Shown: positions 1 through 64,000 of the stretch, in pieces
How the letters are laid out: each line of letters opens with the position of its first letter
Numbering within the stretch: the first letter of the stretch is position 1
From: Haliotis rufescens
Lineage: Eukaryota
Reading direction: 5' to 3'
Length of the DNA: 64,000 nucleotides
NCBI RefSeq assembly: GCF_023055435.1
Contig: NW_025963946.1
Location: 7,812,001 to 7,876,000, forward strand
Position numbers and translations under genes: made by a program
The notes under the pieces: model-generated
Seen by the model: the letters and a program-made list of their open reading frames with translations, nothing else
Told to the model about the DNA's origin: nothing
Databases searched by the model: none

Positions 1-87
1 TGTCTGTTTTAAGGACGATATTGAAAATTTTCACTCAGACAATCAGCTGTTATGTCAATGGTATTTTTTGTCACCACATATTTATGA

Positions 88-386
88 AGCATCCAAGATT
101 ATGGATCTTATATAGCTACGTACATGCACGTATGTATTTTTGTGGCTGCGTATACTAGTCCGGACTGATGCCGATTAATAGGGCTAGCCCTCTGAGATAC
201 CATGCAGCAGTTTAACTTGAATACGCCATTCAGCCACAGTACACCGACCAGTCTTTGTTTTAGCGCCAGACAGGGTAACAACAAGTACCATCTTTTTAAC
301 GTGTTTTGGTATGACGTGGCCGGGGATCAAACCCCGGACCTTCCCCACCCGGGCGTACGCTCTACCACTGGACAACGGAGGCGGTC
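88..386 (-). mobile_element. tRNA-derived SINE, V-domain-like family A
   Basis: Minus strand has a tRNA-like head (gaccgcctccgttgtccagtggtagagcg...ggtttgatccc) and the body motif catggtatctcag. The same insertion is at 33828-34125, so it predates the duplication. Confidence 0.85.
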
Positions 387-739
387 GTCACCTAGAGACA
401 AATAATAATAACATCACAGAACGAAGCGATTTTAAATACAGAATCATAAGTGCAGCTTTCTTGCTATGCCGTAATCTTCTACGTGAGGGAATAACAAATG
501 GTTTTCTAAACTCTTCCAGAATCCAGCGCAGCTTCTCTAAGTTTGAGCAATACGGAAAGATACATTTCTTACACAGTACTTTAGGACACTAGTTGATGTT
601 GTTGTTTTAAACTGCTTGTGTCTTGATTGCTGATGAGGATCGTGAACGGAATACACAGCCATAAACACCAGTGTTTTTGTGTGCATGTATTTGTAGCTTA
701 AATATAGTTATTTTTCAACAGTTTGATGTTTGTTTTCAG

Positions 740-811
740 ATTCAGGCGAAGGCGATACGGAGTCGGTTTCAGACGCAGTTTCAGAAGGTGGACACAGGTC
801 GGACACAGAAG
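740..811 (+). CDS. Ankyrin gene copy 1, penultimate coding exon (xSGEGDTESVSDAVSEGGHRSDTE), phase 1-1
   Basis: tgttttcag|AT...GAAG|gtggga; 72 nt and open. Conserved at 34490-34561 and in phase with the next exon. Confidence 0.8.
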
Positions 812-1904
812 GTGGGATTTACAGCTATATATATGCCTTCACAAATCAAGACTCTTTTTTCCGATAGCATGTCATGGAAGTGATTAATACATTGAACTGT
901 ATTCGCATGTCCAGTTCGCAGTTCCTTTTCATGAGCTGATCTGTCGTGCATGTTGTCGCAGGAAGATTTGATATTAACTTACATAGATAGGAAACATATA
1001 TTGCTTAGTTCCCTCTCAGGAGAAGATATATCGTACATGAACATGTTGTAGAGAGAGTTAGCAGCTTTACTGCTTAGTTTACACTAATGAGTAGAAATCA
1101 CTTGTATGTAGATGTTACAAGTGTTTGCATACACATTGCCAAGTTCACCCAAATGAATTATTATAAAGGCATAGTCTTATATTTTGTTCAATTAAATAGT
1201 GGGTTGATTTTGAACTCACATGCTGATATCACGCTGTGATGACAAGATAGACTTGGCATGAACACTGACATGTGTTTTTCATGCATTGGAACAGATGCTA
1301 TGTGCTATACTCACAAAATGTTATGGTCGTTTATTTGTGTCTCCCAAATTATCAATAATTTGACGATTACAACTAGATACAAATGACATCATTGAATTAT
1401 CATTACAAATGGTCTAATGGACCCCTGTGTTTACAAGTATCTACAAACTTATTAGTATAGTATGTCCACGGATAAATGTTTCGCGTGACTGATAAAATGT
1501 ATGAGGTTAATTTCAGCCGCTTATATAGTTATTTCCAAAGAGAATGTTTTAGCATATCCAGTTTGTCTGTAAAGTAATAAGAACGACCGATAGCCGTCCG
1601 TTTGCCCCTGTCCGTTCGACCGTCCGTCCGATTAAAGGAAACTCTTAGTCAAATGAAACAAAGTATCAGACGCAAAATTAAACTGTATTTTTTGTCAGTT
1701 CAACACTATTCTGTTTCCGAGGAAACATATCCCATTTTCTTATGATTGACAATAAGAATATTTTCTGGAGCCCATCTTAACAAACCTTCTCAACCGTTGA
1801 GTAACGATGCTAATGCGTCGACAATGTATGCCAGCCTTTAGATTCTTAAGTCACAAAGGGACATTTACAAACATTCTATTTCAAATACACTTGACAATTT
1901 CCAG

Positions 1905-3763
1905 GGAAGATGCCTCACCTAACGTCCAAGTGGGAGATACAAGAGGGCAACATGAAGCTGATCTACTATGACAGGAACCACATGCTGAATGAGGCTTGTC
2001 GGGAGGGAAAGTTAGAGATAGTAAAGAACATTTTGTCAACTGGTTCTGCAGATATAAATAACAAATCCCAGGGTGGCTGGACACCTGTGCTTCTTGCAGC
2101 CAATACAGGTCGAAAAGACATATTTGATGTGTTGGTGAAGAAAGGGTGCAATCTCTCAGCAGTGTTAGACAACGGCAACAATATCCTTCATGTGTCATGT
2201 TTAAGTGGTAATACTGATATCACAGAATATCTTACAGCAGTAGTCAGTATTGACAGTAAAGGCATGTATGGCAGAACAGCTGTGATGAAGGCGGCGGCTG
2301 TGGGCAATAAAAACGTGTTCGATCTCCTGGTGGGTAAAGGATGTGACCTGTCAGCAGTGGATGATGGAGGTTACAACATCCTTCATCTTGCCTGTTTTAG
2401 TGACAATGTGTACATTGTCGAGCATCTCATCACACACAAGATAGCTGACATAGAGAGCCGAGGCAATTTTGGGAGAACGCCGGTGATGTGTGCATCATGG
2501 GTGGGTCGGCAGAAGGTGTTCGATCTCCTGGTGGGTAAAGGATGTGACCTGTCAGCAGTGGATGATGACGGTAACAACATCCTTCACATTGCCTGTTTTG
2601 GTGGCAATGTGTACATTGTCGAATATCTCATCACACACAACACAGCTGACATAGAAAGCCGAGGCAACTTTGGGACAACACCGGTGATGGCAGCAGCAGA
2701 GAAGGGTCAGCAGAAGGTGTTTGATCTCCTGGTGGGTAAAGGATGTAACCTTTCAGCAGTAGATGGTAAAGGTAACAACATCCTTCACTTTGCCTCTTTT
2801 AGTGACAATGTACACATTGTCGAGTATCTCATCACACACAAGATAGCTGACATAGAGAGCCGAGGCGAGGTAGGGAGAACACCGGTGATGTTTGCAGCAG
2901 AGAAGGGTAAACAGCAGGTGTTCTATCTCCTGGTTGGTAAAGGATGTAACCTGTCAGCAGTGGATGATGGAGGTGACAACATCCTTCACCTTGCCTGTTT
3001 TAGTGACAATGTGCACATTGTCGATTATCTCATCACCCACAACACAGCTGACATAGAGAGCCGAGGCCGGTTTGGGAGAACACCGGTGCTGTTTGCAGCA
3101 GAGACGGGTAAACAGCAGGTGTTCGATCTCCTGGTTGGTAAAGGATGTAACCTGTCAGCAGTGGATGATGACAGTAACAACATCCTTCACCTTGCCTGTT
3201 TTAGTGGCAATGTACACATTGTCGAGTATCTCATCACACACAACATAGCTGACAAAGAGAGCCGAGGCCAGGTAGGGAGAACACCGGTGCTGTTTGCAGC
3301 AGAGAAGGGTCAGCAGAGGGTGTTCGATCTCCTGGTGGGTAAAGGATGTGACCTGTCAGCAGTGGATGATGGAGGTAACAACATACTTCACCTTGCCTGT
3401 GTTAGTGGCAATGTGCACATTGTCGGGTATCTCATCACACACAAGGTAGCTGACATAGAGAGCCGAGGCCGGTTTGGGAGAACACCGGTGATGACTGCAG
3501 CAGAGATGGGTAATCAAAAGGTTTTCGATCTCCTGGTGGGTAAAGGATGTAGTCTGTCAGCAGTGGATGATGACGGTAACAACACCCTTCACCATGCTGC
3601 ATACGCAGGGACAGTAGGAATTGTAAACCGACTTCTCTCAGAGTCAGCTGTAGAAGTATCTGCCACAAACAACAGAGGTGAAACGCCATTGCAGATTGCA
3701 CTGAGATACAACCAAGGCGCTATAGTGAAGATTCTTAGAGCTAGATCTGACACGCTGCTTTGA
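1905..3763 (+). CDS. Ankyrin gene copy 1, terminal exon with about 18 ankyrin repeats (7 near-identical 67-aa double units); upstream exons lie outside the window
   Basis: 617-aa ORF with GRTPV..AA..G and GNNILH.AC motifs. Acceptor atttccag|GG is in phase 1. AATAAA at 3913-3918. Confidence 0.95.
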
Positions 3764-4185
3764 GTTTGGAGAACTATTCAGGGCCATATTAAGGGGCTGA
3801 TGTCGGATTGTCTCTGGAAGTGTTCATCATTCAGAGCCGTCTGTGATAAATGTTTGTACAAAGATAAATGTCATTTTTACCTCAATGTATTTATAGTTCA
3901 TGTACGGGATAAAATAAATGTTTCAATTCATTAACAAGGCGTCAGTTTGCTATAACGGCACCTTATCAACAGGTTCAGATTTGAAGTTGAGGTGTGCAGT
4001 GTTGCAGGTCAACCGTATTCGTGGTGGTGAGAGTAGACTGGAAATGCCAACGCCTTGCATCAATATGTCTCAAAGAGTTATTCACTATGTTAAACATAGT
4101 GGGTTGAATTATTTCATGTTTTGTTTCATGATTGAGATATATACATGCATTATCGAGCCCTGTCACACTTGGTCTGTATCGATAG

Positions 4186-4524
4186 GACACGTATATCACA
4201 CTGTTAATTTGGTGTGTACAATGTAGACACGTATATCACACTGTTACATTTGGTGTGTACAATGTAGACACGTATATCACACTGTTACATTTGGTGTGTA
4301 CAAAGTAGACACGTATATCACACTGTTACATTTGGTGTGTACAAAGTAGACACGTATATCACACTGTTACATTTGGTGTGTACAAAGTAGACACGTATAT
4401 CACACTGTTACATTTGGTGTGTAGAATGTAGACACGTATATCACACTGTTACATTTGGTGTGTACAAAGTAGACACGTATATCACACTGTTACATTTGGT
4501 GTGTAGAATGTATACACGTACATC
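4186..4524. repeat. 41-bp minisatellite, about 8 copies
   Basis: Unit gacacgtatatcacactgttacatttggtgtgtacaaagta at 4186, 4226, 4267, 4308, 4349, 4390, 4431 and 4472. Confidence 0.95.
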
Positions 4525-4696
4525 ATGGGTTATAACTTCTGATTTGTAGGACATTTTCACTCGCTCGTTTCCTTTTCCCAGACTTCAGTGACCACTTTGG
4601 AATATTGCTGTGCCTCTGCCGGGAAACAAGAAACCAATACTACTGTATAAATAAAACACACATATCACGCCAGAACAACTTTGATCCGCATTGGGT

Positions 4697-7600
4697 AGAT
4701 ACGCACGTCACACCCTGTCACATCGGTTTTGTATGATGGAGATACCCACATCACACCCTGTGACATCTTGTCTATATGAGGGAGGTACGCACGTCAAAAC
4801 TGGTCTGTATGAGAGGGATGCACACATCACAACGTGTCACAACTGGTCTCTATGAAGGAGATCACACCCTGTTTCATCTGATTTTCATCGAAGAAATACC
4901 CACATCACACCCTGTCACATCTGTTCTGTATCAGGGAGATATGCACGTCAAACACTGTCACATCGGTGCTGTATGAGGGAGATACGAACATCACACCCTG
5001 TCACATCGGTTCTGTATGAGGGAAATACCCACATCACACCCCGTCACATCTGTTCTGTTTCAGGGAGATATGCGAGTCACACCCTGTTACATCTGGTCTG
5101 TATCAGGGAAATACGCACATCACACCCTGTTACATCTGGCCTGCTTGAGGGAGATACGCACATCACACCCTGTCAAATCTGGCCTGTACGGCCTCAGACA
5201 CATCCCGTCTGTATGAGGGAGATACGCATATCACACCATGTCACATATGATCCCTATGAGGGAGATACGCACATCACACCCTGTCACATATGGCCTGTAT
5301 GAGGGAAATACACATATCACACCCTGTCACATCGGTTCTGTATGAGGGAGATACGCACATCACAATCTGTCACATCTGGACTGTATGAGGGAGATACGCA
5401 CGCCACATCCTGTCACATCTGGCCTGTATGAGGGACATACGCGCATCACACCCTGTCACATCGGTTTTGTATGAGAGCGACACACAGATCACGCCCTGTC
5501 TCATCTGGTCTCTATGAGTGAGACACACACATCACATCCTGTCACACCTGTTTTGTATGAGGGAGATACGCACATCACACCATGTCACATCGGTTCTGTA
5601 TGAGGGAGATACGCACATCACACCCTGTCACATCTGGCCTGTATGAGAGAAATACACATATCACACCCTGTCACATCGGTTCTGTATGAGGGAAATACGC
5701 ACATCACACCCTGTCACATCAGGTCTGTATGAGGGAGATACGCATATCACACCCTGTCACATCTGATCTGTATGAAAGAGGCATGCACGTCACACCCTGA
5801 TACATCTTGGCTGTATGAAGGAGATATACACATCACAGCCTTTCACATCGGTTCTGTATGAGGTGAGGTGAGGTGAAATTGGGTTTAACGTCGCGTCCAA
5901 GATTATTGCACTTATATAGCGACGTGCATGCACGTGTATGTGTGTGTGTGGCTGCTTGTACTAGTCCGGACTGATGCCGATTTATAGTGCTAGCTCACTG
6001 AGATACCATGCCGCAGTTTAACATGAATACCCCACTCAGACACAGTATACTGACTCCGAGCCGACCAGTCCTTGTTTTAGCCCCTTAATGCCGAGCGCCA
6101 GACAGGGTAACAACAAGTACAATCTTTTAACGTCTTTTTGTATGACGCGGCCCGGGATCGAACCCTGGACCTTCCGCTCTCCGGGTGGACGCTCTACCAC
6201 AAGACCACGGAGGCGGTCGGTTCTGTATGAGGGAGATACGCACATCACAATCTGTCACATCTGGCCCGTATGAGGGAGATACGCACGTCACACCCTGTCA
6301 CATCGGTTCTGTATGAGGGAGATACGCACATCACAATCTGTCACATCTTGCCCGTATGAGGGAGATACGCACGTCACACCCTGTCAAATCTGGCCTGTAT
6401 GAGGGAGATACGCACATTACACCCTGTCACATCTTGTCTGTATGAGAAAGATACAGACATCATACCTTCTCAAATCTGGCCTGCTTGAGGGAGATACGCA
6501 CATCACATCCTGTCAAATCTGGCCTGTACGGCCTCAGACACATCCCGTCTGTATGAGGGAGATACGCATATCACACCATGTCACATCTGATCCCTATGAG
6601 GGAGATACGCACATCACACCCTGTCACATATGGCCTGTATGAGGGAAATACACATATCACACCCTGTCACATCGGTTCTGTATGAGGGAGATACGCACGC
6701 CACATCCTGTCACATCTGGCCTGTATGAGGGAGATACGCACATCATACCCTGTCACATCGGTTTTGTATGAGAGAGAAACACAGATCACGTCCTGTCTCA
6801 TCTGGTCTCTATGAGAGAGACACACACATCACATCCTGTCACACCGGTTTTGTATGAGGGAGATACGCACATCACACCCTGTCACATCGGTTTTGTATGA
6901 GAGAGAAACACAGATCACGCCCGGTCTCATCTGGTCTCTATGAGAGACACACACACATCACATCCTGTCACACCTGTTCTGTATGAGGGAGATACGCACG
7001 TCACACCCTGTCACATCTGATCCCTATAAGGGAGATACGCCCATCACACCCTGTCACATATGGCCTGTATGAGGGAAATACACATATCACACCCTGTCAC
7101 ATCGGTTCTGTATGAGGGAGATACGCACATCACAATCTGTCACATCTGGACTGTATGAGGGAGATACGCACGCCACATTCTGTCACGTCTGGCCTGTATG
7201 AGGGAGATACGCACATCACATCCTGTCACATCGGTTTTTGTATGAGAGAGAAACACAGATCACGCCCTGTCACATCTGGTCTCTATGAGAGAGACACAGA
7301 CATCACATCCTCTCACACCTGTTTTGTATGAGGGAGATACACACATCACACCCTGTCACATCAGGTCTGTATGAGGGAGATACGCACATCACACCCTGTC
7401 ACATCAGGTCTGTATGAGGGAGATACGCATATCACACCCTGTCACATCTGATCTGTATGAAAGAGGCATGCACGTCACACCCTGATACATCTTGTCTGCA
7501 TGAAGGAGAAACACACACATCACACCCTTTCACATCGGTTCTGTATGAGGGAGATACGCACATCACACCCTGTTACATCTGGCCTGCTTGAGGGAGATAC

Positions 7601-10600
7601 GCACATCACATCCTGTCAAATCTGGCCTGTACGGCCTCAGACACATCCCGTCTGTATGAGGGAGATACGCATATCACACCATGTCACATCTGATCCCTAT
7701 GAGGGAGATACGCACATCACACCCTGTCACATATGGCCTGTATGAGGGAAATACACATATCACACCCTGTCACATCGGTTCTGTATGAGGGAGATACGCA
7801 CATCACAATCTGTCACATCTGGACTGTATGAGGGAGATACGCACGCCACATCCTGTCACATCTGGCCTGTATGAGGGACATACGCGCATCACACCCTGTC
7901 ACATCGGTTTTGTATGAGAGCGACACACAGATCACGCCCTGTCTCATCTGGTCTCTATGAGTGAGACATACACATCACATCCTGTCACACCTGTTTTGTA
8001 TGAGGGAGATACGCACATCACACCCTGTCACATCGGTTCTGTATGAGGGAGATACGCACATCACACCCTGTCACATCTGGCCTGTATGAGAGAAATACAC
8101 ATATCACACCCTGTCACATCGGTTCTGTATGAGGGAAATACGCACATCACACCCTGTCACATCAGGTCTGTATGAGGGAGATACGCATATCACACCCTGT
8201 CACATCTGATCTGTATGAAAGAGGCATGCACATCACACCCTGATACATCTTGTCTGTATGAAGGAGATACACACATCACAGCCTTTCACATCGGTTCTGC
8301 ATGAGGGAGATACGCACATCACAATCTGTCACATCTGGCCCGTATGAGGGAGATACGCACATCACACCCTGTCACATCGGTTCTGTATGAGGGAGATACG
8401 CACATCACAATCTGTCACATCTTGCCCGTATGAGGGAGATACGCACGTCACACCCTGTCAAATCTGGCCTGTATGAGGGAGATACGCACATTACACCCTG
8501 TCACATCTTGTCTGTATGAGAAAGATACAGACATCATACCTTCTCAAATCTGGCCTGCTTGAGGGAGATACGCACATCACATCCTGTCAAATCTGGCCTG
8601 TACAGCCTCAGACACATCCCGTCTGTATGAGGGAGATACGCATATCACACCATGTCACATCTGATCCCTATGAGGGAGATACGCACATCACACCCTGTCA
8701 CATATGGCCTGTATGAGGGGAATACACATATCACACCCTGTCACATCGGTTCTGTATGAGGGAGATAAGCACGCCACATCCTGTCACATCTGGCCTGTAT
8801 GAGGGAGATACGCACATCACACCCTGTCACATCAGGTCTGTATGAGGGAGATACGCACATCACACCCTGTCACATCAGGTCTGTATGAGGGAGATACGCA
8901 TATCACACCCTGTCACATCTGATCTGTATGAAAGAGGCATGCACGTCACACCCTGATACATGTTGTCTGTATGAAGGAGATACACACATCACACCCTTTC
9001 ACATCGGTTCTGTATGAGGGAGATACGCACATCACACCCTGTTACATCTGGCCTGCTTGAGGGAGAAACGCACATCACACCCTGTCAAATCTGGCCTGTA
9101 CGGCCTCAGACACATCCCGTCTGTATGAGGGAGATACGCATATCACACCATGTCACATCTGATCCCTATGAGGGAGATACGCACATCACACCCTGTCACA
9201 TATGGCCTGTATGAGGGAAATACACATATCACACCCTGTCACATCGGTTCTGTATGAGGGAGATACGCACATCACAATCTGTCACATCTGGACTGTATGA
9301 GGGAGATACGCACGCCACATCCTGTCACATCTGGCCTGTATGAGGGACATACGCGCATCCCACCCTGTCACATCGGTTTTGTATGAGAGAGACACACAGA
9401 TCACGCCCTGTCTCATCTGGTCTCTATGAGTGAGACACACACATCACATCCTGTCACACCTGTTTTGTATGAGGGAGATACGCACATCACACCCTGTCAC
9501 ATCGGTTCTGTATGAGGGAGATACGCACATCACACCCTGTCACATCTGGCCTGTATGAGAGAAATACACATATCACACCCTGTCACATCGGTTCTGTATG
9601 AGGGAAATACGCACATCACACCCTGTCACATCAGGTCTGTATGAGGGAGATACGCATATCACACCCTGTCACATCTGATCTGTATGAAAGAGGCATGCAC
9701 GTCACACCCTGATACATCTTGGCTGTATGAAGGAGATACACACATCACAGCCTTTCACATCGGTTCTGTATGAGGGAGATACGCACATCACAATCTGTCA
9801 CATCTGGCCCGTATGAGGGAGATACGCACGTCAAACCCTGTCACATCGGTTCTGTATGAGGGAGATACGCACATCATAATCTGTCACATCTGGCCCGTAT
9901 GAGGGAGATACGCACGTCACACCCTGTCAAATCTGGCCTGTATGAGGGAGATACGCACATAACACCCTGTCACATCTTGTCTGTATGAGAAAGATACAGA
10001 CATCATACCTTCTCAAATCTGGCCTGCTTGAGGGAGATACGCACATCACACCCTGTCAAATCTGGCCTTTACGGCCTCAGACACATCCCGTCTGTATGAG
10101 GGAGATACGCATATCACACCATGTCACATCTGATCCCTATGAGGGAGATACGCACATCACACCCTGTCACATATGGCCTGTATGAGGGGAATACACATAT
10201 CACACCCTGTCACATCGGTTCTGTATGAGGGAGATACGCACGCCACATCCTGTCACATATGGCCTGTATGAGGGAGATACGCACATCATACCCTGTCACA
10301 TCGGTTTTGTATGAGAGAGAAACACAGATCACTCCCTGTCTCATCTGGTCTCTATGAGAGAGACACACACATCACATCCTGTCACACCTGTTTTGTATGA
10401 GGGAGATACGCACATCACACCCTGTCACATCGGTTTTGTATGAGAGAGAAACACAGATCACGCCCGGTCTCATCTGGTCTCTATGAGAGAGATACAGACA
10501 TCACACCCTTTCACATCGGTTCTGTATGAGGGAGATACGCACATCACACCCTGTTACATCTGGCCTGCTTGAGGGAGATACGCACATCACACCCTGTCAA

Positions 10601-12585
10601 ATCTGGCCTGTACGGCCTCAGACACATCCCGTCTGTATGAGGGAGATACGCATATCACACCATGTCACATCTGATCCCTATGAGGGAGATACGCACATCA
10701 CACCCCGTCACATATGGCCTGTATGAGGGAAATACACATATCACACCCTGTCACATCGGTTCTGTATGAGGGAGACACGCACGTCACACCCTGTCACATC
10801 TGGCCTGTATGAGGGAGATACGCACGTCACACACTGTCACATCGGTTCTGTATGAGGGAGACACGCACATTACACCCTGTCAAATCTGGTCTATATGAGC
10901 GACGATCGCACGTCATACCCTTTAAAATCTGGCCTGAGGGAGATACGCACGTCACACACTGTCACATCGGTTCTGTATGAGGGAGACACGCACATCACAC
11001 CCTGTCCAATCTGGTCTATATGAGCGACGATCGCACGTCATACCCTTTAAAATCTGGCCTGAGAGAGATACGCAAGTCACACACTGTCACTTCGGTTCTG
11101 TATGAGGGAGATACGCACGTCACAATCTGTCACATCTGGACTGTATGAGGGAGATACGCACGCCACATCCTGTCACATCTGGCCTGTATGAGGGACATAC
11201 GCGCATCACACCCTGTCACATCGGTTTTGTATGAGAGCGACACACAGATCACGCCCTGTCTCATCTGGTCTCTATGAGTGAGACACACACATCACATCCT
11301 GTCACACCTGTTTTGTATGAGGGAGATACGCACATCACACCCTGTCACATCGGTTCTGTATGAGGGAGATACGCACATCACACCCTGTCACATCTGGCCT
11401 GTATGAGAGAAATACACATATCACACCCTGTCACATCGGTTCTGTATGAGGGAAATACGCACATCACACCCTGTTACATCAGGTCTGTATGAGGGAGATA
11501 CGCATATCACACCCTGTCACATCTGATCTGTATGAAAGAGGCATGCACGTCACACCCTGATACATCTTGGCTGTATGAAGGAGATACACACATCACAGCC
11601 TTTCACATCGGTTCTGTATGAGGGAGATACGCACATCACAATCTGTCACATCTGGCCCGTATGAGGGAGATACGCACGTCACACCCTGTCACATCGGTTC
11701 TGTATGAGGGAGATACGCACATCATAATCTGTCACATCTGGCCCGTATGAGGGAGATACGCACGTCACACCCTGTCACATCGGTTCTGTATGAGGGAGAT
11801 ACGCACATCACAATCTGTCACATCTGGCCCGTATGAGGGAGATACGCACGTCACACCCTGTCAAATCTGGCCTGTATGAGGGAGATACGCACATTACACC
11901 CTGTCACATCTTGTCTGTATGAGAAAGATACAGACATCATACCTTCTCAAATCTGGCCTGCTTGAGGGAGATACGCACATCACACCCTGTCAAATCTGGC
12001 CTTTACGGCCTCAGACACATCCCGTCTGTATGAGGGAGATACGCATATCACACCATGTCACATCTGATCCCTATGAGGGAGATACGCACATCACACCCTG
12101 TCACATATGGCCTGTATGAGGGGAATACACATATCACACCCTGTCACATCGGTTCTGTATGAGGGAGATACGCACGCCACATCCTGTCACATATGGCCTG
12201 TATGAGGGAGATACGCACATCACATCCTGTCACATCGGTTTTGTATGAGAGAGAAACACAGATCACGCCCTGTCACATCTGGTCTCTATGAGAGAGACAC
12301 AGACATCACATCCTCTCACACCTGTTTTGTATGAGGGAGATACACACATCACACCCTGTAACATCGGTTCTGTATGAGGGAGATACGCACATCACACCCT
12401 GTCACATCTGGCAAGTATGAGGGAAATACGCACATCACACCCTGTCCCATCTGGCCTGCATGAGGGAGATACGCACATCACACCCTGTAACAACTGGCCT
12501 GTGTGAGGGAGATACGCACATCACACCCTGTAACAACTGGCCTGCGTGAGGAAGATACGCACATCACACCCTGTCACATCTGGCC
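4697..12585 (+). repeat. 43-bp satellite array (~7.9 kb) with higher-order structure
   Basis: Monomer tatgagggagatacgcacatcacaccctgtcacatctggcctg. Diagnostic variant monomers recur at a 971-bp spacing. Confidence 0.97.
5864..6218 (-). mobile_element. Full-length SINE family A inserted in the satellite
   Basis: tRNA head, V-like body and (TCACC)n tail. TSD ggttctgtatgagg at 5850-5863 and 6219-6232. Confidence 0.92.
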
Positions 12586-12972
12586 TACCTCATACAGATC
12601 AGACGTAAACAGGGTGTGATGTACGTACCTGCCTCATACAGATCAGACGCAAACAGGGTGTGATGTATGTACCTACTTCATACAGATCAGACGTAAACAG
12701 GGTGTGATGTATGTACCTACTTCATACAGGTCAGACGTAAACAGGGTGTGATGTACGTACCTACTTCATACAGATCAGACGTAAACAGGGTGTGATGTAT
12801 GTACCTACCTCATACAGATCAGACGTAAACAGGGTGTGATGTACGTACCTGCCTCATACAGATCAGACGTAAACAGGGTGTGATGTACGTACCTGCCTCA
12901 TACAGATCAGACGTAAACAAGGTGTGATGTATGTACCTACTTCATACAGATCAGATGTAAACAAGGTGTGAT
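12586..12972 (-). repeat. 44-bp tandem repeat (~9 copies), an inverted relative of the 43-bp satellite
   Basis: Unit ctacctcatacagatcagacgtaaacagggtgtgatgtacgtac. Its reverse complement contains acatcacaccctgt and tctgatctgtatgagg. Confidence 0.93.
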
Positions 12973-12974
12973 AA

Positions 12975-13102
12975 TAAAGTATCCACAAGACTGTATGACA
13001 GAGGGATGACTTCAACTGTCCCTTTATGTCGAATAGTCCAGCAGCTCCAGCCTTTGGGGTCTAACATTTCGCAAATGTTGACCTTTCAAAGAAGTTTTGA
13101 CA
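12975..13102 (+). mobile_element. Penelope-like element RT C-terminal remnant, probably resuming at ~15606-15830
   Basis: Degenerate TRLYD(K)RDDFN..P..S...P.AP.(Y)GV motif. A similar sequence lies at 45340-45450. Confidence 0.6.
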
Positions 13103-15605
13103 TAACACGTCCCATTTTAATTCTGGAAACCCAAAAGTCCAGAAACTCTACGGTCTTTTCCCAGTCTCGGTCAAAGGTATTTACAAAAATAAGCATGCTG
13201 TTTTCATGGGAACATACTAAGGAGGAAAAAATGAAAAATAAAGTTAAAAATCTCAATATTTACACCTTCTCATTTTCACAAACAGGGCTGTTAGCTGATA
13301 TAAGGAAGGTAACATCCAGTTGAATTCCCAGTTGACGTATTTACTATTTGTTTTATCAAATATGAGGACTGTATACGACATACGTTAGTCTCTCAACGAC
13401 GTTTATGCAATTAATATTTTGAATAAGCCGTTCATATGCCAGTTGTGACAGGGATGATGGTATGGTAGCTGTAGCACACAGATTGACAGTCATTGTTACG
13501 TGCGTCACTAGGTAATTAGTACGGCATTGACCTTGTTGATTGTTACTACACTTTGAGGATTACCTCTGTGGCCAGTGGCGGACGTAATTCAAACTCCTTC
13601 CACACTGACACCGCATCAAATATATTTGTGTACCGATTACATAACTCTTACGGACAGGGTGGGGTTGCAGTTCACCGGACGACACTGTGTATATTGGGCG
13701 GCTCCTTTGATATCTCCTCCACACATACTTTTATTGAATGGCCCATCAAACGATGATACACATCTCGTTGAATATATCAAGGCACTAATTCATCTTTCAT
13801 AAACTTTTTTTTGTCTTTGTAATACATGTATCCACAAAAAATATAGGCTAGGTATTTGCCCACCTGCACAACTGTTTATTCGCGCGCGCTGTGGTAGATC
13901 GTGATTGACCGAGAGCAGGTATTGTAGAATCACCTGTAAATAATGCCGACACTGTAATTAGATACAACGTACTAATGAGAATATGAGAATTATCATAAGA
14001 AGGCTGTTTTTTTTTCTGAACTGTTACCATTTTCATACCAAAAGTGACAATGCATTTAAAAGTTGCTTTAGTGTCATAATATTCACTCAATCGCCTGTAA
14101 ACATCGCACCGCATATAATGAAATAATTATTTCGAGATTTCGTTAGAATGTGAGCCATTCAGCTAGACGTTATGCAATAAAAGACGAATCGGTTTTTTCC
14201 CCATGAAATACGCGCACGTGTACCTGTATATTGCATATCTATTGTCACTTAATTTCTCAGTGTGATGTATTAACGAGACATAAAATGGGCAGTGAAATAG
14301 AAACAAACTAAACTTTAATTCGTTGAAAAATAACGCCAATGAATTGGTGTACAAGCGCATGAATTTGTATGATAAACTGTCAAAACGTTTTGAGAGATAA
14401 GGCCGGGTTCATTACAGATCGTTGCAATATGTAAAAAAGGTGAAATTTGTAAAACTTCTGCAAAGGAAACATCCAACCAAAGGCCCTTTTAATATAGTAA
14501 TGTAATGATATAATACAAAGTGTGTTTCACATGATACAATATACTTTGTAAACAATTAGTTAATTCTTTAAAGGGACTGACGAAAACAAGGCCGAAATAT
14601 TTTAATAACGCCAAAAACTAGTTGAATTAAGTTAAAATGAGTTGAATCATGTGTCATGCTTATAATCCCTTAATGTATTTGCGAAACTAAAACTGTTGAG
14701 CAAAGGAAAATATGCTCGCCCATGGGCCAATTCTTTTCTCGCCCATGGGCGAAATATTTCAATATCTCTATAAAATCGTTGAATTAAGTTAAAATGAGTT
14801 AAATTTTGTGTATGATACTTGATGGAATACAAGTTAAGTATTTGCGAAACAAAAACATGAATTTTGTGTAAAGGAAAATATTCTCACCCATGGGCCAAGC
14901 CTTTTTCTCGCCCATTGGCGAAATATTTCAATATCGCTTTAAAATCGTTGAATTAAGTTAAAATTAGTTAAATGTTGTGTATGTTACTTGAAGGAATACA
15001 TCTATGTATTTGCAAAACAAAAACATGAGTTTTGTGTAAAGGAAAATATTCTCCACAATGGGCCAAGCCTTTTTCTCGCCCGTGGGCGAAATATTTCAAT
15101 ATCGCAATAAAATCGTTGAATTAGGTTAAAATGAGTTAAATTTTTTGTCATGATACTTGAAGGAATGCATTAAAATATATTTGTGAAACAAACACATAAG
15201 TTTTGTGTCATGGAAAATATTCTCGCCCATGGGCCAAACCTTTTTCTCGCCCATGGGCGAACTATTTCAATATCTCTATAAAATCGTTGAATTAAGTTAA
15301 AATGAGTTAATTTTTGTGTATGATACATGATGGAATTCAAGTTAAGTATGTGCGAATCAAAACATGAGTTTTGAGTAAAGGAAAATATTCTCGCCCATGG
15401 GCCAAACTTCGCCCATGGGCAGGCCCATCGGCGAGATGGTGTAAAAATATTGAGTTTTTGAACATTTTTTGGTCATTTTTTTCTCCCCTAGTATGTTCCC
15501 ATGAAAACAGCATGCTTACTTTTGTAAATACCTTAGACTGAGACTGGGAAAAGACCGTAGAGTTTCTGGACTTTTGGGTTTCCAGAATTAAAATGGGACG
15601 TGTTA
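13103..15605. mobile_element. Non-autonomous DNA transposon (2.5 kb) with ~170-bp TIRs
   Basis: 13103-13271 (taacacgtcccattttaattctggaaacc...) is the reverse complement of 15433-15605. No transposase ORF. The 2-bp TSD is ambiguous (CA, or TA if the TIR starts 2 nt later). Confidence 0.9.
14620..15420. repeat. ~169-bp tandem repeat (~5 copies) inside the transposon
   Basis: ttgaattaagttaaaatgagt recurs at ~14622, 14779, 14948, 15116 and 15287. Each unit has two cgcccatgggc-type palindromes. Confidence 0.9.
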
Positions 15606-15862
15606 CATACAATCTAGCATGATCTTTCTCCAAAGATTTCTTTCATAAAAAATATTAATGTGAAAAACATTTGAAACTTTGATGCATCAGTGATCTCAAT
15701 GGTGTCCACTGCAATTCCCTATTTTGACTTGTACTTTATATTCCCGTGTTTGTCCAGGCGAAGACTTGATCATGATCGTGTGGACAGGATGCACTCAACT
15801 CAGGAACACCTGGTATCAACACTAATTGATAGGAATTTACAGACACATGCTTTTGATCTAAT

Positions 15863-16210
15863 GACCGCCTCCGTGGTCAAGTGGTAGAGCTCCCATCCGG
15901 GGAGCGGAAAGTCCGGGGTTCGATCCCCGGCCGCGTCATACCAAAGGACGTTAAAAGATGATACTTGTTGTTATCCTGTCTGGCGCTCGGCATTAAGGGG
16001 CTAAAAGGACTGGTCGGCTCGGGGTCAGTACATTGTATCTGAGTGGGGTATTCATGTTAAACTGCAGCATGGTATCTCAGTGTGATAACACTGTAAATCG
16101 GCATCAGTCCGGACTGGTACAAGCAGCCACACACACACATACACGTACATGCACGTCGCTATATAAGTGCAATAATCTTGGATGCGAGGTTAAACCCCAT
16201 TTCACCTCAC
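15863..16210 (+). mobile_element. Full-length SINE family A
   Basis: A box (tcaagtggtagag), B box (ggttcgatccc) and TCACC tail. TSD cttttgatct at 15850-15859 and 16211-16220. Confidence 0.92.
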
Positions 16211-16585
16211 CTTTTGATCTTATGAAATGGATGACTAGGTTCTGCTTTTATCACATATTTCTCATAGTAATGGTTTTGTCATATTTTTCTGTCCAAAAGT
16301 TTAAAAATTAAGGAGATTTCATAAAAGTTGGTCGATCCGCCTATGCGAGTGAGTATAAAACTATAACGGAGCATTTACACTCCCATTTCATGACCAGTAT
16401 ATGACGTTATGTTTGTTACATCCTTTCTTGTACATCAATATATCATTAAGGACATTTAAGTGCAGCTTGGTTCGGAATGCCACATACTTCTTTCAGGTAA
16501 TCCAATGTCCAGTGACATGTTCCAAAGTAAAGTCCCAGTTCACAACCGGTATAATCACGATGTGTCTTCCACATACTTCTTTCAG

Positions 16586-17652
16586 GTAATCGAATCTCAG
16601 CAGAAATGTTCCAAACTTCAAGAACTGGCAGCATTTCAAATCTGACAAAGGTGGACGGGCAGACAGTGTTCAGCTCGGATTTCCTGTTGTTTGACGTGAA
16701 GAGTTGCAATGAAGTGCAGTTCGTCATTAACTTCGACGACGGCATGGCAAGGATGGTCATTTATCCGAACAGGAGTTTGCAGGTGGAGTACTGTTACAAA
16801 GGCCCTGATTGTACCGTGGAGATGTTTACAGTAACCGGTGACACGTGCGACGGCTATACACCGTTGTGGGTGCAGGTGCCGATATATGGCGTGGTTATCG
16901 GCGAAGGTTGTGACGTTGAAGAATCCACTCGTCTTCACCATGGCGGATGTTGTTGTATGGAAACACAAGCATCGGAATCTCTTCTGCAGATGATGCTTGG
17001 TGGAGACTGGGTAAAAAAACTCTCATTTTTGCAGAACAAATAACACAGTAGGGCAAATTACTGAGTCAAAATGAATGAATTAAGAACAAACCACTTAATC
17101 CTGATGTATAATGTCAGATATTGTACAATTTACTATAAAATTAATTATCACTTAAACAAAACATGGATAGTGAAAAGTGTTTCCCAAATAAAGTGTGGCT
17201 CTTTGTAACCAGCATGCATGCTTATTCGTATGTTGTTAAAAGCCGCACTACATAGTATTCTAGCAATTTATATCATATAAACGACAAACCTCTCAATCGG
17301 TATAGACATTACACGTAGCTACATCACCGAGTCTGACAACCCGACATATTCAGTTACTTTTCCAAGAACCCCAGTTAACTAAAAGAAAACAGGAGAGTCT
17401 GCGTGTAAACCTGTGGCCACACCAGCTACGACCACCACCTCAACAACACATCCTACAACAACGCCTGCGACGACATCCGAAGCACCAGGGTCTTTAGTGA
17501 ATGATACAACGAGGAATGAAACCATGCATAAAAACGTGAACATGGGGCGATCTGGCGGCGCTGTCTGCAACAACTTTCTGGCTGTGATGACTATGGTTGC
17601 TACGTATGTATTGTGCTATCGAGTTCCATGCAGAGTGAATCAGGCACCATGA
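16586..17652 (+). pseudogene. FAMeT-like domain + Thr-rich stalk + hydrophobic tail gene, copy 1, frameshifted (exons 16586-17010, 17393-17652)
   Basis: Paralog of 47632-48783. The exon is 425 nt, not a multiple of 3. The conserved SIGISSADDAWWRL end lies in a different frame from the upstream ORF (shift within 16921-16968). Could be an assembly error. Confidence 0.7.
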
Positions 17653-18339
17653 CCATGTACAAGACAGTTACTTAATTATACTGAAAGTATTTGTAAACAG
17701 TAAGTAAGTCCAACCTTATTCTCGTCGGAAACCTTTAGATAGAGCCCCTGGGAATGTAGTCAGCAATTTACAATTTCAACAATGAGAGACACTTAAGAAA
17801 CAATTCTGCATCATTGATATTCATTCAAATAGTTGCTGCCTACCTAACACCTACTTACACAGGAAAACGTTTTAATTTTCAGAACACTTTGGAGTATAGT
17901 CATGACACAAAAAGCAAAACAACTTCAAAATTTAAGTTATTGTGAAAACGGGTATTGAATCTTAATACCAACTGAACGTAAACCAAATTGTATTTTGATT
18001 GGCTGGCACGGCTGCCGTATTCGGAGCCCATCATTGGTGGGAACATATGAAATTTCTGCTCCATTAAACAACAATCAAACACATAAATAATCATGCTGAT
18101 GGATTCAAATTCCAGACTTGCCTGGAATATGGTAGTTGCTGTAACAGAATCATACAAGTGCTTCTGGGATTCACTAAAAGGGTAAACATCTAAGATCTGC
18201 ATCTTTTCGGGCTTTCCTCCCACAGTAAGCTGAGAGCACATGATACAACTGCAATACTGAAATAGTGATAAAAACGGGGTTAAACTCACTCTCTTCTGGG
18301 TTCACAGTCCATATATTGGCTAGCCTTTACTCTGATATT

Positions 18340-18560
18340 GCGTATTCCAGTAATAGCCTGTGATCCTGATGTGGGAGAAAGGCCCGATGTAATGCAGGTC
18401 TCTGACGTTTATCACTTTGGTGTAACACACGAGCACGGGGATGGTGCAGACAAACCTAGAAACAAAATCGGGTTGAACAAGGATTTGAACCTAAAAACGG
18501 GGTTTCTGACGTGCCAAAGGGGAGCCACCCTGCACAGCGAATTGCGCCCAGCCGTGCCCC
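18340..18560 (-). mobile_element. tRNA-derived SINE family D, degenerate
   Basis: Reverse complement resembles 47020-47278 (ggggcacgg... head, tttctaggtttgtc.gcaccat body). Confidence 0.75.
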
Positions 18561-18921
18561 CTTATCTTGAGACCAAGGGAGCACAATGAAAAACAGCGTC
18601 AATTTTGTTACAATAATGAGGTAACATATAATTTAAATGTATCATTTATACCGTAAAACATGCAATGCTACACCTGCGTATATTCCTTTTCAGGTTGATG
18701 TTCTTTTTGAAGTACTAATGAAACATACAGCTAGAGCCGATGCACCTGTCGATGCATTTTGTCATTGTTGTCTTATAATGAATTAAAATCTGCCCCGAAA
18801 ATATGACTTATTGTTAGAGGACTCGTGAGAAAACTGGAAACTTAGAACACGCCATAAAAAGTGGGATGCATTTCTTTCAGTGAGTGAGTGAATGAGTATA
18901 TATTTATTCCACCCTCAAGGA

Positions 18922-19152
18922 GACCCTTGAAGATCCGGGGTAGAATAGGTCTTCAGCAACCCATGCTTGCCGTAAAAGGCGACAAACGGGATCGGATGTT
19001 CAGGCTCGCTGACTTGGTTGTTGCATGTCTACGATCCCAATGTCGTGGATTGATGCTCGTGATATCAATCACTGGATTGTCTGGTCCAGACCCGATTATT
19101 TACAGACCGCCGTCATATAGCTGGAATATTTCAAACAACAAACCAACCAACC
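18922..19152 (+). mobile_element. SINE family B (Nin/Deu-domain-like); a second partial copy is at ~19425-19615
   Basis: gaagatccggggtagaataggtcttcagcaacccatgcttgccgtaaaaggcgac core, with tagctggaatat and (CAAC)n tail. Confidence 0.8.
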
Positions 19153-20936
19153 TACCACCCTTAAGGCGAAAGTGGAGACCAAATATTTGTTTCACACACA
19201 AGGCGTTTAACTGGGTGGAACATTGCTCATAATTTCAATCACTTGATTGTCCTGCCTAGTGTCGATTATGTCAGAGGCAACTGCCATATAGCTTGAATAT
19301 TACTTTGTTCGTTTTTACAAAAAACGAACAAACAGGGGTCCTTCCGAAACCGTACACCGACCCCTTGCATATAGGAATATGCAAATAATCAGTATAAAAA
19401 TCGCGTTGTATCCCAAACTGCGTGGTCTTCAGCAGCCCATGTTTGCCGTAAAGGTGACTATGCTTGTCGTAAAAGGCGACTAACGGGATCGGATGGTCAT
19501 GATATTAACCACTGAATTGTCAGGTCCAGACCCGATTACTTACATACCGCCGTCATATAGCTGGATTTTTTCTGAGTGCGGCGTTAAACAACAAACAAAC
19601 CATACGAACAAACCGAACTTACATTATACATTATCTTAGCAATTGGTGCTGCCTATTTTCCACATTGTGCAGAGTTACACCACAAACATACATATTCATA
19701 ATCTTGTTGTACTCGTGCAGTGAACAAAACAGAGGAGGAATACTGCTCTGTTATTTTAAGCCTAATTTAGATGAGGGTGCATGAAAACATGGTACTTAAG
19801 TTGTATGCAACAATGCGAAGAAATTAAACGGCGCTCGAGACCAGTTTCAGTTTCATAAGTATCATAAGTAGCATGCCTCGGGAATAGACCGCTGCGACAT
19901 CGTAGCCACGTACTACCCTGTTTATGCAATCCGACATTCTCAGGCCGCTAACGCATAGCTATATTTCACTGCCATTGCAATGTTCTAAAATCGGCTGTGT
20001 CAGAGTGTGTCCTAAAAGTAATGAATACCGTGTAAATGTCCATAACATCGTGTTACGAAACCTTTACATTTATCATTAATGAGATACAGATTAGGGAAGT
20101 GTTTGTACACTATCTGCAGAGGGACACGCCACGCTACCTTGCCTGTTCACATTCATGATGAAAAAGTAAACGATTCAATGCAGCTCAATGAGAGTCAGAA
20201 CATTGGTAATATAGGGATCAGACAGTTAGCATAAACACACGTTTCGAGTTTAGCAGGGGGCTTCATTTCTATTACTGTTTCAAGACAAAGCCAGGCAAGA
20301 AATCGAGTGAGGATTTCCCAACATTGTTTGGAATAAATTATGTCAAAATGCCTGTACCTAAGCCTAAACCAACGGCACAATAGGCTCTCCGCCATCAATA
20401 CTGATAGAAATGTATTTTGTCAAAGGTTACTAACCGTCGAAGTTTGTCGAGTTTATTGCCCTGGACGCTATTACTTTTAGAACAGCGACAGTGACAAAAC
20501 TCGACTGCTCCACGTATACAGGTGTTTATGTCGTACCAATGTGAAAACAGCACTTGAGACGTTACTCTCTGTCAATTATGACATGGCATAGGCTGGTATG
20601 AAACAACCAAGATTTGTGAGACTATAAGTTCAGAGAAAATTTTATACTATTTAATATACTTTGTGTAACTTGATTCGTCATCACATGGTTGGAAAATTCA
20701 TCAGCATTCTGTCCTGTCAGCCATTTCCGTGACATGAATGAACAGAAAATATAACGTGGTCACTGATCATGCCCCACATATTGTTTACACTGAGTGCAAA
20801 CATCACTGTCACTACGTCAAGTACCCTTAACATGTTATGAACTTTCAGACAGAAAGTTGTCATGGTTATCCAACATAAAGTAACACTGTTTCATTTAGGA
20901 GATAAACCTACTGTGTTTTCACTGTAGAGCTAGGTT

Positions 20937-21026
20937 ACCTGTAGATTTAACCGCGCTAAATTGAATTTGGAACCGAACGCGCAGAAGTTTTCAAATGTTA
21001 AATTTAGCGCGGTTAAATCTACAGGT
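20937..21026. repeat. 90-bp foldback with a 26-bp perfect inverted repeat
   Basis: acctgtagatttaaccgcgctaaatt ... aatttagcgcggttaaatctacaggt. Confidence 0.9.
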
Positions 21027-21232
21027 CGGTATGAAGAGCAACGTCCCGCGCCGTCGCTGACTAAGACATACAATCCACCAAATCTTTGCATGAGTCCCAT
21101 CAAAAATGCCTCTTACGACAGCGTACGTTACTGGATACCTATTCTACCCATGCTTCCGCTCAGGGACTTGGAAGATACGTAATTCATCAGTCATACAGCA
21201 TAGATACTATAGTCATAGTGGCTGCTTCGTGA

Positions 21233-22468
21233 TATACTTTCCCAAAAAAAGAAACGCAAAGCCAGATCTGCGTGAGGTAGGAAAATATATTAAAACATTT
21301 ATACGAGGAACCGTACAAAGTATTGAACCAAAATGATGTGGAGAGAACACTTGATGATTGTAGTCCCCTCAGTTATCGGTACATAGAAAAAGTCCTAGCT
21401 GAAAGTCAGCTACCATCAATAACGCGTTTGTCCCCCGTTGGGATAGTGGCCTGTCATCTCCAGCCCATGGAAGAGACGAGTATGCGAATCACATCCTGGG
21501 GAATGGTAGCCCACTCGGCCTGCAACGCAAAAGTCAACTTCTCTAAAGCCTGGGGTTGTGGTTGACGTCAGCTTAGCCATCTGTCCAATTCATTCCATAG
21601 GTGCTCGGGCCAGGGGAGAACATCAACGCTGGGCGTTGTCCTGCTGGAATACACCGTTGCTGTTGGCTGCAATTGGGAGGACGTGTGGGTAGGAGAATTT
21701 GTTTGATGTATCGTTGAACCGTAAGATTGCCCTGGATAGGGACCAAACCTGACCTGCCATAGTGAGAGATAGCCGCCCACATCATAACGCTACCTCCACC
21801 AAACCTGTCCAATTCCTGTACGCAGTTTCCAGCATAACGTTCTCCCAGGCGTCTGTAGACCAGTGCTCTTCCAGCCCCTCGACGCAGGAGAAATATTGAT
21901 TCGTCACTTAACCAGACATCTCGAGCTCCGTCGCAGTTGAGGTCATACCCTGTGTAGACTACACCAATGCAGTTGTTGTCTGCTCTTAAACAGTTTTGTA
22001 CGGTCTGTTCGGAGATTCTACGCAGTCCGGGTATTTGGGATCGGTTGAGGTGGCTGTTGTTGTCCTTTCACGTAGGTGGTGCAGTCGGATGTAGCGATCT
22101 TGGGCGGGGGTGCTTACTCTTTGTCGTCCCGACCTCGGCCGATCATGTATTGACCCATGCGGTTGAAACTGATCCCATGCCAGGCAATCAAAAACCCTGC
22201 TCTTTAATACCGTTTATAGTGCTGGTGCACGTGCAGTGCGTGCAGCTCCATGGCCCTTGTGTTAATGCATTGGGAGCGTTTCCCGACTACTGGTTTGCAT
22301 GTCCTTGTTGTGATCACATTGATCCGGGAAATTTTTCACTGTCACTTGAAAAAACACATTAACCCTCTTCTCTGCACCTCTTGGTGCGCTAACATTTGCT
22401 GATTAATTTTGCTAAATTTGCTTTTGTGGCCAATATATCCGTATTGCGTTTCTTTTTTTGACTGCATA
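21233..22468 (-). mobile_element. Decayed Tc1-type transposon
   Basis: Broken frames give SDES, RFGGGSVMMWAAIS, GNLT..RY..QIL, FQQDNA and WP..EHLWNELD. Short TIRs: caaaaaaagaaacgcaa / ttgcgtttctttttttg. Confidence 0.9.
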
Positions 22469-22698
22469 TTTGCGGATCAAACAGACGTGATCGTGTGTTA
22501 CTTATGGGTACATCTTAGTGTCATATGGAGCTGGGTGATGGTTTTGGTTAATGATATATGTGCCGAAATAAACATGAGTTGCTGTGTTTGGTAATGCCTT
22601 CACTCATACACCTTTCTCTTTTAAAACACAACTTCAACACAACACTTTAAATACGCAATGTTTCGTTGTGGTATGGGGGTTGATGCCATGTAAACTGA

Positions 22699-22963
22699 GT
22701 GAGTGAGTTAAGATTTAACGTCACATCGGCAGTATTTCAGCCATATCGTGACGAGAAGTACATTAATAATACACATATTTCGACAATATAAAAAGCTGTC
22801 AACGATGGACAGTACAATAACTAGAATATCACAGAGTCTATTTCAAACTAGTTGAGAATATATAAACGTCATAAGTATTAGTGAACAACACAATATAAAA
22901 ATGGACTAGAGATCGTCAGTAACTAAAGGGAGATCACCATACCGGGGACCATGGTGACTTACT
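22699..22963 (-). mobile_element. 5'-truncated retroposon (LINE or SINE 3' end) with (ACTC)n tail
   Basis: 13-bp TSD ccatgtaaactga at 22686-22698 and 22964-22976. The 3' end resembles the tails of the other SINEs. Confidence 0.8.
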
Positions 22964-24019
22964 CCATGTAAACTGATGACGTTCTCGTGGTATGTGAGTA
23001 ACTACTTTCGTAGTCACGTGTTGATCATGAGACTGAACCTAAAGCCAACATCATCATTTAAAGTGCAGTGTTGCAGGTCATATGGCAATTTGTGAGAGTC
23101 TGAAATGTGACATAAATGCAACCAAGCCTTGACAACAGATGGTGGTGAACGATAATTCTACCATGAATTTGAAATTTACTCGATTCTGATTGGTCAATCA
23201 GAGGCTATTAAATCACAATAAACCCCCTCTGATTGAAACAGCTGGTTTGACGTCCGCATCACTGCGGAAGCTAATATTCACAGAATAGTACTTTTTTCAG
23301 TCATTGTCGGTAGGCATATTTAAATAATTAGATCTACAATTACAGGTTACAAAATGCACAGGTGCGGTTACTACAATATTCAAAGGATGTTTTGCAATAC
23401 ATTTCGTGCAGAAAACACGATTGTAATCTACAAAGGGAATGTCTTTACGTTTTGAAGACATCAGAGAGCTTGGAATTTTGGCGCTTTTCTATATGCGACT
23501 GTGACGTCATAGATTTTGCGTCACAATGAGCGATATTACGTCATAATGGTGACGCCCGATGTAGAGCGAAAGCCTTGCAAAGCTTACCAAGTTGTCGTGC
23601 TTATATGCTTTCAATGCCTGTCATATGTTCGAGTGAAGTATTACAGTGAAAACAAACTGCTTGAGTATACACAGCGCCATATTTTGTTCGGTGATTCCGT
23701 AATTCAGATCGGTAACCCACTCAAAACACTGAACTCAGGATTAAAGGTTTTCTGGCACGACTTTAAATCAAAAGGTCAGATGGTCCCACAATGATCCCGT
23801 ATCATGATACATGTGAATTACTTTTTTTCCTTATGTTTTAAATGTACATGTTATGAAATATATTATACACAACGACAGTGACATGATATGGTAAAAGATA
23901 GTCGATATATCATTCTACCCAAGCCAATCATGAAGTGAATGGAAATGTTTGTTTGACGAATTGACTTTGCTGGTCTAAGGGAGACAACTCGATATTTCAT
24001 ATCATGCTCCACTTTTCCC

Positions 24020-26377
24020 TTACACAGTTTTACAGTTGTCTGACATTGAGACAGACGTTGACTGTCTCTGTCATGCCACGTGTCAGAGTTACACAGTTTT
24101 ACAGTTATCTGACGTTGAGACAGACGTTGACTGTCTCTGCCATGCCACGTGTCAGAGTTACACAGTTTTACAGTTATCTGACATTGAGACACGTTGACTG
24201 TCTCTGCCATGCCACGTGTCAGAGTTACACAGTTTTACAGTTATCTGACATTGAGACAGACGTTGACTATCTCTGCCATGCCACGTGTCAGAGTTACACA
24301 GTTTTACAGTTATCTGACATTGAGACAGACGTTGACTGTCTCTGCCATGCCACGTGTCAGAGTTACACAGTTTTACAGTTATCTGACATTGAGACAGACG
24401 TTGACTGTCTCTGCCATGCCACGTGTCAGAGTTACACAGTTTTACAGTTATCTGACATTGAGACACGTTGACTGTCTCTGCCATGCCACGTGTCAGAGTT
24501 ACACAGTTTTACAGTTATCTGACATTGAGACACGTTGACTGTCTCTGCCATGCCACGTGTCAGAGTTACACAGTGTTACAGTTATCTGACATTGAGACAC
24601 GTTGACTGTCTTTGCCATGCCACGTGTCAGAGTTACACAGTTTTACAGTTATCTGACATTGAGACAGACGTTGACTGTCTCTGCCATGCCACGTGTCATA
24701 GTTACACAGTTTTACAGTTATCTGACATTGAGACAGACGTTGACTGTCTCTGCCATGCCACGTGTCAGAGTTACACAGTTTTACAGTTATCTGACATTGA
24801 GACACGTTGACTGTCTCTGCCATGCCACGTGTCAGAGTTACACAGTTTTACAGTTATCTGACATTGAGACACGTTGACTGTCTCTGCCATGCCACGTGTC
24901 AGAGTTACACAGTGTTACAGTTATCTGACATTGAGACAGACGTTGACTGTCTTTGCCATGCCACGTGTCAGAGTTACACAGTTTTACAGTTATCTGACAT
25001 TGAGACACGTTGACTGTCTCTGCCTTGCCACGTGTCAGAGTTACACAGTTTTACAGTTATCTGACATTGAGACAGACGTTGACTGTCTCTGCCTTGCCAC
25101 GTGTCAGAGTTACACAGTTTTACAGTTATCTGACATTGAGACACGTTGACTGTCTCTGCCTTGCCACGTGTCAGAGTTACACAGTTTTACAGTTAGCTGA
25201 CATTGAGACACGTTGACTGTATCTGCCTTGCCACGTGTCAGAGTTACACAGTGTTACAGTTATCTGACATTGAGACACGTTGACTGTCTTTGCCATGCCA
25301 CGTGTCAGAGTTACACAGTTTTACAGTTATCTGACATTGAGACAGACGTTGACTGTCTCTGCCATGCCACGTGTCAGAGTTACACAGTTTTACAGTTATC
25401 TGACATTGAGACAGACGTTGACTGTCTCTGCCATGCCACGTGTCAGAGTTACACAGTTTTACAGTTATCTGACATTGAGACACGTTGACTGTCTCTGCCA
25501 TGCCACGTGTCAGAGTTACACAGTTTTACAGTTATCTGACATTGAGACACGTTGACTGTCTCTGCCATGCCACGTGTCAGAGTTACACAGTGTTACAGTT
25601 ATCTGACATTGAGACACGTTGACTGTCTTTGCCATGCCACGTGTCAGAGTTACACAGTTTTACAGTTATCTGACATTGAGACACGTTGACTGTCTCTGCC
25701 ATGCCACGTGTCAGAGTTACACAGTTTTACAGTTATCTGACATTGAGACAGACGTTGACTGTCTCTGCCTTGCCACGTGTCAGAGTTACACAGTTTTACA
25801 GTTATCTGACATTGAGACACGTTGACTGTCTCTGCCTTGCCACGTGTCAGAGTTACACAGTTTTACAGTTAGCTGACATTGAGACACGTTGACTGTATCT
25901 GCCTTGCCACGTGTCAGAGTTACACAGTTTTACAGTTATCTGACATTGAGACAGACGTTGACTGTCTCTGCCATGCCACGTGTCAGAGTTACACAGTTTT
26001 ACAGTTATCTGACATTGAGACACGTTGACTGTCTCTGCCTTGCCACGTGTCAGAGTTACACAGTTTTACAGTTATCTGACATTGAGACAGACGTTGACTG
26101 TCTCTGCCTTGCCACGTGTCAGAGTTACACAGTTTTACAGTTATCTGACATTGAGACAGACGTTGACTGTCTCTGTCTTGCCACGTGTCAGAGTTACACA
26201 GTTTTACAGTTATCTGACGTTGAGACAGACGTTGACTGTCTCTGCCATGCCACGTGTCAGAGTTACACAGTTTTACAGTTATCTGACATTGAGACAGACG
26301 TTGACTGTCTCTGCCATGCCACGTGTCAGAGTTACACAGTTTTACAGTTATCTGACATTGAGACAGACGTTGACTGA
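24020..26377. repeat. 69/67-bp minisatellite, about 35 copies
   Basis: Unit gttacacagttttacagttatctgacattgagaca(ga)cgttgactgtctctgccatgccacgtgtcaga, very homogeneous. Confidence 0.97.
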
Positions 26378-26427
26378 ATAATTGGGAAGTAGTGTACTTT
26401 ACCGGGCGCACTTTTTCAGATCCTGTT

Positions 26428-26522
26428 AGCGCTGTGGGGATCTCGAACGCGCTTCAGCAGCTCACTGGCTCGGCTCATTGTTGCATTATTTAGTCCACAC
26501 TCTACCACTTGGACAAAGTGAG
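26428..26522 (-). other. tRNA-like remnant (pseudo-tRNA or SINE head)
   Basis: Minus strand has an A box (tccaagtggtagag) and a B-box-like gttcgagatcc with long spacing. The acceptor stem is imperfect. Confidence 0.35.
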
Positions 26523-27028
26523 AGTCGTTAGAAATATCCAAAATATATTCAGGGAATACTGTTAATAACATGAATTTTCAGAACTTGTAAGAGATATTAG
26601 TTTCTAATAATAGATGATAGTAATGAACGACTTGGGAAGCATTACATGCGGTAGTGAAGTATGACAGTAGATGTTACGACCGCAAACGATCTTTAAGGAC
26701 GACAGGGGTGTTTCACATACTGCGTGGAGCTAAACGTGACTCTCTTGAATATTTCAGATAATAAATTCGGGGAACTAAACATGAATCGCTTCTTAAAAAG
26801 ATGAAGAAATGTAAATGTGACATAATTAACTGATTCTCAAAATCTATTGCTATCGATCTATCAGTCTAGCCCTATTTTGGCTAGCATTGTTGCGTCCTAT
26901 TGCGACAGCCTATCTGAACTATCACATCCTACAACGTCCTATCTTGACGAGCTATAGAACGAAATTGTTGATGTACTTACTATCGCGACGACATATGCCA
27001 ATCTCACCAATGTAGGTCCTATCGAGCC

Positions 27029-27197
27029 CGGGCGGTCTGGTAGCCAAGTGGTTAAAACGTTAGCCCGTCACGCTGAAAACCGGGTTCGATTCCCGACATT
27101 GGTACAATGGGTGAAGCCCATTTCTGGTGTCCCCCGCCGTGATGTTGCTGGAATATTGCTAAAAGCGGCTTAAAACCATACTCACTCACTCACTCAC
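27029..27197 (+). mobile_element. Short tRNA-derived SINE family C
   Basis: tagccaagtggttaa and gggttcgattccc boxes with an (ACTC)n tail. TSD tcctatcgagcc at 27017-27028 and 27198-27209. Confidence 0.9.
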
Positions 27198-27434
27198 TCC
27201 TATCGAGCCGAGATATCAAACCAAACTGAACTCAACTCAAGTCTGATTTACCTCGTTTTTCACGTGCTCGGACAGCACGTGACATGTCTTACATTTGTTT
27301 TCTCCAGCTGCCTGTTCAAGCTTAACATGTCTTCAAATTAAGGGGTAAGATGGGAAAGTTGAAAGTTTCCCAGTTGAAGTTTATGGATCAGAAGTTTGTA
27401 ATACCACCACAATTTGTCAAATATTAATTTACTT

Positions 27435-27800
27435 TCACAGGCATACTGCGTGTGAGTGGCGATTTGAAGGAGTCTGCAGTCTCACTCTCCGTGCGATCGC
27501 CTGGACATGTTCAGCCAAAGTGATCGCCGGCCTATGACTTTGATGCACACGTCTCCCTATCATGTCCCAGACGTATTCAATCGGGGAAAGGCCATGGCAT
27601 TCTATGTATGTGCTGCAGGAGGTGAGCACTGATGATTCGTACACAGTGAACGTTGGCTTTGTCCTCTCGAAAGGCAAAATATCGACCACCACGCCTTTGA
27701 AACGGGGTAATAAAGGGTCTCAGTGTCTTGTCCTGATAGTACTGCCCAGTCACTCTTCCTTGCACAATAAGCTATAACTTTGTGATGATATGTAATATCC
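27435..27800 (-). mobile_element. Tc1-type transposase fragment
   Basis: QGRVTGQYYQDKTLRP, FREDKANVH (DNARPH-like), MPWP and LSPIEYVWDMIGRRV in broken frames. Confidence 0.8.
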
Positions 27801-27802
27801 AG

Positions 27803-27898
27803 GGCTCCGTTCCACAAAGCGATAGTAGCGCTAAGATTTCGTAAGTCTATGTTAATTGTTATTATCTTAGCACTACGATTGCATTGTGGAACAGGGCG
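27803..27898. mobile_element. Tourist/Harbinger-type MITE
   Basis: Imperfect TIRs ggctccgttccacaaagcgat / attgcattgtggaacagggc, flanked by a CAG 3-bp duplication. Confidence 0.65.
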
Positions 27899-28442
27899 CA
27901 GCCTGTCACTCTATTGTCACACCATTGCATCTAGAGTAATAAAAACAACCTGATCAAAGTTGTCATTAGGAATAACATCTTCATAAATATTCCTTTTTGC
28001 ATTAGATATGACTTTAACTATATCTGAACACGGGAAGTGATGCTATATGTTCATTCTATATTCAGCAAAACAATAATCCCATCAACTCATTTTAGGTGAC
28101 TGCAACTAATAATCTGTGGGGATCAGCAATGTGAAACTGTTTTCCCAAGTATAGGGTATACCACCACAGTACCCTGTACGATTATGTGTGTGTGTTTGAG
28201 TGAGTTAGAGCTTTATTTTCTCTTTGAACAGTAGTTCGGTCATGTTATGACATAAAAACTTGGTATAGGTGGAAAACCCAACGTGATTCAACTGTTGTCA
28301 ATTCTTGGTATATCTCCTGCTTACAATATTACTACTGGGTGGTGACAGTCGTCACACTCTCTGCCTCGACAAGGACGTATTTCGTGGTGTTAGATTGCGT
28401 GGTGTACTCTGGGTCAGGTCGTCCTCTCTTGAAACCCGTCAT

Positions 28443-29351
28443 ATGAGTAGGGGTGGTGGCAATGGCGGCGATGCAGGTACGTGGCTATGAGAGTCACAGC
28501 AACATTAGGTGACACAAACGATGGTTATTGACAATATAGTGGCTACATCGTCTTCTAACTTGGATCTACCACTCATGTGTTCACTATGGGATTATATGGA
28601 TAACCGTAAGTTGAAGATTGTCATGTATTTATATTGTTTATTTTGACATGACACTAATTTCCAGGTGATTTGTTACAAAAGAAGACAGGTTACGTTACAA
28701 GCCAATTTCAAGGGAAAACTCGGCCGGAGAAGTACTTAACTGTTTGTCATAATAAAATGTCGACCCGTCATAAAGCTTGAATATTGCTGAGTGCGGCGTA
28801 AAACAACCAACCAACCAACCAACCAACATAATCAAATGTCAGATGAAAATAGATCTATATGTTGAAAAGTGTCCAACCAAGTACATGTGTACATGGTGTC
28901 TTGCTAATATGACACTTTATGGGCCTTCAACACGCCACCCAAGTCATGTATATACAACCTTGAACAATATCGACCCAGTTAATCTTAACTTTCTTATGAC
29001 TGCCACCTTGTGGGCTATTTATAGTCAGGGTGGGGCTTTCTTTGACTGTATGTGTGCAGTAAACCGGTTTCAGTGGCCGCGTCATACCAATAACCGGTAC
29101 AGGGGATAACGCAAGGACGATCGGTATGTGTTTGTTGGTATGGTGCGACATGCTATCTCAGACCTGAATTGACTGCCCTCGCTGTTATTCTGCATGGGCC
29201 GCGCCAATAAGAGGATAAGTCGAAAATAATCCTTGACAATTTCTAGTTTGAAATATCTCTTATATGCAATATCACCCAAGTGTTGTACAAGTAAGTAAAT
29301 GTTTTGTCTTCAGAACGTCCATCTGCAAAAGTCCCCTTTAGGAAGTTATGA
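28443..29351 (+). CDS. Predicted upstream coding segment of ankyrin gene copy 2 (exons 28443-28476, 28665-28688, 29314-29351): MSRGGGNGGDAGDLLQKKTERPSAKVPFRKL*
   Basis: Three consecutive GT-AG exons joined in phase 1. The frame ends at TGA 29349-29351, overlapping ATG 29348. Confidence 0.5.
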
Positions 29352-32300
29352 AGAAGAACAGCCCAACACACGTCCCTCCGGACAGAAGAGGAAAAAGACA
29401 TGATGCTCCCTCACCTAAAAAAGCTCACAATCCTGTAGCAGGTAATCTACTCATACTAATCTTATGATACTTTGTTTGTATGGTTATTGTTATCATGATT
29501 ATTTATATATCTGCATGCATTTCCATCTCCTTTCCTCGGCACGGGTGACCCTGTCGTCTAAGGAGCCGCAATTCGCTGTGCAATTCGCGTGGGCTAGAAA
29601 CTTATGATTGTAGGTCCGAATTATGTTTCCAGGTTTGTCAGCACCCAAACCGTGCTTGTGGGTTTCACCAAGGCGGTCAACGTTTGAAATTTGCATCACT
29701 CCCCTGATACACTGTACATGTGATATAACTGGAATATTGTTAAGAGCGGCACTCACTCCGTCTCCTTGTATGTAAGAACTATCATTAACGATATTCCGAT
29801 GACGGCATGGAACAATACCATATACTTTTTATGATATTTGCTGATACAATTCTGTGCAATTCGAACGTGTGATACCCTGATATTTGTCCACAGTTGTGTA
29901 AAAATTAAAAATTGTCGAATGTGTTTATGTCTAACTACTGATACTTCAATATGACAGCCAGTTGAGATTGAAAGACCTATTTTACAGAATCAACAGCTGT
30001 CTCTGTTACTGGCGCTACAGGTGAAAGCAAGGTTAAAAAGCTTGAGGCAATAGGACAGAAGTTTTCCGGAGGTCAAGGTGATGCATGTGTTCATAGTGTC
30101 TCGTCATTACGTTACATCAGTCTGTGGTCGCCGTTGTAAGTTTTAAGCGAAACTGTTAACATTTGTTGCAGCGTGCATACATATCTGTGCATGTGTGGCT
30201 GATTGTACTAATATATACTGGTTTTGTACTAGTCCGTACTAATATATACTGGTTTCATAGTGCTAGCCCGCTGAGATACCATGCCGCAGTTTAACATGGA
30301 TACACCACTCAGATACTGTATACTGACTTTGAGTCGACCAGCCCTTTGTTTTATCCCCTTTATGCCGAGCTCGGGGCAGGGAAACAACAAGTACCATCGT
30401 TTAACGTGTTTTAGTATGACACGGCAAGGGGATCGAAGCACCGAGCTTCCGCTCTCTCGGCAGACGCTCTTTCCACAACACCACGGAGGTGGTCAGGGTA
30501 TTTAGAACCACAACCTCCAGCTTTCGGGCCAGACGTCTTATGAAAAGATAAAATTCTCATTAAAAATTGTTGTGTTGAAATGACGAGTGATATCAATATT
30601 GATGGATATTTCTCTACATACAGACCCTTTGAAAACGTTAAATTTATGCTTCATATACATAGAGTAATCGATAACATGTTTCAGGTAGGAGAAATATGTT
30701 GACAATATTTACCATTTCTATTGGCAGTTGTGTTCATTTCTAGTCTCATGTTCTTGGATCGCGTGACCCATGCAAACCATGATGTTACCTAATTAACTCA
30801 CATGACAGTACTTAATTTCCACTACCAATGGAAAATCATGTATATCATTGAAATCATGTGTAATCAGATGCAGAAGACATTCAGATACTGTACATTAACG
30901 AGGTAAGAACGTACACATTTCAAACCTGTCAAACTATATAGTATTATTCATGTCCACTCTTATATTGCGTTATTTTAATTATAATTTGATTGTTACTGAA
31001 ATTTTGAAAAGTCTACTCTTCTTCTCAGTACAAGGTAGCGTCAGTACGTATACTGGAGATGTCAACGTCAACATCCACAACAGTTCCTCCCGGCCAGGTA
31101 GGATTGGAATAGTTATCGTGATGTGTATGCTACACAAATAGGCGTGACACTACACCACACTACGTTTCATGCCGATTGCACATACCAAGACACGTAGTGC
31201 ATATATGATCGAATACAGAGAAGGATTAGAAAAAGTACATTTCAAGTTACAAGGAAGGAAACTTTAATTTGTTGTGTAATTGGAGGATATTTCATGTGTC
31301 GAGTGAAATACCATGTTTCTCTCATGGAGTGATGAGGGGAAGGGAGATATTTTCACGAGTGGCGTATTTAAGGTCACGAAAATTCTTTATCATACATTTC
31401 GACATGATTATGTACAAAATCAGCCATAAAAAAACATATTCTTGAAAACTAGGAGAACGCTGTTGGAAGCAAAGGAATACACGCTGGTTGGGTAACAGAA
31501 ATGAGAAATCTACAGTTCATACCGAAACGTTTTCGAGAAAATAGCAAACGGCAAGCAGTGATATTAACTCCATAAATAACCATCTTTCATTATTTTGCCT
31601 TGTCAATATGGAACTCGTAGAAAAGGGACATCAAAAGTTTGTATACGGGCCAGACACTGGCGATAAAGTGAGATAATTTAAGGGAATGACAATAGTTCCG
31701 TGAAAGTGTTATGATCAATGCAGTGAAATATCAAGTGTTATGTTCACTGCAATGAAAATATCACGTTTCTCAAATTCAGAATGCTCAGTCTTTTACATTG
31801 ATGTATATAATAATGTTATGGGTTGCGGTTATAGGTTATAGTACACGTTAAAGGTACAAAAAACTGACATGGATAATCGTATATTGCAGATAAGGGGCCA
31901 CACGATCGTTATGAGGCTGATCGTGGACATTTAGTGCCGAATTTATTGGAAGAAAAAGGTAGGCATGTTAAACAGATAACAAAAGGGAGAATTTGGGATG
32001 GTGGAGCATGCATAGTCACCCTGGTATAGTCACAGGGCTGCACAACGTGATTAAAGTTAATATGCAGAATCATTTATTGAAGTTATTTACATCACAAGTG
32101 ACCTTTTAATATGGGAACAATAACAACAACAACAACAACAACAACAACACCAACAACAGAGTCTTAGTTCATCAGCGTACCGATACCTGTACACACAATC
32201 ATGATTAACAGGACGAAGTTGATGTTACTTAGTATGTGAAATATATGAACAATTATACTTCATTTTCCGTTACGGGGATGAAAGGCGGAGAAATAATTGA

Positions 32301-35300
32301 AACTGTTTAACGAAAATACTACTACGACTTTTCAATACAAACACACACGAAAGACGACCTGGAGGTGTTCTGCGGTTGGGGGGATAGTGTTACTGTTAAC
32401 AAGAGATAAAGTAGTCACACCACTCAACAACCTGATGAACTGGGTCAGACGCACCTAAAATGCTGACTTGGAAAGTGTGGAAGACGGAAGTTTGATATTT
32501 GTATTTATGCACGAAACTGAAGAAGACGCTCTGAGGATGATGAGGGACCAAACATAAGTCAAGCCTCTGCTTCTGGGATTTATTCACACAATAATTACCA
32601 GTGTCAAAGATATCGAAATAAATGTTGAAATGCGAAAAACAAATCAATCAACAAATCCAGTTGAATCAGGTAAATTTTTTCCAAGGATATAATTACATGT
32701 TTGAATATAGATTTACCAAAAGTGAATATCTGTATTATCTCAAGTGTTGAAGTACAAGTATTATTTTTGGTCTCGTTCATTTTTCTAGAACTTGAAGATC
32801 TTCACATAGACTGTGAGACTGGACTGAAGGTATGTTTTCCCTAACGACTGTTGATAGTGTGTTCAATATTTGTATGCTATGTCTTATGTACTATGGATAT
32901 TATATATTATATTATTACAAAGTAACATTAAGTTCTTTGTTAGATTTTGAATAAGTTACAGCATGTATATACTGTTTTTAGTTTTGAAAAAATATGATGT
33001 GGAATATCATTTACTTACACATTTGTAAGTTTATCTAAAATTTGTTTCAGCTTCGTGAACGTCTTGATGCCATGCAGCAAAGGATAACAGACTTGGAGCG
33101 AAGAGTGTTGAAGCTCGAGAAAGATGCAGAAGCAGGTACACACGCTTGTGTTTGTATTCACTCTGTTCCTTCAGTAACTGACAAACAGTACGATTGAATG
33201 ACCCTGATAAAAACAACTTGCGTGGTGCATAATCAGGTCAAGTTATCTGTTTTTCAGAAACCAGGATGTTGCCTTGGATGCGATCTGACGCCAGCGGACA
33301 CTGTGAGTGTATATGCCAGCTATTTTGACGTTGGGTTGGGCTACCATTGATGAGGACACGCATCTTAATTTCTATTTAAATCCACGCCCTGAAATTGCAG
33401 ATATCACATTGCAGAGTGTATGTCCTTGCAACGAACAAAGAAAACACATCCTCATACATGGCACAATGTTACCCAAAATGAAACATTTTCTTCTGTTGTT
33501 ATTCATGTGTCCCCAGTTTAACCATCATATGCACGTAATGTTAATCGATGTGTGACCGTTTGGTGTCAGTATGACATGCGCTGATGGAATAGATAACATA
33601 CATTCCATACTCTGGACAAAAACTATAATTGTCTCTGACCGTGTCACTCAACCACTCAACCATGCACTGGTGTCAAGTTAATGCACTCTTGTGGGTTTAA
33701 ACTATAAGCTTTAATACATTTTAAACAACCAGTTATATGTCTGTTTTAAATACGATATTGAACATTTTCTCTCAGAAATTCAGCTGTTATGTCAATGGTA
33801 TTTTTTTTGTCACCACACATTTATGAAGCATCCAAGATAATTGATCTTATATAGAGACGTACATGCACGTGTGTGTGTGTGTGGCTGCTTGTACTTGTCC
33901 GGACTGATGCCGATTTATAGTGCTAGCCCACTGATATACCATGCCGCAGTTTAACTTGAATACCCCATTCAGCCACAGTATACCGACCAGTCCTTGTTTA
34001 AGCGTCAGACAGGGTAACAACAAGTACCATCTATCTAACATGTTTAGTATCACGCGGCCGGGGATCGAAACCCGGACCTTCCGCTCTCCGGGCGTACGCT
34101 CTACCACTGGACAACGGAGGCGGTCGTCACGTACAGACAAATAATAGTAACGTCACAGAACGAAGCGATTTTAAATACAGAATCATAAGTGCATCTTTCT
34201 TGTCATGCCGTAACATTCTACGTGAGGGGATAACAAATGGTTTTCCATCATACATCTAAACTATTCCAGAATCCAACGCCACTTCTCTAAGTTTAAGCAA
34301 TACGGAAAGATACATTTCTTACACAGTACTTTAGGACACTAGTTGACGTTGTTGTTCTATTTTGCTTGTGTCTTGATTGCTGATGAGGATCGTGAACGGA
34401 ATACACAGCCATAAACACCGGTGTTTTTGTGTGCATGTATTTGTAGCTTAAATATAGTTATTTTCAAACAGTTTGATGTTTGTTTTCAGATTCAGCTGAT
34501 GACGATACAGAGTCGGTTTCAGACGCAGTTTCAGAAGGTGGACACAGGTTGGACACAGAAGGTGGGATTTACAGCTACATATATTATTCCTTAACAAATC
34601 AAGACTCTTTTTTTCCGATAGCATGTCATGGAAGTGATTAATACATTGAACTGTATTTGCATGTCCAGTTCGCAGTTCCTTTTCATGAGCTGATATGTCG
34701 TGCATGTTGTCGCAGGAAGATTAAATATTAACTTACATAGATAGGAAACATATATTGCTTAGTTTCCTCTCAGGAGAAGAATAAGGATATATGAACATGT
34801 TGTAGAGAGAGTTAGCAGCTTTACTGCTTAGTTTACCCTTTGGGGTCGAAATCACTTGTATGTAGATGTTACAAGTGTTTGCATACACATTGCCAAGTTC
34901 ACCCTAATGAATTATTATAAAGGCATAGTCTTATATTTTGTTCAATTTAATAGTGGGTTGATTTTGAACTCACATGCTGATATGACGCTGTGATGACAAG
35001 ATTGACTTGGCATGAACACTGACATGTGTTTTTCATGCATTGGAACTACCAGATGCTAGGGTGCTATACTTACAAAATGTTATGGTCGTTTATTTGTGTC
35101 TCCTAAATTATAAATTATTTGACGATTACAACTAGATACAAATGACATCATTCAATTATCATTACAAATGGTCTAATGGACCCCTGTGTTTACAAGTATC
35201 TACAAACTTATTAGTATAGTATGTCCACGGATAAATGTTTCGCGTGACTGATAAAACATATGAAATTAATTTCAGCCGCTTATATAGTTATTTCCAAAGA

Positions 35301-37134
35301 AAATGTTTTAGCATATCCAGTTTGTCTAAGATATTCATAAATCAAGAAGTAATAAGAACGACCGATAGCCGTCAGTTTGCCTCTGTCCATTCGACCAATC
35401 CGATTATAGGAAACTCTTAGTCAACTGAAACAAAGTATCAGACGCAAAATTAAACTGTATTTTTTGTCAGTTCAGCAGTATTCTGTTTCCGAGGAAACAT
35501 ATCCCCTTTTTCTTGTGATTGATAATAAGAATATTTTCTGGAGCCCATCTTAACAAACATTCTCAACCGTTGAGTAACGATGCTTATGCGTTGACAATGT
35601 ATGTCAGCCCTTAGATTCTTAAGTCAGAAAGGGACATTTACAAACATTCTATTTCAAATGCACTTGACAATTTCCAGGGAAGATGCCTCACCTAACGTCC
35701 ATGTGGGAGATACAAGAGGGCAACATGAAGCTGATCTACTATGACAGGAACCACATGCTGTATGAAGCTTGTCGGGAGGGAAAGTTAGAGATAGTAAAGA
35801 ACATTTTGTCAACTGGTTCTGTAGATATAAATAACAAATCCCAGGGTGGCTGGACACCTTTGCTTCTTGCAGCCAGTACAGGTCAAAAAGACATATTTGA
35901 TGTGTTGGTGAGGAAGGGGTGCAATACCTCAGCACTGTTAGACAACGGCAACAATATCCTTCATGTGGCATGTTTAAGTGGCAATACTGATATCATAGAA
36001 TATCTTACAGCAGTTGTCAGTATTAACAGTATAGGCATGTATGGCAGAACAGCTGTGATGAAGGCGGCGGCTATGGGCAATAAAAACGTATTCGATCTCC
36101 TGGTGGGTAAAGGATGTAACCTGTCAGCAGTGGATGATAAAGGTAACAACATCCTTCACTTTGCCTGTTTTGGTGGCAATGTGCACATTGTCAATTATCT
36201 CATCAAACACAATATAGCTGACATAGAGAGCCGAGGCCAGGTAGGGAGAACACCGGTGCTGTTTGCAGCCGAGATGGGTCAAAAGCAGGTGTTCGATCTC
36301 CTGGTGTGTAAAGGATATAACCTGTCAGCAGTGGATGATAAAGGTAACAACATCCTTCATCTTGCCTGTTTTAGTGACAATGTGTACATTGTCGAGTATC
36401 TCATCACACACAAGATAGCTGACATAGAGAGCCGAGGCCAGGTAGGGAGAACACCGGTGCTGTTTGCAGCCGAGATGGGTAAACAGCAGGTGTTCGATCT
36501 CCTGGTGGGTAAAGGATGTAACCTGTCAGCAGTGGATGATACAGGTAACAACATCCTTCACCTTGCCTGTTTTAGTGACAATGTGTACATTGTCGAGTAT
36601 CTCATCAAACACAATATAGCTGACATAGAGAGCCAAGGCCAGGTAGGGAGAACACCGGTGCTGTTTGCAGCAGAGAAGGGGAAACAGCAGGTGTTTGATC
36701 TCCTGGTGGGTAAAAGATGTAACCTGTCAGCAGTGGATGATAAAGGTAACAACATCCTTCACCTTGCCTCTTTTAGTGGCAATGTGCACATTGTCGAGCA
36801 TCTCATCACACACAAGATAGCTGACATAGAGAGCCCAAGTTTGGTAGGGAGAACACCGGTGATGTTTGCAGCAGGGCAGGGTAAACAACAGGTGTTCGAT
36901 CTCCTGGTGGGTAAAGGATGTAACCTGTCAGTAATGGATAATGAAGGTAACAACATCCTACACCTTGCTGCATTCACGGGGACAGTAGGAATTGTAAACC
37001 GAGTTCTCTCAGAGTCAGCTGTAGAAGTATCTGCCACAAACAACAGAGGTGAAACGCCATTGCAGCCTGCACTGAGAAACAAACATGGCGCTATAGTGGA
37101 GATTCTTAGAGCTAGATCTGACACGCTGCTTTGA
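29348..37134 (+). CDS. Ankyrin gene copy 2, predicted 673 aa: exons 29348-29441, 29988-30077, 31029-31097, 31890-31958, 32789-32829, 33051-33135, 33258-33302, 34490-34561, 35678-37134. Low-complexity N-terminus, coiled coil, about 14 ankyrin repeats
   Basis: All exons have canonical AG/GT, are open and join with compatible phases (total 2022 nt). 33051-33135 encodes the heptad segment LRERLDAMQQRITDLERRVLKLEKDAEA. The terminal 483-aa ankyrin ORF is certain; the small exons are predictions. AATAAA at 37285-37290. Confidence 0.75.
29537..29758 (+). mobile_element. SINE family D, degenerate and intronic
   Basis: ggcacgggtgaccctgtcgtctaagg head, similar to 47020-47278, with an actcactc tail. Confidence 0.75.
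30165..30494 (-). mobile_element. SINE family A, intronic
   Basis: Matches 5864-6218 (ctgagataccatgccgcagtttaacat..., ccacggagg.ggtc). Confidence 0.85.
31270..31815. mobile_element. Putative non-autonomous element, Crypton-like
   Basis: Motifs gagtgaaata, atattttcacgagtggcg, gcagtgaaatatc...ttcactgc and a tgtatataataa end, recalled from molluscan non-autonomous Cryptons. Not verified. Confidence 0.35.
32117..32158. repeat. (CAA)n microsatellite
   Basis: Direct reading. Confidence 0.9.
32276..32669 (+). pseudogene. Dead internal exon of ankyrin gene copy 2, TRADD-N-like domain
   Basis: Pyrimidine tract then CGG instead of CAG (32273-32275); intact donor G|gtaaat. TAA at 32308, 32456 and 32555 plus one frameshift. 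Encodes ...NADLESVEDGSLIFVFMHETEEDALRMM... Confidence 0.65.
33828..34125 (-). mobile_element. SINE family A (paralog of 88-386)
   Basis: Same position within the duplicated intron. Confidence 0.85.
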
Positions 37135-37777
37135 GTTTGGAGAACTATTCAGGGCCATATCAAGGGGCTTATATCGGAGTGTCTCTGGAAGTGTACATCA
37201 TTCAGAGCTGTCTGTGATAATTTCTTGTACAAAGATAAATGTCTTTTTTTACCTCACTGTATTTACAGTTCATGTACGGGATAAAATAAATGTTTCAAAT
37301 CATTAACAAGGCGTCAGTTTGCTATAACGGCACCTTATCAACAGGTTCAGATTTGAAGTTGAGGTGTGCAGTGTTACAGGTCCACCGTATTCGTGGCCGT
37401 GAGAGTAGACTGGATATGCCAACGCCTTGCATCAATATATCTCAAAGAGTTATTCACTATGTTAAACATAGTGGGTTGAATTATTTCATGTTTTGTTTCA
37501 TGATGGAGATATATACATGCATTATCGAACCCTGTCACACTTGGTCTGTATCGATAGGACACGTATATCACACTGTTACATTTGGTGTGTACAATTTAGA
37601 CACGTATATCATGGGTTATAACCTCTGATTTGTAGGAGTACATTTTCACTCGCTCGTTTCCCAGACTTCAGCGACCACTTTGGAATATTGCTGTGCCTCT
37701 GTCGGGAAACAACAATCAATACTACTGTATAAATAAAACAAACATATCACGCCAGAACAACTTTGATCAGCATTGGG

Positions 37778-39031
37778 TAGATACGCACGTCACCCCCTGT
37801 CACATCTGATCTCTATGAAGGAGATACGCTCACCACACCGTGTGACATCTGGTCTGTTTGAGGGAGGTACGCACGTCAATCCCTGTCACAACTGGTCTGT
37901 ATGAGAGGGATACGCACATCACACCCTGTCACAACTGGTCTCTATGAAGGAGGTCACACCCTGTTACCTGATTTTCATCGAAGAAATACCCACATCACAC
38001 CCTATCACATCTGTTCTGTATGAGGAAAATACGCACATCACACCCATTTACATCGGTTCTGTATGAGGGAGATACGCACATCACACCCTGTCACATCTGG
38101 TCTGTATGAGGGAGATAAGCACATCACACCCTGTCACATCTGGCCTGTATGAGGGAGATACGCACATCACACCCTGTGACATCACTTCTGTATGAGGGAC
38201 ATACGCACCTCACACCCTGTCAAATCTGCCATGTTTGAGTGAGATACGCACGTCACACCCTTTCACATCGGTTCTGTATGAGGGAGACACGCACATTACA
38301 CACTGTAAATTCTGATCTGTTTGAAGGAGATACGCACATCACACCCTGTCAAATCTGGTCTATATGAGCGACGATCGCACGTCATACCCTTTAAAATCTG
38401 TCCTGAGGGAGATACTCACATCACACACTGTCACATCGGTTCTGTATGAGGGAGACACGCACGTCACACCCTGTCACATCTGGCCTGTATGAGGGAGATA
38501 CGCACGTCACACACTGTCACATCGGTTCTGTATGAGGGAGACACGCACATTACACCCTGTCAAATCTGGTCTATATGAGCGACGATCGCACGTCATACCC
38601 TTTAAAATCTGGCATGAGGGAGATACGCACGTCACACACTGTCACATCGGTTCTGTATGAGGGAGACACGCACATCACACCCTGTCCAATCTGGTCTATA
38701 TGAGCGACGATCGCACGTCATACCCTTTAAAATCTGGCCTGAGAGAGATACGCAAGTCACACACTGTCACTTCGGTTCTGTATGAGGGAGATACGCACGT
38801 CACACACTGTCACATCTGGTCTGTATGAGGGAGATACGCACGTCACACACTGTCACATCGGTTCTGTATGAGTGAGACACGCACATCACACCCTGAAAAT
38901 TCTGATCTGTTTGAAGGAGATACGCACATCACACCCTGTCAAATCTGGTGTATATGACCGACGATCGCACGTCATACCCTTTCAAATCTGGCCTGAGGGA
39001 GATACGCACATCACACACTGTCACATCGGTT
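37778..39031 (+). repeat. 43-bp satellite array, short paralogous copy (~1.25 kb)
   Basis: Same monomer and same 5' flank as 4697-12585. Confidence 0.95.
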
Positions 39032-42000
39032 CAATTGATAATCTCCGTTGTCTGTAAAATTGACATGTTTTAAAATATACAACACAATGCCACTGACATG
39101 GTTGGGAGACTGGCGCACATTAACACTGTGACGTGATGTGTGTGTGTGTGTATGTGTGCGTGTGAGTGTGTATGTATGTGTGTTAATGTCTGTGAGTTCA
39201 TCCCGTGTACCCACTTTCCACACACAGTGAGAGTATCATATCACATGAAACAATCAGACAAATTGACTCTGCTGGTCAAAGGGAAGCAACTCGCTATTAC
39301 ACACAGCACACGCATTTACAATGCATATCTCAGCACGCTTTTCCCTTCACTGTCACTGTCCATTCGTGACCAACTCGTGTATTTTTGGACAAGCCGAATA
39401 GCGACCCTTGCCCCTCACGTGGCCGTTTTTGCGACCAGGTTCCGTCTTAGCGTAAACGGGCATACCTAAAACAACTGTCAACTGGTTGTGTAATGGTTCA
39501 CATTTATATCCGTATATTATATGTATTTCATAAGCATATATGTACATGGGGAATTATACAGTATGATTGAACTCATTTAACTGAATCTTGGGTATACTTT
39601 TAGATGCAAAACATATGTAAAATCAAAAACTATATCTGAGGGATTCTGAGGGAGAATTTGAAATCATATGTGCATTCTGATTGGTTTGATGTATTTTCGC
39701 ACGTAACATTCATCGATAGGGGGACGGGTCTTCTTGCAGGTTACGGAAAGGGGCGAGTGGTGACGAATGTGTCACGGTCTTGTCACGTGTCAAAGTAACA
39801 CAATTATTTACCATTTATGTTCAGCCCTTGAAATGAATAATTGTTACCTGGATGCACATATCAAAGCTAGCGTCACAATTCTATGTTAACCGTTCATATT
39901 ACCTCCCCAATCAATGTATATTATATGTATATTATCATAACTAAGGTAAACGGCAGAAAAATGGAAGTCATATCGCAAACATGTGACACTATATCAAGTC
40001 ACAGGTGCATAAAAAAAGTGAACCGACTAAAGAAATCTGAATACAAAAACATTGGATGACATAATTCCTTATGTTGTTACATTTTCTGAAAATGATAAAT
40101 TATTCAACACCTGCCTCTTTCACATCGTCATCACATGTTGCAGATCAAAGCGATGACTAGAAGATGGATGCCAAAGCTAAACATTGTAAAATGCATAAAT
40201 CATCAAATGCTGACATTCAAATCATGAAGTGAAGCTGTCACAAACTTGCGCATTTTTACTTCTTTTTCTGAGAGAGTTAGTGAGTTAAACTTTCAGTTTT
40301 CAAGGCAATATCTCAAACCAAATTACATATTAAAAAAAAGCTGTGACCATTTCCGGCAAATCATTTACAATTAGAAGCTCCCTTACAATAAAAAGGTCAG
40401 TCAGATTTCCGGCTTCACATTGAGAAGCCCTTTCAATTGTACATACCAAGTTGTCAAGCACAGCACATCGTGTCATCATGAAAACAAAGTGGTGGAGGGT
40501 ATAGTTTAGAGCCTATCAGTTCTCCAGCCCATGCAAATGTTGCAAAGTTTAGAATACAGCGGCAAGGAAAAGATTCGACTCGTTCGTGTTGTCAGGCCCA
40601 TAACTCGCACAATATTTTCAATTGACTGTTTTGGCGTTTTTAAAGGTAATTTGTCAGTATTGTCGTGCCGCCATTTTGTAAAACATGTGCCGAAAAGTAT
40701 TCAAGTGCTGCATGGCTAATTAAGTCAGCAACTGTTAGTTGAACATGGACTTCTGAGTTCGATATGTCTGTCTAAACACTTACAATATTTTAAATACGCC
40801 GCTGCCCTACTTACAAAGTCCCACACCGTCTGGGAATGATGACACGAGATCAACCTAGCCACTGAGCCTTACCACCCGATCCCACGTTGTTGCCTCTCAA
40901 AGCAAGCAATAGTGTGTTGGACGCCTTGTTTCCAGCGTGGAACATAGACCAGCTGTTCACTACATGGACTGTTTATGAGCAAATCCGCTGTATGGTCCAA
41001 TGGAACTCGACTTCACCATGTGTGAAAACATAATGACCATGATGTCGAGCAGCAAACTCAAGCAAACTGATACGAATACATGTTTCTACACCTCAAAAAG
41101 ATTTAGATAACGAGTGTGGAAATTAACCCTACAACAGTGTAGTTATGTAACTGCTGCATCTTTGTTAGCCGTCTTTTACCGATAGCAAGTAGTGAGTAAG
41201 CTTTTGTATTTGTCGCATTAGATTAGCAAATTGTCATCTGTAAGGCGCGAATGGTGTTTCATAGATTGCAACATGTCATCAAACCACCAAAGCTATATAT
41301 TATATTATTCCAATTAGAAGTGTTAAACATTTTAGCATATCGAAAACATGATATAAAGCTCCACCAATATGAATATTGGAACATAAAACATCTTGTGCCT
41401 ACATGTTTACAAACCTTTTAAATTACCTTTAACTACACAAAGTTATTTCGATTGAACAGACTTTGCTCATTCTCTCAGTTATCAAAACGTTAAAATTTTA
41501 CATTTACATGTAGATTTATGTATGTTTAAAAACAAACACCATAAGATTTATAACATAAGAAATATATGTATGCTAGAAGCACGACATAATAAGACTGCTG
41601 ACATTAATGTTTATCCAATGACATTAATATTATAACAGAACACTTTTTCATACCACAGCCTGCCTTTGATCCAAAACAACAAATGCCTCGCGCATGAACA
41701 TGATCATAGGAACATACATGTTGACATCATTTTATATAAGGGTATTAGACCTGTGTTTGTCTAGGGCGACTCTGAGTCGATTAATGTACTCTATGTGACA
41801 ACGTCGTCAATACACTTTGTAGTTGCACAAGCTTATCATAATCAGTTCTACAATATGTCATTTACATGCAACACCCGAATTACGACAGCACAAATGATCA
41901 AAAGACAAAGTTCTTGGATCGCTGATCTGAAGATCTAGGGCTGAGCACAACAGCATAACCGAAATAAGAAGCGGTGCAGCAAGTGAGTTTCGAGCAGTGT

Positions 42001-42089
42001 AAACGTAGCAAAATGATGTACGTCTTCATCTCCCTTTTACTGATGTACGCATGCAGGTAAATGATTTTGTCATGTTCTGTCTGTTGATA

Positions 42090-42191
42090 GACCCGTGAAG
42101 ATCCGGATTAGAATAGGTCTTCAGCAACCCATGCTTGTCGTAAGAGGCGACTAACGGGATCGGGTGGAGAAGCTCCCTGACTTGGTTGATG
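42090..42191 (+). mobile_element. SINE family B, partial
   Basis: gacccgtgaagatccgg...acccatgcttgtcgtaagaggcgactaacgggatcgggtgg. Confidence 0.85.
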
Positions 42192-42942
42192 CGTGTGTTT
42201 TGGTAGGTCTTTAGATTGATTGATTTAGATTGATAGCTGCGATTGATACTTTGGCTGTTTACTGTGTACATAGAAGGCAAGTATCACATATTCAATGTAA
42301 AACAAATCGAAGTTAGTGCCATGGTGCGGTATCTAACCTTGATATAAAGTCAACAGGTTAAAAAGTTGTCAACATTAACATGACAATATGTTCTGCATAA
42401 CTGTAGAGGACTAACTATCAAATATAACGAGCTGAAACAAATATCATGTCATCATAATTTGGAACATACATATCACATATTCAGAAAGTCTGACACTGTC
42501 AGACAAGACGTTTACGGAAGTACAGTATGAATTTAGAAAGAATGTAAGTGCATGCTCTACACAAGCTAGAAAAATATGTAATATTCCAAACAGATCTTAA
42601 ACTAGTGTGTTCAATCCATAATATCCACGATGGTCATATTGGAAATCGGACTCGAGCCCCTTGAATAAACTCAGGTGTCAATATTGCTGAACACCAAGCA
42701 CCAAGATTCAGCTTCATAGGTCCAGTGATTTCGTGGAAGATGCTGTTTACAGAGCAAGGACAATCATTTTGTGGCAGCACGGTCATGGTTAAAGGTCAAA
42801 TAAAGGTAAAGACTAAACATATCGCAAACGAAACCTCTACTAGAACCAACAAAATTTCGTATTCGAACCTCTTAAACAAATTCGGGTGTCATCGTTGAAA
42901 CAAGTATGTATAGTGGTCAGGTTTTTTGGTCCAGAGAGGTTT

Positions 42943-43328
42943 AAGGTAGACACAATTTTATGGATAACAATTTCTTGAATCGTAAAAAGCGACGTTTCGG
43001 TATAGATCGTTATACCGTTGTCAATCAAAACTGAATAAGGGACATTGTACAGAATATATATATAATTGGTGGAGGATTAACAGTAGAGGATTAACAGTAA
43101 AAATTGCATACATGAGTGGGATAACATGAGTAGGTGTTGACAACAGAATGATAATACTGTCACAACACGATGGAAGCCAATGGGACATGAAACCAATTAA
43201 ACAGGATAAGTGATTATTGCTTGATGAGTTCATGGTAGGCGGATGGGATGAAATAGCCTTGATCTATACCGAAAAGTCGCTTTTTACTGTATTAAAGAAC
43301 CTGTTGTCCATAAAATTGTGTCTACCTT
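42943..43328. mobile_element. Penelope-type inverted repeat (arms 42943-43008 and 43261-43328) with a hammerhead-like core
   Basis: The arms are imperfect reverse complements. The minus strand of 42991-43024 reads TTGACAA-c-ggtata-acgatc-tatacc-GAAA-cg-TC. Confidence 0.55.
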
Positions 43329-43580
43329 GTCATCCGTCAATTTCTAAGTAATGCCTGTCAAACGAAGTTTAAGCAGGACAAACAGTCCACGACACATGGT
43401 CACTTGACATTCAGTGAGAGGAGCTAATAAAAGTAAATTGTACTAAATTGTTCTAAATACAGACGTCCGCTTACACCAATAAACAGGAATTTCTGATTTC
43501 TGAGGGAATGGTAAGAGTCTTGTTTGATTGCAAAGACCAAATCATAAAGTAGCACACTTGACAGGGATACTTTAATCACA

Positions 43581-43581
<1 letters not shown>

Positions 43582-43648
<67 letters not shown>
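43582..43648. repeat. (TA)n microsatellite
   Basis: Direct reading. Confidence 0.97.
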
Positions 43649-43652
<4 letters not shown>

Positions 43653-43884
43653 TCTTACAAAGGTAGGGTGAGTGAGTGAGTGAGTTGGGTTTAACGGTTT
43701 AAAAGGCGGCGTTAAACCCAACTCACTCATCCTATTAATTTTCAGTTCTTTACGAGTATACCCTACTTTTGTAAAGAGTATAAAGTGTCCATGAGTGTAA
43801 AGACTATCGTCCTGTGTCATAAAGTATACTGGTGGAGTGAGGTAAAGAAACAAGTCACTTCGGTACGTAGTACATCATCCATAA

Positions 43885-44152
43885 TGGTTGGTTGGTTGGT
43901 TTGTTTGTTGTTTTACGCCGCACTCAGCAATAGTCCAGCTGTATGATGGCGGTCTGTAAATAATCGAGTCTGGACCAGACAATCCAGTGATTGATATCAT
44001 GAGGATCAATCCACACAATCGGGATCGATGACATGCATCAAGTAAGTCAGCGAGCCTGACCACCCGATCCCGTCAGTAATAATCGAATCTGGACCAAGCA
44101 TTTACGGCAAGCATGGGTTGGTGAAGACCTATTCTAACCCAGATCTTCACGG
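43885..44152 (-). mobile_element. SINE family B
   Basis: Reverse complement of the 63684-63940 type. Confidence 0.85.
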
Positions 44153-44239
44153 GGATTATAGGTTGGATTGTGACTGTGTTGTCTAAATAACTTATTGTCA
44201 TCTATCATGCCCAGTGTATTTTTGTGTGCGTGCAAAGGC

Positions 44240-45660
44240 ACCGTTGTTTCTTCAGGTTATACAAACTTGAACTTCTATTGAAGATTATATGCGGCTATAT
44301 CTATAGATCGAATATCGTTTGATGAAATCAATGGTAGATAGATAGTTGAGTACAGCGTGTCGTACCATTGTCGAAAATGATTCAGGTACTCATACTGCTG
44401 TAAGCAAGATTGATTCAAAGAAAACCGATGAAAGGGAAATGTCCCGGCTTTCATGTGAAAGCTTGTGAATGTGTTATTTCCCTGTTGTGTGGTTTGAAGA
44501 TGTCTAACAAACTCCACTGAAACTGAATACCAAATGACTTGCGACACGTGGATGAGTGACGGTGCTACCGGTAGAGCAGGACATGTCTCTCCCTTTTCGC
44601 AAACACATGGTGTCATCACCAATTTACAGTGATTCATTCATATAGTGTAACCTAGTTTACCCTTTACGCCCTTTGGACTTTTTGTATGTGAATCATGCTT
44701 TTCCAAAAAACACTAATATTGGTCTTTTTTCACTTTTTTTTGTAAATGATATTTGATGTCAGGTCTACATTGTAGGGTACATGCTTGGGTAGTTTGGCAC
44801 CTCTTCATCTGAATAAACATCGTTAGCAGGATAAAAGTGAAATGTATAATAAACCTGGTTATGAATCGTCTTTGGGTCATATTTGAGAAACGTGAGCAAT
44901 TTAGTTTAAGAAGTTATTTTAATATTATAATATCACCAGACCTGTAAATAATCACGTCTGGACCAGTAACTAAAAACAGGAGCGACGTTATCAGGCCATG
45001 AGGACAACGAAATGAGGGACGTCCTCGGAGTGTAAAGCAAAATTGATTGTGCTCTGTTGGTACCTACGCACGTACAAGAGTTCCCTGAAATGAAATAAGC
45101 GTGTGCACGAGGGAGAAAATGACTGCACGTTGAAATACATGTTTTCAGACTACCTGGAAGAAGACTTTTGGTGGCGTGTCACCTAGTGAGTTGATACAGC
45201 AGAAAATGTTGACTGTAAAACAATGAAGCAATTTAAATATTCTAATTTTATTGCAAATGAGTAGGTACAGTATTGTTCTACCTTTACAGTTGGTACACCC
45301 AGAGACCTATAAAAATTAATATGATTCATATTGATAATAAAATATCAACAAGACTGTATGACAAGAGGGAGATCAAAAGGGATAACTTCAACTTTCCCTC
45401 TATGTCAAGCAATATTCCAGCAACTCAAGTCTTGGGCCCTACATTTCCATTTCACAACTTTTGACGAACACTCGAGCATTCTTTTTCTCCGATGATTTCA
45501 AAGAACGACATTAGAGTCTTGCTCAAAGCGTTTTCAGAAAGGGTTACACCATTTCCACCTTTTCAAAATCTAATGCATCACTTTTTTAAGAGTATATATT
45601 AACCTCTATCCATGAGTATACAGGCTGTCGTCTTGTGTCCTAAAGTGTACTGGTGGAGTA
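44240..45660 (+). mobile_element. Penelope-like remnants (~44240-44630 and ~45330-45660)
   Basis: KISTRLYDKR..DNFNFPSMSSNIPA in ORF 45273-45464. The 3' motif gcagg...aacac.tggtgtcatcac is shared with ~46965-47010 and ~15785-15825. Confidence 0.6.
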
Positions 45661-45819
45661 TTTCATTGATAATTTGACAAAAACATGTACTACATTTTAT
45701 GACCAAAAAAACTTTATGTGTCATATTAGGATAATTTCTATTCAATGCTGAAAGGCCTCAGGCCAATAGTACAATTCTGTTTTCGGGAGTGGTTAAAGAT
45801 ATGTTTAACAGGTCATATT

Positions 45820-46780
45820 CTAATTAACGTAGTATGATAAATGAACATTGATAGACCTTTTAGAGTATCTCAATCTGTTGTTGACATGATCGATATAAAT
45901 TTGTGGTGAGTGGCAGAGACATGTCATTGTCACATGTTTCCTGATCTGAAAATTCAAAGTAGGTATCATCCCCAACACCATTTCCACTGAACATATTTTG
46001 AAAATAATCATACCATTTATCAATTTCAATATTATTTTAAAACTCATAATGTGGATTTAGCTTTCCGAAGGTTGTCTAAAATTCTTCCAACAACTTAAAC
46101 TTATCTTTCAAATATTGCTTTTCTTTTCAAGAAATATAAGCTTCTTTTCCCTGCATGTGGTTTTGATAAGATTTCTAATTCTTGTATATTCCCTTAACGA
46201 CTGCAAATGTGTATCTATTCTGAATTTGTTGAGGCATGTACATCTCTCTTTTTTTAGTAACTGACATTTCCAATCAAACCATTGTTGTGTTTTCTTATTC
46301 ATGTCAACTACTTTCTTCATTTCGTCACCAGCAGAGGAGAGTGCCTTTCTATACTTTTATCAATATTTGTGAATACGGCATCAACTGCTTTTTCAACCCG
46401 TGATAGAAACTTGTCTGAAGATAAGTTACAAAGAAATATTTCTTATGGATCAGTTCTCCATTTAAATCTTAATGTACTTTTACAATTGATACCATCATAA
46501 CCATCGATGATTGAGTGAAGGGTACACGTACGTAACGTTTGCATATGTTGCGACTCGTAACGTGTGTCTATGTTGAACGTTTTACAGATGTCAGACATAT
46601 GTACATTGTACGGTGGAGATAATAATTATAGTCATTTACGCTTGCCACTGTACGACTGATGAATGTATAGTCTCCAATACCAGCGTTACTGCCACAACGA
46701 CCATTCGTAATATGAATATTTAAGACAGAGCAAAGATTCAACAAAACATTTACCAAACTTATTTAAAATATTAGTGAAAT
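45820..46780 (-). mobile_element. Decayed CR1/L2-type LINE ORF2 fragment
   Basis: LLNLC..LNIHITNGRCG...GDYTFI..ASVNDY (endonuclease end) and QWFDWKC...LNKFR...CREKK (linker). Confidence 0.75.
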
Positions 46781-47019
46781 AGAATATCTGTAAATAAAAT
46801 TGATCTATCCAGAAATCCAACTTTTTGTGCTGATTGTCCCCCAAAACTATTCACAATCCCCTCGAAAATTATGTTCCAAGCAATTCCCTCGTTGCCCTTG
46901 CACCTATCTTCAAGTGAACGCATGCCTTGCCTATGCATGTGTATGTGGCGGGTGTCATCTGTAGGGCAGGGTATGCTCACCTTATCGCGAACACCTGGTG
47001 TCATCACTAATTGATATTT

Positions 47020-47278
47020 GGGGCACGGGTGGCCCAGTCGTCTAAGGCGTCCCTTAGGCACGCCAGAAACCTATGATCGTGGATTCGAATACCATTTCGC
47101 CCCGATTATGTTTTTAGGTTTGCCAGCACCATACCCGTGCTCGTGGGTTTCACCGAAGTGGTAAACGTCAGTGACCTGAATCACTTCGGGCTTTCCTCCC
47201 ATATTTAGCTGACACGCCGTGATATAACTGGAATACTGTTACAAGCGGCGTTAAATCCAACTCATTCACTCACTCACT
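47020..47278 (+). mobile_element. Full-length SINE family D
   Basis: tRNA-like head (tggcccagtcgtctaagg, ggattcgaatacc), body motif gggctttcctccca and (ACTC)n tail. Confidence 0.85.
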
Positions 47279-47631
47279 TATTGATTGGGTTTATAAACAC
47301 ATGCTTATACTATTGTCGGAATCAAATTTCGAAAACGAGTTTTCTTATGCTTATTGACATGGTTTTACCTTTTTTCCAAATGTACAAATGCTAAGAGAGT
47401 TTAAAAAACGCGTGCGGTAGCACCCTAACTGAGGCCTCTGACGGCAATTTGGACACCTACAAACAGTTGTATTTCCTTAACGACCCATTATAGGTGTGTT
47501 GGATGTGTTGGAACTGGCCATTGCTTCATACAGATGTAAACTCCCAGTTCCTAACCAGTATATTCACGTTATTATTGTTACAAATATTCTAAAATGTCAA
47601 TAATCATTCTACTTCCATATACTTCTTTCAG

Positions 47632-48783
47632 GTAATCGAATCTCAGCAGAAATGTTCCAAACTTCAAGAACTGGCAGCATTTCAAATCTGACAAAGGTGG
47701 ATGGACAGACAGTGTTCAGCTCGGATTTCCTGTTGTTTGACGTGAAGAGCTGCAATAAAGTGCAGCTTCGCATAAATAGCGAATCAAGCTTGGCAGTTAT
47801 TGAGATTTATCAAAACATGACTTCTCACGTGCAGCTCTGTTACGATAAAGTCAATGGTAAATGCATTGCAGAGATGTTTGCTGTGACTGGTGACCTGTGT
47901 GGCGGCTATACACCCATATGGTTGCAGATGGCACCACCTTCACTCATTATCGGTGAAGGCTGTGACGTTGGAGAATCCAAACTTTACTCATACCCACTGA
48001 TGTTCTTTGACATAACGCTCGACATTAAAAGCATCGGAGTCTCTTCGACAGATGATGCCTGGTGGAGACTGGGTAATTATGTTTTTACCAACAGTTGAAC
48101 AGTGGAAAAAAATACAGCTCTTTATAACTAACACAATGTGTCAGTAGGTTTATTTGTTAGTTGATTAACGCCGCACGAAACAATATTATAGATATATGGT
48201 TCACAAAACATCGGGTGTAGAATTGGTCTTCCGCAACCTAGGCGACTATGCTTGTCCTTTGAGGCCACTAACGGGATCAGGTGGTCATGCTGACATGGTT
48301 GATGTATGTCATCGTATCCCAATTGCATGGATCGATACTCATGATATCAATCACTGTATTGTCTGGTGCAGACTCGATTATCTTTAGACCGCCGTCATAT
48401 AGCTGGAATATTGCTGAGTGCGGCGTTAGACAACAAACAAACATAGAGCCATGCCGTATCGTGTGATATAACTTAAATGTGTCAATGAACTACAACATTA
48501 GTCATATTTTACATTAGCAAAGTTTGATGTGTTTCAATGCTGGTTGACTACAGGGGAATCTGCGTGTCGACCTGTGACCACACCAGCTAATACCACAACG
48601 TTGACAACACAACCGAGGACATCCGAAGTACCCTTGGCGAATCATGCAATGATGAATGAAACCATGCATAAGTACATGAACATGGGGCGATCTGGCGGTG
48701 CTGTCTGCAACAACTCCCTGACTGTGATGACCATGGTTGTTACGTATGTATTGTGCTGTCGAGTTCCATGCAGTGTGAGGTAG
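47632..48783 (+). CDS. FAMeT-like domain + Thr-rich stalk + hydrophobic C-terminus gene, copy 2, intact (exons 47632-48072, 48554-48783); first exon not located
   Basis: 441-nt phase 1-1 exon with FDVKSCN, YTPIW, IIGEG and IKSIGVSSTDDAWW, resembling the Methyltransf_FA domain pattern. The next exon joins in phase (GESACRPVTTPANTTT...LTVMTMVVTYVLCC). The domain name is by recall. Confidence 0.75.
48213..48442 (+). mobile_element. SINE family B, intronic
   Basis: cagactcgattat..agaccgccgtcatatagctggaatattgctgagtgcggcgtta 3' half. Confidence 0.8.
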
Positions 48784-50707
48784 GGCACCATGACCATTTA
48801 CGAGGGTCGATTGTTCCAGAGTCGATTGTATTGTCAACATATTTCTTATATAGTAATACCAACTAATATCACAGGAAAAGACTTTTCATTTTGAGAGAGC
48901 ATGGTCAAACACAAAGGTAAAAACAAGGACAACATATTAATTATTTAAATTCTGGCGTGGAGTCCTGCTTACTAAACGTATAACAAATTTGATTACATTT
49001 TCAATAAAAAACATATCTAAATAGATTTAACGATATGGATGCCACATTCGGATGGGAACCTCTCAACCAAATTGGAGTGTCATCATTGTGGGAACAAGAA
49101 AATGACGTCTCAGTTTCATTTACAACGTTAAATAACAAACAACCGAATACATATGCTGACAAGGGTCCTATGATTGTGGGTTCGAATCCCAGGCTTGCCA
49201 TGATAATGATAGTCACTTCGACAGACCATACAAATCCGTCCGGGATCCTTAAAATGGCAAACGTCAAAGTCTTGCATCTTTTCGGGGTTTCTTCTCACGT
49301 GAAACTGAAACAACGATGTAGCTAAAATACTTATCAAAGCGGAGTTAAACCCACTCTGTTCTAGGTTTACTGTCAACATATTGACCATCCACTTCTCTGG
49401 TCCTGAGAACAAGGGTGCATAATGAAACAAACACCAGCGATGTGTTTTGCAACCGAAGAAGCAGGATACGCTGTTTCATCACTTTGATTCATACACGCAT
49501 GCTTATGATATAGACGAAATCGTACAATGACCCCTGCTTTTAGGAAATATTTCTCATGGTAATGTAAATAGTTTTTGTCGCTTTTGTTAAGAATATTGAA
49601 TGAACATCATGTTATTGTAGTATTTAACATTTCTCATAAACCATGCAATGATATAAACCTAAGTATATTCCTTTTCAGGTTGATGTCCTTTGTAAAGTAC
49701 TAATGAAATGTACAGTTCGAGCTGACAAACTTGTCAATGCATGGTGTCATTTAATCTCATAATGAATTAAAATTTGCTGTGAAAATAAAGTGTGGAGTTA
49801 TTGTGAAAAAACTGAACTTAACACCAAAGAAAACTGAAAACTTAGTACATGTTATGACAGGTTCTGACGCCTTATCCCCAATGGGTGAGTGAGGTGACAC
49901 GCCACTTTTATCATTTTTATCGCTACAGGAGAGATAAAAAAATGGTCTTCACACATAGCTAAGTCGGGAAATATCACTGGACGATCAACAACAATATGGA
50001 AAGTACCATATGCATAGTCAAGCTTTGTCAGTGGTCTTGCGCTGTAATATTAAAATATGTTTTCGGAAATGCAACGTAAACATACGTTTGGGAGATCCTA
50101 GGCGATGTATGGGGGAAAAGGAACACTTGATTTGTGAGGAGCCCAACGATGGACTTCCTTTGATTGGTTGTGTTGAAATACTCGTCCATATTGTCAATGT
50201 GAACCCCGATGCACCACCTTTAAAAATACAAAATATCTTCATTGTATGATACCGACTGAAGTATCTGTACACAAAATGGTCCCACTTGTATTTCTTTTGG
50301 CCAAGAAACGACTGAAATGGATCGGTGGTCAGGCTCTGAATTGCATGTCATAGAGCCCAAATGTTGGTTGTGTTCCAAGTACTGGTTGTCTGGTCAACAT
50401 TGGGTTATGTACAGACAACCCTGATATAGCTGGATTCTTGTTCACTTAATACCACAACACCGCGCCTTGTCACAATACATGCGTCATATACAGTTGTAAG
50501 CTTAAATACCTTTGACCTCAGGAACCGGATCTGTACACACGTTAACTCGTGCAATCGTAGACATCACCTTGTGTTGTTTGTCGTGTTACGTTAAGCACAC
50601 TTCATACCTATTTTGTATGTGTCGAATGGTTTGATAATATCAGTTACACGTCCAAGAATATCCCTGTCAATTTATACCTTTTCATTGGTGTTGACATGAA
50701 TGAATGG

Positions 50708-50832
50708 ACATGTATCAACCAAGTCAGCGAGCCTGACCACCCGATCCCGTTAGTCACCTTTTACGACAAGCATAGTCGCCCTTTACGGCAAGCAAGGGTT
50801 GCTGAAGACCTATTCTACCCCGGATCTTCACG
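50708..50832 (-). mobile_element. SINE family B, partial
   Basis: caaccaagtcagcgagcctgaccacccgatcccgttagtc...ggatcttcacg. Confidence 0.85.
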
Positions 50833-52156
50833 TGTCGAATGAATGAATGAATAAAGTAGTCAAGTTGAGGCCAGAGTTGCAATCAGCCAATATTATGCTC
50901 AGAATGACTGAGGACTTACATTAAGCACACTATGCAAATATCAGAAATATATGCACTGATATTATAATCCTCGCCGAGTAAGTAACGAATACTTAATGTT
51001 TAGTAGTTTGTACTTAACGTATTAATGATAGCAGATATCACCATGTGTCTTTGCCAAGTTGGTTTTCTTATTTCTGTACTTGTGATGAACACATTATACA
51101 TCACCGTAGCAATCATTCATGCTTCATTAATTTTCCACACTGTAACCATGGTGATACCGGTAAGGTGTGTGTGAGTGTGAGGTGAGGGTCAGGAGAATAG
51201 AGCAAGGGGGAATGCGACTTCAGTCATCACGTATTTGTTTGAGCCATTGTGTGTTCGGAAGAAAACAAAGCTGGTGATAATAATTTAATAATTACAATAA
51301 CCGCATCTGGGAGTATCAAATGAAAAGTAAATAATATAGGCAGGATATAATTCAATGATTGAACTTCCTTTGTCATTGTGAACCCCTATGCTCCACCTTA
51401 AAATACAAAACGTGAAACTGCTAATTGGTTGCTTGAATGGTTGCTATTATTACTACAACTCGTTTTGTGCCTGTTTGGTTATCGATTAAATTAGTTTAGT
51501 ATTAATTGGTAGAGATGCTTCTTACCTGTGAACGCTACCGTAGCGATTGAAGTGCCTATATGCAGTAATTCATGGGTCAGAAACACCGCTGCCGAGGTCA
51601 TTCAAAAACTTAAGCTTGTAGTAATTCTGGAGGTTTTGCAGTAAACCGTTTTATAAAAACCCTATACGGTCCCTCTTTGGTCCCTCTTTGCCTAATTCAG
51701 CTGGTGTTAATATTTCAAGTGTTTGTATCTAAATCAGTACAAAATGAAAAAAACACAAATTAACTTAAAAGTTTACACCGTTTCAAGTGAGTTGTCTACG
51801 AACGATTATTTTGAGGACACACTCATTTTTCTGGCGACGATTTTCTATAAATGGGAATAAATAAAATAGATTGATTCAATGGTCGAGTTCCTACAATTGC
51901 TGGTGTGTCACAAAAACGCATCATTTATCGATCACTTAAAAGGTTTTGTGAAATATACTGAACAACCAAAATTCCTGTGACATTGAATGAGATTTAATGC
52001 AAAGTTATGTTTTTTACCAAATCTGAAAACAATTTCGGTTTGCAACAGATAAAAGACTCCTGTAAGTGTTCAAATGGTTTAATTTGCCACACTGACTTCA
52101 GAAAATGCGTGATTTCATAAAAAAACCATGAACATGCCAAAATGTCAATTTACAAA

Positions 52157-52365
52157 TCAATAGCGTGTGTGTCCATCTCTGGTTGCGATGCAAGCAATAC
52201 ATCTTCGTCTCATGGAATGGATGAGTCGTCGCACAAAGTCCAGTTGGATATCTGTCCATATCTGCTGGAGCATGTATCGAAGTTCCCGGAGTGTCTGTCG
52301 AACACGTGGTTAACGTCGAAGGCGCCGATCCATCTCATCCCACATGTGCTCGATTGGTGAGACAT
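52157..52365 (-). mobile_element. Tc1-type transposase C-terminal fragment
   Basis: Minus strand reads PIEHMWDEMDRRLR...LIHSMRRRCIACIATRDGHTRY*. Confidence 0.8.
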
Positions 52366-52380
52366 CAAGGGAGCGAGCCG

Positions 52381-52438
52381 TGTGTGTGTGTGTGTGTGTG
52401 CGTGCGTGCGTGCGTGTGTGTGTGTGTGTGTGTGTGTG
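52381..52438. repeat. (GT)n/(GCGT)n microsatellite
   Basis: Direct reading. Confidence 0.95.
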
Positions 52439-53051
52439 ACATCATGTTGCCATCACATACTGCCTGTATGTTCAGTGCGTGGTAACCCTTCCGACAAACG
52501 TAGGTTACCTCGTCACGTTTCGGCGCCATGATGGGATAAATTGTACAGTCAATTGCAACAAGCACTTTAGAGAATCCAGCTATGTTGAAGAATGATTCTT
52601 TGGTACGCTTTGTGGGAAATACAAAATCGCACATGGTTGTCTGTTGTTGCATGGATTGCTCTGCAGACGGAGGATTTACTCACACCGTGGATATCAGCAA
52701 TCTCACTGTAAAACCTGCCCTTTCAGAACCGTTAAAACATTCAGGTAAGGTGGTATTGCATGGGAACGCTGGGTTTGATGTTCAAGTCTGCCACTCACTT
52801 TATAAATCATAGAAAATAGCATGTGTCGTTAAAGGCGGTACCTCACGATGATGTCATTATCATTGTCGAGTGGATTCGACCTGTCGCAAAATATAAGTTC
52901 TCGCCTACATACCTTTTGGCTATCTCATCCGTGTTTAGATTGATTGCCATAGTCATCGCTCGCGTAAATATTTACATCCCCCAAGACCACACGTACAATT
53001 TACGCCAATTATACACAGACTTACTATTACACTAACTTTGTGAAAGAACCC
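52439..53051 (-). mobile_element. PIF/Harbinger transposase 5' fragment
   Basis: AGFSKVLVAIDCT..PIMAP...YVCRKGYHALNIQAVCD, a HARBI1-type DDE motif. The minus-strand end gggttctttcacaaagttag is TIR-like. Confidence 0.85.
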
Positions 53052-54384
53052 TACTTCAGTATTGCCAAGTTACGACAGTTTTACACGCACGTAAGGCTTA
53101 CATGTACGACTGCTTTGTGAACCGGTAGTCTGTTCCTGTCTGGTAGGTTTATTAGTAAATGATAAAACACGCCTGCAGGTTTTGGTTGTAACTGTAAGAA
53201 TAGCCCACAGGCTACATGTTCAACCAAAATTGTAGCGAAATGTTTTATCAAACTTATAAACCAAGTTTCTGAATGCAAGAAATATCAAAAAGAATAAAAT
53301 TAGAATACCTCGTAGGTAAAAAAAGAATTTGGTGACATTGATGAACACCCTTCAGTCTCCTCCCCTCAGTGTTGACATTTTAACCATACAAGTAGAAAGC
53401 TTGAAACAACATTAATCAACAATTTTATGTTTTTCACATACTTACCGTGAACCTTGGGAAACGGGCGTGACTGACTTGCGTTGATTGCGTTTCACCGTAT
53501 TGTATGACTTCCTATCAATCACTTGTTCATCTGGCACGAACTTGGTTATAAAGCTGGAATATTGTTGACAGGAGCGAAAAATAGCAAATCAACAAGTGAC
53601 AGATAGAAAGTATCAGGCGGCATACTTACAAAGCTGTCTGTGGAAAGTTATCGTAGCATCTTAGCTGAGCGTATTCTCGCAGCTGTCTTAGGGCTGAGGT
53701 ATCCAAATTTATGACAATAACTAAGACAGGGTAGGACCTGTCCTACGGGCAAGGTGACGGGCAACTGAAGGCATACTGAAGAAACAGATTCATACCGGAA
53801 ACTTCGTCTGATTTTAAATGATTCCCGGATTGAAAGTTACGAAAAATCAAACTAATGCAACCCCAGTTGCACTTGCTAGTGACCATTCTCTATTTTCAAA
53901 TAGCTTTGTGCACAATAATTTCCTTTTCCTATTAAAAATCCTTACTGTATTGGTAAATGAAAGGTATATAAAGGAAGCTGATCTCACACTCGACGCCGTG
54001 GCGCTAATGGTGCCACAGCATAAGAAACACTGAACTAAACAAAAGTAGGTGTTTTTCAGGGATAATTAACAAAAGCTGGAACACGCGTAAGATGCTTAAG
54101 ATGTTACTCCCCATGTATCTGTACAGATAATGAACTTAAACTTAGTCACATGAAAATAGGACATTTTTCATGAAGTGTGCATAGTAGAAAACTGTTCAAT
54201 GAAATGAATGATTGCAATACATTTATTGGAATATCAATGTACTTAATCCAATTACGATTCCCCGTTGGAGAACATCTTCAATACTTCACATGTATTGTAC
54301 ACACAAGGTTCTTCCATCACCAAGGTATACACATAATCACTTTTGCGTTGTAATTGACGTTGTTTTTAGAAATGAATAAAGACA

Positions 54385-54550
54385 AAGTAAGGATACGATT
54401 TATTGATGAACAGCTTCTTTATTAAAATTAAGCACGACGTTTTGGTGTAGGTTCTAACACCGTTATCAAGCAAGTGATTGGAACCTACACTGAAACGTCT
54501 TGCTGAATTGTAATAAAGAAATTGTTCATCCATAAATCTTATCCTTACTT
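54385..54550. mobile_element. 166-bp foldback, Penelope-type inverted repeat with a hammerhead-like core
   Basis: ~70-bp imperfect arms. The minus strand of 54436-54469 reads TTGATAA-c-ggtgt-tagaacct-acacc-AAAA-cg-TC; the opposite arm keeps GAAACGTC. Confidence 0.55.
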
Positions 54551-54789
54551 AGTACTCCAACTTCTAAATGCCTATCAAAGAAGAATAAAGACAAGACCAG
54601 GTTCTAGAGGGAGGGACACCAGCGAGTGCTCAGACGAATGGGAGGCTCAACTTACATTGCACAAACGACAATATTTCTCATGCAAAGCATTGCGTCAGTC
54701 AACTCTACACATTTCTCAGTGTCAGACAAGGGTAAGGGTTCGTACAGAGTCCGTGCACAGGATAAGGGTCATTTGACTTTCTCGCTGTG

Positions 54790-55017
54790 CAGAGATGTAT
54801 CCCCTGGGAACGCCAGAAACCGGGTTCGAATCCCGGTTCGCCCTGATTATGTTTCTAGGTTTGTCAGCACCATACCCATGCTCGGGGGTTTCACCGAAAA
54901 GGTAAACGTTTGTAACCTGCAACACTCCGGGTTTCCCCCCACTTTAAGCTGACATACTGCGATATAACTGGATTACTGTTAAATGTGTCGTTAACCCCAA
55001 CTCACTCACTCACTCAC
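54790..55017 (+). mobile_element. SINE family D
   Basis: gggttcgaatccc B box, body like 47020-47278 and an (ACTC)n tail. Confidence 0.85.
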
Positions 55018-55194
55018 TAATTTGACTTTCATCAGTTCAAAACCTCCTCTTGTCATCAGATGACTAAAATAAATACATCCTGAGCTCGACTACACCTACA
55101 AAGTGCTCGTATGTATCCAAGGATGTGTACAAAACTTGTGAAGTATTGACAATGGTGGGACATGTGCCTCGACTTATCCTTAAACGTCAGTCGA

Positions 55195-55592
55195 TCAATC
55201 CACGGACACCAGGAACCCACCAAAAGATGATGCTGGTGAACTTCGATCGATTTTGATTGACTGGGTTGTCTCCACCCACACCTGTTCACCCTTGAGGATG
55301 GGGGCAACGGAAAATGCAGCCGAGTGGTCGCTGCCCGTCTTTGCTGTCCCGAACCCGATTATGGTGGAGCCAGTTTTCATTATATGGATGTACGTGCCGA
55401 ATGGGTTGGACACCTTCAATGCTAGATTTGTGTAGAACATGTAGGTTCCAGAGACTGGCGCGGTGAACTTCCCTGTGTTCTCGTCATAGCAGGAGTCTAC
55501 ATTGTAGACAGTGAAGTCAAAGATAAGCGGGGGTCCGATGGCTGTGTCAGGTGGACTCTCTGTGCGGAAGGCAACAGTTCTTGTCTTTGACG
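55195..55592 (-). CDS. C1q globular-domain exon (phase-1 acceptor)
   Basis: VAF...LIFD...YDENTGKFTAPVSGTYMF...GEQVWV...SSFGGFLV is a canonical gC1q pattern. Acceptor catgcag|CG. Confidence 0.93.
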
Positions 55593-57421
55593 CTGCATGG
55601 ATTGAAAGCAACACTTACCAATGGACAAACTAAACATCATGATATAATACGACTTCGTCATATATTTATGCACAATTGCGGCCTGTTCTCAACGAACAAT
55701 GTATGCATTTATCGAATCTAAAGACCGTTATAAAGGAGGCTTCATCTGCATAATGTTTTCCTGGGTGGTGGGAGAAACGTGGGAGAAAAGTCATTGAAGC
55801 TACTAGTCATTCCGGATGTATTTGAAATGGCACGCGAAAGTCGATTCTAGTACTGGTGATATCATCGTTTGTTGCAATCGTGGAGGAACAGCAATTGATT
55901 GGTTAACAATGTTTTACTTGACTGGCAAACATGTAAAAACACCATACGGTCGGCAGTCGAATTGGAATTAAAATTGCAAAAGTGCTGGTTGTAGTTAAAG
56001 TACATTAAACGATTAAAAAAGCAAGCAGCCTTATTGCCATCATACTCTATCAGCCCATTTACTTTACGGACCTCGAAAATTGCCCTATGCCCGAGACACT
56101 ATTATTTGTTTATTGAAAAAGATTCGACTGGAACCAAAGGACATGCCTGTGCTCATAATGCTCAGTTTCGTCCACATTTGTGAAAGTTAGGCTCAGTGGA
56201 TCTGGAAACTAACTCATTAACATATAAACGCCTTAAAGTGAATGTGTTTACAACCAAACAGATTGTTACACATGAACCGTCATTAAGTGCAGATTGTTGC
56301 CTGAGTATTAAGATACAGGTAGGGAATTCAATATGCTACCAGGTGTTTCCTGTTGTGTTTGAGACGGAAAACAACGAGACGAACCGGATATATATTGACT
56401 CTTGTTTCAGTTTTACAACAGTGAATTTATGTCACAGTATTTCTCTCATAAGTGGATGTAGTAAGTGAAGTAGGTTTTAAGTAGTGGCATATAGTAATGG
56501 GACATAACTAGGGCGAAACTGAGATTCAAACTCACAATAGAACCTCAGCAAGGACGCAACCTGATTCTGCAAATTGACGCGACTTATATAACTAGGTCAC
56601 CAGTAGACGGTAGTGAAGACAGGCGGAAGTGAAGCCCGAAAGCATAATGCGGGAGGAAACCCAAAGTGATGCAGGTATCATATGTTTGGCCCTGGTATTT
56701 TGGCAACCTGAGGGTCAAAATTGGTCAAAAGGATTATGCTCAACCATTTTCGAAAGAATGATTTAGTAGAGAGTCATCATACTGACATTACTTAATATTA
56801 TGTAAGTATTTTGTCAAGAGATTATGATTATTCGTATTCATCGTCAAAAAGCGACCTAGGCATTAATAAAATTGACAGATGGGGGCGCTTAGTGAAGTCA
56901 ACCAGGAAGTTAAATTTGTTGTCGGAGAAGGAGCGGTAGTGAACAACCATAGTTCAAACGTAGACTGAACTCAGAACTGTTTCGATAATAGTTAAGTCAA
57001 TACAAACATGCTGCACAATAATACCTATGGCCAGTTTACTATATTTTGGTCAGGGTGCCAAGCCAATCATTTCCTGCTTTAAGTTGATTGATAGGGTAGT
57101 TGTTGGGCCTTTGCTAGTTCGGGTGATTATAGTTGTTAAGAAGTGTAGAGAGGTAAATAGTTGAATATTCCTGATTAAAAAAAATATTTGTTCACTATCT
57201 TTGTTGATGATACTTTACACTTCAGTTATGCCGATGGCAGCTAATAATAGTTCAAAATGCCATTGCCATGTTGTCACAAGCAAAGAACTGATAGTTCGAG
57301 CAATTGTTACAATAACATACACCCCTAATTGTGCCTATCAACATTCTCTTTTGAAGCTTGAAAAGGGATCACAGCAATCGTGCAAGCTGAAGTAATATCA
57401 CGCTGAAAATACACGACTTAC

Positions 57422-58338
57422 CAACATCAATCATCATCTTGTATGACTTGTGACAGCGACTTGGTGTTGCCCAGAGACTGCTTCTGTACACTAGACATGT
57501 CACGTTGCAAACCTGCCACTTCTGAGCTTGTGAAACTGATATTATACTGTGCTGTGTGTAGATTATCCTTGACTGTCTGAAGACCTTGTTGAACATTGCG
57601 CATATCAACGGTTGTTTGGTTCATTTCTGTCCCAAGTCTTTCCAGCTGTTTTGACGCATTTTGTAACACTTCTTTTGTGGACACCATGTCCGTGATCTCA
57701 ACCAGCAACTGGTTTGTAATGATTTTGATGGACGATGACGTATTTCGGATGAAACCCTCTTCTTCATTCTTGACATCATACAGTGTAGAGTTTACTCGAT
57801 GCAGCTGTTTATCTAACGCCGAAACATCTGATTGTACTACATTTACCTGCACGGAGTTCTGCTTGATATTGCGACTCATAGAGTCCATCGTGAGGTTCAA
57901 CAGAAAGTTAGCATTAAGTTTATCCAGTTTCAAGTCTCTCAGTTCAGACTTCACCTGGTTCAACTCATTCGAAGACAACTTCAGTTCAGCCTTCAGCATT
58001 GCCATCTCAGACTTCAGAGAGGTAATTTCAGCACTGGCCAATTGTTGTAGGGATTGGCTTGTTTGTAAGTCTGTTTGGGTGTTCTGTAGAACTGTTTTTG
58101 TGGTTTGCAGCTCTGTTTTTGTACTCTGTAGATCTTGTTTTGTTACCTGTAGATCTGTTTGCAGCTTCCCTGTGGTTGTCTTAAAGCTAGTCATGGACTG
58201 TTCAAGCAATACGACGTGACTCAGTACACTGGAGAGATCAGCACTGCCATCTGGCTTTGTCATGGGTAAAATTAGTCCTGAGACAGAGCAATATAGCAAA
58301 ATACATAGGAATAAGGTCTGCATTGTAGCTTGTGTCAT
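57422..58338 (-). CDS. Signal peptide + long coiled-coil exon of the C1q-domain gene; stop at 57429-57427 precedes the donor
   Basis: MQTLFLCILLYCSVSG is signal-like and is followed by heptads (LQTDLQVTKQDLQSTKTELQTTK). Donor G|gtaagt after 57422. The ORF-track start at 58446 is probably too far upstream. Confidence 0.85.
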
Positions 58339-61199
58339 TGTAAGAGACTGCTCAACATAGAGGCATTTCGCACTTTTATCTTGAATTTCAAGATAATGTA
58401 ACACGGACACTCCTTTGGCACAAATACGAGGCCAAGAATAGTCCATATTTCATGTTTCCATTATCTATTGCAAAAGCAAAACTCTGACATTTGCTGAATG
58501 TATGTGCGAGATTATTCCATTTATTGTGACAATGAAGATGATGACCCAGCCAGCAGAAATAGATGCCGAATTATAAGTAGTATCATTATCGTAAGAATCA
58601 GCTATGTGGTAGCCCAGCTTTACAAGTCATGTCTTGCAACATCATATTTTTCATATGTTCTTATCAGAATCGGTCGTGTGGGTGGGTGCCACGCACAGAT
58701 ATCGTAGATGCGTAGACGTTGTCGGACTGTCCTTGTCGATATGTATCAATGGATTCTAAGGGCTGTGAGAATTGCTCTCCTGAGCTTGTCTTGTCGAGGG
58801 GTTGACATGGGTGGACGGCCACTACAGGGGCGGTCTCTGACGTGGTTTTCCTGTTGATAACGTCCCATATGGTGTACCTGTGGACGTTGAATTGAAGTGT
58901 GGCGTTGCGCTGCGTGGAACATGATGCACTCATTTCTATGTCATTTAAGCTTAGGTGTGAATGGAGAGGAATCTCACCCACACATTCAAAAGTAGTATAT
59001 TTATGCACTTTCAAAGCTGCTAATGCCTGGTGTCATCGCTGGTTTTCAGTGATCTATACAATTTTCGCAGCTAATATGTCTGTCATGCCCTATGGATTGA
59101 TTGTATTCTTTGATGTTGAGGTGGTGTTTTTGTTTTTGTTTTGTTTTGTTTTTTATATTAGAGAGGTACTGATTTTAGTTTGGTTATCTGACCTGATTCA
59201 GAGAACATTTAATACAATTGTCTACGGATATTCATTGTTTCCTACAAAAAAAAACATGAAATACCGCCAACATTTCTTTGGATGTGTTTCATCTAACTTA
59301 TTTAGAAACATTTTTCATGGTTCATGAGTGTAAAGAATCCACATCACAATATCTTTTGATTTTTGTATAATATATTTATCAGACGAAAACACGTACTCCG
59401 CATCCCTATTTATATACCTATGTATTATATATATACATATATAAATACATGGTGAAGATGGAATCCATATGAGACAAGTGAGTGACAAAGTTGGGGTACA
59501 AGCATTGTTAATGTTTTTAAACACTTAAATCCAAGCAGATACATTTCAAAGCAGTCGAAAGGAAACATAGCCCAAACTGCTGAAGAACTTAAATATTTGT
59601 GGTAGCGTGAACTCTTAAACATAAGTGAGAAATATCTTTTTTATCGCTCGGCACCATCTGTTGTGTCTCAGACTGTCCTAAATTTTCACTGAACCTAAAT
59701 TTATGATACTGGGTTAAGGCGTAAATACTCAACACGTAAATAAAAAGTGTCTGCAAGATTGAAGAATAGCAGAGATAATAGTCTCTCCTGGTGATAATAT
59801 ATCATCATAGAATACCCAATTATGACAACGCTAAAGGTAAAAGTTTGGGTGACGGAAGATGGCAACTTAGTTGGCTGATGAAAAGACATTTACAACCTTC
59901 AAATACATTTATGTTTACCATGTGAAAACAGGCCTTGGAGAAATACAAGCACCACCACACAGAATCAGATTGTTCCAGTCTCATCGGCACCGCCTTCGCA
60001 AGAAACCCTCCTCAGTGTGTACTTGATTTAGTAGAAGATGACTTCGGACATACATATGAAGAGGACATTGACTGTTTTCCTGCCAGAAAATAAAAATGAA
60101 ACACTCGAAAGAAAACTGAACAGAATTTAAAAAGAATCAAAACGTACCTGTCTGTCTTTTTGTACAAATTCCTGATAGGTGTTAGGAAGGTCGTCGGGTC
60201 GGAATATGAATGGCAATGCAACAGTGGATTTCGATTAAGTATTGACAGGGCGCTCAACTAGCCTGACTATGGCTGCACATAGTAGGATTCACATCAATTT
60301 GTCAAATTCTGTGAAATTAGTAAATCCAATACCAAGTCCCTGACTTTCTAGAAAAAGGAATCCTGATTGGACTTATCCAATAACTCCCAATGAAACCCAG
60401 AAACTAAGAGTTGTTAGCCAACTTGGTTTCAAGACATTCTGAAAACTTTATGGCGGAACAAGATTGTTTATTTTTAATACTCCAACCCATTGAATCACAA
60501 AGGCAAATGAATAGGGGTGATGTTACTGTTGAACACAACTTTCAAAAAGAGAATATCTGGAGTACGTCAGAAGACAGACAACATAACGTACAGCACGCCA
60601 TCACCAAAAGCATTGGCCTTGAAATGTTTCCTGTCAGTCTGTGCAAGGTCTAGAGGGATTTGTGGCCTCAACCCGTTTTAATCATGACGACACTTTCTAT
60701 CTTGCCATATATACCACAAGCTATCCTTAACTCTGCGATGCATGGTTCAAAGGACAGCCTGTAGGCAAAAAGAATTTTGGCTTCTGAAGAAAAACATGGT
60801 CGGTGAGGCAAACATCACCACAAGCCAGCGGCTGACGAACCAGAATGCCAGGAACCATATGATCCAGTCGTTGTCACACCAAATAACGCAATAATACGGA
60901 CTTAGAACTATCCATATCCTCAATTTGTATTCACAAATCACTGATCTGACATGCTACATAATCCTCAAGTCATCTGACATGTAGTTCATTTCCGCCACAT
61001 CCTCGCACACTCATGGTGTTTCTATGACAAGGGGGGCATCATCGACTTTGATAGTCAGTGTTTGTGAGTCTGTTCAGGGTGGAGCATTCCACGTTCATAT
61101 TAACAACGCCACTTCTGCTCCGCCAATCACTGCCACCCGATCCCACAAGTCGCCTCCTACAACAAACATGATAGTCATAATCAATTGATAAAATGATGG

Positions 61200-62330
61200 G
61201 TGCAGTTTCATAAAATGCTTTGGTGATGGGTAAAAGTAAAAACAGTGGGATAATGATACTCACATGATGGGATGTCTGATTTGATGAGTGCTGTTGGAGC
61301 TTCTAAATACAAGGCAACAGTTAGGGTACGCAGTTTACAAAACATCTTTTGCATAGCTGTTACTGAACGGCAGACATGACACAACACCAATCAATACATC
61401 ATGTTAAATGTTGAGTTATTTGACCATCCAAAATTATTTTTCAGGATTTGAAATACGGATTAACAATTTTTAACACTATTAGCAATTCGTGTCAGTCTAA
61501 GATGAACTGTACATGTATGATCATTTCCAACAATTATATCAAATTTATGATTAAAAAGATGCACCATAGGAATAATGACTTTAACTTAGCCAGGATACGT
61601 AGTATCAAGAAATACTGAAGTAATAGCATTGTGCTCAAAGAAGTGCTGAAAAACTGCTATGTTGATAGGATGGAGATATGTTAAATTATTTGGTGTTGCA
61701 TTGAGGTATCTATCTATGCATGCTGACAAAAAGAGAGTTTGAGTACTGAGAGAACGGGGGCGTGGTAGGACGGGAACAAAGGGAATAATCGAGACTGGGT
61801 CACAGAGATAGCTATGTCCCACTCCATCAGGTTATGACGACACGCGATGAACCAAGTCACCGTGCCTCACAACCGGATACCGTCTTGTTGCCCTTCACGA
61901 CAAGCGATAGTGTGTTGTGGACCGTTTGTAACCAACGAGCCCCTCGGTGGCTTGACAAGCAGTACATTACATGACTTCTCTATAGACAAATCTGATATTC
62001 CATTGAAGCATGTCTTGCCCATTTTGTGAAAAAGATTTACCAGGATGACTTGCTGACAAAAAGCTAAAACTGATTTGCACATGCTTCTAAACCTCGAAAT
62101 GGTTTATATGATGATATATTATCTGAAGGATCAATTAAGAACTAAAATAAGTGTGTATAATCGATGGAGCGCGATTACAGGACTGAAGGCGTTACAAGAG
62201 AAAACCGATGAGGATTTGAGTTTGGTGGTAAAAGTATCCCCTGGCTGATTGTTAGTCATCAAGACCAAGCACTGGCTACAATGCATGTGTACGAAATCGT
62301 AGCTATGTAACTTGTCATCCGTCATCTACT
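61200..62330 (-). mobile_element. Decayed env-like ORF, probably from a Gypsy-type retroelement
   Basis: Broken frames: LSAC...LTYLHPINIAVFQHFF...VFLDTTY and IIPMVHLFNHKFDIIVGND..VHLRLTRIANSVKN..VFQIL. These resemble molluscan LTR-element env-like proteins by recall. Confidence 0.45.
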
Positions 62331-63683
62331 AATAACAATTGGATAGGTAAATATTTTCGCAAAATCAAGAATTTGTCACTTGTTAGTCGAAATAACGTGT
62401 TAAAAACAGGCATTACGAAAGATATGAATGGCAGAAAGTTTATATTACATAAAATTCGTATCCCATGATGTTAATGTTACAGAATAATATGTCATACCAT
62501 AGCCTCCCTTTTATCCTAATGAACACATGTCTCGTGCATGAAAATTATCTAAGGGAACAGGCACATTGACATCATCATATATAAGGGTATAAACAGCGCA
62601 TGTCTGTGCCGACTTAGTATAATCAAATCTAAATATGGCATTTACATGCAACACCCGAGTTACGGCTGAACAAATGATCAAAAGATAATGACCTGATCTA
62701 AAGATAGTTGGGGCGACTATATAATAAAACATGATGACCAAATTGCCCATATACGAAACGGTGTATCCTGGCAAAAAGATGCACTTCTTCATCTCGTTTG
62801 TGCTGATCTACGCAGGTAAATATATTGGTCATGTTCTGCCCGCTTCCATACATGTTGCAATTTTTAGGCCTTAGGTTTGATTGATACATAAGCTAAACTG
62901 TGGCTCTTTACTGTATATTGCTAAAATGTATTTTTTCAAATTAGGGTGTGTGTCTTGGTTGTTTAACATCGAATACAGCAATATTCCAGCTATATGACGG
63001 TGGTCTATATGAATAATCCAGTTTGAATAAAAAAAATCAATTGATTATTATTGTAAGTTGACCGGCTATCAACCAAGTCAGCGACCCTCATCAATCAATC
63101 CTCCTTACGGTGCGGGGACCGCTTCGTGCCGAAATGTCCACTATGCGGATGTATAGCCAATATCAGGAATATCAATGCAACTTGTCATTTGGTTTATTTG
63201 TTTGATGTTCAACGCAAGACTCAGCAGTATTCTAGCTATATGACGACGGCCCGAGAAGTAATCGAGTCTGGACCAGACCACCCAGTGATTGCTATTGCGA
63301 GCAACAATCCATGCAATCGGGGTACTATTAGGTCTTATGATCGGTGTGCGTTGCAATTGCTGGGACCCCTTGTATTCTGGAATCACTGGCATACTGTGGC
63401 GTCATATCTTCTACGTCACAGTGCTTGACCATCCTTTTCCACAGAACTTCTAAAGGTTTCAATTGTCTGAATATTTATTATATTTATTTGAAGCTTATTT
63501 TTTTAATTCAACAGTGTTATGATAATAATATGGTTTGATTATTTCGAATTAAACATTGGCAGATTAAAATACTATCGACATTCCAGCTTGTGAAAGAGAT
63601 TAACTGATTTTCCAACTTTGTGACTTCTTCAGATACTCGAATGACAATAAAAGGCATTGGATCTACGTTTAGAGGCTCTGAAT

Positions 63684-63940
63684 ACCCGTGAATATCCGGG
63701 GTAGAATAGGTCTTCAGCAACCCATGCCTGCTGTAAAAGACGAAAATGCTTGTCGTAAGAGGCGACCAACGGGATCGGGTGGTCAGACTCACTGACTTGG
63801 TTGATGCATGTCACCGTGTCCCAATTGCGACGATCGATGTTCACGATGTCAATAATTGGATTGTCTGGCTCAGACTCAATTGTTTACAGACCGCCTTCAT
63901 ATAACTCGTCTTTTGCCTCGTGAGACAACAACAACAAACC
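63684..63940 (+). mobile_element. SINE family B (degenerate minus-strand copies at ~62955-63090 and ~63190-63325)
   Basis: acccgtgaatatccggggtagaataggtcttcagcaacccatgc...gtcgtaagaggcgac core and (CAA)n tail. Confidence 0.85.
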
Positions 63941-64000
63941 TAGATAACGTTAATCATTTCGCTCAAGAGAAAGTATCTGACAAGTTATCATCCATACAGA

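Follow-up and report, generated by a model that had tools for sequence, protein, structure and literature searches.

An abalone family of tandem ankyrin-repeat genes built from 201-bp cassettes with fast-changing residues on the predicted binding face

Results

Organization of the locus and the gene A protein

The window analyzed here, a 64,000-nucleotide stretch of the Haliotis rufescens genome (contig C168, positions 7812001-7876000), contains two ankyrin-repeat genes, A and B (P0015, 650 aa, exons 29348-37134). Neither runs of N nor sequence of human appearance were noted in it. Together with gene C (P0042), which sits approximately 19 kb beyond the window, they are tandem duplicates. The features referred to below are the following (positions in the window; basis of the assignment in brackets):

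742..819, plus strand: last upstream coding exon of gene A, encoding an acidic Ser/Asp/Glu linker (tblastn of isoform X2, P0005, its residues 302-327)
1905..3763, plus strand: single large ankyrin exon of gene A (617-codon ORF, Pfam, C-terminus of isoform X1, AF2)
2315..3520, plus strand: six full, in-phase 201-bp double-ankyrin cassettes, A1-A6 (TRF, unit parsing, selection statistics)
3119..3319, plus strand: cassette A5, one of the positions where the 201 nt absent from isoform X2 can be placed (sequence comparison)
3521..3763, plus strand: seventh, hybrid cassette, its first half cassette-like and its second half formed by C-terminal capping repeats, with the stop codon (translation, unit parsing)
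4186..12972, no strand: satellite of 41/43/44 bp directly downstream of gene A (repeat finding; context only)
29348-29440, 29987-30076, 31025-31096, 33045-33140, 33254-33301 and 34492-34569, plus strand: upstream exons of gene B (tblastn of P0015)
32269..32668, plus strand: broken N-terminal domain exon of gene B, with a frameshift and two TAA stops (sequence searches)
35678..37134, plus strand: ankyrin exon of gene B, with a 483-aa ORF from 35683 (ORF, Pfam, tblastn; start placed by analogy with gene A)
36088..36891, plus strand: four full 201-bp cassettes, B1-B4 (TRF 36091-36968, 92% matches; unit parsing)

RefSeq proteins of H. rufescens fit the locus at 100% identity. Gene A corresponds to the NCBI model XP_046365241.2 (isoform X1, P0145; 943 aa), and the C-terminal 617 residues of this model are identical to the ORF at 1910-3763. 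The ATG at 1910 is therefore an internal methionine of the 943-aa protein; the exon itself follows an acceptor AG at 1903-1904 and ends with the stop codon at 3761-3763. According to tblastn, approximately eight further exons precede the ankyrin exon, mostly before the start of the window, with those earlier than 742..819 located approximately 0.4-4.2 kb upstream of the window start. Their products begin with a disordered segment and continue with a short Gly/Ser-rich motif that is conserved, a domain of 134 aa encoded by one exon (the N-terminal domain), a coiled-coil-like stretch with weak Pfam coiled-coil matches only, and the acidic linker. A preliminary description of this DNA had treated the gene as ankyrin repeats alone; the upstream exons, which lie outside the coordinates it gave, add an N-terminal module and correct that view. 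Analyses of full-length gene A used database proteins, not a joined model of the exons in the window.

The ORF of gene A is ankyrin from end to end in Pfam (Ank_2, PF12796, E 7.8e-101; Ank, PF00023, E 1.2e-90). The AF2 model of the ankyrin exon predicts a continuous solenoid of 18 regular helix pairs (pLDDT 88.3). In HMMER searches, the region aligns to ankyrin-R/B (4rlv, E 4e-83), its best solved relatives, and also to DARPins (5le2, for example, at E 6e-57). With both the profile match and a solenoid of helix-turn-helix and hairpin units, the gene A product is a member of the ankyrin repeat superfamily. No NACHT, NB-ARC or other STAND domain was found when the full-length proteins P0005, P0015 and P0002 were scanned against Pfam at E-values up to 1, the matches being ankyrin repeats and weak coiled coils only; the previous remark that no NACHT/STAND domain is visible thus holds for the full-length proteins as well. 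Hydropathy (highest 19-residue value 1.56) and inspection of the N-terminus, which is not signal-peptide-like, revealed neither a transmembrane segment nor a signal peptide in the gene A protein. Judged from its sequence, the protein is probably cytosolic, and the intracellular location asserted previously is better worded as plausible.

A second NCBI model of gene A, isoform X2 (P0005), is exactly 201 nt shorter than X1. The gap has 32 equivalent placements (first deleted base 3118-3149), none of which has GT-AG ends, so that canonical or cryptic splicing is ruled out as its origin. Isoform X2 stems from a shorter allele carried by the RNA donor or else from a template-switch artefact, and is thus at most a hint of variation in cassette number within the species; either origin would imply, indirectly, that gene A transcripts exist.

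Cassette structure of the ankyrin exon

Tandem Repeats Finder detects a 201-bp period in gene A at 2315-3597 (6.4 copies, 88% matches, no indels, score 1929). The array resolves into six complete units of 67 aa, A1-A6, which together span residues 136-537 of the 617-aa ORF; each consists of two ankyrin repeats of 34 and 33 residues. Seven such units had been counted before; six of these are full, but the seventh is the hybrid, with the C-terminal cap as its second half. The residues listed for the variable positions (NF/NF/EV/RF/QV/RF and the rest) are all present, with the exception that the 'MY' placed at the head of the list comes from the repeat that immediately precedes A1 and is not part of a cassette. 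The DNA strings quoted as evidence for a nearly invariant framework recur in every unit, and the QV-LF-EK/EM combinations said to be common to a paralog are indeed shared with gene B.

Nearest-neighbour cassettes differ at 7-15 of 67 residues, corresponding to 78-90% protein identity, and are 88-92% identical at the DNA level. Within the A/B/C trio, cassette identity is 0.88-0.92 within a gene and 0.88-0.89 between genes, and the synonymous divergence between cassettes (dS 0.12) exceeds that between the paralogs (0.04-0.07). As identity within genes is not above that between genes, and cassette dS is larger than paralog dS, the term 'homogenised' that was applied to the cassettes is accurate for the local gene cluster, but not for the single genes of the trio.

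The tandem paralogs B and C

The three genes contain six (A), four (B) and two (C) internal cassettes. They are young duplicates by synonymous divergence in the cap regions (0.04-0.07), and their non-coding flanks are 92.5-94.7% identical; the 41/43/44-bp satellite is found after gene B (37779-39027) as well. The exon for the N-terminal domain is intact in gene A only. The gene C copy carries a frameshift and two TAA stops, as in B, and the NCBI model of gene B skips the broken exon at 32269..32668. In addition, B and C bear framework-breaking substitutions (for example in cassette C2, where the proline of the TP motif is lost and a core Ala is changed to Glu), and omega in the cap regions is 1.0-1.8 for the paralog pairs that include B. 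Because B and C lack the N-terminal module, carry framework-breaking changes and show a cap omega of 1 or more, some of the variation in the pooled A/B/C set may reflect relaxed constraint. The loss of the module from B and C and their partly relaxed appearance make gene A likely to be the functional member of the trio.

The N-terminal domain

A HMMER search with the N-terminal domain against 1.84 billion representative proteins returned 16 clusters; in all seven of the clusters for which members were looked up, these were from Haliotis. In several clusters the domain is joined to ankyrin repeats. It often occurs as two tandem copies, and the H. rufescens genome contains at least 22 matches. 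The AlphaFold model predicts a ferredoxin-like alpha/beta sandwich (pLDDT 82.8). Foldseek found nothing at an E-value of 0.001 or better in PDB and BFVD, the ESM Atlas gave no usable match, and a broader structure search yielded generic ferredoxin-like folds only (top Z 7.0). Based on these searches and the model, the domain appears to be restricted to abalone and is predicted to be ferredoxin-like.

More specific identities were considered for the domain and rejected. TRADD-N (PF09034) has no Pfam match at E-values up to 1, and its structure 1f2h (Z 5.7) stands among a crowd of ferredoxin-like folds. Resemblances to nucleotide cyclases or retron components were dismissed as noise among the structure matches.

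Selection on the predicted binding face

In the DARPin libraries that Binz et al. are said to have described in 2003, repeat positions 2, 3, 5, 13, 14 and 33 are randomised. These positions in both repeats of each cassette, 12 codons in total, were fixed beforehand as the test set, and their register was checked against the HMMER alignments to ankyrin-R/B and DARPin chains and against the AF2 helices. For the A/B/C cluster, the 12 internal cassettes were pooled. All tests are counting methods applied to paralogous cassettes, the pairs of which are not independent and among which recombination breaks the assumptions of a tree.

Amino-acid entropy averages 1.05 bits over the 12 binding codons and 0.38 over the remaining 55 (Mann-Whitney p 5e-4), and the pairwise dN/dS is 2.85 versus 0.68. 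The minimum numbers of non-synonymous and synonymous changes are 28:3 at the binding codons, where synonymous changes are few (3-4), and 42:20 elsewhere. With partition-specific silent sites, these counts correspond to an omega of 2.4 versus 0.64 (Fisher p 0.02), and the non-synonymous excess at the binding codons over the pooled silent rate is significant (Poisson p 8.5e-4). A recount with the pooled silent rate, made as part of a set of 20 arrays described below, gives 1.88 (Poisson p 0.0012) versus 0.65. Over the estimators used, omega ranges from 1.9 to 2.9 at the binding codons (1.9-2.4 by change counts) and is about 0.6-0.7 elsewhere; for whole cassettes, dN/dS is 0.87-0.97. The cassettes of gene A alone give 2.0 at the binding codons.

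The nearest relatives of the trio, genes D and E on contig C594, with 13 and 6 cassettes, independently repeat this pattern. In pairwise comparisons, their binding codons reach a dN/dS of 4.1, compared to 0.44 elsewhere; by change counts with partition-specific silent sites, omega is 2.4 versus 0.54 (Poisson p 0.004), and with the pooled silent rate of the 20-array recount it is 1.85 at the binding codons (p 0.0004). The intact 1096-aa D array taken by itself reaches 4.7. These values point to positive selection at the predicted concave-face positions of the cassettes.

The most variable sites (positions 2, 3, 10, 13, 14 and 16 of the second repeat and 3, 5, 10, 13 and 14 of the first) map to the hairpin tips and the inner helix. 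The earlier proposal that variation is concentrated at the DARPin or concave-surface positions is supported by entropy and omega alike, but strongly variable sites are also found outside that set: position 10 of both repeats, position 16 of the second, and a one-residue insertion at unit position 43. Two of the checks suggested with that proposal, dN/dS over the cassettes (here by codon class) and mapping on a predicted structure, came out in its favor, as the variation is neither even nor mostly synonymous, with binding codons at 1.9-2.9, and the variable sites are located on the predicted concave face.

Exchange, gain and loss of cassettes

Of the 231 pairs formed by 22 informative biallelic sites, 103 are incompatible under the four-gamete test. 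Synonymous site pairs fail as well (17 of 45), which cannot be explained by recurrent selection. The fraction of incompatible pairs rises from 0.30 at distances of 30 nt or less to 0.48 beyond 90 nt (permutation p 0.022), and a similar trend with distance is observed in three other arrays (D, C35a and L008). A PHI-like neighbour test on the 12 cassettes, which is cruder than the contrast between near and far pairs, gave no signal (p 0.5). Since synonymous sites fail the four-gamete test, and incompatibility grows with distance, we conclude that cassettes exchange segments with each other; the null neighbour test next to the positive near/far contrast leads us to rate the evidence for recombination as moderate. 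To that degree, the four-gamete failures and their distance trend bear out the description of the family as diversified by recombination.

On a larger scale, cassette identity decreases from 0.88-0.92 within a cluster to 0.74-0.76 between sister clusters and 0.57-0.66 beyond, which is a concerted pattern at the level of the cluster. Cassettes have also been gained and lost in register. Repeat number differs between the paralogs (6/4/2) and between species: four relatives in H. cracherodii have 3-7 internal cassettes, and gene C, the edge cassettes of which have near-identical H. cracherodii counterparts (2-6 of 67 residues differ), has two internal cassettes compared to three or seven in these counterparts. 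Searches with tblastn and blastn of the 108 kb around the locus identified no donor or silent ankyrin cassettes outside the three ORFs.

The family in the H. rufescens genome

The best-scoring ankyrin loci of the 1.33-Gb H. rufescens genome were surveyed, and 20 arrays were used for the estimation of omega. Nearly all of these loci carry arrays of 195 or 201 bp, with 2 to more than 22 copies that are mostly 87-94% identical. Omega at the binding codons exceeds that of the framework in all 20 arrays (medians 1.07 and 0.46). It is significantly above 1 in four of them, including the A/B/C cluster and its D/E sister, and near 1, not above, in the remaining 16. The family in the window is one of the clearest cases of this genome-wide cassette architecture. 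Among the 120 best protein matches, 117 are named Haliotis proteins and the other three are without a name.

Expansion of ankyrin-domain genes has been reported for chromosome 9 of H. gigantea and for the transcriptome of H. midae (PMC12627906 and references therein), and in abalone it has been loosely linked to defence and stress (PMC12627906; PMC5405107; PMC11806381). The literature that we searched describes this expansion by domain counts only (PMC12627906; PMC5405107; PMC11806381), and no description of intragenic cassettes, of selection on binding sites or of the N-terminal module was found in it.

Discussion

Interpretation of the gene A family

Taken together, we consider it rather probable that the gene A family consists of abalone-specific, germline-encoded and probably cytosolic ankyrin binders that diversify by means of exchangeable cassettes and fast-evolving contact residues. 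The solenoid is encoded by in-phase, two-repeat cassettes of 201 bp within one exon, and the residues of the hairpin tips and inner helix change faster than synonymous sites on a conserved framework. The selection regime suggests a binder under pressure to keep changing its specificity. The driver would most plausibly be a host-parasite conflict, with pathogens or selfish elements as the opponent, and the Gly/Ser-rich motif, the ferredoxin-like domain and the coiled-coil-like stretch would supply oligomerization or output. Gene A may encode a receptor, as proposed earlier, and may serve in immune recognition.

A wider reading is put forward tentatively, as a possibility that we hold to be doubtful. 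According to this reading, abalone would possess a germline repertoire of DARPin-like binders, encoded by dozens of loci with hundreds of 195- and 201-bp cassettes, that acts in intracellular immune recognition; it would parallel the fungal NLR repeat domains, but would be free of a NOD domain and would signal via the Haliotis-specific ferredoxin-like domain, the Gly/Ser-rich motif and the coiled coil.

The main rival to diversifying selection is relaxed constraint. On this account, the cassettes are recent tandem duplicates in genes that are young and partly decaying; the fold would fix their framework, the exposed sites would drift neutrally and new specificities would not be selected for, as might be read from the overall cassette dN/dS of 0.87-0.97, the cap omega of approximately 1-1.8 for gene B, the broken domain exons and framework-breaking substitutions of B and C, and the binding-codon omega near 1 in most other arrays (median 1.07). 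However, drift predicts an omega near 1, whereas values of 1.9-2.4 are obtained, significantly so, in two independent clusters; moreover, the excess is also seen in gene A taken by itself (2.0) and in the intact array of gene D (4.7), and all long ORFs are still open. We therefore regard relaxed constraint as a serious but unlikely account of the pattern. The same diversifying regime could instead stem from a conflict outside immunity, involving gamete or reproductive proteins, transposons or satellites. Abalone reproductive proteins are classic examples of rapid evolution, a large satellite follows each paralog, and the sequence signature is silent on the ligand that drives the change; yet ankyrin repeats are intracellular and the signal peptide is absent, which argues against direct recognition at the gamete surface, and we judge this origin to be improbable.

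The remaining alternatives carry less weight still. The automatic NCBI names (PP6 regulatory ankyrin subunit-like, after ANKRD28/44/52, and ANKRD50-like) and the best solved sequence relatives, ankyrin-R/B, would suit an ordinary scaffolding or regulatory protein with a conserved cellular partner. Such a role is very improbable for a protein whose best matches are almost exclusively named Haliotis proteins (117 of 120, three unnamed), whose N-terminal domain occurs in 16 clusters among 1.84 billion proteins (seven of seven looked up from Haliotis), whose cassette number varies between paralogs and sister species, and in which no part is less conserved than the binding face. The preliminary description proposed a comparison of tissues, which would bear on somatic assembly or conversion from silent donors, comparable to lamprey VLRs or chicken immunoglobulins; with germline ORFs that are complete and in frame, and with tblastn and blastn over 108 kb locating ankyrin cassettes within the three ORFs only, such a process is scarcely credible here.

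Animals without adaptive immunity are thought to broaden their recognition by expanding receptor families, among them C1q, FREPs, TLRs and NLRs. If the ankyrin arrays act as a natural DARPin library, they would add a new scaffold to these families, and would form an animal counterpart of the fungal mechanism of conserved repeats with a variable face. With approximately 8-10 positions per 67-residue cassette as concrete, testable sites, the vaguely defined ankyrin expansion of abalone, which has been associated with the resilience of aquaculture stocks to disease and heat, becomes a defined architecture amenable to long-read genotyping. Binder design could also draw on the natural variable positions.

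Comparison with known systems

Lamprey VLRs are secreted or membrane-bound LRR proteins, the genes of which are assembled somatically from donor cassettes that flank them. They share with the abalone proteins a solenoid repeat scaffold with variable residues on the concave face; in abalone, however, the germline ORFs are complete, there are no donors within 108 kb, and a signal peptide is lacking.

The likeness to DARPins lies in the fixed framework and in the variation at positions 2, 3, 5, 13, 14 and 33, and by sequence, DARPin chains rank among the top PDB matches. In contrast to DARPins, which are synthetic and have 2-3 internal repeats, the abalone proteins are natural, have approximately 17-18 repeats, alternate between 33- and 34-residue repeat types and are variable at the additional positions 10 and 16. 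The expansions in H. gigantea and H. midae share with the present genes the genus-wide expansion of PF12796, the clustered duplicates and the suggested link to defence.

The closest parallel is found in fungi. The ANK, TPR and WD repeats of fungal NLRs, such as those of the Podospora HET-E/NWD family and of PNP_UDP-NACHT-ANK genes, are near-identical within a gene, polymorphic in number and subject to exchange, with positive selection at a few concave-face positions that in the ANK solenoid lie in the inner helix and the hairpin (Dyrka et al., 2014; PMC4986451). In metazoans, only 0.8% of such repeats are highly internally conserved, at a cut-off of 85% identity over at least 100 aa (PMC4986451); the abalone cassettes, with an amino-acid identity of approximately 78-90%, are around or below this cut-off. 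Near-identical intragenic repeats, variation in their number (in abalone between paralogs and species), exchange and selection on the concave face are common to both. The differences are the animal host, the two-repeat 201-bp cassette as the amplified unit, the lack of NACHT or NB-ARC and an N-terminal module that is found in abalone only. The abalone genes therefore resemble the repeat domains of fungal NLRs, yet are not NLRs, as the Pfam scan shows the NOD domain to be absent. They constitute a new, animal variant of the pattern known from the repeats of fungal NLRs.

Architecture of the Ankyrin-Cassette Paralogs

Among the three tandem ankyrin-cassette paralogs, only gene A (XP_046365241.2) retains the full architecture. 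The exon that encodes the N-terminal ferredoxin-like domain is disrupted in genes B and C, each time by a frameshift and two TAA stops, and despite this the ankyrin exons of both genes are still open.

N-terminal domain and Gly/Ser-rich motif (contig C168, NW_025963946.1, unless stated)
L036 (gene A locus):8459-8860, upstream of the window: ferredoxin-like domain of gene A, ~100 residues
window 32269-32668: broken domain exon of gene B
G000:C168:7891951-7892348 (H. rufescens genome): broken domain exon of gene C
C594:30482718-30482927 (another contig): domain copy upstream of the sister cluster
gene A residues ~38-75 (encoded 5' of the window) and window 29987-30106 (gene B exon): short conserved Gly/Ser-rich motif

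The sister cluster on contig C594 (G000:C594:30452001-30481000; loci L032 and L033) consists of two cassette genes. The first has an open frame of 1096 codons with 13 cassettes, and the second has 6 cassettes, with one internal TAG and one cassette that is shorter by a codon.

Repeats and Genes Flanking the Cluster

The regions downstream of genes A and B share a satellite and a pair of similar ORFs (145 and 148 aa). The ORF pair, for which no match was found in Pfam, belongs to a duplicated segment.

Features in the window
4186-12972: 41-44-bp satellite, ~187 copies, directly downstream of gene A
37779-39027: the same satellite, ~30 copies, directly downstream of gene B
16606-17043 and 47652-48098: similar ORFs, one downstream of each paralog
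24020-26376: 67-bp minisatellite between A and B, 35 copies, 96% identity, 339-bp higher-order period
55195-58446, minus strand: C1q-domain gene, two ORFs

The 41-44-bp satellite has a higher-order structure of 111/154 bp, and its units switch orientation at position 12584.

Adjoining the ankyrin cluster, the minus-strand ORFs at 57427-58446 and 55195-55614 probably form a two-exon C1qDC gene, the latter ORF matching the Pfam C1q domain (E 1.2e-18). The start of the former is signal-peptide-like and is followed by a long coiled-coil neck rich in Gln, Thr and Leu.

Relatives of the N-Terminal Domain

At least 22 matches to the N-terminal domain are present in the H. rufescens genome. Its relatives in protein databases (P0121-P0136) commonly carry two tandem copies and are commonly fused to ankyrin repeats, and those whose names were looked up are all from Haliotis. 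A search for structural relatives of the domain returned no informative one. The Gly/Ser-rich motif is located N-terminal to the ferredoxin-like domain both in the gene A family and in distantly related proteins that carry the domain (P0122, P0129, P0131, P0132, and P0135). Its pattern is roughly [IV]-T-G-[AM]-x-G-x-S-x-[AV], after which hydrophobic residues alternate around G-D-V, and one might speculate that the motif resembles a beta-strand-forming signalling motif.

Follow-up and report, generated by a model that had tools for sequence, protein, structure and literature searches.

Exon skipping in duplicated immune genes is a recognized source of truncated or decoy paralogs, the CARD-only and pyrin-only proteins being examples in which inhibition has been demonstrated and the signalling module is kept. 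The abalone locus analyzed here resembles these cases in that, of two adjacent paralogs, one is intact and the other has dropped a module in frame while retaining another, but differs from them in that the module lost is the putative signalling one. The closest described counterpart of this module is the TRADD-N superfamily, which underwent lineage-specific expansions in invertebrates and is represented in Pfam by PF20694 (TRADD-like_N) and PF13820 (NCOA6_TRADD-N) (Kaur et al., 2021; PMC8195603). Its members possess an RRM/ferredoxin-like two-layer fold with a four-stranded sheet and a kinked helix (PMC8195603, section 8) and carry, at the β2-β3 turn, a uS motif (tiny residue, Ser or Cys), while their switch function is a proposal of the same work (section 12). 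Four TRADD-N domains each were reported there for Aplysia and Pomacea; Haliotis was not found in the TRADD-N tables as far as these were searched. No literature joining TRADD-N with abalones or gastropods was found, and among the matches listed for TRADD-N from 2021, judged by title, none concerned molluscs except the survey itself; nothing related was found on exon loss. As for the other half of the protein, the regions that hold the abalone ankyrin genes are heavily duplicated and copy-variable, according to the accessible part of PMC12627906, and their suggested link to defence is correlative only in the accessible parts of PMC12627906 and PMC5405107, which mention neither an N-terminal domain nor exon loss.

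The window (the whole 64-kb stretch of Haliotis rufescens DNA analyzed) contains a gene (Table 1) whose ankyrin exon is closely akin to named Haliotis proteins encoded in tandem copies, P0006 corresponding to this gene and P0002 to its upstream neighbour. With the Haliotis ankyrin expansion it shares the same repeats, the tandem duplication and the NCBI names (PP6 regulatory ankyrin repeat subunit B-like, RF_0381). The family proteins are composed of a short low-complexity head, a TRADD-N-like domain, a coiled coil, an acidic linker and ankyrin repeats; the coiled-coil-type Pfam rows of the paralogs, which bear on E7, are weak. All splice sites of the gene other than the E5 acceptor are AG/GT, and Rfam gave no match within the window.

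Table 1. Exons and related features of the ankyrin gene and its upstream tandem copy (positions in the window)
Feature	Position	Strand	Description
E1	29314..29441	+	Acceptor at 29313; in-frame TAG ahead of ATG 29348; first coding exon in P0006
E2	29988..30077	+	90 nt, phase 1/1; opens Gly/Val/Thr-rich motif common to the family
E3	31029..31097	+	69 nt, phase 1/1; donor joined to E6 in P0006; absent from paralog P0003
E4	31890..31958	+	69 nt, phase 1/1; AG/GT intact, open frame, weak acceptor (7/15 pyrimidines); absent from P0006 and P0007
E5 acceptor, broken	32267..32269	+	CCG; pyrimidine tract good (11/15)
E5, dead exon	32270..32669	+	400 nt, phase 1/1; once encoded a TRADD-N-like domain of 133-134 aa
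E6	32789..32829	+	41 nt, phase 1/0
E7	33051..33135	+	85 nt, phase 0/1; heptad pattern of the sequence resembles a coiled coil
E8	33258..33302	+	45 nt, phase 1/1; paralogs six codons longer
E9	34490..34561	+	72 nt, phase 1/1; acidic linker
E10, ankyrin exon	35678..37134	+	1457 nt, open; 201-nt tandem unit = two repeats
Upstream tandem copy, final two exons	740..3763	+	NCBI model P0002

The first-pass annotation had recognized a dead exon at 32276-32669 (394 nt) with a broken acceptor reading CGG at 32273-32275. The dead exon is confirmed, whereas its limits had to be corrected: the exon of the relatives opens with VT(R/T), and E5 therefore begins six nucleotides earlier and is preceded by a different broken acceptor, in a region reading ttttCCG; the ancestral triplet is inferred to have been CAG. 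The three TAA stops and the single frameshift first described are confirmed: read in the frames of the intact relatives, the stops stand at 32308, 32456 and 32555, and the frameshift is placed at ~32326-32335, where the agreement with the relatives switches frame. A frameshift at the G run near 32378 was considered and rejected, since the relatives show that the 3' frame begins earlier. The donor is intact (G/GTAAAT at 32670), the reported motif LESVEDGSLIFVFMHETEEDAL is present and, as was expected from phase 1 at both ends, removal of E5 alone leaves an open frame of 673 aa. E5 thus bears five lesions (three stops, frameshift, acceptor), and its flanking exons bear none.

The read-through peptide of E5 matched four proteins out of 438 candidates with E-values from 3.5e-52 to 9e-40, and a search of the window with the family profile revealed no second copy of the exon (next best place, iE 1.9). 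The domain exon is intact in four of the six family proteins (64-76% identity); all four are abalone paralogs of the kind that had been suggested for comparison, and they include P0002 of the neighbouring tandem copy. P0002 corresponds to the neighbour minus one 67-aa unit, and its domain exon is located before the window start. P0007, a paralog from the black abalone, is devoid of the same two exons as P0006, E4 and E5. Over the head and the ankyrin start it shares 93-96% of residues with P0002 but 70-87% with P0006, which suggests a separate loss or an isoform; judging from these sequences, its two-exon loss is apparently independent of that in P0006. Its placement as a sister of the P0006 gene was not supported. 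The tree of the six proteins is unrooted and weakly supported (41-95), its longest branch being that of the gene under study (0.186 vs 0.02-0.13 for the others).

The NCBI Haliotis rufescens model P0006, 650 aa in length, reproduces the exons of the window letter for letter without E4 and E5. The first-pass prediction of a 31958-32789 junction is not borne out, because this predicted model uses 31097-32789 (E3 to E6) instead. The placing of E5 between two live exons is also doubtful: E4 retains its splice sites and an open frame, but is skipped in P0006. As E4 is intact and homologous and is skipped nevertheless, P0006 may have been built from spliced reads. Rescue of E5 by a cryptic acceptor was also considered, and among 11 in-phase AGs (32150-32665) only three open stop-free exons, all of ≤111 nt; they have weak tracts and lie downstream of the GS motif, so that the domain is not rescued. 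The loss of a once-coding domain exon is supported, the exon being intact in paralogs, its acceptor broken and P0006 skipping it in frame. The best explanation, in our view (probability of about 0.58), is that a member of a birth-and-death family lost the domain through exon skipping and still yields a transcribed protein under weak constraint. E5 has lost its acceptor AG and gained three stops and a frameshift, although part of the transcripts may have omitted it even before; the spliceosome would now join E3 to E6, passing the weak E4 too, in agreement with P0006, for which RNA support is presumed. The product would be a 650-aa protein of coiled coil and ankyrin repeats that lacks the domain. 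On statistical grounds its frame is still protected against truncation, and its residues drift near the neutral rate or faster. The loss was most likely tolerated in a redundant copy, with no newly selected function.

It is very improbable that the lesions are assembly errors or belong to a private null haplotype, with E5 normally intact in this copy. Duplicated regions of abalone genomes do differ strongly between haplotypes (accessible part of PMC12627906), and a single sequence of this copy was examined; however, five lesions of three kinds, three of them single-base stops, are concentrated in 400 nt with none in the flanking exons, and the database model already avoids E5.

Continuing selection on the rest of the gene, as had been claimed, is partly upheld. 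Four coding lesions fall in the 400 nt of E5 and none in the other 2022 nt (p 0.0007 with the block fixed, p 0.0045 with a 400-nt block placed anywhere), which suggests that the remaining frame is probably protected. The ankyrin exon is free of stops and frameshifts, in agreement with the initial description, while ~4.4 neutral lesions are expected in it since the duplication (P(0) 0.012), with the caveat that intron indel rates may exceed coding rates; for stops alone, an open frame has P(0) of 0.14-0.30 under neutrality. On the other side, the gene changes faster than its paralogs, with 15 private changes over 188 ankyrin columns vs 2 in P0002 (p 0.002); dN/dS of the ankyrin exon against the neighbour amounts to 0.96 in the head, 2.0 in the tail and 1.07 (0.72-1.65) in the colinear part, no interval excluding 1, with dS near the intron divergence (0.055-0.089), and conserved repeat positions depart here in 12 of 180 cases vs 30 of 870 in the intact paralogs, that is about twice as often (p 0.058). 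These departures include G>R, G>C, C>Y and R>P, and the last repeat carries I>P. Together with the longest branch and dN/dS of about 1, they speak for the whole copy being an early pseudogene, perhaps still transcribed, in which the remaining exons have stayed open by chance and through homogenisation between repeats and between copies. We consider this unlikely, though worth serious attention, as all five lesions reside in E5 (p 0.0045 with the 400-nt block placed anywhere), eight or nine remaining exons hold their frame and splice sites, and the intact P0002 departs nearly as often (12/225).

Several figures could instead be read as a sign that the domain loss was selected, the product acting as a decoy or dominant-negative of the intact neighbour via coiled-coil pairing or ligand soaking, with a diversifying ankyrin surface. 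The private changes stand at 15 vs 2; live exons carry more new missense changes than E5 (41/330 vs 8/126, p 0.064); and the three stops among 11 changes in E5 (p 0.014) are not predicted by steady neutral decay and could point to selection. The same two exons are, moreover, absent from P0007 in a second species. Yet we find this reading improbable: no dN/dS interval excludes 1, the changes strike conserved structural positions too, later stops bring no gain once one lesion has killed an exon, the locus was chosen for its many lesions, and the family has no known effector domain or pathway. Indeed, Death, DED, CARD and NACHT/STAND families were detected neither in this gene nor in 27 relatives (P0002-P0005, P0007 and 22 representatives), P0002-P0007 and the representatives showing ankyrin families only; P0020, one of the representatives, proved to be an unrelated repeat protein and was dropped. 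The attribution of the gene to death-domain or NLR-type receptors is consequently not supported, nor are the labels "receptor", "sensor" and "decoy", as no effector domain was found in the family and nothing ties the ankyrin exon to sensing.

The nature of the lost domain was approached through its intact paralog, for which an AF2 model (mean pLDDT 75.9) predicts elements E28-36, H51-64, E66-72, E75-82, H85-93/H95-109 and E116-124, i.e., a ferredoxin-like β-α-β-β-α-β arrangement, a common fold, with helix 2 kinked and helix 1 not; both domains of P0015 give the same predicted fold. In the model G74-S75 sits between the second and third strands, in the β2-β3 turn, where 27 of 38 domain copies carry G and 27 of 38 carry S or C. 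Comparison of ESM features brought up, as leads only, a PF20694 cluster at 0.91 (202/256 shared; 18% of its members carry PF20694) and further PF20694 clusters at 0.87/0.84. In structure comparison the TRADD-N chain 1f3v_A reached Z 5.7 and rank 4 of 1000 (105 aligned, rmsd 3.9); ferredoxin-like chains unrelated to it scored equally well, at Z 5-6.5. TRADD-N was absent from the best 50 of a wide structure search with both models, and again from the best 50 in a second look with the two-domain model, neither of which implies exclusion. Foldseek returned nothing at E≤0.001, the sequence search against solved structures gave 0 matches for the peptide and a best E of 0.18 for the profile, and Pfam produced no TRADD-N row at E≤1 for 25 members run singly.

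The predicted topology, kinked helix 2 and G-S turn liken the abalone domain to TRADD-N, as do its position before variable C-terminal repeats, which are ankyrins in 7 of the 22 representatives and in all four intact paralogs, its expansion in a slow-moving marine invertebrate and the PF20694 identity of the nearest named ESM clusters. Unlike TRADD-N, it has no Pfam match, is not accompanied by Death, DED, CARD or STAND, is often repeated in tandem (two to four copies where TRADD-N has one), bears family-specific W and H residues and, by eye, is devoid of the post-kink 'G.L' common in the accessible part of the PMC8195603 alignment. With SEA-like and other ferredoxin-like domains it shares the fold class, PCDH15 extracellular-linker chains scoring Z 5.1-5.5 on the two-domain relative; but no signal peptide or membrane segment is evident in the sequences of the family proteins, and the scores tie with many unrelated folds. 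The initial guess of a TRADD-N/SEA-like domain therefore agrees with fold, GS motif and language-model features and falls short of proof of membership, Pfam being silent and structure scores tied. The lost domain probably represents a TRADD-N-like family missed by Pfam and hidden by database names. If it were a TRADD-N-type switch, the truncated product would keep ankyrin ligand binding and perhaps coiled-coil pairing and would lose the switch relay.

A bolder scenario, which we regard as a long shot, is that of an undescribed family of abalone intracellular sensors whose variable ankyrins would follow one to four TRADD-N-like switches, together with a putative amyloid-type assembly motif. The switch would sit on a symmetric cassette exon that is repeatedly removed by splice decay or skipping, making inhibitory partners beside the intact gene; the locus would then be a frozen intermediate in which the two forms lie next to each other. 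For the most part the event is the usual turnover of a gene family that changes fast, the dying of an exon in a duplicated gene being well known. The locus shows how a marine-invertebrate family can shed domains through symmetric exons, since both head and domain reside on phase-1 exons and each is removable without change of frame. It also flags a probable TRADD-N-like family of abalones, undescribed and resembling an immune switch domain; given the four domains each in Aplysia and Pomacea (PMC8195603), a gastropod expansion would extend the pattern of Kaur et al. (2021). As intact and domain-less copies are adjacent, the locus lends itself to a direct test of what the domain does.

The TRADD-N-like domain exon of the studied ankyrin gene (E5) is real and dead; the first-pass annotation had misplaced it slightly, at 32276-32669 (394 nt). 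As the relatives open this exon with VT, its start was set at 32270, and therefore its length is 400 nt and the broken acceptor is the CCG at 32267-32269 and not the CGG originally read. The other lesions were found as described: three in-frame TAA stops (32308, 32456, 32555) and one frameshift, at which the match to relatives switches frame (~32326-32335), with the donor at 32670 intact and phase 1 at both exon ends. Intact paralogs, proposed as a check, were detected: the E5 read-through peptide with stops as X matched four proteins among 438 candidates (64-76% identity), and a search with the intact domain region (133-134 aa in intact versions) returned the same four among 172. Despite its three stops, the dead exon is nearer to the paralogs (95/112 to P0002, the NCBI model of the upstream tandem copy) than the flanking live exons (~65-83%).

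Omission of E5 alone leaves an open 673-aa frame, as had been anticipated, and its retention ends translation at residue 120. P0002 residues 1-350 as query returned 6 proteins among 6713 candidates. P0006, the H. rufescens NCBI model of the studied gene (650 aa), reproduces window exons E1, E2, E3 and E6-E10 letter for letter, omitting dead E5 together with E4 (31890-31958), an intact exon with a weak pyrimidine tract (7/15). Since a homology-guided predictor would tend to include E4, we infer from this exon choice that P0006 is backed by spliced reads; the gene is probably a transcribed abalone paralog. Six exons (E2, E3, E4, E5, E8, E9) are phase 1/1. Among the H. cracherodii relatives (P0003-P0005, P0007), E3 is missing from P0003, as are E4, E5 and apparently E8 from P0007; judging by these sequences, the family exploits symmetric phase-1 exons for dropping segments. 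P0007 is nearer to P0002 (93% in the head, 96% at the ankyrin start) than to P0006 (70 and 87%), and therefore its loss is separate or represents an isoform; the tree behind its placement is unrooted, with support values of 41-95.

The window (animal DNA, G+C ~40%) contains two ankyrin-gene copies, each in a tandem unit also comprising a 43-bp satellite and a second gene (see table). The ankyrin part of P0002 (Haliotis 'isoform X2') matches the upstream copy except for the absence of a single 67-aa unit (of 551 aa, prefix shared over 414 and suffix over 147), which probably reflects a false intron within 201-nt repeats (window 1907-3760) or unit skipping. The second gene has a Cys-containing exon without Pfam match, followed by a Thr-rich stalk and a hydrophobic end, a layout that suggests a surface-anchored protein. 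The two C1q-associated segments probably form one secreted C1q-domain gene, and the minus-strand open frame looks DDE-transposase-like (Tc1/mariner).

Features of the tandem unit and of the rest of the window
Feature	Positions	Strand	Remarks
Ankyrin-gene copies	1-4238; 33738-37611		~90% alignment
Tandem unit	1-19000; 33738-49800		~31-34 kb
43-bp satellite	4697-12583; 37779-39027		part of tandem unit
Second duplicated gene	~16585-17640; 47630-48780	+	copies 77-79% alike
C1q domain and long coiled-coil frame with hydrophobic start	55195-55614; 57427-58449	-	C1q E 1e-18
Open frame	21573-22067	-	no Pfam match at E<=1
Tandem arrays	24020-26376; 14593-15405; 12584-12972		periods 67-69, 168 and 44 bp; the 44-bp array is related, in inverted orientation, to the 43-bp satellite

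HMMER search over 1.84 billion representatives gave 22 matches to the domain at E<=0.001, seven with ankyrins and none with Death-fold or STAND families. P0020 was dropped as an unrelated repeat; the remaining 21, which their repeats suggest are abalone proteins, carry four domain copies (one protein), two (ten) or one (ten). AlphaFold2 on 25 sequences predicted a beta-alpha-beta-beta-alpha-beta fold with a kinked second helix (pLDDT 75.9), recurring in both domains of the two-domain protein P0015, with G74-S75 in the beta2-beta3 turn; among 38 domain copies, 27 carry G and 27 carry S or C. Such a fold, with kinked helices and the uS motif at this turn, is what defines TRADD-N according to Kaur et al. 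(PMC8195603). ESM features of two family members pointed, as leads only, to PF20694 clusters (0.91 and 0.87). The TRADD-N/SEA-like guess fits the fold, turn motif and ESM leads, but, unlike the superfamily, the abalone domain has no Pfam match, and structure search did not single TRADD-N out: the solved chain 1f3v_A ranked fourth of 1000 (Z 5.7, rmsd 3.9 over 105 aligned residues), on a par with unrelated chains, and was outside the top 50 in three further searches. Membership of the TRADD-N superfamily is quite likely, probably as a new lineage-specific branch. A literature search, subscription journals being mostly outside its coverage, found nothing on this family or exon loss; 'haliotis' occurs once in supplementary file 12 of PMC8195603 and not in files 1-11 as counted (file 4 in part).

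A Gly/Thr/Val/Asn-rich motif starting [VI]TG..G.S (E2-E3, window 29988-31097) is present in 14/27 family proteins, often between domain copies, and is retained in the domain-less form. It has no Pfam match and seems to resemble amyloid signalling motifs such as RHIM or BASS.

The lesion contrast had been taken to suggest selection on the rest of the gene, which seems to hold for the frame and not for the amino-acid sequence. All four coding lesions lie within the 400 nt of E5, the remaining 2022 nt being free of them (p 0.0007 with this block fixed, 0.0045 when any block is allowed), and the 1457-nt ankyrin exon is open as claimed. Intron divergence between the copies amounts to 0.055-0.089 substitutions per site, with 11 indels over 1828 sites; a neutral ankyrin exon evolving at these rates would be expected to collect ~1.5 stops together with ~2.9 frameshifts (P(0) 0.012), although stops alone (P(0) 0.14-0.30) count against selection. 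Against the neighbour, dN/dS is 0.96 in the head (125 codons), and 2.0 in the tail (62 codons); pairing 484 codons in order gives 1.07 (0.72-1.65), with uncertain repeat orthology. The studied gene has the longest branch of the unrooted tree and, across 188 columns, 15 private changes where P0002 has 2 (p 0.002, unrooted comparison). It departs at 12/180 conserved repeat positions; intact paralogs do so at 30/870 (p 0.058), and P0002 taken singly at 12/225. Protection is thus apparent for the frame but not for the sequence. An early pseudogene state of the whole copy, with which the relaxed sequence agrees and the clean frame does not, is rather unlikely. New missense changes number 8/126 in E5 versus 41/330 in live exons (p 0.064), and stops are 3/11 of its changes (p 0.014), an oddity that recent death and the choice of this exon for study because of its lesions may explain; that the lesions are an artefact or private haplotype is very improbable, P0006 also bypassing the exon.

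In the database model, a symmetric exon with a broken acceptor is bypassed in frame, beside an intact neighbour. Transcripts would join 31097 to 32789, giving a 650-aa coiled-coil and ankyrin protein that would lack a putative interaction switch. CARD-only and pyrin-only proteins act as decoys, and a decoy or re-wired receptor had been proposed here; selection of the loss for such a role is unsupported and still less likely than a pseudogene. Kaur et al. propose that TRADD-N restrains its neighbouring domains up to the point at which an invader is sensed by ankyrins or other repeats (PMC8195603); the abalone domain family has no recognisable effector, and what ties the ankyrin genes of abalone to defence is correlative evidence (PMC12627906, PMC5405107). 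We favour, at a probability of about 0.58, tolerated domain loss in a redundant copy, the process behind the exon death being an ordinary one.
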